64,000 nt of DNA from Hydrolagus colliei (Eukaryota): contig CM068755.1 of assembly GCA_035084275.1 (NCBI GenBank), positions 8,680,001 to 8,744,000 of the forward strand, in the 5' to 3' direction. The notes beneath the pieces were generated by a model that had not been told where the DNA came from, made no database searches, and saw nothing but the letters and a program-made list of their open reading frames with translations. The translations under genes were made by a program, and so were the position numbers. Of the stretch, positions 1-64,000 are shown in pieces. Numbering within the stretch: position 1 is the first letter of the stretch; each line of letters begins with the position of its first letter.

Positions 1-1039
1 GACTTTGTAGGTAACTAAAGATAGAGATTTGGAAACAAATTACATTAATCTTTGATCTTGTTCCTCCTTCAGTTATAAAGCTGGCAAGAATTCATTTCAC
101 ATCTCACCTGTAATCCTGCAACAGGGAATTCTCTGGGTGTTTGTACACAGCTGCATGTTGGTGCCTAAGAGAGAACTATAAAGCTTTTAAACCAAACATC
201 CACCACACTGTTCAGGTGAGTAATTTCAGTCACTGAATTTTGATATAGTGCAATTTTAAAAACATCAGGTTATACTTGAACATTGTGGTATATAAACACA
301 ATTGCATTCATTGGTCATGTATAAGTGAATAGGGATACATTTTCAAAATGGACCAAGTGAGTGCTTAACCCATGGTGACACATTCTCTACTTGGAGCCCA
401 CAGAGTACAGTAATACACAATGAAATATGAAATCCATTAACACTCAATAAAAGCTGCAACCAAGTAGGAAGCGTTTAAGCTATTTTTAAACATTTCCAGG
501 TTGGGAGGGGAAATCATTTATTTGGAGAATTTTTTATAAGCATATTTAATTTATTTGGAGAATAATGTCATATCTCAATACAATATACTGTAATACAAAT
601 TTCCATGTCTTTGATCGTGCAAGATTTTAAAAATCTTAAATTCATTCTTAAATTGGAAGAACCTTTTAAGAACAGCAGAAAACTTACTTTCTTTTTTGCT
701 GGAGTGAGAAGAGAGTGTGGGGTAGTGAATGTTGATTTTCATTTAAGACTTTCTCATTCTTACAACTTACAACTCAGCCTTGGTTTCACTAGCTGCTACC
801 TATTAATATATTGCATACTTTCTCAGTCTCTCTCTGTCAGACCTTTTCTCCTTATGGGTGGGGAGGGGAGAGAGAGAGACCAGCAGTATTGAGCGGCAGA
901 TGGGGGAAGGGATACTTCCCACCAGGCTTCTCTTAACCCTACAGGTGAATTTGCTAATGAGTGAGATGATCCTAACAGGACAAATAGCAGGAAACACTCA
1001 CAATGGTGAGCCATGTGACTTTAGCTTTTTCTTCTTCTC

Positions 1040-2418
1040 GCTTCTGCCCGGTCACCTATGGGGTATCCCAAGGATCCATCCTTTCCCCCCTTCTCTTCCT
1101 CATCTACATGCTCCCTCTCGGTGATGTCATCTGCAGACATGGAGATGTTAACTTCCTACCCAAACCTACTTTTCCACCTCCAGTTGCAACTACCAGGCCC
1201 TTGATGCACTGTCAGCTTGTCTGTCAGACATCAAGAGCTGGATGAGCACAAATTTCCTGCAGTTAAATGTCAACAGGACGGAAGCCATCCACTTTGGCTC
1301 CTGTTGACATCCTCTTGCCCATGGTTCTGATCTCCTCGCTCTACCCAATCTGTCCTTAAAATGCTCCAAACCCGTTCACAACCTAGACATCAGGTTTGAT
1401 TCCCCAGTTATCCTTTCTCCCAACATCAGGTTCCTTACCAGCACCCCTTTCTGCCGTGTCCGTTACATTGCTCCTGTGGCTCAGTGGTTAGAGCACTTGT
1501 CTTGCAAGCTGGGGAAACCAAGCTGGGAAGACCTGTGTTCAAATCCAGGCAGGTCAGGGCGAAACCTTGGGCAAGTTTCCTTACTCCACACTCCTAATAA
1601 TAATCCCTCCAAAAAAACACAATAATAAAATTGGTCATTTCAATCCATGACTGTGTGTGGGACACTGCTGTGCGCAATTGGCTGCCGCGATTCGCCCACA
1701 AATATATACAGTCAATTCACTTTACAGTATATTCTGTGAAGCGCTTTGGGACGTTGATAAGATGTGGAAAGCGCTATATCAAATGCAAGGATTATTATTA
1801 TTATTATTATTGCCTGTCTCCACCAATACCTCACTCCAACATTGGCCGAAACCCTGGTCCATGCCTTTGTCACATTTGTCAGCTTGTCTACGCCAATGCC
1901 TTCCTCGGTGGTCTTCCCTCTACCACATCCACAAAATTCAGTTCATCCAAAACTCAGCTGCTCGCATTCTCACCTGCATCAAACTTTGTACCCCGATTAC
2001 CTTGCCAGACTTCACTGGTTCCCTGTCACAGAGAGGATCAACTTCAAGATCCTCACTCTTGTGTTTAAATCACTGCACTCCTCTGCATCCCCCTACCTCT
2101 CTAACCACCTCTCTCCGCACAGCAGTACCCGCTGCCTCCGCTCTACTGGATCCAGCTTCCTCCTAGACCCTGAATCCTCTGCTCCATCATTGGTGGCTAT
2201 GCTTTCAGCCACTATGCCCTGAAGATTTGGAACTCTCTCACTCAACTTCTTCACCTCGCCCCCTCCCATCTTTAGCTTGCGCCTGAAGATCTTCCGCTTC
2301 AACTGTGCTCTGGTCACCTTCCCCCTCTCCTGGCTCGACCTTGGGCTCCGCCATTGTGAAGCACTCAGAGACACCACCAGGCATTGAGGGCGCTATACAA
2401 ATGCAAGTTGTTGTTGGT
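1040..2418 (+). mobile_element. Degenerate LINE2 (L2 clade) 3' fragment, interrupted by a SINE
   Basis: RT-like remnants ([48 protein letters not shown]) and an L2-type tail gggcgctatacaaatgcaagttgttgtt at ~2388-2416. Frameshifted. Confidence 0.85.
1470..1811 (+). mobile_element. Full-length tRNA-derived SINE nested in the L2 fragment
   Basis: Pol III A box (tggctcagtgg) and B box (gttcaaatcc), family body, tail aagcgctatatcaaatgcaagg(att)n. ATTGC is present at both junctions. Confidence 0.9.
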
Positions 2419-3634
2419 TAGCTGCTTAAACACCAGAAGTTACCTAACACATACTCTGGGGTTCCAAAGGCTTGCGTTCTCTTCAATTAGTTCCTAATAC
2501 TTCTATATTAGGTAAGTAGGGTGTGTCCCTCCAGGGAGGGACAGCCTCCGAAATACAGGAACATGTCCGTTCATAGGTGGCAATGCGCATCTGTAAAACT
2601 CTGTATGATTTGATTATGGTTAAACTTCGTGACTCCGCTGTCTGATAAAGACATTATTCCATCAGCCTATAAGAATCTGATTCATGTTAGGCTACATATC
2701 CACTTTGTGATCTAGGACATGTCCACTCTTGATGTGCGGTCGTGGGTAGTAAATGTCAACAGATGATCCAACTGGAGGGGGTGAGGCAGAAACCCAATCT
2801 TGTCTCCACTCGCTGTGCTCTCATACACTCAATAGAAATCAATTTACTCAGATTGATCTCTCCCCCACTCCCTTGCCCAGGGGTGCCGAGGATCATACAA
2901 GCGCTTCCATGGCCACCCTGAAGTTACTTCCGTAAGTCAGCTAACAGTGGCATTGAAGAGTAAATTTGCTTAAATTCACAAAGCCAGTGCATGTCAAGGC
3001 CAGTCGTGTGTTTCAGTGACTGATCAATGCAAAGTGGCAAAGTACTTTCCCAGCAAGAAATTATCCTGGGAAAGTTACTCCACATTCCACCTTGCTTTTC
3101 TTGAACTCAACCAAAAGAATGAGCAGTATTGCTTAACCTTGACTGAAAGAACTTGAATTTCTGCAAAGTTGAACAATTACAAACGATAAATATAGGAGGA
3201 GGGACACTTCTAGTCATAATGTGAGCAAACTAGAAGTAAAACACCTTAAAAACAAATTCATGTGAGCCAGGTGTAACTATTATTATCTAAGGCTTTCACA
3301 GTTAATCTATGAGAATATTGTATCTGTTTCGGTAGTATTAGTTCTTACTGTTCTTGGGATTTTTTGACAAGCGTTCGTACCTTTCAATTTCCAATCAGGA
3401 ATCCCACAGGGTGAGGAAGGCAAAGAGACAAAATATATTTAAAGTCACGCCTACATAAAACTGGTAATATCACATGCTGTGCAGAGAGAGAGAAAGTAAG
3501 TGACGCACCCAGTATGGAAGACGCTGAATTCGCCTCAATGATTAAGTTTAAACGTATGTACTGGACATTTGTTCCTTATCTACATCTTGCTACTTTAGTA
3601 GAGGTTTTCAGTCCATCGTGTAATTTATGTATGT

Positions 3635-4015
3635 GCAGTCCAAATATATTGGTTGCAGCTCTCGCCTTTCAAGCCAGAGATTCAAGTCCAGGAAATGTTA
3701 TGCAAGTTTCCTTACTCCACACGTCTCTATGTATTAAGTAGTAAGTAGGAATATGGTTGTTGGTGGATTCACGGATCGCTTTTCTGGGAGTAATAAATTA
3801 TTTTACAATTTTTTAAAAAATGTGGTCACTCAATCCATGTTGTTTGTGGGACACTGCGGTCTGATTCATATCAGACACATTCATACAGTGCAATTGGCTG
3901 CTGTATTTAACCCACAAAATGCAGTCAATTCACTTTCTAGCATATTCTGTGAAGCTTTGAGAAGTCTTGAAGACATGGTAAGGCACTATATCAAATGCAA
4001 GGATTATTATTATTT
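3635..4015 (+). mobile_element. Diverged copy of the same tRNA-derived SINE
   Basis: gcaagtttccttactccaca, gtgggacactgc, caattggctg and tatatcaaatgcaaggattattatt are shared with 1470-1811. Confidence 0.8.
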
Positions 4016-5746
4016 ATTTGGACAGTATGGAATATTCTGCCTTGTCAAAATATTCCAGGAAAGACCTATTATTTAAGAAATTTATATTGTAATACAAAGG
4101 GTAAAATAGTAAACAAACAGAAAAAGGAGAACACGGACAGAGAGTAATGCATGTTCTGCTTTGTTAATGTTATTTAATAGTGTCGGTTAATGGTGATCCA
4201 ATTGATTTGGGATATCCTCCCGATGTGTAATTTGCTTTTAAATTGTTGTTAACATTACAATACTAAAGGTGCTCAGCTGGCATCTGCTAAGATTTATCAC
4301 TCGAACATCAGAGGATTTTTGACAAGCGTCATGGGTCACACCGCAATGTCATAAGCACAATGTTTCTCTGGAGTCTGCATTGACAGATGCTCTTTAATAG
4401 AGCATGTCTTGAGACTAATGTGGGGGTGGAGTTTTCGAAGGTGTGTGTGTGTGTGCATGCGCGTGTGTGGTAGGGTGAGTGCAGCTAGGGACAAAGGAGA
4501 AGGCACAGGTTTCCCATTAATTGACAGAGGAGATCTAACCCTCTGGAGAGGGGAGATAGTCTCCATTGTGCATTGGGGAGCACATCTGAGACCAAGAACC
4601 ATTGAGAGATTGGGTATCACAAGAGATACTTCTGCTCCTCATCATCTTTGGGGAAAGCCATTTCTTCTTAATAGTCACAGAAATCCAATTTCCAAATCAA
4701 TTCTGAATTTAAGATTTTTCCCAAATTTTGACAATTTTAATTTTTATGAAAACTCTTTAAGTCTCGGACAATGAGAAATTTCAGAGAACAAGGTGTCTGT
4801 TCAATCTCTCCCCACACACAAGAGCAATGCACCAATAAACTGTGCTATATCTTAAGGTTAATTTACCCTCCATTTACACATTATTAAAATATTAACAGTC
4901 CAGGTTTAGCAGTCATCCTTTAAAACATGTATCAGTTTTGCTGTGTAGAGGCCTCTGCAATATATCACATTCAGTACTTACCATATGCAGCCACTTCGCG
5001 TGTAAATAACTATTACGCTCTGACAATGCGGCTTATTTGATCAAACCAAGGTTGAGGTTTGGTTTGAATCCCTGTGGTCACCTCTTTGTACCAACACACT
5101 GCAGTTAATTTGCAGAATTCAGGAGTTTTGCAATGTTTTCACACCAATGTATTAATGCACGCTTCGCAAATTACACAACAACTGATGTCAACATGGTATT
5201 GTCATCATTCTGGAGGAATTCAACTTAAGGTGACCTTAGAACAAATTCCCCTTTAACTTTTCTTGCCAAAGTTCTCCCATGTGGTCACATTAGTTTTGCC
5301 AAATGAGGGCCATTGCTCTTTTGATTTTCCTTTAGAGCTGTGAACAAAACCAGAAATTGTATATTTAGTGGCTCATCCTTCTTTCTTTGGGAAAAGAGAA
5401 AAGTAATTGCTCCCACCTACTCCATTTCAAAACCATGAGATCTAATTTGCAGTATTTCTTAACAGGATTGCATAACAAGAAAACCCATTGGAATTCAGTG
5501 CGCCTAAAAGAGACATTCTGTGGAAGTAGATGTTCACCCACAAATTCACAGTCACTCCACTTTACAGTATATTCTTTAAATGCTTTGAGATGTCTCAATG
5601 ACGTGATAAGGCATTATATCAAACACAAGCATTATTATTATATATTACTTGAGCAGAGCTCTCTTGGGCCTGCATGCTGTCCTTCCAGTTATCTGAAAGT
5701 AGCCCCTATTTGCACAACTCAACTTAAAGTTTTAAAGGGAACCCAT

Positions 5747-6804
5747 TGTTGGGATATGGAGGTATTAAAAATTAATTATAGTTAGTTCCAATCAGGCACC
5801 AACTAAAACAATCTATCCACAACACAGGCATGGTCAGCAACCTTGAGCAAAAGGGAGAGAAATAACTTGTCTATATAAAACACCAGGTGCATGTTCCCCT
5901 GCACTAAAACAACCTTGGGTACTGGTCCGTGCAATAATCCAAGGGGCGTAATAGCATCAGGAGCTTCTAGGATGAATAAAGAATTGAAGGGGAGCGAGCT
6001 TGAGATATAGATCAGGACAGAAAACTCAATTAACAAAGGCACAAAGGAATGCACTAATGATCTGGTTCACTCGGGAGGATATTGGAGAGTAAAGGTTCAA
6101 TTCATACATGAGGTAGGATAAAAGAAGACCTTATCAATACTAGTCAGCCTGGCACCAAGCCAATGATTAATCAGAACTAATATGTGCAGAACGAGTGTTG
6201 TGGAGGGGCTTTCAGGCTAGAAACAAGGTATAACTAGACACTGCTTTTGAGAAATTGCCAAGTGAGTAGGCAGGAGAGCCCTCTCAAGGTCTGCGAAAAG
6301 AAGGGAGGCGAACAACACCCTACAACTCTGGCCTTTAGATGGTCTGGTTTTGACATAGCTTCTGGACAATGTCCAAGTGATCAACTTGCTAAGTTAGTTA
6401 TGATGAGGCTGGTGGAGAAGTATAAAGATAGGAGTGAAAGAGTAGCTCATTACAACAGTTGGGGAGTGTCTCAGGGTAAACCGAGATCTCCAGCCTGCCA
6501 CTGTTGTCCAGAACTACTAGAACGGGTCATGGTTCCGGTTGTTTTGTTTTACAGGCAGAGAAGGGTCAGTTAGAGAAGGAAAGTTAGAAGGAAAGTTAGA
6601 AGGAGTGAGTATTGTGAGGAGCATGAACCTGATTTATGGTGTAACAACCTGAATCCAGCATTGTATTCTACATAGAACTGGTAGTATGATTATTTACTCT
6701 TTTATTCCATCATTCTAAAATTGCTTGCAATCAATAAATCACTATACCTTTATTAAGGATTGTTGGGTCATTATTTTGAACTCTCGGGATCGGATATCCC
6801 AACA
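5747..6804 (+). mobile_element. Solo LTR (Gypsy- or ERV-type), 1058 bp
   Basis: TG...CA ends with an 11-bp terminal inverted repeat TGTTGGGATAT/ATATCCCAACA. 4-bp TSD CCAT at 5743-5746 and 6805-6808. TATA-like tatataaaa at ~5872 and AATAAA at ~6733. Confidence 0.8.
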
Positions 6805-7424
6805 CCATTGAGAAATGCCTCAAATTGAGACCTTTTCTCACATATTTCAAAATCTAAATTTGCTTTATGGATTCATTTCTATTTTATGTTAGATTTGATT
6901 TTTCCTGTTGCCACAATATAACCTAAGGCAGCTCACTGAGCAAACATTCCATAAAGAAATGCAGTGAACCTGTATCTTTATTTTCATCTCGAAACTTCAA
7001 TCCCCCACACCCCGCTCTCTCCCTCCTTCTCAACTTCATCGATACTGCTGTGGTTGCATGTAATTATCTGATTAGAGATCCTACATCACACACCCATTCC
7101 TTCTTTCTCCATCCTCACTGTGCCTAAATGAGTTGCATCATCCTTACTTTATCTCAGGATCTTAATTTTGAGGAATGCCTCTCCCCCCCCTCCCTCTAGT
7201 GCAGTCTATTCTTCCTCTTACACAATATTACACATAGACAAGTTTAATATTAGTTAACCACAATTTCTTCAATCTTCCTGCAAATCTTCCCACCTCCGCT
7301 TTTCAATTTTGGTATTGACATGCCCTGTTGGTATTAACCCTTTACCTCTGCATTGCATGAAAAACCTAAGACAAGATATGTTCAATGTCTCACAAACAAC
7401 CGTGACTAATTTTATCTGATACCA

Positions 7425-7705
7425 TTGGTCCCTCAGATGAGACATTAAACCCAGGTCTCAACTGCATGTTCAGGTGGATGTTAAAGATCCCCTGACATGA
7501 TTTGAAAACCAAAGTTTGTTCCAATGTTCCTGACCAAAAATTCATCAGATAAAATCAATCATGGCTGTTTGTGGGATATTGCTATTCAAAACATTGGCTG
7601 ACATGTTCACCTCCAATAGCACTCTGCAGTCCAATACTGTGAAGTGCTTTGAAACATCACAAATGAGAATTATGTTTCTATATCAAATGCAGGAATTATT
7701 ATTAA
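7425..7705 (+). mobile_element. Deu-domain SINE (SacSINE1/AmnSINE1-like) remnant
   Basis: gatgagacattaaacccaggtctc..caggtggatgttaaagatccc resembles the Deu central domain and is followed by an L2-like tail. Related copies at ~11750-12130(-), 19960-20250(-), 21540-21778(+), 34470-34800(-), 38840-39200(-), 43000-43390(-), 47230-47495(+). Confidence 0.7.
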
Positions 7706-8380
7706 ATCCCACTTTTATCTGTGTCTAAAATCACCAGCCCGTCCCCTCCCTAAATCATTTTCAAATGTTCAGCTTCCTCACACCGCCAAGTTCTGTAATA
7801 GTTCTGTAACTCTAAGGTAATTTGTCTTATCACATCGTGACTATTAACACCATTATTCAAATTGGTGATGTAATTGGTTCTTCACATCTCAATTTAACGA
7901 CCATATCGTAAAGTCTTTTTGATATGATTTGCAGGAAAAACATCACAGTTCAGAGCGACAAAGAGGGATATATAGGACGAGGATTCGACCCGTTGGTCTA
8001 TCGTGTCTGATCTACCACTTTATCAGCTCATTGCAATGACCCCAGGTAAAGATTGCCAAATGGATGGTTACTAGTGTGCAACTAGAATGAGATTGTGTGT
8101 TTGAGTTGCAAAGGGATTCCCACGTCCTTTGTGATAGATGATCTTGGCAATTTGAAGGTATAAATCAGGTAAACATGGAGGAAGTGGAGGGATACATGGG
8201 AATGACAATGGAAATTCCCATCCAGTTATAATAATAATAATCCTTGCATTTAATATAGCAATACATTTAATATCCTTGCATTTAATATATTTGAATTTAT
8301 ATATGTAAATTTGTATTGTGTATCTCCAGAATGTCGCTGTATCACTAAACACCAGCTATTGTTTGTAAATTGTGTTTTAG

Positions 8381-10731
8381 TGCACGGGGAGCCCTGCTCA
8401 TTTACGTACAATCACTACTGTGTAAACGGAGGCACCTGCTACATTTTAACAGACTCCAAACCATTCTGCTGGTAAGTGAACTTTTGCTTATTGGCACAAA
8501 GTGATTCCAATAGGTTTTGTTTGACGTGAATGCAGAATTTACAATTTCAATTCACTGAAAGTTTAGAATCAGAAATCAGAAATATGAGTGATTTGCATTC
8601 ATATTAGCACTCCATATTTCCCCTAATGTTACAGCATTACAAACCAGCCATTTGTATCATGATGTTTGTATTAATGTCAATGTATGCATCTCCAAAAATG
8701 CCACCTATCTCATCCCCAACAATTCCCTGTTCTTTCTCTGTACCTTTCAATACCATTCTTTGGCATGTGATCATTTAATTCCTTCTTAAATTCCCCCAAT
8801 CAACTCTACTCTAATTGATCTGGCAAATGCTTTTAATTTATAGAATCATAGAATTATACAGCACCGAAGGAGGCCATTCAGCCCATCGTGTCTGTGCCGG
8901 CTCTTGGGAATCCCACTACCCCGCGCTCCTCCCATAGCCCTGCAAACCTGTCCTCCCCAAATAATATTTATTTCTTAAACGTTGTAATAACTATTTATTT
9001 CTTAAAGGTTGATACTGACCCACTCGCCAGTGAAAATAGTTTCTCCTTGTTCACACTATTGAATCCTCTGATAACTTCGAAAACTTCTATTGAGTCTTCT
9101 CTTAAGATCACTGCTCCAAGGAGAATAATCCTAGATTCTCCAGCCTCTCCTGCTTACTGAAGTCCATCATTCCTGATAAACGTCCTGGTAAATCTCCTTT
9201 GCACCTTCCGCGATGCCTTGACATCCTTCCCAAAGTATGGTACTCAGATCTGAACACTGTATTCCAGCTGAGGCTTAACTAGTGTTTTATAAATTCTCTT
9301 GTAAAACAATACAGATGCAGTTAAATATAACTTACAGTGCAATGGTTTACCATGGTCAGGTTGCCTCTGAGACTTTGGCTCCAATATACCTGAGATTGAC
9401 AGGGTTACAGTCTGCTCTTTCTTGTATTTTCTATCAATAATGCAATAGTTATATTTGGGAGATTGGGGAGTATCCATGCAAAACTTACCTTTGGGAGATA
9501 TAGTAGGTGAGGTGTATCCAATTGGACTGAGCTTGTTGAGGAAGCATGGTTAATGAGCCAAATGGTGTTTTACGTTCTCATGTTCCAAACCTCTCCTGAT
9601 CGTTGTGCCGTTGTACAACTCAAATTGAAATGCTCTCATTTTTCACAGGTGTAATCCAGCATTTGCCGGACGTCGATGTGAACTATTCCTGCTTCGTAGT
9701 GAGAAGCCAGATGTGGTTTCGAATTGGCCATTAATATATGTTGTACTGGTGACACTCCTGATAGTGCTTATTATCATTATTTCTGTAACCTGCTTTTGCT
9801 GCAGGTAAGCAAATTTCAAGAAAGGCAGTTATTGCAATGTGTGATTTGTGTAAGTGTTTGCATATATATATATAGCCATACTTGTATTAATGTGTGAGTG
9901 TATATCTTTAGCTCCGCAAAACTTCACATGCCCACCCGTCTGTCTTCAAATGCTGCCTAAAAGCCTACCTCTATGATAACTTTTGCCTGCAAAATACAGT
10001 CAATTCACTTTACCGTATATTTTGTGAAGGGCTTTGAGACATCTCAACGATGTGAGGTGCTATATCAAATGCAAGAATTCTTCTTATTACTTCCCTCCTA
10101 CTTTTCCATATCCTCCTGCTCAGTGCCCAGCACCATGTCTGTAAAGATATTACGTGAAAGAACGCTGTATAATACAAATGGAAATGCAGATTTCTAAGTA
10201 CATATACAATATAGCTCACAGAATATAATCAATTCACTTTACTGTATATTCTGTGACCCGCTTTGATTAGATTCTATACGTGATTAGATGCTATAAATGA
10301 TTAGATGCTATATCAAATGCAAGGATCATTACATGCTTGTGTGTAATATGGTGGATGACATAGCTGGAAATCTGCCTCCAGCCATTGCAATACCCACTTA
10401 TGCATAAACTGGAATGGTCTGATTGAAAACTACCTATTGGAAATCAATCTGCACCATCCTCTCATTTACTGAGCAAATCAATCACTCGAATATCCAGAGC
10501 AAACTTTTCACAGATATCCTGCTCTTTAAAATTATTAAGACGTCCACTGGGGCAGATTTTGCAGCTTTTCAGGGAGTAGGTGTAAAATACCCAATTGCCC
10601 TTTCTCATTCTGTGTCTTATGTTCCCTCACTTTTAAGAAAATGGAGACAGAGGAGAAGGAATCAACAAGATGGAAGCTTATACCACAGCACGATAGTAAG
10701 GACACAGGCAGAAATCCTGCAGATTCCTTGA
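8381..10731 (+). CDS. NRG4: Neuregulin-4 (pro-NRG4): EGF domain, transmembrane segment and short cytoplasmic tail; 5' start exon not located
   Basis: Exons 8381-8471 (tttag|..HGEPCSFTYNHYCVNGGTCYILTDSKPFC|gtaagt), 9649-9804 (cacag|WCNPAFAGRRCELFLLRSEKPDVVSNWPLIYVVLVTLLIVLIIIISVTCFCCR|gtaagc) and probably 10638-10731 (tttaag|KWRQRRRNQQDGSLYHSTIVRTQAEILQIP*). Six-Cys EGF motif with the intron between Cys4 and Cys5, typical of ErbB ligands. Tail-to-tail with FBXO22 as in mammals. The last exon is less certain. Confidence 0.85.
8839..9295 (-). mobile_element. CR1 LINE 3' fragment
   Basis: Minus-strand YKTLVKPQLEYSVQI resembles the CR1 ORF2 C-terminus; the tail reads tagaatcatagaat on the plus strand. 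Confidence 0.8.
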
Positions 10732-12604
10732 TGCCTTCAGACCATTTCAGCTCAACATCAAAAAGACTAAGGCACTCTGGTCATCTCTCTTCAAGGAAAG
10801 AAAGGTCCCAATGCAGATTAAGATTGTGGCCTACAAGACTCTTTTGCCGACAGTTTTCCTTCATGGTTCCAAGCTTCCGGGCATGTGGTGAAGGGGTTTC
10901 CTCTGGCCTATTTATGAACTCCAAGATCAAAAAGTGAGCTAGATTTGTGCTAATCTGGGGAGACAGCTACAGGGAAGGAGGCCTCAGTTTACACAGGAGC
11001 ATCCTGGAGATGGAGTTGGCTTCATAGTGGGCACATCAATTTGCCAAAGCTCCTCGCATGAGGACCTGAATGAAGCAGTCGGTTCTGATTAAGTCTGGAT
11101 AGCAGCTTTGATCTTGGACCCCTGGAGTATTAAGGTAGTTGGATGCAGGAGATATATTGACCAGGAAACTTTACTGTTCTTCAAGCTAACGCCATAGGAC
11201 CTTTAACATACTCCTCAACCACCAGATGCAATTATGGTTTAAGGACTTAATATTAATAATCCTTGCATTTGATATAGATTCTTAGCATGTCTTCAACATG
11301 TGCTAATCTTTTCTATTTATTGTAAAAAGGATTTTATTTACTTATCTAAAGAACAGCATGCATGACAATTCAGTACTGATCTGAAATGTCAGCCTCTCAG
11401 TTTGCTTGACTTTACACCTGACCACGCTGGTCATGTATGTTAGAGCAAATTATGCAAAATCATCAAAAGGGGGTGTTTGTGTATGGAGGAGTGTGTGGGG
11501 GGGGGGGGGGGGGGGGGGTGCGCGGATAGATTCTTCCCCCAGCACTAAATAAACAGAATTTTTAAATATATATTTTTAAAATTATTTCCTGTTTCACTTT
11601 ATTTCTGAATTACAATTCATTCTGGGATCAATATACCAGCAGGAGAAGCAGTCAAGCCTCAATGGCAGATGCTCCTTGATGGGGCTTCAATCACCTGTTT
11701 TCTTACAATAATATGTTTGTTATAGCGTTGTTGACGCCATGACGATATTTCAAAGCATTTTACAGATTAGATACTATGCTCCATCTATACAATGAGTCCT
11801 ATTTTCTTGGCAAAGATAGCAGTCAATTTGCACAGGCAATGTACCGCAAACAGCCACAAAGTGAGTGACCAATTTTATTTTGGGGATTGTTGGCCAGGAC
11901 ACTGGGAGAAACTCCCTAGTCTTTTCAAATGGTACCATGGCATCTTTAACACCCATTTGAACGGGAAGACATAAGCTTATTTTAACATCTCATCGAAACA
12001 ATGGCACCTCCAGCAACGTAACACCCTCCAACACAGCAGTGAAATGGCAACCTATGATACGTGTTCAAAGTCCCGACTTGTGACATGAACTCAAAAACTT
12101 CCGACTCAGGGGTGAGAGACTGACGCACTTTCAGAAGAAGCAAAAAAAAATGGATTGGGGGTTGTTGGGTAGACATTCATTTGTAAACTTTTCCAATACA
12201 AAAAACTGCTTGATTGTTGTCCTGCAGTGTCCCATAATAAACACAAGGCTGTGGAAGAATTAGGTCTCCACAGTGTAAAAACAGAAAGACTGGGTGCACA
12301 TTGTGCGAAATTCAGCTGTATGCTTGAGAAGATGCAAAAAAAGCGATTTCATTTTCACAAATTGAAGTCACTATCATGAGTGATTAATTAGCCCCCTGAG
12401 GCTGTGTAGAACTAGCTCACCTCTTGTTTCCCTAAACAAATGTCCTACTGGATGACACGCCAACATGAGTATCTAAAGCAACACAAGGCGACCAAAGTGC
12501 TGGGCAGTACCATACCTAAAGGTACATTTTGCAACAAGACTCAGCATACCAAAAATGATTTATTTGCAGAAAATACAGGAGATGACAGGGAGAGGCAAAA
12601 TGCA

Positions 12605-14695
12605 AGCAGGCACAAATGCCCCTGCAAGAGCTTTGCTCAACTTAAGACATACTCAGAAGTGACCCTTATTGTCTCTAGATGGTCTGTGGATCCTTTTCTC
12701 TCCTCGCAGCGTCTTGCTGTTGCTTTCTCTGTTGTTGAATCTTCCTGCTTGAATTGATTCCTGATTCTGTCTGGGTTCTTACTGTTGTTTTGGCCTTAAG
12801 CCACTTAGAAAAGCTGTGGGAGACCATCCTGTAGTGTACATGTGCTTGAAGATCAGGCATTTTGGCACCTGAAACCAGCAAGTGATACTAAATTGTTTTT
12901 CCTCAACTCGAGTGTAAATATGCTCCCCTTCAAGTTTATGCCATCATTTGACCTTAATACTTGTCACCTTCAAAACGATTGGATTCACAGCTCCTCTTTC
13001 TGCTTCTCGTGTGATGTGTTGAGGGTTTTGGTACCATACCAAAAGATTTGGGAACCAAACTTCTCATTATGACAAATCCATTTGCATTTACCCACAAAGG
13101 ATGACATGCAACATTAAATGTTTTAAATGGAGGAAGTGGTTAAGGGAGGAGCACAGCCTGATGTAATACTGTTATGGGATGATGGCAACTATACAACTTG
13201 TGTTTGCATAGCACCCTTCATGCAGAAGTCTGATGAAACGGATACAACAAATTGGATTTATATAGTGCTCTCCACCCCGGACGTCTGAGAAAGTATTTAG
13301 AAATTCATGCAAAATGTTTTGCTCAAGGTAATCAACTTCTTTATCTTTCCCCCTGAATTGAAAATATTAACATTGATTTCAATTTTTTTTTTTTTTTAAG
13401 CAGTTCCCACTTGATTCTGCTTATTTCTGAGTAAATGATACTAGTTTGCCATGATTTCAATTGAGTCCTGAAAAAAACACAACCTCCTTTTGGAGCTATG
13501 TTTGTCACAATGACGTACTGGAAAGTGTCGACATTTGGATTTCTTAATTAATGAACTCTGCTATTAATAGCAACATATTAGCTCTCGCTGTGTCAATAAC
13601 AGTTAATCATGAACAAAATATTTGTTACCATTTTCCACACCTTTTAAAGTGTGTGTGAAAACAGCCCATCAGGCAGACTGTTTTTCCATCACTGCAGTTT
13701 TAACAACAACAACAACAAAATTACATTTGGATACCGCTTTGAAAGGGGAGCCAAAGCCCAGGATAATCCTGTATTTTGTGGATTTCGAAGATTACTTTAA
13801 AGATCCGATAAGTAGTCATTTTTAATTTGGGAACAAAAAATTAAGATGCAAATTTGGATTATGAAGATCTGCATATTTACATCCCTTTTCCTATATCTGC
13901 CTTCAAAATACTCTTAAAAATTCTCTTTGCCAAGCCTTTGGTCCATATCCTTAAATTTGCCTTCCTTTCTGCTCTACTATCTACTCTGGGAAGTGTTTGA
14001 AACATTCATTTTACATGAGAAACACTCTGAAGCGCTAATTGTTGCAATTAGATGCAGGCGAGTACTTTAATCTGCAAATTTATAGACCACTTAACTAAAA
14101 ACTCAAGGACTTAAAAACAATGATGAAAATCAATCCAAGAGAGGGAAAAGTCTCTGCACCCTTTTCCTTTGGGAAGGAAAATAATAAAATCATTTTGGGT
14201 GAATTTCACCAGCCTTGGAACAGCCAGCCTGCAAAGTAATTGAATAATACTGGAATCTCACTGCACAAGCTACAGAAATTGGAGCTGTGAATGCAATAGT
14301 TTTTAAATGGTTAAAATAGTTTTACAGTAGGTTCATCAAATTATGACATAATCTTGAAGGGGAACATATTTACACACATTTGTGGAAAACCAATTTAGTA
14401 TCCCTTGCTGGTATCAGGTGCCAAAAGGCCTGATCTGCAGGCACGTCACCATAGGATAGTCTCCCACAGTTTTTCTGAATGGCTAAAGGCCAAGACAACA
14501 ATAGGAACACAGACAGAATCAGGAATCAATTCAAGCAAGAAGATTCGACAACTTCTCCTACAGAGAAAGCAACAGCAAGACGCTGATGTAGAGAGAGAAA
14601 AAAAACCAACAGACCATCTGGGGACCCCAAGGGTTTCTTCTGAATACAGCTCAGGTGAGCAAAGCTCTTACAGTGACATTGTGCCAAGATTCTAC
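12605..14695. repeat. Long diverged inverted repeat: arms ~12605-13005 and ~14270-14695
   Basis: The arms are reverse complements by eye, e.g. cagacagaatcaggaatcaattcaagca, caatttagtatc, cttgaagggga, ggagctgtgaat, gagcaaagctctt. The homologous ORFs 12675..12881(-) and 14405..14749(+) lie in them. Confidence 0.9.
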
Positions 14696-16053
14696 CTCCC
14701 ACTCCTGCCTTTTTTGGATAGAGTTATTCTTCTCAAATTAAGAGTGTAGGTAGAGCATTGATGTAGAAATCGAGAAGGATTGAAAGGCATCAGGGAAACG
14801 GGTGAAAAATCACTTCAAACAAAAGCAAAAACAGAACCGATTTTGATGACTATTAACCGGCTTGATAGTGTGGAATAGCTTGCATGGATACCTAGGTCCA
14901 TTGACAGATACAACAGTTTTTGTAATAAAAAATGATCATTTTATAATAAAATGCAAATGCACAGAACAGTTTTGTTTTGATCTATTGTATTTCACGTTTT
15001 TTTTGAGTACCCATTTAAACAAAAGTGACTTACAAAATCGTCTGAATCCTTTCTTGAAATTATAAAAATCATTAAAATGAAATGCAGATAAATTGATTTG
15101 TTAGAGGAACTGCTGTTTATTCGGTTCTTAAAAGAGTTAACAACAACAACACCCTTCACGTCGGAAAGTCGTTCAACAAATGTTACTGCAGAAAAAATGC
15201 TCTGCAAGCTGTTGCATTAAAAGGTATGAATTGCTACCACATCTGCATCACAAAAACACTGGAGAGATGATTATATCCCATTGGCTCAAGGTTACTAATG
15301 CCAGGTTACACAATGTCTACAGTTATGCGGAGATAAAAAGAAAAACTGCAAATGTTGGAAACCTGCAAATGCAGAAATACTAGCAGTGCACAGCAGGTTG
15401 CTCAGTACTTGAAAGAGGAAAATGTGTTAACATTTTAGTTATGACCTCTTTCAGATCATCTGCTGCGATTTCCTGCATTTTCAGTTTCTGCCAATTCCAC
15501 ACAGACTCATTCCCGCCAACTCACTTGTGCTCCTGATCCTCCGCACAAATTCAGTCTGGCGACAAACACAGTTTGGTTAACCAACAGTTATTTGGTGTGT
15601 GGATATCCTTTGTTCAAGCAGTGAAAGGGTCATGGCGATCACATTGCTAACATTAATCCCAATCACTATATCTATCCCAGACAGTACTTTGGATCAACAT
15701 TTTTAAATGCTTTTAAAAGAATATTCATTTGTAATCACATGTCTACCCAACTTTTATGCACAAAACATAACCATTTTATCCAAATCTACAGACCAACTAA
15801 TCTGAAAGCATTGATATTTTACACGTTAATACAAACAGGTGATTGATTATTGAACTAAAGTTTCCTTTTTTTAAATCTAACTTTGCTGGCTTATCTCATA
15901 AAACATCCTTGGGCTTTGTGTTAAAACAATTAAATCAATACACCTGGTTCAAAGATTCTAGAACAAGTGGAATATAGAAACACCAGCTTGGGTGTAAATC
16001 TGTATTAGGCATTGGCTAAATTAACTTGCACGCTGATTGCCTCATTGGGTCTT

Positions 16054-19000
16054 TTATTTAACTGGTCCCAGGTGGATAAGTGCCATTACTGTAGTATAAT
16101 CATGAAAAAGTTCATTGCAATCTTTGGAATTAGAGCATTCCCGGAGAGAAAAGTTTTCTGTTACAATGCGGTCACATCCAATTTCTCCATTACCGAAAAA
16201 CCCAAATAAAGGAATGGTTGGGAACTGCTTCCGAAAAGCGTCAGCTTCCACATTCTCCTTATTGGAGTAGTAATCCTGACCCCGACCAATACAGGTAAAC
16301 ATGAAGCCAACCGTGTTGCTCTCTGGTATGTTGGCTGCTTTGAGACGCTGCATCGCTGCTTCCACGCTTTCTGGAGTATCAACATCCTCTCCTAGCAGAA
16401 CCGATGCTGCTTGGATTGGTTTTCCACTGAACGCCAGCCCGACAAAACCATAGGAGTGTTGGACGTCAAATCTGTGGGGGAGGAAATGAAATCCCTGCTG
16501 AAAATTGTAAATCTGTGGCATTCTGTGGCTGTTGGCATAAAACTTTTCAAGTAGCGTCATTGAATCTTAATTCCCACCTAAAGGACAGGCAGATGGCAAC
16601 AGACTGCATCTCTCATGATGCAGTTCTCTCCAAGTTCTGCACTGGACAAAAAGGTCAAGGCCCAAGGTGCAAAATACATCTGATCAACAGGCGAGAGGCA
16701 TCCTCAAGCCAAACTGACATATGACAGCTAAACCCTTGGTCTGTCGTTGTTATTTCAAATTTCTTATTTTTCTGCCTTTAAGCCTCACCCCAACTGTGCT
16801 TATGGCCACTTTCCCTTCACGCTTGCTCAACTTCTAATCCATCCCTATAAAGCGCACATGTACATTATGCTATGTAAATACAAGTTGTTGTTGTTTGACC
16901 TACCTTTCACTACGAGGCGAGAATACTCTGTCGATGTGGCCCCCAGCTACAACCGTGCTTTTTACGCTGAATTGTTGTGTTAGTCGCTGAAGGAAGTTTG
17001 TGGCTGCTTCTTTCATTGTGTTGTATCCAAACAGGAGAACTGCACGCAGGTCAGGGTTATCTTGAAGGCCTGTGGGAGGTGAAAGACATTTATTATGTAG
17101 CAAACAATGAACTTAGCAACATCGACAAATGTACAAATCACTTGAAGTTTCAACTTTTGAAGTCTGCAATGATAATAATTTTTAAAATGCTTGCAATTGT
17201 TATTGTGTCTGCAACACTGAAACATCTCAAAGCACTTTATAGATAATTTCTGTCAATTACCTATAACCTATAATTAAAAATACAACATATTTTGTGGGCA
17301 AAACTTGGCAGTAAAAGGAAATTATGATGCAGAGCCAGTCACGCGGAGCTAATGTCTCAACGGTGAATGAAATGCAGATTGCAAAACCAATGAAATGATG
17401 TAGAGCTTGGGAAACATTTCAAAGAGCAAACCATAGGGACAGACCCATTAACAAGCAATAAAATTCCTGGAATGTTTGTTAAAGTATTAGACGTTGCATG
17501 AATCAGAAGATTAGTCCTAATCAAAATGCACCCGATTCAGAAAGTATCTGAGCTGAATTTGCTGTGATGTGTACAGTGGGCATAAACAGTTTTGTGATTT
17601 AGATCAGATATTGTTGCCCTGAGAATTCTGCCTGGTTAATATTACGTAGCTGTAGTATCATAGTTGCCACTAGGTAGCACTGTAACACGAACACTGAAAT
17701 CAATTCTAACATCAAATCACAAATAAATCTTCCGACCCGCTACATAATCCTGTAGTCTAAATTTAAGTTTATGAACAGTACCATCTAGTGTCTAGAAGCG
17801 AAATATAACAGAAGGTTGCAACACATGTTTCATCATAACAAAAGGATTTTCTTCAGCTGAAAACAAAACTAAGAAGCTTTAAAAGACATCATTTAGGTCA
17901 GAAATAAGGTTCCCAAAGACTGATGGATCCAAGTTCTACCCTTGTGCTTGACAGATCATCTCTAGATACCTGAAAATTATTTCAAATTATGTGGATGAAA
18001 TTAGTTCATCCACATCACGTGATAAAATCTGGAAACCTATAAATTTCTCCATCAAGAGTACTTATTAAATAGGTGTATTTAACCCAGTGTGAGATTTTAA
18101 TCTGCATTTCCACATTATGGCTGCCTTTCTTAAAAGTACAGTTAATTAGATCCATTTTTAAATGCATTGAGGAGAGGAAATCGGATGTAGAAACAATTTT
18201 CACAACAGGAATATCAGGGATGATTGGCTGTAATTACCAATGTAAAATGACAAGCAAGTGGATGACTTATTAAAACTCATATGGCATGAAAAATTAGAAA
18301 ATTCACTTCTAAAACATGAAAAAAAAAATTAAATAGATGAATCTGCACTACTCACTTGCATTTTGTTTCCACAAATTATTCTCTTCTCCGTTTTATCCAG
18401 CAAGGACCAGGTTGGACCAGAAAGGACCAGGTTGGACCAGAAAGGACCAGGTTCCTTTTTTGTTAACTTTATAGCCCTTTTTCTGAAAGTGACTGCTGAT
18501 GAGGGTCACCTTCCAGTTACCAGACTATTTGTTGGTGTGGAAAGGAAGTCCCACACACATGCACACTCTTTCTAGGAGCAGTCACTGCATAAGCATCAGA
18601 AGATTGAGCACTGGCTGATTTTTCCTCTCACTAATCCAGCAGTGGTCATGCCAATTGTACACTGAGACCAGGGAAGATATGAACAGGTGTTCCTCGCTTA
18701 ACGTCATAGTTTGATTCTTGAAAAGTGATACTTTAAGCGAAACACGTTAAGCAAACATATTTTCCCATAAGAATTAATGTATAATCTAGAGTTAGGTTCT
18801 TTTGGACATTTTGCATCAACATTTTCTAAAAAAAAACATTATATTCGCTCCCTGACTGCCTGCCCGGCTCACTCACTCCCTGACTGCCGGCTCATTTATT
18901 CGCTGCCGGCTGGCTGGTCTCACTCACTGACAGCCTGACTCTCTCTCAGCCTGCCCATCATTCTCTTGACGGGCGGGCCCTAGCGCCATTGTGCCCCCTT

Positions 19001-22000
19001 TCCACCCGCTGGCGAACAACGTAATAGCGAACGTCGCAACGTAAAATGAATATATGTTCCCAATGTATCAGCAACATAATAACGAAAGAACGTTAACCGA
19101 GACAATGTTAAGCGGGGTTTACCTGTGCACTCCTGCATTGTGGCCACAATTATATTGCTGCAAGATGTACTGCACAATTTTTTTTTTTAAGTTGCACAAG
19201 ATGTGTTTCAAAAGAAATCATCAACCAGATACAAGTCTCGCTCACCTGCATCTCGGAGTCTTTCCTGATCAAAAGCTTTATCTTTCAAATTTTTGTTTGA
19301 AAAGTGGAAGAATTTGATTGTTACTCCTTCGATTTTGGGCAAGAGAAGAGCAAATCCTGCGGTTCCATCTTCCTCCTCCCGGGGTCGCTCTCTGCCACAT
19401 CCCATAGGAGTATCTGAAAACATAAAACATCAGCTGAGCGTATTCGAGATCAACAGGAACAGTGAAGTGTTCCATTTGGTTTGTGGGGATTTTACATATC
19501 GAACAAACTGACACTGTAAATGGACATGCAGAGATCAATTCACATCTTCCATCCATTTTGCTAAATTAATGTTAGTTGTTGCTAGTTGAGTAAACCATCT
19601 AAATTGCAAAAAAACACACAAATTAGGGATGTTTTACTCAAATTATTTGAGAAATGGTGTTAAAAGGAACAAACCTATTGAGGCTGGAATACATTGATAC
19701 ATCTTAGAATATTAAGGTATGTTGGGTAAATATCAATAGTCATCACTTACAGACAATACCAGGTGCACTGAACCCCACAGCCTTGCAATCGACGGGCAGT
19801 AAGCGCTCCACTTCCGCTGCCACTTCAGCATCTTTGTTTCTTTTCAGTACATCATACTTCCTCTCTGCAGCATTTTAATTTTAAGCATCAAAATCACAAG
19901 GTAAATTATTTTATATTAATTAGTTACGTGCAATGACTTTTTTGTAGGCAATTGAAGCATTTTGTACACAGCAGTCTCAGCCACTGTCCATGAGGTCAGT
20001 GACCAATTTGCCTGGAGGTTTGTTGGCTACGACAAGGGGAAAAGTTCCTTCTCTTTTCAAATGGTGTCATGTGTTCTTTAATATTCACCTGAACAAATAG
20101 TCATGACCCTGGTTTAACATCTCAACCAAAAGACAGCAACTTCCCCAAGTTCTGCATTTGAATGGCAGTCCATATTGTGAGTTCAAGTCCCAATGTGGGA
20201 ATTAAACCCATAACCTTCTGACCCAGAGTGCTCTGAACACAGCCAAGCTGACATGTTAACAAATAAACATAAAGATTTAAACACAAAGACTCCTCTAGCT
20301 TCAGCTTCTGTTGCCTACACCTTTGCCTGAAACACTGCAAATCTAGATATACAACATTTCCAGAAGCTTGATTACATACTCCAGCTGATTTAAAGGCTAT
20401 TAACTATGCCAGAAAACAGGATTTTTGCTGCCTTACCAACAGATGTACAACACATTAGCTTGTCATTGAAGCAAATCTTTCCCACCATCCCCATGCCCCC
20501 ACCGAGGCCTAAAAAGGAAAAGTATTTCACCTTTCCTCCTTCTGCGAGAACTGAAGGTGTCTGTGCCAGTCATGTACAGCACTGTCTGCGGAAGTACATA
20601 CACATCCTGTTCAAAAGAAATGAGAGTTTTGGCATTGTACTGTATTATACAAATGTAATTTTGTTGTATTAGCAGCAACATTCAGTGTTTTGACACAAAT
20701 ACGAGTCAGTGATAACATTAGGAATGCAAACATTAGCCACTCACAAACTTAACATGGCACTACAGTACTGTACCAGATAATAATAATAATAAAGATAAGG
20801 AAAGTATCTCAGATCATTTGAGCCAGCAACAGTTGAGAAACTCCATCAACATAATTTTTTATTTCACCTAAACCACCAGAATGGGCTCTTGATTTACACC
20901 CTAGTATTTAAGATGGCTCGAACGCTGACAAGAGCTTTCATCAGCCACTGGTACAATTTTAACCAAAAGGCAACGGATTAAACAAATCAATTAACGCATA
21001 AGAAAAGAGCATTTACTACCCACAGGAAACCCCTACAACTGTCTCCTCTCTTTAAAGAGAAAGCCACCACTTACTTCAAGATCAGTAATCATTTTCTTCA
21101 CCAAAAAATGATCACCATCATCATCATCTAGATCTGACAGGGCTTTTGCAGAAATCCATGACAGCTTTTGATGCATCCGGATCACCCTACGTGCACAATC
21201 TCTCCACAGCCTGCATACTCTGAAACACAAATATTTAAGTACTGAGTCAAGCAATCACCACAGATCTAGATGGATAATACTGTTGCATTGTTTTAATTTA
21301 AATACGATAACACCAACATTTTCACCACAGGAGACCATTTATTTACATTATGGACGATAACAGCAACATTGTGGTAAAGCCCAGGGGCGGGAGGTGCAAT
21401 GAGCTGGACAGTGAGTCAGCCTAGCTCTATCAGTAGCACTCGCCCGAGGCCAGATCAGGACTCAGAACAAATATTGCTTAAGGTAACAAGTCTGGGCCAT
21501 GTTGGGGAGGTAAGCGATCCGGGACGCTGCCCTGCATGAGAGGCGTTATATTGCTATTGTTGCATTGTTGGAGGTGCTGTCTGTCGGAAGAATCATTAAA
21601 CCAAGGTCCCATTTCTGTCTTCCACTGTCCTGGCCAACAATTCCCCCAAATAAAAGCTGTTACTCAGTCTGTGGCTGTTCGTGGGACACGGCTGTGTGTA
21701 ACTGGCTGCAGCGTTTCACCCAAACACAGTCACGCAGCTTTACAATACATCTCGAGACATCTCGAAGATGTGATAAGGTGAGTCCTGTAGCTCAGTGGCT
21801 AAAGCAATCGCCTTACAAGTAAGAAACCTGGGTTCGATTCCAGGCAGGGCGAAACCTTGGGCAAATTTGCTTACTCCACATGGCTAATAATAATCCCTAA
21901 AAATAAATTGGTCAATTCAATCCATGACTGTTTGTGGGGACGGGGCTGTGCACAATTGGCTGCCGCGTTTCGCCCACAAATATACAATCAATTCAGTTTA

Positions 22001-22393
22001 CAGTCTATTCTGTGAAGCGCTTTGAGACGTCTAGAAGACGTGAAAAGCGCTACATCAAATGCAAGGATTATTATCATTATTTATTATTAAAGGATTATTA
22101 TTACTATGACTATTATCATCTGTTAAATGCTTCGAGGCATCTCGACGCTGTGATTAGGCACGATATCAAATGCAAGGAGTATATTATTATTATGATTATT
22201 AGTTCCAATGAAGCGCTTTGGGACGTCCTCGAGGTGAAAGGCGCCAAACCAAAGGCACGGATTGTCATGACTACCTGGCGCTCCCGAGCAAGGACTTTGT
22301 CGGTAGGAACAACATGATCCTCTCCACCACCTCGGCCACGCTGCTCAACACCGAGCTGGCGCTATCCGGGCTTTTACTCTGAGCCCCGTCCAT
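16054..22393 (-). CDS. FBXO22: F-box only protein 22 (F-box plus FIST domains), complete, 401 aa
   Basis: Exons (minus): 22393-22275, 21219-21075, 20606-20531, 19864-19751, 19413-19246, 17069-16904, 16471-16054. All GT-AG and phase-consistent, 1206 nt in total. Diagnostic motifs: [76 protein letters not shown]. Confidence 0.96.
18402..18453. repeat. Tandem repeat, 20-bp unit AAAGGACCAGGTTGGACCAG, ~2.6 copies
   Basis: Directly visible; lies in FBXO22 intron 5. Confidence 0.9.
18684..19125. mobile_element. Tc1/mariner (pogo/Tigger-like) non-autonomous element
   Basis: Imperfect TIRs caggtgttcctcgcttaacgt / atgttaagcggggtttacctg, subterminal (c)gttaa(g)cg repeats and internal ctccctgactgcc repeats. 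TA TSD eroded. Confidence 0.65.
21780..22260 (+). mobile_element. Full tRNA-derived SINE followed by additional SINE/L2 tail fragments, FBXO22 intron 1
   Basis: agtcctgtagctcagtgg..ggttcgattcc head; tails ending aaatgcaagga(tta)n at ~22060 and ~22170. Confidence 0.88.
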
Positions 22394-22586
22394 TCCTTTC
22401 TCTCTCTCTCTATGTCTCTCCCGCCGAGGCCCGACACTGCGCCTACCTAACAACCGTCCCCCCACCCCCCGCACCTCCCGTCCCCGGTACCGCCCCGGAA
22501 AGGCGTCCCCGCTGCTCCTGGGGCCACGCATTTTGGTTCCGGCGCCCGGAGCAGTCACCTAGCCCAGCCTCCCCACCACCAGAAGC

Positions 22587-22598
22587 TGCACATGCGCA
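22587..22598. promoter_or_regulatory. NRF1-like site in the CpG-rich FBXO22 promoter
   Basis: TGCACATGCGCA, one mismatch to YGCGCAYGCGCR, ~200 bp upstream of the ATG; CpG-rich segment ~22270-22600. Confidence 0.5.
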
Positions 22599-22764
22599 CA
22601 GCTCAGTGCCAGGAGCTTGGTTTCAAGAAGCTTTCAGCTCCAGAGAGAAGCTGCAGTTATCAGCTGTCTTGTCTGTCTGTGCCTTTGTTACTTGTCTTTC
22701 TCTCCCTTTGGCTCTCTGATTTCCACAACGTTTCTCTCTTCCCAGATTAGTAGTTTTCCTACAG

Positions 22765-23242
22765 GAGTCCTGTAGCTCAGTGGTTAGAGCACTCAGCCTT
22801 ACAAGCGTAAGACCAGTGTTCGAATCCAGGCAGATCAGGGCAAAACGTTACTCCACACGCTTAATAATAATCCGTCCAAAAAAAACCCACCATAATAAAA
22901 TTGGTCATTTCAATCCACGAATGTTTGTGGGACACTGCTGTGCACAATTGGCTGCCACATTTTGTCCACAAATATACAGTCAATTCACTTTACAGTATAT
23001 TCTGTGAAGCACTTTGAGACGTTGTTAAGATGTGAAAAATGCTGTATGAAATGCAGGATTATTATTATAATAAATTGGTCACTTCAATCCATGACTGGTT
23101 GTTTGCAGGACATTGCTGTGCGCAATTGGCTGCTGTGTTTTGCCCACAAATATAATCAATTCACTTTACGATATATTCTGTGAAGCGCTTTGAGACGTCT
23201 AGAAGACATGGAAAGGGCTATATCAAATACAAAGATTATTAT
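22765..23242 (+). mobile_element. Two tandem tRNA-derived SINE copies (full plus 5'-truncated)
   Basis: Head gagtcctgtagctcagtggttagagca; body aattggtca..caattggctg..cactttac..tattctgtgaagc occurs twice. Confidence 0.88.
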
Positions 23243-23406
23243 AAATCAAGACTGAGCTAGATGATACCGATGTCCAGCACCTTGGGACGTCGCTTTATAA
23301 ATGTAATATTGTTGTTGTTGTTGTTGTTGATATTTGTGTTGGATGGACCCTGAGTTGAGGTTCAATCTCTACTCCCAGTTCTTCACCAAGATTTGTACCT
23401 CTAGAC

Positions 23407-23708
23407 CAGTGGTTCCCAACCTTTTTTTGCTATGACCCTTGCTATGACCCTAAATTAACAGGACCTCCCAACCCTTAGGGGGCGACGGCACAACTGAAGC
23501 AAAGCTCAGCCAAGAGGATATCTCCGTCTCTTTTCTGGACTCAGCGCAATTCGCTAGTACGGTCTTTCATACAAATTGGTCGGCGGTATCACCTCGGGCA
23601 CTTTTCAGCATTAAAAAAGCATTTTCAGCATTAGAAAAAGCAACAAAAAAAATCCTGATGACCCACGCAACCCTGATTTGGGTCAAGACTCGAGGTTGGG
23701 AACCACTG
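23407..23708. mobile_element. hAT (Charlie-like) MITE, 302 bp
   Basis: Perfect 16-bp TIR CAGTGGTTCCCAACCT / AGGTTGGGAACCACTG; perfect 8-bp TSD CTCTAGAC at 23399-23406 and 23709-23716. Confidence 0.93.
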
Positions 23709-23874
23709 CTCTAGACAGACTGCATATGGCCTTATCTCACCCCAATCCCACTGAAACCTGTACCTATGTCTTTGTTCATCTCAAGGATGGATTTTACAAA
23801 TAAAGTACGTTATATATTCCTATAGCTGGAAATGATAGCGTCAGACCATACAGGTTACACATACAGACTTACAC

Positions 23875-24000
23875 ATTCAAATCCTGGTTTGTTCTTGTCT
23901 CAGCTGGAGACTGGGCTACAATTGACCTCAGCAACCCTTGGTAAGAGAGATGGAGGAATCAGCTAAGCAGATCCATTCCAGTATGGAGTTCCAATGAGTG
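23875..24000 (+). mobile_element. LF-SINE-like remnant
   Basis: ttcaaatcctggt..tctcagctgg..gctacaattgacctcagc..gaggaatcagc resembles LF-SINE as recalled, not searched. Similar pieces at ~18600-18675(-), 38440-38590(-), 41160-41400(+), 42720-42815(-). Confidence 0.5.
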
Positions 24001-26285
24001 GGGGTAGAACAGCTGAAAGCTTGTCTAATGATTATGGGTGGATCCAGCAGGATGCAAGGCAGACTGAACAGCTCTCGAAGACACTATTCTGCATTGAAGG
24101 CCACTATATAAATTCAAGATTTTGTGGTGGTTCTGATTGCTCCCCTCATCAGATCAACCAAAATCAAGCTGCCTGTTCAGATGGATGTTAAAATTACCAT
24201 TTGTGGGACCTACCATGCATTGTTCGTGCAGTCACCAACAACTTGCATTTTTATTGCCTTAGGGTAGCATAGCATCTCAGAGCAAATTTACAATGATGGG
24301 GTCGGACCCAAGCAATCACCACTCTTGACACCAATTATCTATGAAGTACTTCAGACATTATATCAGACATTAGATTGAATACAAGATTTATTACTCAGCG
24401 GTTCAGATTAATATCTGCATTTGGTAAATTGATGAGGATGAATTGATGAACAATATTTTCAAAACTTCAGTAAAGAGTCACTAAATTGTTAAAGGGCAGC
24501 TATGATTTCATGAAATCCAAATAGTGCTTTCAATGGAATGTACATCACAGGCCTGAAACGATTCACAGGCTAAGCCTTAAGAGTTAAGATGTAAGATTCT
24601 GTAGAAACGTGGAAAATTCTTCATTTTACTTCAGGAGCTCAGGAATCATTTTCCATTTCATAAGCCAGAGCATGCTGAGGCCAATTTAGCACCCAAGTTT
24701 TTGACCTGATTAAGATCAGTTAACTCATCAGAGATTATGTGTGTTCTTGTTTAGTAATTATCTGGTAAATGAATTGAGGGATAATTAGGAAAATTGGTTT
24801 GGGTTTTTCTTTTTAAAAAAAACAACTTTGTTAACATTGGTCTCGGCGGTTAGCAAACAAGATCTTTTGTGAATGAGGGATGAGATGTTTTGCTACAACA
24901 CACTGTTTTGCATTCATCAAATATGGCCTAAGAATGTTGAAATACTGTCGAAGTGCAGATAGCTATTAAGGGAGACAGGTCACGATTGGAGAGAGACCTG
25001 ACTAAATAGGGATGCAACGAGCAATTGACAGCAACAGTGTTATCACACTTGTAAACAAATGTCGACGTTATTTGCGCAAACTGGGCAAAACACATAAACA
25101 CATAAAACAAACGCATCTGTTATTTGTTTAATTCACTCTGAGACAGAAGGCCAACTTCTTTTTCGCCTCCACGTCGGGTGTAAAAATCGAGAGGAATGAC
25201 TTGGTGAATGGTTTCTCGGTTTGTTTACTATTTTTTTTTGGGGGGGGGGGGTGGGGGGTTAGGAAGGGGGTTTGTTTATTACAAATGTGACTGGAAATCC
25301 AAGGTCGGAAGATACTCTCAATTGAAGGAACAGATCATCAGCCTTACCTACTTTCTGATCAAACCCTAACTTTACGAAAAAGAGAGAGAAAAAAACAATT
25401 AAAAAATCGCACCGGATTGAAACGTTTTATTTTGCCTTACACCCCCGCCCCAACACACACAAAAACTGTCAACGCGGCACTTGGTGTCAGTGTGCCGCGA
25501 TTTGCTCCTGAATTCGATTAGTTTACATTTCAATGGGAGAGGGGAGGGGAGGGAGAGGAAAGAAAGAAATCAACTGAGCTCCTTTTTTTTTGCATTTGCA
25601 ACTTTTTAAGTGCGCCTGAATGGTGAATGCTGTTAAATAGGCGGCTTGAAAACACACGGCAGTTTCCCCCACCAACCAACCCACCCACCCCTCGCTCCCC
25701 TCCCCCATTCATAGCCTGTAAGGCGTGAACAATTTTTTCTCTGGCAGAACCGCACATGCTTTAGTCCGTGCCTCCATCCACCACAAAGGGAATGAAACGG
25801 GCCAGAAAATGCTATTCTGTGCATTCAGCCCAGTTAGCCACTGAGCGAACATCTGAGAGGAACGATTCAAACCCCCAGTTCGTGTTTGCAGGGGCGAAAT
25901 ATAATCCCACAGCCAATCCTCTGCTGTTTAAGGCTGAATGGGGGCAGCCCCTAGTGATGACTTGAGAATTCCACATTCTCCGAGTGTGTGTATGTATAAA
26001 TATATGTAGGGGAAAAAATGACATTAGTGCAGGAATGTCGAAATAAAAAAATAAGTCCGAATTTTCTTTGCCAGTGTGGACTTGGCAGCAACTCCCGAGC
26101 CTGTAGAGTGGTTACTGTGTTATGGTTTGCTCCCCCTACTGATTTAAAACCAAATAGGGAAGGAGGGGGGTTGGGGGGGGGAGTGTGTGTGTGGGGGGGA
26201 GTCAGGGAGACCACACATGTTGCAGTTTTCTTACATTTATAAACATTTGATCCAGTATGTGACGTGAAGATTGCCCAAAAAATGA

Positions 26286-26299
26286 GTTACTATGGCAAT
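26286..26299. promoter_or_regulatory. RFX X-box-like motif upstream of the GAS1-like gene
   Basis: GTTACTATGGCAAT versus GTTRCCATGGYAAC. Nearby CRE-like TGACGTGA (~26260) and inverted CCAAT (~26381). Confidence 0.45.
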
Positions 26300-27296
26300 G
26301 GATTCCAGGCTGCAATCCTAAACTGATCAATCCCAGACCGGTGAGAATGAAAAAAAAAGGGAATGTTTTTTTGGTGGTGGATTGGGGAAAAGAGAGGGGG
26401 CAGAGAGGAGAGGACGGCCAGGGAAGTTGGGGGTGGAAAAGGAGAAGGGGGGAGGGGGGGGGGGGGTGGAAGAGAGAGTGAGTGAGTGAGTGAGTGAGAG
26501 AGGGAGAGAGAGTAAAGCTAAATCAAGCGTGAAGTGGAACAGTGGAACAAAGCTGCAGGTAGGTTAGAAAGAGAGCAGGAGAGAGTGAGACTGTGAGAAA
26601 GAGTGAGGAAGCATTTGCATCTCACAAAACCGCGACAAATTAATGTTCTATGCGGGATGTTGTGATCGAAGCAGTGTGGACAAAAGGGGACAGGGAGGGG
26701 GGGAAATCCAGGGTTAGAGAGAAAGAGAGAGAGAGAAAGGAGTAGTGTGTGTGTGTGTGTGGGGGGGGGGGTAAATTTGCTTACTGGCTGCACAGATTCC
26801 GGATAATACCCTGTGGGACACTAGCTCACACTTAACTGGAAAAGACTCGGGAGTTCGGGAGGAAGAGAAAAAAAAGCAACAGCAGTGGTAACTTTATTTT
26901 AAGGGCAGGCGCGGGTTGACCAAGGAAGTTAGACGGAAAAGTGTGTGGGGGGGGGGGGGGGGGGGAGGGAGAGAAGAAAAAGAAGAGGGTGGGGGGGGAA
27001 TGCGATTTTTCTCTTTTATATATAAAGAAGAGAGCGAGAGAAGAGGGTTTTTTTTCTCTTCGCTGTGATGCGAGTCGGAAAGGATTTTGTTTTGCAAGGC
27101 GACCTTGTTTAGCTCACAGTGGGAAGAGACTGGGTGAACATGGTTGAGTTGGGGTTTGATTCGAGGTGAGAAAGAGACAGAGAAGGGAGGAAGGAGTGGA
27201 GAAGGGAGGGAAAGAGAGAAAGGGAGAAGGGGGGAGAGAGGGAGAGAGAGAGGTAGGGGAATTGAATGGGGCCGTGGAAGGAATTGGCTTGAGAGA

Positions 27297-28136
27297 ATGA
27301 TCCGCGCTATCGAGGTGGTTTGGTACATGTTGTCGACTGTGACTTGGCTGAGCTCGGGAGCTGGGGGGCAACATGTTTGTTGGCAAGCGCTGCTTCGATG
27401 CCAGGAGGAGAAGGAGTGCAAATGGGCTTACAACCAATACACCACCGCCTGCGATTCCTTCCTGAAAGGAGCGAGGAAGCAATGCCCGAGCCACTGCATA
27501 GGAGCCTTGGTCAAACTCAACCAAACGCACAACGGACCCGACTTGGAAAGCTGCGACTGCGGGCAGGACGTACAATGCAGGCGGGCCAAGCGAGCCATCG
27601 AGCCGTGTATGCCCAGGAGGTACCGAGCCGATTCTGCCGACCCGTCCGATCTGGGATGCACCGAAGCCCGGCAGCGCTGCGAGGAGGAGTCGGTGTGTCA
27701 CAGCGCCATGAAGCGCTATCTGTCCAACTGCGGGCAGCTCTTCAACGGCAGGAGATGCACCTACCAGTGCAGGACCACCATTCAGTACTTGCTCTCCATC
27801 CCCACCGGGGTCTCGCTCAACACGTGTGTCTGCGACGGCGTCGAGAGACCTTTCTGTGAGGTGGTGAAGGACAACATGCACAGGTTTTGTGCCATCAATG
27901 GCCAGACGGTCTTCACGGCTGTACCGGGGCCGGGATCAGGACCGGGACCGGGTCCGGAGTCGGAGGAGAATTACTATTACGAGGATTACGATATGAACAA
28001 AACGGATCTAAAGCCCGAGAGAAGCGGTGAAGCGGACACGCGGACTAACGGCTCCTCCAGCGCCCATCACCATCACCTCCACCATCTCCACACGTGGCTA
28101 CTCCTGCCCCCGCTCCTGGTATTGTGGTTTCCATAA
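27297..28136 (+). CDS. GAS1: Growth arrest-specific protein 1-like (GAS1 paralogue, gas1b-type), intronless, predicted GPI-anchored, 279 aa
   Basis: First in-frame ATG at 27297 is followed by a signal-peptide-like segment. Two GDNF/GAS1 domains with 10 Cys each (CWQALLRCQEE..CPSHCIGAL..LESCDC; GCTEAR..YLSNCGQLFNGRRCT..CVCDGVERPFCE.VK.NM.RFC). Hydrophobic C-terminus WLLLPPLLVLWFP; CpG-rich. The TTG start at 27144 in the ORF track runs through a GA-rich UTR. Confidence 0.92.
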   Translation: MIRAIEVVWYMLSTVTWLSSGAGGQHVCWQALLRCQEEKECKWAYNQYTTACDSFLKGARKQCPSHCIGALVKLNQTHNGPDLESCDCGQDVQCRRAKRAIEPCMPRRYRADSADPSDLGCTEARQRCEEESVCHSAMKRYLSNCGQLFNGRRCTYQCRTTIQYLLSIPTGVSLNTCVCDGVERPFCEVVKDNMHRFCAINGQTVFTAVPGPGSGPGPGPESEENYYYEDYDMNKTDLKPERSGEADTRTNGSSSAHHHHLHHLHTWLLLPPLLVLWFP

Positions 28137-28955
28137 GACTTTTTTTTTATTTGCTTGTACACACAATTTATTTCGAGGTGTAATTTTTTTTTGTGTGTAT
28201 GTGTGTCATTGTCCATGTCAGTCCCTCTAGGTGTGTGTGTGTGTCTGTCTGTCTGTCTGTCTCCCTCTTGAAACCATTTGCTCTACTCTCTCCAGCAATG
28301 TGTCATGGTGTTTGTTTACTAAACATTACTGGGCTAAACCACACTGATCATCCGAGGCGTCAGATCCCGAGACCATCACACTGTCCTGTCTGTCTGTGGT
28401 TTTTTAAATATATATATATATATTCCTGACCTAGTTTTCCCTTTCAAGAGTCCGCCCCCACCCCCCACCCCAACGGTTTTAGTTTCGAAAGAGTAAATTC
28501 CTGCAGCACACTCCCACCTCCTCACAACACACTTGTCCCCAGAACTTTTAAATTATCAAACGATCTTAAGACGCATCGTTAAAAACACCTAATAAACAAT
28601 CATAAACCGCCCCCCAAAATATCATCCAACAAAAGCGATTCATATCAATAGAGAAGGATCAAAAACTCGTGATAAGGTTTTTTTAAAAAAAATCATAACT
28701 TTTGGAAGACTTATTAGCCATTGTATGGGTGTCGTCTCCCAGAAATTGCCTTAACTGATGAGAAAGAACATTTCATCAACAATGAAAGCCACCGTGGTGT
28801 GTGTGTGGGGGGGATAAACATAAACCCATTCCTCTTACATGTTAGGTTTGTATTGTTTGTGTGTTTCGCCCCTAATTGTTTTGTATATAAAAAGATTCAA
28901 AACTTTTTTTTTGGGACAGTTATTTATGTTGACAACTAATACTTTTTGTTCGGGA

Positions 28956-28961
28956 AATAAA
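28956..28961 (+). terminator. Probable polyadenylation signal of the GAS1-like gene
   Basis: AATAAA after an AU-rich 3' UTR, followed by T/GT-rich sequence. Confidence 0.55.
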
Positions 28962-31900
28962 ACCAGAAACAGTTTTTGTATCAGTTTGTTTCTCTCACTG
29001 AATTAATGAACGAACGAACGCACGCACGAATGCTAACTTGTAGCATCTGTTTTTAAACAAATTGACAAAATTGCCGAATAATTAAAAAAACACCCCAAAA
29101 ATCCTTTTGTCAAATTGCATCGCTTGACAGTCGCCCCTTCACTTTTGTTTCTTTTTAAACCTTGGGTCTTTTCGTTGTTTTTTTTAAAAATAAAAAAAAT
29201 ACCCTTTAGGTTCTTTTAAAATATAGTATTAAAATAAACACAGCAGCCATAATGCGTGGGTGCTGCAGGATCGTGCCATGTATTAAACATCAGAGGAGAA
29301 AGTTTACATTGGAAGGAGGTAATGTTTTTGCATTATATAAACAGTTAGAAAGTGAAACAACCCTCTGGAAAGAGAGTGTGTGTGTGGGGGGGGGGGGGGG
29401 GGCGGCAAGATTCACTAGCAAAACTGGAGAATATTCTGCTGTTTGTGTGTGTGTGGGTGGGTGGGGGGCAATGTTTGGGATTATCTCGCAGGTTTAATGT
29501 AGAATAAGATAAGTCAATTATCATTTCGGCCAAAAGGAGGGGCTTATTTAGTTTTTACAATGAACCATTCATTAATGCAGGCAGTGAGGAGAGAGAGAAG
29601 GGGGAGGGGATCTTTCTAAAAATGAGGTCTTTGTGTCTAAGGGGAAGAGTGTTGTGAGACTCTGGTGAAAAGAATCTGTTCGCAATTAGCTTTTATAGCC
29701 CGCATTAACTTCTGTTTTTCTTTCGGTCTCATATTATTAAAAAAAAGTGGCGCCGTGTTTTGCAGACCGAATCAATACTGGACTCATTCATTGCTAAACT
29801 AACCCGGGCAATAGTTCAGCCTTTTTTATACACAATATCCCAGACTTGATCTCTGGTCCGCAGGAGGGAAACACCAGATCCTTAATGTTTTTATTGCAAA
29901 GGAAACTTTGATTAAATTACTCACAGCACTGCCCCTCCACCCCCCCCCCACCCCAAATCATTGATTCCAAAAGGATTCTTGATTTAAAAAATAAAATAAA
30001 TTCAAATTTGTCTTAGAATTTACATCATCTCCAGTCCTTCCAGGTGATTTTCTTTTCTTTTTTCAAAACAAAATTGAAACTTTTGCGGAGTGTTGCTGAG
30101 TTTATTTGCGGTCATGCAAAGAATGGGGATTTGGAGCGGGTGAGAATGTGCTGTTTAAATGCAATGAAAAGCACAAATAGTAGGTTTGGTGTTGATGATA
30201 ATAATTATAATCCTTGCATTTGATGTCGCACCTTATCGCGCCTTCGAGATGTCCCAAAGCACTTCACGGAATATACTGTAAAGTGAATTGACTGTATATT
30301 TTGTGGGTAAAACTCAGTCATACGGATGTTTCATTGATTTCACAGAATCATCAATGTTTAAAGTATGTAAAGATGTTTCCCTCTTGGGAATCTGAAACCC
30401 ACAGGCTGAGGGTTACTTGAGGTGAGAGATTCACTAGAGATGTAAAAAGGTTTGAATTACCATTTCCAGAGTACAGATGTCAGAAGTGTTTATATACATC
30501 AATTTATATAGTGTTTTTTTTTAAAAAAACTTCCAGGGAGATTTTATTGACTCACTAAAAGTGATGGTAATCACACCTGAAAGAATACAACACAGAAACT
30601 ATTGGAATTTCAATTTTGGAAGAATTGCATTGCGCAAAATACTAGCGAGTGTATTGGAAGCTTGTTCCAGTTGTACAAAGATAATGCAGAATATAATTGA
30701 TGCACCTACCCTCCATTTGAGTTTAGATTTTAACAGTACCGGAGATTTTTTTTGATTAAATGTACCAAATCGTGGCCTAATGAAGTGACAATCTGAAATC
30801 TAGTATTTTTGGGGGGAAAAAGAAAATTGATTGGAATATACTTGGTGCTTCCATCACTGGTTTGAGGAGAGTGGTGGGGGGTGGGTGGGGGGAGAGGGAG
30901 GGGTCATTCACCAATCCAATCTAAACAGTTTGGTGAAGCTCTCAAGAGAAGTGTGGGAATTGATTAAACACTTCAAATGACTCCTTCAGATAATAAGGTC
31001 AGACTATTTATAGAGGAGAGATATCGTCAACATAAGTGTCAAGTGGGTCTCGTTTTGTCATTCAAATAAGCTGACAAACAAGGCCGGCTCATCCTGGCCC
31101 CAAGTCTCTGAACCCAGGGATCCAACCTTATTGTTCGGTGTGAGAAAATGATTTGGGGGGTCGCCCTCTCTTACAAACGCTTCTTAAGTTTTATGAAGAT
31201 ATTTTGGCTGCACAAGTCGCCTGCACATTATCTTACAAAGAGATTTTGCCTCTTTTTTTAAAAAAAAAGGCAGCCCGGTTCCCTGGCACAATGAGTGAGG
31301 AAACCTCACCATTAACTACAGCTACAGAGATCTTAGCGTTCCAAATCAGCACAACCATTCAAGCACTTTATTATTCAAAGCAAGAGATATGTGGCACAGT
31401 AACATTTATATGTACTGTCCTTTTGTGAAATATGAAATAATGTTTAACAGAATGCATTCGGACCAGTTTTGAAGATTGACACTTTTTTTGTCTAAAGTGG
31501 AATCCATTTTAAGGTCCGCACACAAGGGTAGTTTGTTCTGGGTGATATTTTGTGAGAAAAAAGTTTGAAAACTGGAGGAAAAGTTTTCCTTGTCCTCTTC
31601 CTCTCTGTCCTCTGATTGGTCATTTGCTGTTTATGGCTAGGAAAATATCTTGTAAGAGTTAACTTCCCAAAAGCTTTTTGTTTAGACCAATTCCCCAGGC
31701 TTTTTATACTTTTTCTGCTCCAGATGTTTGTCTAATTCCCTTTTAAAAGCCACTACGGATTCTACTTTGACTATTGTTTTTGGTACAAATAATCCTCTGT
31801 GTAAAAGAAAAATTCCAATAGTATGCAAACCCAAAGCAGTCCCCCTCACAGAGTTAAGCATCCATGGATAGAATGAGTTATTTAACCTGGCACCAACTTA

Positions 31901-32932
31901 CTTTTTTTTTGAAAATCAACATGTGTTGAAACAATCACTTCACTACAGCAGCTTGCATTTACACAGCATCTTTCATATGGGATGACTGTCTCGAGGTTCT
32001 TCACCAAGACAGATGGGGACTATAGAACAAGGAGGAAATGGGGGAAGGGAATTTAAGAATGCTGACCCAAGATATAAGTCTTAAAAATGCATTTTTAAGA
32101 CAGTTTGGAGATGTAAGACTTCAGGTATATATTTATATATACACTATTTATTTATACATATATATGTATGTAGATTTAGATTTCATATTTGACTCTATGG
32201 GCTAAATAATTGGTTACTCAATCCACAACTGTTTGTGGAGCATTGCTGTGTGCAATTGGCTGCCACGTTTCGCCCACAACTGTACAGTCAATTAACTTTA
32301 CAGTGTATTCTGCGAAGCGCTTTGAGAAGACGTGATAAGTGCTATATCAAATACAAAGATTATTATTATAGTGGGTGGTTAATTTTAAATATTATATAGA
32401 CCAAATTGTAATTAAAGGCTCTGTACTGGCCTCTTGGTTAAAGGCATTGGACCATCCAGATCCAAGGGTATCAAAATCAACTCTGGGGCTAAGATAGCTG
32501 ATATCACACCCTCATGCAAGGCAGTGTCTCAGAGGTCCAAAGGCATCCCAGCAGGAATGACAATTCAAGCCTCTGAGATGCCAATCACATGGAGGGTATA
32601 ATACAGAATTATTGAAATTGGGGCATCCTGTAGTAGAGGAGGTAGTGGTGGGGGGGGTGGGGGGGTAAGAGTGCCACTGATCAGAAAGTACAACACACTC
32701 CTTTTTCATTCAACAAACAGTGGCACAGAGGTGGTGACCCAAGTACATTCTTAGCCCGATTCTTAGTCAATCACCTGCACGCCTGAGGCTATTATAGCCA
32801 CTACTGCAATGTATGGTTAATGCTGAGATTCGTGAGATATCTGCTGCTCATAGTATATTGTGCACTTTGTTATTTAATCTTGACTGCATCCACTGTGTTG
32901 CAACAAGCACTGCCCCATCACGGTGCATAGTA

Positions 32933-33240
32933 GAGTCCTGTAGCTCTGTGTTTAGAGCACTCGCCTTGCAAGTGAGAGACCAGGGCTTGATTCCCGGCCG
33001 GGCGAAACCTTGGGCAAGTTTCCTTACTCTACACGGCTGATAATAATCCCTCGCAAAAAACAAAAACAATAATAATTTGGTCACTTCAATCCTTGTTTGT
33101 GGGACACTGCTGTACCCAATTGGCTGCCATGTTTCTCCCACAAAATATAGTCACTATACTTTACAGTATATTCTGTGAAGCGCTTCGAGATATCTAAAAG
33201 ACATGAAATGCATTGTATGTTGCAAGGATTTTTTTTATTA
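32933..33240 (+). mobile_element. Full-length tRNA-derived SINE
   Basis: gagtcctgtagctc head and family body. Further partial copies at ~5505-5645, 9985-10090, 10225-10330, 30195-30310(-), 32205-32370, 36265-36375(-), 48915-49275(-), 51455-51660(-), 56298-56405(-), 59775-59940(-). Confidence 0.88.
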
Positions 33241-34413
33241 GGCGATCAGTAGACTTTGTGAAATGTGTAGACCACTCATCAGCTCATTTATCCAATGGAA
33301 AACGGATTGAATTGAGTAATATGACGAAGTCATGTCAATGTGAAGGTAACCTTTTTTTTAATACATATTGGGAAAGCATCAAATGATTTGCTCACATCAG
33401 CTTCCAGATCAATTTTAGATACAATAACGGACTGATTCAGTCGCTAAAATTCAGATGCATTAAATTGCCCGGTGGCATTAATCCTAAACATTGAATTAAG
33501 TTACTTTACCGCCTGAGTTAACATTAATAAAAGCAAGTCCTCCAATGAACTCTGCATCAAATGTAGTGTAAAATCCAATCCATTTACAGGAGGGTCATTG
33601 TTCAAAACCCTCAGGAAAGCAGGTATAGAAATTCACAGACGTTGCTGAATTGTGAATGATGTTTAACTTAATTCTGGTAGCATTGTCAGGACCATGAAGG
33701 AGCCTGCGGCTATACTACCATGCACAGGCACACTGCTACTGATTGGATTCTATCTAACGGGTATTTTAACAATACCAGAAAGCAAATTTACCACGCAAAT
33801 TTACCATGCAATACCAGAAAGCAACTTTGAACAACAAAGCCTAACATAGGCTGATATGAAATATTACCCCTTGGCAGTCGGGTGGGTGGTGTACGTCCTC
33901 CCGACGTGAAAGGCGCTCTATAAATGTAAATTGTTGTTGTTGTTGTTAATGTATCTGCGAATTGCGAGCTATTAATGCATTAATTTAATGTCCTAAATGC
34001 GCAAAAGGTCATGTACTTGGGCCTAACATGCAGTGATTGCTAATGGGATTCCTTAATAAAACAAAGTACTGTACATTACACTGACTGTGGGAATCCCGTT
34101 CGATGCCTTCTATTTTCAGAGAGGAATTCCCATGGGTTGGTGTGACGCACTTCCAGTTTCCAGAAGGAGCTCCTCACTCAGGTTTATTTTAATAGAGGAA
34201 TTTGATTAGAAATCATCCTGTATTAGACCCATTCATTTCTACAGGCAATATTTCTTGTACCCGTTTGCTTTGTGATAGTCAGTCTTTTCTCTGGTAAAAC
34301 GGTGGCCATAATACCGAACTGCACACTTCACCGATAGAGGGATGTCCGCTGAGCTCAGAACAAGGTGATAACATCCATGGCTGATCAGTGAGATTCCACT
34401 CCACCCGTAGTTA

Positions 34414-37400
34414 TCACTGCAGTGAACAGCCTGAAAAACCAATTCACATTATGTATTAAAAATATACAACAATAATCTTCTCATTTGATACAACGCCTAC
34501 AAAGTCAAAAGGTCTCAAAACGCTTCATAGATCATTGCTATCAAGTTTGGTGACTGTGTATTGGTAGACAAAGTCTGCAACTGTGTTGCACAAAGCAAGT
34601 CGTTGTGAATGACCAATTTATCTGCAGGACTGTTGGTCGGGATTCTGGGAGATGGCGCCTCCTCTTTTCGAATTGTGTCGTGGGATCTTTTTCATCCAAC
34701 CAAAAACGCGGACAAGACTTCAGTTTAAATGTTTCATCCAAAAGAGCGGCACCTCTGACAATGTAGCACTCACACCGGTGGTGCAATAGAACGTTAACGT
34801 ATACTGTTATCTTAATATGCGGTGAGGGTGTGGTGGGATGGCATGGGTCTCCGTTACTTCTTTTATTGTGTGCAAATTTTCTACCCAAATTTTTTGATTC
34901 ATACCAGAGGGGTTGGATCCTGTATACCACCTATAGTGGCTTGCACAAGTGACTGTTTACTTGTGAACCCAGACAGTGATTATTTGCCTGTGGGCTGCAA
35001 CACAGACAAACAGATCCTATTCTCACCGGCGCCAACACATGCAGCACAATCCAGCAAAGGGTCTTGGGTATCAATAAAATACCTTAAATTCCATCTAATC
35101 TGAGCTTCTAAAGCCATTTGTCTTAAAATGTAAGATTGTGCAGAACTTTGAAAAATTCTTAAATTAAGTCTTTGTTGGGAAGCCAATTTTTTTTTAAAAA
35201 AGATGAACTGCAGAAAACAGTTCACTTCCGACTAGAGATGGAATGTAAGATTTTTCCATGGGATGAACGAGCTGCTTGCTTCTGTTCCTCAGGAAAGTAT
35301 GTGCAGAAATCCAGAAGACATTGCTGAATGGATTTGCTCCCAGGTCCTTAAGATGTCACGTTCCCAAGAAAGAACACTAAAATACAGTACCAGAAAAGAT
35401 TTGGTATACAGATAGTGCATTCCAGCTCAATATCCAACTTAAATCACACCAAAGTCAACCACTTAAACGTCCAACACAACCCATGCTTGAAAGTTGCATA
35501 ACAAGACCCTAGCAACTTAGTATTCATGTTATCAAGATTAGCTGTCCATTACTGTTTTTTGCTTCAACTTATTGAGTGTAATTCATACCAGATATGAGTC
35601 GCTTAACCCCTCAGACCTCCCATTCTCCTTGTCTGCTAGATTCTTCATTTCATCGCTCCCAACGCCAATCCCCAGTGTCCCTTTGCTCTGAGTCTTATGG
35701 AGTTTTCACCTTTTTTTAAAACTGTGGCCTCATCCAATTTTGCTTTCTCTTAAACTCCCATGAACAGCATTCCATAATCTGTGAGTGGCCTATCCTCCCA
35801 CCCTATCTACTTTACTGGGTTTTCTTCCTCGCTGGGGTCTGGTTTGCTGGATTTGAAAAACAGATTTACTGTGTTAATTTCAGATTTACTGCATTTTTGT
35901 TTTACATTCCAGCCTTTCTTTTTCCAGACTTTGTCGACTAGGGAATCCGTCATTTGTTGTAAGAGAATTTCATCATGAGTCCGACATTTACAAAACAGAT
36001 TTCGCAGTTAACCCAGCAAATCACCTTGGGAACATTTCAAATTAGACCCCAATGTGGATTGGAAATGCAAAGCAAGACACACAGATAAATATAGTATAAA
36101 TGAATAAATAAGTGTGTAAATATTAGACACATACAGGAAAAATTAGGCCTGCAGTTATTACTTTTTTTCTAGCGGAATAGCATTTTACAATGATGGTAGG
36201 AATCACAGCTCAGGGCCTTTTTGAGAGTATCAACTGAAAGCAAGATCAAAGATATAGGATTTTAATAATAATAATGCTTCCATTTGATATGGCGCCTTAT
36301 CACGTCTTCGAGACGTCTCAAAGCGCTTCACAGAATATACTGCAAAGTGTAGTGAATGTATATTAGATGGGTGAAATTTTACGAATTTTGTTGGGAGGGT
36401 GAAACTTGCACTAATAAAGCGCCTATAACTTATGGCAAAGAAAGGGATTTTGGGGAGGATTCAAGAGAGTTCGGGACACATCAGTATCGGGTGCGATGGC
36501 AGTGTGGATCAAAGTCTAGTTTGCTAACACCAGTAAACTCCACATTCTGTGCTTGAGATAGGAAATCGCATTATAACCCCTAAATGAAAAGAGTGCCACT
36601 GTTAGCAAATGGCTGCTGTTAGATCTCCTCCGGAATAAATCACAACGGAGATCCACATTTTCTTACCAGAATCCCGACATCTGGAAATTGGTGTGTCCGT
36701 TTTTTTCCTTCTTGCCACAGCCTTGTACAAAAGAGGCAATGCAATCCTGCTCCCTTCACCATAAACTGCTCCCCTCCCACCCTCCCTTTTCGTTTTTATT
36801 GAGAATAGGGCATTTCCTGACACCTGCAGTCACTGGATGTATGTGGGTGGAGAGCTAGGGCAGAGGCTATTGTTTGACCATTCAGCCTTGGCCACAAAGC
36901 TAACTGTTCTGTGACTAGCCGTGCTGACAGTGAGACAATGTCAGAGTTCAGGCATTGTCGGCTGCTCTGAATGCCCTGAGGGAGTTTACGAATTGACACG
37001 ATGCAGATGTTTTAAGGAGGACAGGGGGGTGCGGGAGAGGGAAGGATGAGGAGGAGGAGAGAAGAGGCTTTTGAAGTGCATTTATGTTTCAACTGCAGTC
37101 ATTCCCAATTAAACCAACATCACGATTGGTGTGAAGAAAATGGAGTTTATAGCCCACAGGGGGGTGGGGGGACGCGGAGAGGCAAGAATCTCAGGCTATA
37201 CTCTGACAAGCACACATGGACAGCATACGTTTATATGCAGAAACCTTACATGTATGGAGATGAATTAGAGGGCAGGAGAGTCGCAAAATGCACTTGTGTT
37301 TGAATGGAATAACCTACGATCCACACACCTATCAGCAATGCATTCTAATTCCATTTCAATCAGGTTACCAGGCCCCTGTCCCCCCATTCCAAAAACTGCC

Positions 37401-40400
37401 CCCTGCCCCACTAACGGCGGCGGAGGAGCTTTTAGCTACAAATGTCTCGCTCTCTGGAACTGTCTTCCTAAATCCTGTCCCTTAGGAACAAGTTGATATT
37501 AACAACAACACATTACATTTGTATAGCGCCTTTCACAACTTACAAAACTTCTAAAAACCTCCCTTTGGTGAATCTCCTGTAAGCTAAGCATCGCCCCCTG
37601 CTGGAAGGTGTGTCTGAGTATGTCACGGGCAGGATTGGGGTTCAATACGGCTTGCCTCCTTGCCCCGGGTTATACTACCTGTCTCCTGGAGGCACGTTTA
37701 GGTGAAGCAAAGAAAGAACAATGTTCAACCTAGTACAGAACTCCCACTGTTCAGTGACACGCACAGAACAAAACGCAGTGTTTTACTGAAGAGATGTGGT
37801 GATGAATTAATGCCCTTATCTTTCCTGACGAACTCTTGACGGTTTCAATTAAACCTTAGCAATGGGTGCTTCCGCTCGTAGAGAAATCAGTTTATTTTCA
37901 GCCCACAGTGCATCCCCAGTGATCTGCAGTGACCTCCCCACTTCTTTGTCCTGCAGTCTGTCTCATCAATCGTCCACCGTGACATTTTATATAAAAAAGG
38001 AGCCACAGAATGCTTTAGCTGCCTATTCATAGTGGAAGGAATAAGCCAATGAGGTCAATTTAGTGCCACATTCTATACTCATCACATCAACTGTACCTGG
38101 AGGTGCTGACAATGTTACAATGGATGCTGGATCCATTCAAACATTAAGATTTTCAAGAATGAAGTGGATACATATTTGTAAAGTAAGGGTACCAAGGGAT
38201 ATGAGGCAAGGGCGGTTAATTAAGAGTTGAGATACAGATCAGGCATAATTTTTTAGAATGGCCGAACAGGCTTGAGGGACTGAAAAGCTGACTCCGGTTC
38301 TTATGTTTCTATGACAGTGTAGCAGAAATCTCAGTTAACAGGAGATCGGGTTCACTTCTCAGCAAAATGCCAGTCCCATGCTTGCCAAACCCTGGCCTGA
38401 TCCTTTGCTTATACAAACTCCCCACCAGCAGCTTGCAGCAGAGCTGCTCTGGAAAGTGATCAGGGCAGGAATCCTGGCCAATCTGCTCCTCTATAACTCA
38501 GGTCAGCCCTAATTCGACCTTCCCTTAGACCAGCTAACGCAGCGTAGACCAGGGGATTCGACTGTATGACCTTTTGGTTTATACTGCCCAACGCTGCACC
38601 ATTATCAGTGTCACCCACTCATTCATAGGGGAATTCCATTTATTTTCTTCCTTGATCACAAGAACAGCGTCCCCATACTCACTGCTTCTGACCGACTCTG
38701 AGAAAGGATCCCGCTCCACAGATGCAGCCTCGTTCCGAGATTCTCTTATCTTTAAGCGCAACAGAAATGAAGTAAAAATCTGAATTAGCAAACCTTTTGG
38801 CAGCTCATTGTAACACTCAGACACACACACAACCAATAACAACACTTGCCTTTAATACAGCGCTTTATCACAACGTCTCAAAGCACTCCACAGTGAGGGA
38901 CGTTTGAAGGCTGCCGACAGATACGACACAGCTGTTCTACATCCCAGCATCTCACATGAGGCGATGAGATGAACGATAATCATGTGTTTCTTTTGGTTAA
39001 TTTGAACAAGCAGGGAATATTGGCCAAGACACCAGAGGAACTCCCTGTTCTTCCAAACAGCACCACGGGATTTTTAACATCTATTTGTGCCACCAAAACA
39101 CACAGAGGAAACCTTGGTTGAAAGGCTCATCTGCTAATATTGCTCTCCCCAAGTACAGTACCACAGGATAAGGCCAGCTTAGACGGTGAGATCAAGCCCA
39201 AGAACCAAAGACATTTACAGCGCAGAGGGATGGCCACTCAGTCCATTATGCGTGTGCTGGTTCATTGACAGAGCAAACCGTTCAGACCCATTTATCTGTC
39301 TTTTCCTCATAATCTGCAAATGGTTCCTTTATTGTGTTTCTGTCTAGTTACCTATTGACAGTGGGGGGGGGGGGGGAGTTGAGCTAAAATACAAAGTTAA
39401 CATCAAGCAAACCTTCAGCTGTTCTTTCAGGCCTTCTGCTCTCTTCATTAGACTTTTAATCTGCCAACATATCAAAAAGCTAAATTAGAAAGTGTACATT
39501 GAAGCACTGGCATCTCAACAAACTGTCAAGATTCTGTTAATTACTCAATTTAGGGGCAAAATTTAAATTCCATCCCCCTGAACCAATGAATAATGGTAAC
39601 GTGAATATCCAACTGAAAAGTCTTGGCCACTGCTACCTTGGATTTATTGTTAGGGCCACATTTGAGCTCTATTAAGCCATTATCCCCCTTTCTTTCCAAG
39701 TTTACTTCCGTGAGTTAGGAAAGGCTAGTATTTAGGAATCATGTCCACTGAGTCCGAATCCATGATGTCAGCAACCGGAGTTTGTCAACTGGGTTTGGCG
39801 TTACTATGTAATTTTGTTGTTGTACTGTTATTCAGAAGTTGGAGGGGGAAGGAAAAAGGGTACTTCAAAACACAATTCACATTTCGTAAATAAGAAATGC
39901 AATGCGTGATCAATTTTGACCTTCTGTCGGACAATTCAATCTACTCTTGTGTGTAGGTTAAACAGTAATTTCCACTCACCTCAGCATGCAGAAGTTCCCT
40001 TCTTTTACCCTGAGGCTCAGCTGTAATTAGAGAAAGAATCCATCATTACCTTATACACACCAGTGCTCCAGTCTCCACCAGTCATGTCAAGGCTACTCCC
40101 AATGCTCTGTGGTGCCTACAAAAGACCCAGCCCAGTTAGAGTTAGGGAGAGTCTCCAAAGCTTCTGCTGCAATTCAGACAAGGTATAGTAGAGATGGCTC
40201 AGTCTTCAGAGCAGTGGCCTGGGATCGGAAAGTTTTGGGGTTTGAATCCCAGTGGAACCACCAGTTTGAGATTCATAAAATTAATTTTAAAAATAAACTT
40301 TATTGCGGAGAAGATAAGAGGATAATTCCAGGCTGATGAAAGAAATCTCTGGAAATCTATGCTTTTGTAATGGTGTGGGTTTCAAATCAAGCCTGCAAAT

Positions 40401-43400
40401 AAAGACCATTTTGTCAGTGAATCTCATTTGGCTTTTTGCGGTAAATGACAAATGAACAGAACATATTCTTACACCACAGTCACCAGGGTCCCACCAGTGC
40501 ATAATGATCCCACCCTGGAGGGGGCTGTATAATGGATAATACTTTCAGATCACATACCTTCCCCTCCCCAGTAATTTCACCTACCAGCCAGAATGAGTAA
40601 CAATACATCAAGGCTTTGCTGATACAGTTCCAGAGTATCGCCAGAGTCAAAGCCTTCTTCTTCCTGTAGGAATGACGGGGAGGACGTCCGGGAGGATGGA
40701 ATAAAAAGGAACATTATTGAGCCCATCAATTCTTCTCCTTGCATAAACCAAGAACATAGTCTGTTTCAAAGAAGTCATTCAATACAGATACAAATGATAC
40801 AGATACAATCAATACAGATCCTATGGCAGTTGTGGCCATCTACTATGTAGAAAAAGGAAGTTCCTTCTAGCATCGGGTCTCACTGGCTCGGCCTGGAGAG
40901 CGTTATATAAATCAAAGTTGTAGTTGTTGTTTATGAGGGTAAAGTTGTACGTAACCCTTGGCCCACCCTGCCCTCCCCTTCCCCTCCCAGCTGACCTGTG
41001 CAGCAGCAGCAGACGCCATCTCGAGGGCGGTGAACAGCTGTGGTTTGTCCTTGTACATTTCTGAAACAAGAATGAAAATGTTACAAGTTCATGAAGTAAG
41101 GACTGAATATCATAAGGTTGCGCCTATGGAATTCTGGATAGAGCTGCAGTTTATGGACCAGTGGTTGGCTAGTTCAAATCCTGGTCCATGCTGAGTTTGC
41201 TGGTCTTAAACCCATGGGGTTGGATGGAGAGATTAAAGTGATCCCAGCCTTCCCAGGGTTAGAGAGAGGAGAGTCAGCAGGATCCCTCAACCTTCTCCAG
41301 TTCCATGCACTGGTTATGCATCTGTGGTAACCAATGAGGTGAGGTTAGGCCCTCTACAATTGTGAGGCTTGATAACACATGAATCATGGCTATCTGGGGG
41401 GGTGTCGTTGGGCAACTAGTGTTTGAGGAACAGTGCGATATATTCACACTTCAATGGGTAATAGTGACAAAAAAAATCTGCACATTTGGAAAGCTGTGAA
41501 GGGAACATGCATTTTGTTTTTACCTTTTAAACAAACCCTGGATGATTTGGCCTGCGCCAAACTGGCCTTATTGCTCAATGCAACACGCACTTTCAGCTCC
41601 TCGGCCCTGGAGATATATTGGTTTACCTGGGAACCAAACAGAAGAGAAAGCCATATAAGTACTGTAAGGCATTGAAACTGGTTTCAGTCAAAAGAATGTA
41701 AAACCTTACAGTACCTGATATCATACTAGCCTATCGCTCAAATACATTCACCAATGCCTCGCAGGCTAACTTTAATCAAAGTCTATATATTTGATAATAG
41801 CACCTTTCACGTCGGGAGGACATCTCAGAGTGCTTCACAGGGTGAACTATAAAGCGTGCTGACTACACTTTCCCGGCGAGTCAGCAGACAGTCCTGTCAG
41901 CAATCCTGAGATATCAGCAAGAGGTTAACACACAGCGCATTCACCAAACAGCAGAAAACACAAGGCAAAGCTTGCCCTTTCTAATGGAAGCATCAATCCA
42001 GATCTGCTAACTGACACATGAAGTTTGAATCACATGAAGAAAGGCTACTATGTTGAAGCATTGGTGGGCATACGTGAACCAGGGTCCAGTGAGAGAAGCA
42101 GGACAGGAAAGGGGAAAACACAATGATTAACAACCACTGAGGCAGAAAAAGCTCCCAGTGCGTTTTGCCCTTTAGGTTTGGGAGCTGTTTTTCTTCTTCT
42201 CAATCTGGATTACTCATTAAGTGATGTTAAAGCCACCTCTATATCATTCTTTTGATTTTGAGGAGGGGAGGGGGGGGGGGGGGAAGGGAGAATGCTGCTT
42301 ATAAGCCAATGAAATTTCCAGACACCAGATATAATCTCTTTCTCACCTTTGACCTGATGACCTCCTTGCGTCGAGCGTCAGACTCATCTGGTGAATCAAT
42401 CACAAAAAAGGAGTTAAGAGGGAGTGGGTTATCCTGGAATTTCTGAGCATGTTCAAGGCCATACATAACATACCACAAAACAGGATGAAGTTTCCCCTCC
42501 CACCACCACACACACACACAGACACACACACACCAGTTCAGTCTACCTCTGGTTTACCTCTCCTAGGTAAAGCACCACTGCTAAGTGGTCATTCTTCACA
42601 TTAGCACAGTGTTACATAGGGGCATCACAGCTCAGACAATCCTGTCTTCATCTGCTCTTCCAGCAAAAAGAGAGCTGCTTGATAGCTCTCCCTTTCCAAG
42701 CCCAGTAGGCTCTGAGACCAATTCAAACCAAACCACTGGGCTGTCTGAGATCATCTGACTCAACGCAGGCCAGGGATTAAACGTAGGTCTTTCCTGGACT
42801 GTCTGGCTCAGTTCTCAATGAAATGATCCTCTCGAGGCCCAAGCACCATGGCGACTGGGACACAAAAACTTACAGTGTAAAGCGGGAATAAAGTGTTCCA
42901 GGGATTTGCAGTAATAAGAGAGAGCGCTTGCATGATCCCCCAGCTGGTCTTTCTTCACTGCTTCCAAAACGAACAAAGTCTAAAAGGAAGAAAGAACTTG
43001 CAGTTTTACAGGGCCTTTAGTAGGTGAAAATCCTTCATTGTATTTTTGGCCAAGTTCATTGATTTGTCTGTAGACGACTATAGCAGCCATTTTGCCCCCA
43101 ACAGAGTCCAACAAATGAACAACTAATGAATCGGGAAGATTTTTAGCCAGGAAAAATCACTTCTCTTCTCCATTAGTGCCGAGGGATCTTTAAAATCCAC
43201 CTGATCAGCAGACGTGACCTTGGTTTAAAGTCACATGCAAATTATGGCACCTTTGTCAGTGTAGCAACCTCTCCCACCACCCCCAGTCTCCACTGGACTG
43301 GCAGCCTACACTGCTCATGTCCCGAACTGGGACTTGAACACACTAAGTCGAGAGTTGAGATTGCTACCAACTGAGCCACGTTGACACATCAGTACAAATG

Positions 43401-46400
43401 AGGAGCGGAAGGAGGGAGGAAATCTATGCTTGTGTAAAAACTACACAAAACCCCAACAAGCCACACGGCCTTCTATCAGATATATGAGCCAGCACTGGAG
43501 TCGTGCTGATAACAATGGCTCTGCTCAAATTGAAACACCCAGCATGTAGATACCAGGATATTATCAATACACACACACACACACAAACCCAAACTCCCAT
43601 ACCGCCTGCTCAAGACTCTCAGCGTTCGGCATGTGATCCAAATCCACGAAGGGGTGAGTGAAGAATTCCTCAAAGGTGATGCGTTGTGCAGGGTCTCTCT
43701 CCAGCAGCCGGACGAGCAGATCCCTGCAGTCCGCTGAGACCCGAGCGCCAGCGGGGATCTGAAATTAAACCATTGTGTTAACATCCAAGAAACTGAGCCG
43801 CAGAGAGAGGGGGAAGAGACAGAGGAAGAAAGAGAGACAAAAAGAGCAATGTTTCAAACAATAAAGACTTCAATTTATAATAACTTTTCAAAAAAAATTG
43901 ACTTATAAAAAGAGTCACTACATTTGACAGCGATTACCTGTGAAGCACTTGGAGATTTTTCAACAGGGACTATATATAAAGGCAAGCACTACTCTTTTCC
44001 AGCTGGGCAAGTACAGAACTGTCTGAATTTCACTCCTTTTCTGCAAATCACCCGAGAGTAATTCTACCCATGTCTAGATTCATTCTATTTATGTAGCATT
44101 TTAGAGCATCTGGAATTTGGAATGCAGCCTTAACTTTGAAGTCAGTTTTTTGTAAAGACTGAATTCAACAATTTGTCCAAATCCAGGCACTCTACAGTGG
44201 ATATCCTTATAGATCTCACTCCAACTACTTACTAAAGTGTGTAGATGGAGTACAAGAACCACAACAAAATTACATTTATTACATTCAGCGCCTTGGGACG
44301 TCCTCCTGAAAGGCGCTCTATAAATGTAATTTTGTTTGTTTGTTTATAGAGCGCCTTTCACGTCGGGAGTAAAATCTATATGGACTTTAACCATGCCTTT
44401 ATCCCAACCTGATTAACACACTTCCTACTGTTCCAGAATACTTCAATCTAAGATACTGCCCCACAGATACTGCCCCAGTTGTCAGATATAGATAACTATA
44501 CCAAAAGCCTCTCCAGGGAGCATAAATATGCTCAAACAATCACACTTAAACACACTGAAAACATGGGCACAATCGCCACCTGGTGGAAGGATGTATAACA
44601 CTATCTATTCTTTTCTGGTTTATTGGGATCAAGAAACCATATTAGTTTTTAAATCAGAATTAGATAAATATAAAAGAGTCATGAGAAAACGCAGGGGTTT
44701 GGGACTAAACAGAGAGCTTTTTCAGAGAGCCAGAACAGGCTTTGTTGTGTCCTGTAAATTTCTAGAGTTCTACAGTTAGGCGATTGTTTTTAGGGGAAGA
44801 GGGTTAAAAATATATCAACCAGTTACCGCTCATGATTGACGCCTGAAGCCCCCCCAAAACCCTCCCCTCCCGTGGGACACTGCACTTGTGTGGACTTCAT
44901 GTGTGGATGGCATTGGGCTCAGCTGCACCTGTCTGATCTGAGTGAGGGAAATACAAGGAACTGTCTCTGCGCTTCCCACACCTCGACTGGCTTATTGCTG
45001 CGAATCTTCGCTTCCAGTTCTGTGAATGACTTTGAGGAAAACGGTGGGCGGCCAAACAAAGCTTCTGAAACGAGATAATAATAACAATAATAATCATGAG
45101 AATCCTTGCATTCAAATTAGGGACTTATCACATCCAAACATCTCAAAAGGTTTCATAGTGGCTCCATACAGTGCCTGCAGTGACCTGTGTATTTTAGGTG
45201 AACTTGGCAGCCAATTTGCGTACCTTGCAGAGTCAGGAAGCAATCCCTTACAGGGTCAGGAGGAGAATGACAATTTTTTTCTGGAGGATTATTCGCCCAT
45301 ACACAAGGACAAATTTCTCTCTATTCAAGTAGTTTACATTGAAGATTGTTACTAAAAAGAAACAAATTGCATCAATATAGTGACTTGCACGCCAAGAGGG
45401 CATCCCAAGGCCCTGAAAGGCAGAAGTTTAACAGAAGGTTATTAGGATCTGGAATGCCCTAGAAAAAACCAGTAGGAATCAAAATATAACTGAACGAGTT
45501 AAGTATGAAGGGTGTGCAGAGACAGCCTCCACCAATTGTTCTTTCAGAGACCTGATGGGCCGATTAGCCTTCTTCTGTAAACTTTTGCAATTATTTAAGT
45601 TAAATTACTTTTCCCTTGGAGAGGGAAATACATTTGTGGTTGACCTGACTGGTTGGCAGCAATTCATCCACATATTGTTAACACAACCTCATCCTTCAAA
45701 CCAAGTCCCAATGGATAGGACAGACCCAGCTGGGCAAGTACTAGCTAAGGGATTGCCCAATAAGCTTACGCCAGTTCATCTTGATGAACTATATACAAAT
45801 TAGTGTGAGTAAGTAGCAGTCTGGTTGCTGCAATTGACTGATCCTGGGCTTGCATTGGAAATGGTTTGCATTTCTGACTCACCATATAGAATGACTCCCA
45901 ACGACCACAAATCAGCCCTGGCATCATACTGCTCCTGACACACCATCTCTGGAGCCATGTACAGAGGAGAGCCCCTCAGCACACGCTTCTCATCCCACGG
46001 GGACATGTACAATGCAAAGCCGAAGTCTGTGGAGCAAACACAACACCAGTCCCTTGAACAAAACAATTGTTTCAGCAATTCTACCTCCTTGCTCTCTTCT
46101 GATTGGATCGGATTTCACAGGTGCTCTATCATACCTTGCTCAGGTGGCCATTCTTCATGCATGAGGCTAGATAGTGAATGCTGTTGGGGGTATTTAATTG
46201 GGGTCGGGGGAGATGGCATCATTGCCATACCTTATCCCTGGGAGTGGTAGACAATCAGTGATTGGGGGGGCAGAAATGTTGGCTGATGTCTCTTCTCCCC
46301 AGCCATGGATATTTTTGTCACTTGTACGTAGGAACCAGTAACGTAAAGGACTGGAAAAGACCATCTGAACAGGAAAAAGAAAATGAATTAAACTGGCATC

Positions 46401-49400
46401 CCTCTCTTATGCCCCCTCTAGGCAAACTGTTGTCTCAAAGCACTTGATTAAGTAACCGAGCAAGGAAATAAGATCCAAAGTTCCTGGCTAAAGTCCCAGT
46501 CAAACAAATATTGTGTTAGGAGGTTTTTAAATGCTGCAAGAGAGGTGGCAACAGAACATGGGCTTGAAAATGAGGTCCAGAGGTCAGGTGCTTGGGGCTA
46601 AAGACTTACTCTGCAATGAAGGAGAGAAGGGAGTGAGCAACAGACAAGAATACGATTAAAGGTCAGGGTGCCTGAGACACTCATGATAACTCACCAGCAA
46701 GTTTGAGGTGAGGTGTGTTCATAGAACTTAGGAGAATGTTCTGTGGCTTCAGGTCAAGGTGAGAGATGTTATGCTCATGCAGATACTTTAGGGCCGAGGC
46801 TGACAAAGGGAAAAACATCAACTTAGAATCCCCTTCACAAAAGATAACACCTTGGAGCCCTTCACAATGATGTAGTCGGATGCAGAGGAAGGGTAGGTGA
46901 CCATAGATGTGGTCAGAGAGGAAGGTATTAAGGTGGGATTTAAAGATTGATACAGCGGGTGCGAGACAGAGGGATACAGGCAGGGAGCAATGCTTGGGGC
47001 ATATTCACCAAAGGCTCAGCCTTTTATGGTGACACAAAGTATTCCTCCTCTTTTTGAATAGTATCACAAGGCCTTTAATGCCAATCTGAACAAGTAGACA
47101 GTATCTCAGCTTAATCTTTCTTCCGAAAGTCAATAACTGCAACAACTGGGGCAGAAGGTTGAATGTTCAAGCTCCACGTCGAGACTTGGACTCCCAGATT
47201 CCAGTTTCTTGCTGGGGAGAGCTGCATATTGACAAACAGTGTCATGTTTTGGGTTGAGTATTTAAACCAAGGTCCCATCTGCCTGTTCATCACTTGGACA
47301 TTAACAGAACACCATTAGGAAAGAGAAGAGAGTTTTGCACAGTGTCCTGGCCTACAGTCTTCCAGATGGATTGTGTTATGTGCTTCATGACCATTTATGA
47401 CTTCCGTGTTTGCCTACAAACGACAGACCCTACACTTGAAGGAAATAACAGTGAAACACATGAGATATTTCGATGTGATACGCTGCTATAAAAAAGCAAG
47501 TTCTCTTATGAAAGTGAGTTCCCTTCTTACCGAGCTGCTGGAGGAAACGACGCACCACTCGCTCCGGGAGCATCCTGCGGCTTCGAATGAAGCGAGAGAG
47601 ATCCCCGGCAGCCGCGAACTCCATGATCAGGTATATGTTGTCACTGTCCCACTAGCAACAAGGAAGTAAGATCAAACCATTTGTTAATTGGTGGAGCCAT
47701 TTGGCTAAGAAGCTAAGACCTCACGCGCTCATCCCCCACCTCCATCTCCGCCCCAGTGGGAACACCAAGGCAGAAGGAAAATTCCTGCCCTTCTCCATTT
47801 AGGCCTCTGATTGCCTAGGAATCCCTCTAAATATTCCAGTACTCTGAAACTGTCCCACCGAGGGCAACTTTCACACGCTTTTTATCTGGAGGTCATAGAT
47901 GTGTCACCAGGCCCGACTCAATAAATGAAGGGAAGAAACCATGAAGTGGGCAGGGAAACAGCGATCCTTTTGTCGTGACCGAAAGTGAGGCAACTGGCCT
48001 GAGTCTCTGAACATCAAGTCTCAACGACGCGAAGGAAACAAGGAGCAGAAACCAGATAAGCGAGAGTAAAGATGTTGAATGCAAGTTAAAATGGGCTGCT
48101 CCCAAACACCAGTGGTCAATTACAGAGTAGGGGGAGCAGAGGCCAAGCTTTCAGTCACTTGATGAACACAGTTGACTAAGAATTACTCAATACACAGACT
48201 AACAACACCAACACAGATTTTTTCTTACAACATCTTATTATTTTTGATTAAAAGCAACTTGACCTTTTTAATCATTACCTTTCCTACAGCGTTTTAGTGC
48301 AAACAGACCTGAAAATCCTTGAGTTGTATGATGTGAGGGTGCCGGACTGTCTTGAGAATCTCAATCTCAGTCAGGAGATTCTCCACTGAAGCTTTGTTCA
48401 AACTCTTTTTACTGATGCACTTGATAGCCACAACCTCGCGATTGCTAGCCTGTTGAAATACCGAGTTGAAAAATGTGATCATTGGAAGAAATTAAACAGA
48501 TGGAACATAAGAGCATAGAGGACCATAAAAGACCATTACGGTCCATCAATATTATTATTATAAGTGGAACAATAAATAATAGGAATATAAATATTTTCTA
48601 CCTAGAAAGAGATCATTCAGCCACTATTTCTGTTTCACTGCTACATTGTCTTTCTTCTAATTCAATGATTTCCACTTTCCTGCTCTCTCCCCTTATCCCT
48701 TAAATGTTTTTGCTGCTAAGGTTTTCACATTGATTCCGTAAGTGATTGTGGAGAGAGGGCAGGGGAGCAGGCCCAATGGATAGGTTCCTTCCGAGTCCTG
48801 GTGCTTGGGAGGACGTGCCAAATGATCTCCTGCTTTGCCGTACAATTGTAATAATTCTGCAAGTGCGTTGCTCAACCATTACCCTGACATCTTTATTAAT
48901 AATTTGAACAATTTGAATCCTTGCATTTGATATAGGGCCATCTCACACCATTGAGACTTCTCAAAGCACCTCACAAGATACATTGCAAAGTGAATTGACT
49001 ATATATTCTGTGGGAAAATTAGCAGCCAACTGAACACAGCAGTGTCCCCACAAACAGTTGTGGATTGAGTGCTCACACTTTTTTAAAAAAGAAACTATTA
49101 CCCTTGGAAAGCCGTATGCTAATCGACTAACAACCAGATTCCTACTTACTACCAGGTAAACAGAGGCTTGTGGAGGAAGCAAAATTGTCTAATGTTTTGA
49201 TCTGTCCAGGTGGTCAACAACGAAGCCCTTTCACTTGCGAGGCGGGTGCTCTAACCAATATGCTACAGGACTCCACAAATTCTGTGTAACCACCAGATTA
49301 AAAAAAATAAATAAATAGGGTTTACATTGAACTTGAAACTTGTATGGGTTTGAAACAATGTGTCCTTTGTACAACAACAACAACTTGTATTTATATTACC

Positions 49401-50039
49401 CCCCCCCCCCCCCCACCCACGCCAAGCGGCATCTCAGAGCTCTTAACAATGGGAGACCCCGAGGCTAAGATAGGGGGAGGCGGAAGGTGATGAAGAGAAA
49501 GGTCTTCAAGCGCGACCTGAAGATGGGAAAAGAGAGGGGGGGTTGAGACGAAGGGGTGGAGAGACGGAGTTTTGGGGCAAAGTGGCCGAAAGCACGGGCT
49601 GGCATTGGTGGTGGCGGAGGATTCGGGGGACGAGGGGGAGGCCGGACCCAGGAGAGCCTAGGCCGCAGGTACCTGCTGCGAGGAGTGAGGAGGTTAGTGA
49701 GGTGTAGATGGGGTACAGAGGACCGGAGGGGATGTGGAAGTCGATCCATTCCGCGACAGGGAGCCAGCGCGGCTTGGCATGGACAGGGGGGGTAATCGGG
49801 GAGCGAAGTTTGGCGCTGGTGAGAACACGGATGAGATGGCGGAGGGGTTCTAAGCAATCCCTCATCTCTCTCTGGTTACGACAAAGCCCAAAGTGTACTC
49901 TATCATCCCCAGTGATGTTTCACCCCGTGTTGATCCTCACCTTCCTGTAGGCTTTGTACACACAGGCGTAGGTACCACTCCCCAGTCTCTCGGTCAGAAT
50001 AAAACCATCCAATTTGGGAGGAGCACAACCAGCAGCCAT
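34414..50039 (-). CDS. ULK3: Serine/threonine kinase ULK3 (kinase plus 2 MIT domains), complete, 471 aa
   Basis: Exons (minus): 50039-49941, 48449-48309, 47651-47531, 46799-46695, 46026-45883, 45064-44982, 43758-43603, 42979-42874, 42387-42347, 41626-41524, 41060-40996, 40663-40585, 40020-39980, 39460-39413, 38749-38683, 34430-34414. Total 1416 nt, all GT-AG and in frame. Motifs: [49 protein letters not shown]; ends SCSLQ*. Confidence 0.97.
37591..37604 (-). promoter_or_regulatory. CTCF core motif
   Basis: Reverse complement CCAGCAGGGGGCGA matches CCASYAGRKGGCR; in the last ULK3 intron. Confidence 0.6.
38120..38312 (+). mobile_element. CR1 LINE 3' end fragment
   Basis: ttcaagaatgaagtggatacatatttg..aatggccgaacaggcttgaggg..ttcttatgtttctatg is typical of a CR1 3' end. 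Confidence 0.7.
44573..44586 (-). promoter_or_regulatory. CTCF core motif
   Basis: Reverse complement CCACCAGGTGGCGA; in ULK3 intron 6. Confidence 0.6.
49373..49850 (-). mobile_element. LINE2 3' fragment in ULK3 intron 1
   Basis: Minus-strand [30 protein letters not shown] and [10 protein letters not shown]; (aac)n tail at ~49373. Confidence 0.8.
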
Positions 50040-50074
50040 CCCGGGCTCCCATCCAGACCCCCCCTCGGGGGGAG

Positions 50075-50835
50075 NNNNNNNNNNNNNNNNNNNNNNNNNN
50101 NNNNNNNNNNNNNNNNNNNNNNNNNNNNNNNNNNNNNNNNNNNNNNNNNNNNNNNNNNNNNNNNNNNNNNNNNNNNNNNNNNNNNNNNNNNNNNNNNNNN
50201 NNNNNNNNNNNNNNNNNNNNNNNNNNNNNNNNNNNNGGGGGGGGAGTGTGTGTATGTGTGTGTGGTGGGGGGGAGTGTGTGTATGTGTGTGTGGGGGGGG
50301 GGAGTNNNNNNNNNNNNNNNNNNNNNNNNNNNNNNNNNNNNNNNNNNNNNNNNNNNNNNNNNNNNNNNNNNNNNNNNNNNNNNNNNNNNNNNNNNNNNNN
50401 NNNNNNNNNNNNNNNNNNNNNNNNNNNNNNNNNNNNNNNNNNNNNNNNNNNNNNNNNNNNNNNNNNNNNNNNNNNNNNNNNNNNNNNNNNNNNNNNNNNN
50501 NNNNNNNNNNNNNNNNNNNNNNNNNNNNNNNNNNNNNNNNNNNNNNNNNNNNNNNNNNNNNNNNNNNNNNNNNNNNNNNNNNNNNNNNNNNNNNNNNNNN
50601 NNNNNNNNNNNNNNNNNNNNNNNNNNNNNNNNNNNNNNNNNNNNNNNNNNNNNNNNNNNNNNNNNNNNNNNNNNNNNNNNNNNNNNNNNNNNNNNNNNNN
50701 NNNNNNNNNNNNNNNNNNNNNNNNNNNNNNNNNNNNNNNNNNNNNNNNNNNNNNNNNNNNNNNNNNNNNNNNNNNNNNNNNNNNNNNNNNNNNNNNNNNN
50801 NNNNNNNNNNNNNNNNNNNNNNNNNNNNNNNNNNN
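50075..50835. other. Assembly gaps (N 50075-50236 and 50306-50835) around a G/GT-rich repeat at the ULK3 5' end
   Basis: Runs of n; the island 50237-50305 is a gggggagtgtgtgtatgtgtgtgtg repeat. Confidence 0.99.
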
Positions 50836-50879
50836 CCTGGAGTAGACTGACCCAGGAGTCACACTCTCCCGCTGCCTCC

Positions 50880-50965
50880 CCTTTCACTTTCCTTCCCTCC
50901 GCCCCCAGCCACACAGACTGACTGCTTCCCTCGTTACCATCTAACTCTTCCGGGGGAAATAGCCG
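50880..50965 (-). promoter_or_regulatory. Probable ULK3 promoter
   Basis: GC box ctccgccccc (~50897), X-box-like gttaccatctaac (50933-50945) and ETS core cttccgg (~50947), upstream of the first coding exon. Confidence 0.5.
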
Positions 50966-52866
50966 AGAAAGATTAAAGCATCGCTACCCCCCCCCCCCCC
51001 CCCCCCCCCACACACACGTGCAAACACTGTGTGTACAGTGCGCTGATCTCACCGTTGGTATTTATTTGCAAAAAACACATCCAGCCGGTATTCTGTGAGA
51101 ATTATGAGTTTGAAGCGTATTATTCAGCATCCGGTCATCACATCTGGTGGTTGCGTTGTGGGTGGGAAATATAAATATAAATATATATATATATATAGAC
51201 ACGGTATATGTATATATTGTGGTGAGCTGCGACACTTGTTATGTGGATGTGTAGGTGCAGGTACTCACAGCAACTTTAAAGAAAAAGCCAGGGTTGAATG
51301 GCTGTGTGTTTGTGTGTGTTTAGTTTCGGTTTTCTCCCTGATTCGCACCTGGAGCTTTCCACGTTGCATTCTATCTGTGTGTTTTAATGGCTGTGAATGT
51401 GTTTTAGACGCAGATCCAGGCTGTAAGTGGCTCTGTTGTGTTTACTGGTCATTAATAATAATAATAATAATACTAATAATGATCCGTGCATTTGATATAG
51501 CTGACGCCTTACAGACGTCCCCAACCGCTTCACAGAATATACTGTAAAGTGAATACATATACATACTATATAACAATAATCCTTGCATTTTGATATAACA
51601 CTTTCTACGTCTTCTGGACGTCTCAAAGCGCTTCACAGAACATACTGTAAAGTGAATTGGCTGTGTGAATAACTGGACGAAACATAGTAAACCTGTAAAG
51701 TTCCTCGTCTGAAATCAATTTAAGAAAGATGTTCGGATGTGTATCTTTACAATTATGCATCCAACTTATACCAAGTGCGAATCTGAGCTTGTCCTTTCAA
51801 ATACCGAAACAACCAAACCACGGTTTTGATGGATCAGTGGTGTTCTTGTGATAATTGAGAATCACAAACGAACGGGGGGAGCCTAGTTCCAATATAGTTT
51901 GGCTTCAGCAGCAACCTTCAAAGACTAATCCATTCTGTTAGCAGACAGTTAACCGGTGCTAAGAATTGGTTGCCTTTAGACTTTATTCTCTCCCCTGAAT
52001 CTGACAAGAGTCTTACACCTTACAGGGGTTGATTTCACAATTGTAGTTTCCCCAGCAGGAGGGAGCAGCTGAGGATGACTGTCTGACTGCTGGAATCTGG
52101 AGAGTGCATTGTACTCTACTGCTCCCTGAATCGCTGGTTCCTTTCCTGGTTCATTTAAAGGTTAAGGAGACTCACTGTGTAAATTTGAGAATAGGGTGTG
52201 GATGGCAGCATGAAACCACCATTAACTAGGATTAAAGTAGTCATTTAACAAAGGCGATTGCTGCTCTAGGAAATGGAAAATATCTGATTAATGCAATACA
52301 GGTGGTTTGCAATAGAAGCTATCCATTTTAAGTGATGGGGAAGGAGAGACATAATTCCTTCCTGCCTAATTTTCCTCAGTAAACTTGCTCTTATAGCCTT
52401 TTAGGCCCTTAGGGTAGGTGTGAATTAATAATTGGGAATTTCTGAAAAATATGAATGTCCCATCTCAAAACCATCAATAAACACTGTAAAAGTTTCTCAG
52501 TCTGGGGACCATCCCATAATAAACATATGCACTTTGTTTACTACCAGTGACATCATACTTGTCCATCAGCCAAGATTGACTACTCCACCTAGTTTTGGGA
52601 TTAACTAAGTAATGTATAAATCATGTAGTCATTCTCTCTTGTAAATTAACCTAATGTTTATCATCTGCCTCAAACATCATGAATTTCTTATAATTTAAAG
52701 AGTTTCTGTCTTTATGCAAAAAACTTCACATAGAACAACATCCTTGAAGTATCATGGGGAAAATCCACAAGAAACCTCAAAACATAATCAGTGGCCAATA
52801 GAGAAAGTTGTCCACCTGAAATCAGGACATCCTTTGTATCACAATCTGCTGGATGCCAGAGAAATA

Positions 52867-53567
52867 CCGTATATCTCCGCGTATAAGGCGCACTTTTTTT
52901 TCACGTCAGAAGATCTCGAAAGTTGGGGGTGCGCCCTATACGCAGGTACAAATTTTGAGCCTCGGAGATACAGTAAACAGGGGGGGCGGCAGGCGCGCTG
53001 TCAGCCGGGGTTTGGTCAGTGTCCGGCGGGGGTTGGGGGGAGCGGGTGACGGGGCTTCGGCCTCGGCAGCCCGGGCAGCGGCAGCAGCAGCGGACTTCAG
53101 TGCTGTGCTTAACTTCTGCCGAACCCAGTCTGCCTGCCTCACTCCCTGCCGCTCTCCCTCTCTCTCTCCCGGGCTGCCGGCCTGCCTCTCTCCCTCTCTC
53201 TCTCCCGGGCTGCCAGCCTGCCTCTCTCCCTCTCCCTCTCTCTCTCCCGGGCTGCCGGCCTGCCTCTCTCCCTCCCTCTCTCCCAGGCTGCCGGCCTGCC
53301 TCTCTCCCTCTCTCTCTCCCGGGCTGCCGCTCTCCCTCTCTCTCTCCCTCCCTCCCTGGCTGCTGGCCTGCCTCTCTCCCTCTCTCTCTCCCTGCCTCCC
53401 TCTCTCCCTCCCTGGCTGCCTGCCTCTCTCTCTCCCTACCTACCTGTCTCTCCTCCCTTCTGCCGGCAATATCATTGAAAATGCTTCCGGTTTTTTTCAC
53501 CAAGAAAAGGTCATAAACGGGGGGTGCGCCTTATACGCGGGTGCACCTTATACGCGGAGATATACGG
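52867..53567. mobile_element. Tc1/mariner (Tc2/pogo-like) MITE with internal minisatellite
   Basis: Near-perfect TIR CCGTATATCTCCGCGTATAAGG(C/T)GCAC, TA TSD on both sides, internal copies of gggggtgcgcc(c/t)tatacgc, and a ctctctctcccgggctgccggcctgc minisatellite at ~53130-53460. Confidence 0.92.
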
Positions 53568-54077
53568 TAACTGATTTGAAATAAGTTACAGATTGAAGAC
53601 TGACTTGGAAATTTTTGAGCTAGCAAGCATGGAAGCATCCCAAACCAATCTATACAGGTATAAAACTGAATCCAGAAATGCAAGAAAAACAATTTGTATA
53701 AATCCAACACTCAAGTACTACTGGGTTCCAACACACCTGGTACAGTTCTCCTTGCTCATCTGCACTGCAAGTCTCTGATCAAACTGCTGTGAATGGGAAG
53801 CAGTGGATAAGAGGTCAAGTGCCTGTTGCTGCAGGGGCGAGAAACAGTAGACAGAGGATTCCTTGCATTCTCATGGTGCCAGATTGATAATATTGTTGGC
53901 AGAAATTTGGCACTTTACTGATTTTTTCATCAAAGCATTCTTTGTGAAAAGTTTGATCAAAGAGCTTTAGATTTTTCCGTTTTTTCCAAAAATAAACAAA
54001 GGATACAATTAAAATCAGATTTACTGCTTCACCTGGTCCGCAGAGTAAGTCTACAAGTGGTAACTGGGTTAAAGGCC

Positions 54078-54083
54078 TTTATT
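54078..54083 (-). terminator. Candidate SCAMP2 polyadenylation signal (3' UTR ~2 kb)
   Basis: tttatt on plus (AATAAA on minus) at the end of a repeat-free AT-rich stretch that follows the stop codon. Confidence 0.45.
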
Positions 54084-56123
54084 TAAGCACAAATGTTTTA
54101 AAGGACATTTACATGGATTTTTGTATAACAATAAAAAGGCACCACCCCACACATTCTATAGAACATTCCACATACACTTTTCAGATCAAAAAAATCCCAT
54201 CAGCTCATTTGTTATTATTTGCAATACATACAATATTCAATTATAAAGACATCCAATTAAGTTCTAGACTCCCAAGGGCACTGGAGATAGAGCAACAATC
54301 CCTAAAATAGATATTCTACTTCTTTCCATCTAGATTTGTACTACAGTATGTTGATGCACCCATAACTCAACTATTTTAACACAGCACTGAAGCATGCCAG
54401 AAAGGGAGAAGTCTGATTAATTCAAATAAGTTGTGCAACTGCCTGTACTCTGGATAACACTTTGGTTGCTATTCCACCACAGTACAAAATAGCCCTTTTA
54501 GTTTTCTAATGGTGAAATGAGTTCGCACCAATCAAAAATGCCATGCTGAAGGCTTGAGAATGAGACAATGTTTAAGTACTGCACTAGTCATAATTAACCA
54601 GGCTGGAGATAGTGATAAAAGCAATGACTCCCAACAAGGAATATGGAGATCAGATACCAGCCTCAACTAAAATTGTAATTGGTTTTCCAGAGGGCAGTTT
54701 AGGCAGTTATGGCATGGGCAGTTTTGGTAAGAAATTAGGTTAAGACCACGGAGTGGGTGAGAAATAAGTGAGACATACAACTTGTGATTAATCAACCAGA
54801 GCATTAGTCATATATAATCAGACTGGACTGTCTGGCCTGCCAGAGAATTGGATTTTTCTTTTGGGGAAAGGGGAAAGGAGGGAAGAGAATTACCGAAAAA
54901 AAACAAAGTACCACGCATGAACAAATACTTTACTGTGGAGTTTTGGAAACTTCTGATTTAAAACGGAATCGTAGGTAAGACATCCTAATTTAACAACTCT
55001 TCTCAATGTGTTGGTTTGTCTGGGGTCCACTGCATGATGTGAATAAGGCATGAAAACTAAGTCTTAATTAACCTCATTGAAAGGAGTAGGAGTGTGTGAG
55101 AAAGAGAGAGAAAAGTGAGCAGCAAAGGGGAATTTTGTCCTCCCCCCACCCACCCCAAGCATAAAGGAACATGAAAAGAAAGCATTTGAAATACACTGTA
55201 CGAAGATCAGTTAAGACTTAACACATCAAATCAAAATTTCAGCTAATCAGCGAGTAAAACACTTTGGATATCTTACAATTATTCTCTTTATAAGATTTCA
55301 TTGGGTACAATTTAAAAGGGAAATCGTCTGTGCAGAGATAATTCTCAGAATGGAATGGGCACACAGCAAGCAAAACCATAGATGGTTTAATGGAAAAAAA
55401 ATTACAAATTAATATTGATATTTTCTAAAAAGCATACCTATAAATACCCCAAAATACTCAAGTTTCCATACAGCTGATTTTTTTTTAAACAGAAGAAAAT
55501 GCATCACATCATGAATTGCTTTAATACTCACTTAGAATCAGAGGCCTTTTTTGTACTTGGAAGCATTTACTCTGTAATACTACAGTAGATCAAAGATGCT
55601 GCCAGGTTTTTGTGACATAGTAAGATTTCTATGCCTGAATCTTAAGAACCATAATTAAAGTCCTCTCGAAACTTTATACAAAATGAATGTAATGCTTTAG
55701 GATTACAGCAGATTCAATTTGCGGTACACAATATTATAGTGTTGTTGAACAATACTTCAGATACCATTAAAATGTTATGCTCTCAAGGATTTGTTTGTTA
55801 AATCCCCATTCCATACAAAATTATTTTTCCTTTAAAAAGTTAGCTTGATACATACAATACTCTCCCTTCTACAAAAGCATCTCTCGATTTTATCAGTACA
55901 TTGGCCAATGATCCTTCATAACCAAGAAAAATGTGAAAAAATATATTTTCCAAGCACTGTTTTCCTAGACATCACCAAAATCGTATTTTTAAACTCTGAT
56001 TGAAGCCAACTATGCGTTCCCAAATTCATGCAAGTAGGCACACAAATACACATCTTTGTCCAATGAAAGTGCATGTTTATAAAGAACGTACAAAGAGAAA
56101 GGTTGGAAAACAGTATCCAATAT

Positions 56124-59100
56124 TTAGTTTCCTTGGAAGGAATTCTGCGCAGCAGTGGTTGCAGCAGAAGCAGCAGCGTTGCGTACAGTTCTGTTCGAGA
56201 ACACTCCTTGTGAGAATTCTTCCTGTGCTCTTTGAAAACTGGCACCTGTTCTGCGGAAAATGGAATGCACCTAGGCAGTGAGAGAGGGGAAAAACTAATT
56301 ATAATTCTTGCATTTGATATAGCGCCTTATCATGTCTTCAATACGTCTGAAAGCACTTCACAGAATATACAGTGAAGTGAATTGACTGTATATTTTTGTG
56401 GCAGTAAAAACTGAATGAAGAATGAATAAGCTTAAAGAATGGACATTGAACTAAGTGCACGAGGGAAACTACCACAGTGGAAGGACATCTAACTTTCCAG
56501 AGATTTTTTAAAAACAATGAAAAATTTAAATAGGCAACCTGTCACAATAACAAGCTAAACCACTGCAATATGATCATTGTATTATTGCAGGTCCACTTAA
56601 AAGCACACCATGGACCCATGGTATTCACTTTTCAATGCTGAATGGTCAGTTTCCTGTGCATAGGCAGCAGGACACAATATCAGAGGAATAATGTGAAAAT
56701 GCTGACCCCTGGCTATTTTGAAAAGGTGGCCTGCTATAACATGAGGCAGAATTTGCGAACCAAAACCACCGTGTTAACTGGAGTTAGCCTGTAGTAACTA
56801 GTACAACTTGCTTTTCCAGAGCCTGGGTAAATGGTTAATTCTGCTAGCTAGAATATGAAAGGCAAGCAGGCACTTAAAATTGTGAAACATTCCATTTGAA
56901 TTAACCTATTTAATAACTTCTGCATTTCTGCATGGGGGAGGGTGAGAGAAAAAAGAGCTCCACATCGTCCACAGTTCCTGCACTCACAGAATTGGGGTTA
57001 TAGTTTTATTCTTACCCGTTGCACCAAAACCAACGACAAGATTGAGCACAATGTGAAGAAGGCTGCCACCACCATCATAATGACTGACACAGCAATGTTA
57101 TGAGGAATCCAACTCAGAGCTGCAATCCAACCACTGGAAATGGAACAAAAATTGGGCTTCAGTAACTATGTATTTTATATATGTATGAAACACTAAGAAG
57201 ATAAATGGTTGAAGGCCACTGCAAATCAAACATTGTGAAATATGTAAGTGAAAAAGATCAGATTCTGCAAAGGACAAACTGAAGGAGTGGGTTAAAAAAA
57301 ACATTAGCAGTAAGAAAGAGTGGTCAGTATAAGAGATACATGCGTTTGGAATGATTTAGAAAGAGGCAGTGTGAAATAGGTGTCATCAACCGCCTTACAG
57401 GCTGCTGAAATCTGTTGAGAGGATACACAGAAAGATGCAGAAAAGGCAACAGATAGCTTACAAAAACTGAAATTGCACACAGAAGGAACCCAACTTTCAA
57501 GTCAGACCTGAACGAATGCTTACCTGACGCCCCATTTGGGGATTCCCACTGCCTGGATGATGTAAAGAACAATTTGGCAGAAAAACACAAAGAAGAAGAA
57601 AAAAAAGTTGAATGAACTGTCAGACCTGAAAAGAAAAAAAGTATACTTTAATGAATTACCACATGTAGCTTTGACAACCTAAATAGGTAAACAAGCAGAA
57701 TTTATAAGTTACATTTTTTTTAATGGAAAGACCACATGGAGAAATCTGGAACAAGATCCTTTTTTATCTTTAGTGATTCAGTGATGTGTGAAATCGTTAA
57801 TTCACTGGAATCCCAACAACAATAAAAAGGATGTGAGGAAGAGCTGGCAAGCAGAATTTTAAGTGGACACAAACACAATGGATCACAAGACCTCCTGTGT
57901 TGAAAATATCTTTTATTACCCCAATGGAAAAGAAATTTCAGACAGCAGAATTACAATCTATGAAGTAATTATATACACAAATGCAAGCTAAAGATAATGT
58001 TCTGATGGAAGGTCATTGACCTGCAACATTAAACTAATTTTCCTGTCTCCATGGATGCTGCCTGACCAGATTTCCAGCATCTGCATTAATTTGTCTTTTG
58101 TTTAAAGTAAATGTTTGTTCATAATTCGGGACCTCAAGTATTTAAAGGTGACACACATCTGTATCTGACTGGTCCTCAGTCTTGTATAGTTCACTGGATA
58201 TACACCTACCTCAGACGTAAAGGGGTTCGGACCGATGCCTAGAATAATCTCAATGACCCTTCTTTAAGAAGGTGGAATAGCCCTTTAAAGGAGTGCAGGA
58301 AAATACGGAAGCCGCAATTAAATTTCTCTTGAGTATCTGATTAGAATGTAGTCCAAACCCTTCAGTCTAGTATGGATATACTATACAGTATATATTTAAA
58401 AACTCCCACTGCATCTTACCTGAAAGCCTTGTAAATTGGCCTGTACCAGCAGATGAAAGCACAAGGAGTGTAGAGTAAAAGCCATAAAATTGCCAAACCA
58501 AAGTCTACTCCATATTCTGGATTAACGATGAACTCAGCTAGGCAAGCCAGAAGATTCAACAAGAGTGTAAATGAATGAACTGTTGGAGAGGGAGAGAAAA
58601 AATTATACGTTCCAAATGTAACAAAAAGCACCTTCCCAAAGCAATGTATTGGCGAAAAATCTATTGGAATTCATTTCCCATTTGGAGTTTGGGTCATCCA
58701 TCCAAAATGAATGTCACAATCAATTGTGAATTGCCGTAGGAGGGGATGCAAATCTTACTACATGCTGGTCTGAAAGATGTAACATTACGGCTATTAGTAA
58801 AACAGGACAGTGACCACATATGGTTTGTTTACAGAGAGAAAAAAAAGCAAAGAACAATGGGGCACAAGGCATTTGTTTGTCAAGATGAGGCAGCATTCCA
58901 AATGATAAATAAAACATAGCTTTTGTCATGAAAAAAAAGACAAGATGACATAAATTCATTTAGTTACTTGTGAAATGATTGAAACAAAACGGCAGAAAAC
59001 AACCCTTAAATCTGTACAGGACAATCCTTTTGTAACTCCAGTTTGGTACAGAACTGAATTATGAATTAAATCAGGCTTTAGGCAGTTTGTCTGTGCATTT

Positions 59101-60875
59101 ACACATTTAAAAAATATATATATTTTGTGAAATATTTGGATATTCAGTTAATTATGCAGGGAATTGAGACAGATTACAATATTCAGCTTTGGTTTAATAA
59201 ATCTTATTTGAAGTTCATAATAGTTTCTCATAATATTGGAATGAAGAACTAAACATCATAAAAATGGTTAAACTTACACATCCACAAGTAGTACAACATT
59301 TTAACGATCTTCTGGAAACCTGCTGGTATTTCTCCTGAAAAGTCCTGGTAAAAGCAGGGTTTGATGGGACAGAACGAAGGAAATGGTGGCCAGTTATTTC
59401 TTTTTGTTGCTAGGAAATATAAAACATATTTAAATACATTTCAAAATTGACCCAGTGACATTGACATTCTCCATGGAAAAAAAAACCCTTTGTCTTACTT
59501 CAATGTTTTAATAAAAGAAACCGCTACTTATGAAATCGCAATCAAACCGCAATCCAAATACCATGTATACAACAACAAAATTACATTTGTAGAGCGCCTT
59601 TCATGTTGGAAGGATGTCCCAAGGCCCTGAACAGTCAGGACCCGAGGATGGAGGGGAGGGGGCAGATTTGGGGTGAGGGAGGGCAGAGAGGTAGGATGGT
59701 GACTGAAAGCACGGTCGAAGAGAAGGGTCTTGAGACCGGTCTTGAAGGAGGGAAGGGAGCAAAGGTACACTGATATAATAATAATTTTTGCATTTCATAT
59801 GGCGCTTGTTACATATTCTAGATGTCACAAAGCGCTTCACATAATATACTATAAAGTTAATTGACTGAATATTTGTGGGCAAAATGCGACAGCCAATTGA
59901 GCACAGCGGTGTCCCACAAACAGTCATGGATTGAAATTATGTTCCAACATGTGATGCTACTCAGCCAAGCTCAACAACAACAACAAATTATATTTATAGA
60001 GCGCCTTTCACGTCGGGAGGACGTCCCAAGGCGCTGCACAGAAGGCGTATGACCCGAGCTGAGAGGGGAGTGTTTGGGAAGGGGTGAAACACTAAGGGGA
60101 GGTAAAAGAGTTCAGGGTGGAACAAAAGGCACGATCGAAGAGGAAAGTCTTCAAACCGGCCTTGAAAGAGGAAAGGGAAGAAATGAAACGGAGGGATTGA
60201 GGGATGGCATTCCATAGGGTGGGAGCGGAGAAACTGAAGGCCCGGCCTCCGATGGTGGGGCGGTTCGGGCGGGGGGCTTGGAGCAGGCCAAGTCCTGTTG
60301 AACGGAGGGTCCGGGTGGGCGTGTAGGGGGAGAGTAAATCGGTTAAATAGGGCGGGGCAAGGCCGTGTAAGGCCTTGAAGGTGAGGACGAGGTTCTTGAA
60401 CTCGATCCTCTGGAGGATGGGGAGCCAGTGGAGACGGGCGAGGGTGGGGGTTATGTGGTCGCGGAGGCGGGTGTGGGATAGTACACGGGCTGCAGAGTTT
60501 TGGATGACCTGCAGCCTGTGAATGGAGGAACTGGGGAGGCCGACGAGGAGAGAGTTTCCGTAGTCCAGCCGTGAGGTGATGTATGCGTGCATGAGTGTTT
60601 CGGCAGCGCGGGGGGTAAGATAGTTGCGGAGCCTGGCAATGTTGCGCAGGTGGAAATAAGCGGTGCCGGTCAAGGCGTGGATGTGGGGGAGGAAGGAAAG
60701 TTTTTGATTGAACATGATGTTTATATCTCCACAATGTTTATAAATAAGTTAGCATTTCCTTACGACTATAGTTTGCATTTCTCAACTCTTGCTCCTTGCG
60801 ATCCAGTTCTGCAGCTTTTCTCTCCAGCTCTTCCTGCTGCCGGAGCAGCCCCAATTGTGCAGCTGTAGCGGTGGC
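56124..60875 (-). CDS. SCAMP2: Secretory carrier-associated membrane protein 2, 3' six coding exons (5' exons probably beyond the window end)
   Basis: Exons (minus): 60875-60764 ([19 protein letters not shown]), 59409-59278 ([20 protein letters not shown]), 58579-58420 ([21 protein letters not shown]), 57625-57524 (SDSSFNFF), 57133-57016 (GWIAAL), 56270-56124 ([21 protein letters not shown]). Adjacent to ULK3 in the same orientation, as in mammals. Confidence 0.93.
59975..60715 (-). mobile_element. Young-looking 5'-truncated LINE2 insertion
   Basis: Uninterrupted 207-aa ORF2 C-terminus ([55 protein letters not shown]), 3' UTR stem-loop and (tgt)n tail; CpG-rich. Older L2 tail at ~59570-59765. 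Confidence 0.93.
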
Positions 60876-62350
60876 CTGAATAGCAAACAACATAAGTGAG
60901 TGAAAGTTGATACTGCTGCAAGAAGGTGCAACAGTCATTGATTAGGTGTCGATTTCCCATTTCCCACACCCTCATTTTGTCACAAGCTGTGTGTGTGGTT
61001 TAGCTTAATGGATAGCCTAAGAACATTTGATCCAGTCAAAGTGGAAAACCATCACATCTTTTTGGGGACAATGACTTTAATAATAAAACCCGAGTTTCCA
61101 CAGCCTGGATTAGAACATGTCTCCACTACAAAGATCGAAATTTCCATGAGGTCTAGGTCATCTCCTCTGCTGGTCCTCCCCAACCTAGTCATCTACCGAA
61201 AAAGGTTCTACCCATGCTGTCTGGGCCTGTTCACTCTACCAGGTTCTTTGGGGTATTTTTTGGAGTCAGAAGATTCCTTTGACCACCCCCCAAATACCGT
61301 GTCATCTTCTAAATTTGAGGCAATTGCTTGAGTATTCAATAGGGCAGAGCAGCTTAACAGCCACGTGAGGAATGCCTTGGAACATTCTGTTAGTTTGTTA
61401 AAACTATGCTAAAGTACATATTTTACCCAACATGGTCCACACAAGCTAGGGAAGTTACCTTAGATGGTACGGGAGCCCTGAGGATTGTTCTACTAATTAC
61501 AGTAATATTAATTACTAATAAAAATTACTAATTATTATTGTAATTAGTAATGCCAGTAATTACTAATAAACAACCAGTTTGTAGCAAAGTTAGCTCGCTC
61601 AGATTGGCAAACTCTCAGAGTGAATACGCACAATCTGCTCTCGACAATCACGCAGCTTTTGAATATTTCCTCTGAGACACAGTGATGGGTAGTTTGCCAT
61701 TTTTGTATTGTATGTAGAATATTATAGAAAAATCCACAACAGGAATAAAACCATTATAAATAGGTTAAATTGGCAGTGCTAATTTTTTTCTGGAACAGCA
61801 ACAACAGAATGAAATGCTGAATTCTGGAGAACAAAACTGGAGGTAAATTTGAAAAAGTACCAAATATAATATGTTGATCAATCTTGTGCCAAACCTTTGA
61901 ATAGTAAATGAAAGACATTATTTTGACCTTGAAAACGTTGCTTCATTTTTAAAACTAGTTTATGGTTATTATTTTGTAAAATCTACTTGTTTAGGATACA
62001 GCTGTTTTCCTACCTGATCCTGCCTTCCTTCTCACCTTGTCTTTATATGGAAAAGGGTTTCCCCCTAGCAATCTGTAGCTCTCTGAATATTTGTCATTGT
62101 TTAACGGACTGGATAAGGTTGTCAGAAACTTCTTGGCCTGATGTAATAGTAGCATCTGCAATACACACTTAGACAGTCTAATCTGCACAATCTTCAGAAA
62201 ATCATATTTGTGGATGAAATCACCAAAGGCAACACAGACCAGAATTTCAGTTCAATGGCTTAAAAACAATGTCCTTCATTGACATCAATTTCATAGTGGG
62301 GAGGGGTAAACATAATGCATGGAAAAATTCCAAATCTGCCTACTATCAAC

Positions 62351-63477
62351 TAGGGTCCGGCGATATATCAATATATCGCTAAAACCCGATATAATTTTCA
62401 TATTGATATGCCGATATAGACATTTAAAAAATATTGATATATCGAAAACACGATATATCGAGGTAAAAAATCGGGATGCGAGCATACTGAACTACAAGAC
62501 CCAAAATGCTCATCTCTTTACACAATGCACAGACCGAGGTGCAAAGCCGCCATATTGTATTCACAGTCCTCGAATACAATATACAGGTATGCAAGGGCTG
62601 GGGGGGGGAGAGAGACTGCTGGGGGGAGGGGGAGAGAGACGGCTGGGGGGAGAGAGACGGCTGGGGGGAGGGGGAGAGATACGGCTGGGGGGAGGGGGAG
62701 AGATACGGCTGCGGGGAGGGGGAGAGATACGGCTGGGGGGGGGAGAGGGGGAGAGAGACGGCTGGGGAGAGGGGGAGAGAGACGGCTGGGGTGGGGAGAG
62801 AGATGGTTGGGGGGGGAGGAGAGGGGGAGAGAGACGGCTGGGGGGAGGGGGAGAGAGACGGCTGGGGGGGGAAGAGACGGCTGGGGGGGGGGGGAGAGAC
62901 GGCTGGGGGGGTAGAGACAGCTGGGGGGGTGGAGAGAGACGGCTGGGGGGGGAGGAGAGGGGGAGAGAGACGGCTAGAGGGAGGGAGAGAGAGACATCTG
63001 GGGGGAGAAAGACGTCTGGGGGGGGTTAGAGAGACGGCTGGGGGGGGGGTAGGGAGAGAGAGACGGCGGGGGAGGGGAGGGAGAAAGAGACGGCTGGGGG
63101 GGGGGGGGGGGGGGAGAGAGACGACGGGGGTGGGTGGTGCGAGAGAGGGACGGCGGGGGGGTGGGGGGGGGGGAGACGGGGTGGATGTGATAATATACAG
63201 ATAGATAGAGATGGGGGGGATGTGAGAGAGGAGAGAGGGAGAGAGACACAGAGACATACAGACAGAAAAACACAGAGATGGAGAGAGTGAGAGACACAGA
63301 GAAAGATATTTACCTCCTGAGAAGATAGGCCCCGAACGTGCGCGCACCCGGAATGCGCGCGCACCCGGGATGCGCATGCGCAGTACAAAAAACCTGAAAA
63401 TATCGATATTTCGGTATATCTCGATATGAGCCCATCGATATGTATAATCGGAAAATTTTCCATATCGACGGACCCTA
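62351..63477. mobile_element. hAT (Ac-like, TAGGG termini) non-autonomous element with G-rich minisatellite
   Basis: TIR TAGGGTCCGGCGATAT / ATATCGACGGACCCTA; perfect 8-bp TSD CTATCAAC at 62343-62350 and 63478-63485; many subterminal CGATAT/ATATCG motifs; gagagacggctggggg array at ~62595-63180. Confidence 0.93.
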
Positions 63478-64000
63478 CTATCAACATATATTTTTGTTAG
63501 ATCATATCCAATTTAAATATAGAAACCTACACAGTTAAGGCAAAGTGAACTTTTCAGGTAGTCTACATATAGTAAACAATTTCACACAATCCTATATACG
63601 TAAAATGAAAATTCTAACTTTATTGGAATTCCAATGAATTTCTAATTTAATTGGAAGCGTTTGGAAGCGTTTGCACATTATCCTGTGCTGTACAAACGCA
63701 ATTTGTTGTCAGTACAGGAAAAGCCTGTTTATCTGTGATCTGATCAACCGGATTGCTCGACCCCCTCCCGGGGCAATTCCCCATTCCAGCAATCGTGAGT
63801 ATGCTCACTTTGCACTTGCATGCAATGCGTGCCCCTGCACAATTATGAAACTTACGAACTCAGGGTTTTTGCGATCATTTTACCGAGTGTGCTGGAATGC
63901 TTTATTGGTAAGTATTCATACAATATTCTGTTACTATTTAGTATATTATTAATATGATAGGTTTTAAAATAAGTAATTTTTTTGTGTTGGGTTTTTGGCA

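Follow-up and report, generated by a model that had tools for sequence, protein, structure and literature searches.

Between the 3′ ends of two convergent genes, the window (the whole 64,000-nt stretch of Hydrolagus colliei DNA that was analysed) holds two diverged arms in inverted orientation, one of which carries an open, exon-like segment with a TQT motif. The question raised by this locus is whether that segment is an exon in use, the relic of an exon, or part of an inverted repeat whose significance lies in the RNA that it forms. An earlier note on this DNA had offered three origins for it, namely a duplicated exon of an unannotated gene, an alternative extension of NRG4, or a remnant of a transposon gene, and had added that read-through from either neighbouring gene would form long double-stranded RNA. 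The features on which the argument rests are as follows.

8036 to 10731, + strand: NRG4-like coding exons (8036-8045, 8381-8471, 9649-9804 and 10638-10731), joining into a single open frame of 116 codons and a stop.
12609 to 13011, − strand: left arm by blastn, with a weaker extension to ~12567.
12641 to 12868, − strand: broken copy of the unit, in which the acceptor is kept but a −1 shift leads to a stop (12675-12677) and the donor is degraded.
13012 to 14263, no strand: spacer, predicted to be the hairpin loop; apart from two 40-nt repeat fragments it is unique.
14264 to 14685, + strand: right arm by blastn, with a weaker extension to ~14716.
14418 to 14654, + strand: exon-like unit of 237 nt, phase 1-1, open, with an AG acceptor and a strong GT donor; its peptide is without Met.
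14507 to 14515, + strand: codons of the TQT triplet, present in the left copy too.
14924 to 14950, + strand: two AATAAA signals (at 14924 and 14945), the candidate 3′ end of a + strand transcript.
16054 to 22319, − strand: FBXO22-like gene, convergent, its last exon having its own stop at 16054-16056.

When the window was compared with itself by blastn, positions 12609-13002 aligned with 14685-14273 at 79.2% identity over 419 columns (E 5e-93), and a laxer comparison lengthened the arms to 12609-13011 and 14685-14264, with a spacer of 1,252 nt (13012-14263) between them. This inverted duplication is far above chance expectation. The earlier description of two ~400-bp arms ~1.25 kb apart was borne out, as was their position between the 3′ ends of NRG4 and FBXO22 (stops at 10731 on the + strand and 16054 on the − strand), two names that follow the earlier labels and are probable. 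Inverted pairs as such are not rare in this neighbourhood, given that 8 of at least 150 nt and within 5 kb were counted in 264 kb. No third copy of the arm was present within 100 kb on either side (the same 264-kb neighbourhood). A search of the 1.0-Gb genome with the DNA and both peptides, in which the best candidates were scored, gave at least two matches, both of which were the arms; the spacer was without a long copy elsewhere in the genome. The copy number, a lower bound, thus gave no sign of a high-copy transposon fragment and spoke against a high-copy transposon remnant as the origin of the arms. In the laxer blastn comparison, likeness was confined to the arms and no homology was found between their flanks, which argues that the two copies have no common partner exons; moreover, a search of 100 kb to either side gave no partner exons sharing homology with the arms. 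The outer ends showed no target-site duplication of 6-12 nt, shorter or decayed ones being beyond the range of this test. The inner flank (14264-14417) was as similar between the arms as the unit itself (84.5%), and its differences comprised 18 transversions and 4 transitions, a bias opposite to that of the unit.

The unit in the right arm is bounded by an AG at 14416-14417 and a GT at 14655. Over ~5.3 kb, its donor ranked first among 240 GT sites and its acceptor ninth among 322 AG sites, according to a simple scoring table with approximate frequencies. The acceptor, the strong donor and the open phase-1 frame of 237 nt were found as previously described, and the peptide was identical to the earlier reading. 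Open, symmetric AG...GT units of such quality number three in 264 kb on both strands; one of the three is presumably a true exon of a neighbouring gene, and another is noise-like. Within the unit, the left copy differs by indels of +3, −9 and −3 nt, the last of which was divided 2+1 by the aligner, followed by −1 near 14608 and +1 near 14650. The claim that the first three indels preserve the frame (3, 9 and 3 nt) therefore held, and the 1-nt shift, the stop at 12675-12677 and the degraded donor of the left arm were all recovered. Both copies also keep TT.xTQTES. The proposal that TQT here is an LC8-binding core stood as far as the motif is concerned, but the motif alone is no proof of binding (PMC6607443, in the part of the text available). 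A second acceptor at 14564 delimits a 91-nt unit of phase 0-1 (14564-14654, + strand) that would be compatible with a weak phase-0 GT of NRG4 at 10696; RNA support for this unit was not seen.

Substitutions between the two copies were then used to gauge a coding past. In the previously proposed frame, pairwise dN/dS was 0.33 over 71 codons (Fisher p=0.004), i.e. not near 1, and 0.26 over the 5′ part as compared with ~1 in the other two + strand frames, by a method that disregards the transition excess. Synonymous changes made up 8 of 17 substitutions in codons 14420-14586, in agreement with the earlier estimate of about half in the best-aligned part, and 14 of the 33 scored over the whole unit; the six synonymous codon pairs that had been named were all present. 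When 34 substitutions were permuted with their kinds kept, 14 were synonymous versus 9.1 expected (p=0.032, or p=0.10 over six frames). Of the 5 indels in the unit, 3 were multiples of three, as compared with none of the 8 in the flanks (p=0.035); if the 2+1 gap is taken as two separate indels, this contrast weakens to p=0.16. The coding signal lies marginally above chance and amounts to a hint. From it we infer, by a modest preponderance of probability, that the segment once coded; descent from an exon is plausible but weak.

Homology searches were directed at the unit and its peptide. No similar protein was found among longer or similar-length proteins by a protein search that was blind to the membrane exon of NRG4 as well; because this exon was likewise unmatched, the blanks are weak. 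Pfam gave no family for the unit peptide, the ESM Atlas no usable match, and Rfam no family within 10600-16100, and none of 101 candidates among viral contigs matched. A profile search of 1.84 billion representatives returned 3 matches, which were rejected, all being tandem-repeat proteins that had summed weak stretches. Also rejected were 3 of 77 metagenome contig candidates, none of which was significant at database scale (one match was a shadow frame seen twice and another a phage-like protein). The neuregulin intracellular domain family (PF02158) matched 9 places in the genome and none at the locus; ancestry from a neuregulin tail was rejected, the shared word QTES being the sole likeness and pairwise scores to 8 strong PF02158 places lying at shuffle level. 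In the same comparison, the weak C40 match gave a shuffle count of 8 of 5000 for the right peptide but 2592 of 5000 for the left one, and the DNA showed no match. No published work on the locus was found by a literature search that missed most subscription journals.

The flanking genes bear on how the unit could be joined to a transcript. The NRG4-like frame is complete without the unit, having its own stop at 10731, and the human form of NRG4 has 115 residues, close to the frame here (PMC10491916, as far as the accessible text goes). No phase-1 donor was found at the end of its last coding exon, where the sole GT is weak and of phase 0 and hence incompatible with the phase-1 acceptor of the unit. 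Moreover, no convincing + strand exon was found downstream as far as 27200. The contig of run X2 (described below) that follows the right arm ends ~135 nt past 14775, near 14910, and this end, together with the AATAAA signals at 14924-14950, fits a 4.2-kb 3′ UTR of NRG4; signals earlier than 14924 are also present on the + strand. On the opposite strand, the FBXO22 stop codon overlaps an AATAAA (16053-16058, −), and another − strand signal, at 15116-15121, is separated by ~170 nt from those of the + strand (14924-14950), which may bring the two 3′ ends close to meeting. Elsewhere in the window, a single frame of 332 codons (27138-28136, +) contains two GDNF/GAS1 stretches (PF02351, E 1.2e-8) and is, by its predicted product, a GAS1-like gene head-to-head with FBXO22. 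Exon-like frames at 45800-50000 (−) and 58416-58670 (−) are putative parts of ULK3 and of a SCAMP gene, respectively. A SINE-like dispersed family of 300 nt has many copies in both orientations (1472-1811, 21780-22088, 22765-23242, 32933-33240 and 59775-59937).

Splicing was assessed in runs against which the region 14180-14810 was compared. Two of them, X1 and X2, come from one study of a related species (share 0.14), consist of contigs rather than reads, and are RNA by our guess; they hold 217-269 million letters, with a local depth of 8-18. The third, X3, is DNA-like and contains the stretch whole; it is probably the source of the assembly and so is not independent. Aligned contigs numbered 22 (X1), 18 (X2) and 2 (X3). 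Both arm types were present in X1 and X2, the left type being recognised by loose ends (before 14377 and behind 14673) similar to the left-arm flanks, and the right type by contigs that continue along the right arm beyond 14775. Contigs of the left type extend at least 255 nt past the arm on either side. The earlier note had looked to RNA junctions at 14418 and 14654. No splice joints at either site were found in X1 or X2 (2 of 2 covering probable-RNA runs, in contigs, which drop rare forms), and no loose ends lay at these positions; contigs 7, 8, 13, 14 and 15, which include both arm types and both runs, were unbroken across 14654, and contigs 9, 10 and 11 of X2 were unbroken across the acceptor at 14418. 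Contig 3 of X1 starts at 14418, for which a variant 30 nt downstream and a junction are equally possible causes; junction contigs overlapping by only 30 nt may escape alignment. Depth was zero at 14180-14333 in both X1 and X2, and no contig spanned the spacer.

The same contigs bear on how the two copies have diverged. Across the unit, the relative's left arm shows net changes of +3, −3 and −3 nt, and its right arm an apparent loss of 4 (X1) or ~5 (X2) nt at the A run near 14596-14606, as read from gap counts and loose ends. The frame is apparently broken in opposite arms, the left one here and the right one in the relative. Given that a host gene would need a strand switch to use both copies, it is simpler to suppose that the copies fell out of use and then decayed at a slippery run. 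In the core of the relative's right arm, 8 of 137 letters differed from the window, and outside the core 15 of 113 (p=0.05); pairing or coding could each account for this slight hint of constraint. Of the 4 differences listed in 14419-14555, 3 were synonymous. At 14428 and its left-arm partner, A stands in both arms of the relative and G in both arms here; this paired change, a single site, fits inter-arm conversion or selection on pairing. Position 14769 is C in X3, X1 and X2 and A in the window, indicating an allele or an assembly error.

The arms are predicted to pair stably. Their duplex was calculated at −518 kcal/mol as compared with −157 for 10 shuffles, and in the predicted fold of 12500-14800, 344 of 422 right-arm bases were paired with the left arm, both splice sites included. 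The − strand duplex was slightly more stable (−544), with more G.U pairs (21 versus 12).

Letter changes in the relative were compared by kind and by strand. A>G exceeded G>A at 20:4 places in X1 and 28:4 in X2, as compared with 4:5 in X3 (p=0.0015, 2e-5 and 1.0, respectively). In each run, A>G and T>C account for 10 places apiece among the 40 listed rows; because many of these places look like fixed species or arm differences, GC-ward divergence explains part of the excess. Among the less supported places, obtained by subtraction over 39 further rows, A>G made up 10 of 21 in X1 and 18 of 29 in X2, with 2 G>A and 2 T>C in each; the contrast between listed and unlisted places gave p=0.012 for X2 and p=0.16 for X1, and the strand asymmetry among the unlisted X2 places (18 A>G versus 2 T>C) gave p=0.003. 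With contigs assigned from depths and ends, the right type varies A/G at 14477, 14501, 14611 and 14644, and the left type varies T/C at 14412, 14413 and 14431. At 14412-14413, three different combinations of T and C occur among the left-type contigs of X1. In X2, a loose end of the left type departs from the left arm of the window at 5 of its 14 letters, each time by T>C; the two T's spared in it correspond to + strand adenosines whose 5′ neighbour is G or C. The joint occurrence of A>G on the right and T>C on the left points to one + strand RNA containing both arms. In a set of sites picked by hand after the data had been seen, with neighbours read from the window rather than the relative, a 5′ U or A preceded 11 of 14 (p=0.017) and a 5′ G 1 of 14 (p=0.12), and 3 of 5 right-arm sites faced C (p=0.009). 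This pattern is in line with the preference of ADARs for 5′ U/A neighbours and for an A facing C, as described in the available portions of PMC3113232 and PMC10244592. Hyper-editing is documented in a cartilaginous fish, mostly in repeats (PMC5625713, from the part accessible). Of the earlier interpretation, the remark on read-through double-stranded RNA and A-to-I editing is the part that these changes in the relative's probable-RNA runs support (A>G 20:4 and 28:4).

Taken together, our preferred account, held with some reserve as a whole, is that an exon-like segment underwent an inverted duplication long ago, is present in few copies and now likely forms an edited + strand hairpin. Both arms would lie in one unspliced + strand RNA, probably a long 3′ UTR of NRG4 whose mRNA would end near 14924-14950; this RNA would fold into a ~400-bp hairpin, burying both splice sites, and ADAR would edit the hairpin from A to I. 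Editing, which we infer from the letter changes, very probably affects the hairpin in the relative, and the window's own species would presumably behave likewise. It is likely that the transcript concerned is the 3′ UTR of NRG4, and we consider it probable that the unit is not a regularly used exon today. The earlier interpretation as a whole was partly supported.

A different account would have the right-arm unit be an exon in use, restricted to certain tissues, that belongs to an unannotated + strand gene or to an NRG4 isoform and encodes an LC8-binding TQT peptide, with the hairpin tuning its inclusion. The ranks of its splice sites (1/240 and 9/322) and the count of three comparable units in 264 kb speak for it, as do dN/dS (0.33), the indels (3/5 versus 0/8, p=0.035), the 3 of 4 synonymous differences in 14419-14555, the start of X1 contig 3 at the acceptor, and the small residue at −2 and E at +2 of TIGTQTE, which are features of binders in the part of PMC6607443 available. 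However, no joints were seen and the donor was crossed by unbroken contigs in two runs, the relative's right arm apparently loses 4-5 nt near 14596-14606, and the coding tests soften to p=0.10 over six frames (from p=0.032) and to p=0.16 under a split gap. The last coding exon of NRG4 is without a phase-1 donor, no convincing + strand exon follows up to 27200, and many TQT peptides fail to bind LC8 (PMC6607443, same part). An exon in use is quite unlikely on this evidence. As a live exon of an unannotated gene, the duplicated exon of the earlier note is opposed by the missing joints, the crossed donors, the lack of a partner exon and a frame apparently broken in opposite arms; an alternative NRG4 extension is opposed by the lack of a compatible NRG4 donor and of joints, and by the completeness of NRG4 without the unit. 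Given that pairing of inverted repeats can alter the splicing of a nearby exon (PMC2533698, part of the article), one might also picture an orphan LC8-motif exon silenced by its own inverted duplicate, with pairing over the exon and its splice sites in the pre-mRNA; editing by ADAR would loosen the duplex and make inclusion dependent on it, and each lineage would keep a different copy in frame, the right one here and the left one in the relative. We regard this scenario as highly doubtful.

It is also unlikely that the arms are decayed terminal inverted repeats or the foldback remnant of an old, low-copy DNA transposon, in which the exon-like features would be those of a spliced transposon gene or due to chance and the hairpin would undergo the editing common to inverted repeats in general. 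The long inverted arms, which enclose 1.25 kb, are foldback-like, hyper-editing falls mainly in repeats (PMC5625713, same portion), and copy counts are lower bounds, the genome searches having scored the best candidates only. Set against this, two arms only were found by DNA, by both peptides and in 264 kb, no long copy of the spacer occurs elsewhere, the outer ends are without a direct repeat of 6-12 nt, and no Pfam family was recovered. Finally, the letter changes in X1 and X2 might be genomic (alleles, inter-arm conversion or GC-biased divergence) and the locus inert, without an RNA role. The RNA status of these runs is a guess, and alleles, gene conversion or a third copy could give the appearance of editing; fixed differences are frequent among the listed changes, the right-type G's at 14501, 14538 and 14644 match the left arm's letter, and the relative's arms share the change at 14428 that is absent from both arms here. 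Nevertheless, three haplotypes occur at one left-arm site in one run, A>G outnumbers T>C by 18 to 2 among the unlisted X2 places (p=0.003), 217-269 million letters with a depth of 8-18 are unlike whole-genome DNA, and 22 and 18 contigs aligned versus 2 in X3. An inert locus is very unlikely in light of these data.

Under the preferred account of an edited hairpin behind NRG4, the interest of the locus lies in its low copy number. Most hyper-edited hairpins derive from high-copy repeats and vary between species, whereas the hairpin here is low-copy, common to two species with ~13% flank divergence, and placed behind a growth-factor gene. It thus provides a clean locus for asking whether a non-repeat hairpin has been kept for a role in the fate of NRG4 mRNA and, if exon ancestry is true, a natural example in which an exon has been buried by an inverted duplicate of itself. 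Its current weight is that of a modest, locus-level finding.

The closest known systems are ADAR substrates formed by inverted repeats in 3′ UTRs, such as inverted Alu, SINE and ERV pairs (PMC5625713 and bioRxiv 10.1101/2022.08.29.505707, each in the part accessible), in which inverted copies lie within 2 kb at more than 65% identity. The arms here, with 79% at 1,252 nt, fall within these bounds; clusters of A>G on one strand, with neighbours partly like those that ADARs favour, were seen in the relative's guessed-RNA runs. Unlike Alu, SINE or ERV pairs, the arms were found twice, belong to no known family among those tested, and have the look of an exon with splice sites. The locus also resembles cis-natural antisense double-stranded RNA of the STUB1:JMJD8 type (bioRxiv 10.1101/2022.08.29.505707, same part) in being non-repetitive, likely edited and situated between convergent genes, but here an imperfect duplex within one molecule is predicted, and the changes indicate a single strand. 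With inverted intronic Alus (PMC2533698, as excerpted) it shares an inverted pair, pairing indicated by (here likely) editing, and a possible effect on splicing; here, however, the unit is one arm itself, both splice sites are predicted to be buried, and no spliced form was seen in the X1 and X2 contigs. Each copy resembles the LC8/DYNLL1 motif (PMC6607443) in having a TQT anchor followed by E at +2, but the left copy has R at −2 and the peptide is a putative one. The locus likely belongs with a known sort of ADAR substrate, and its origin is unusual, being low-copy and probably exon-derived.
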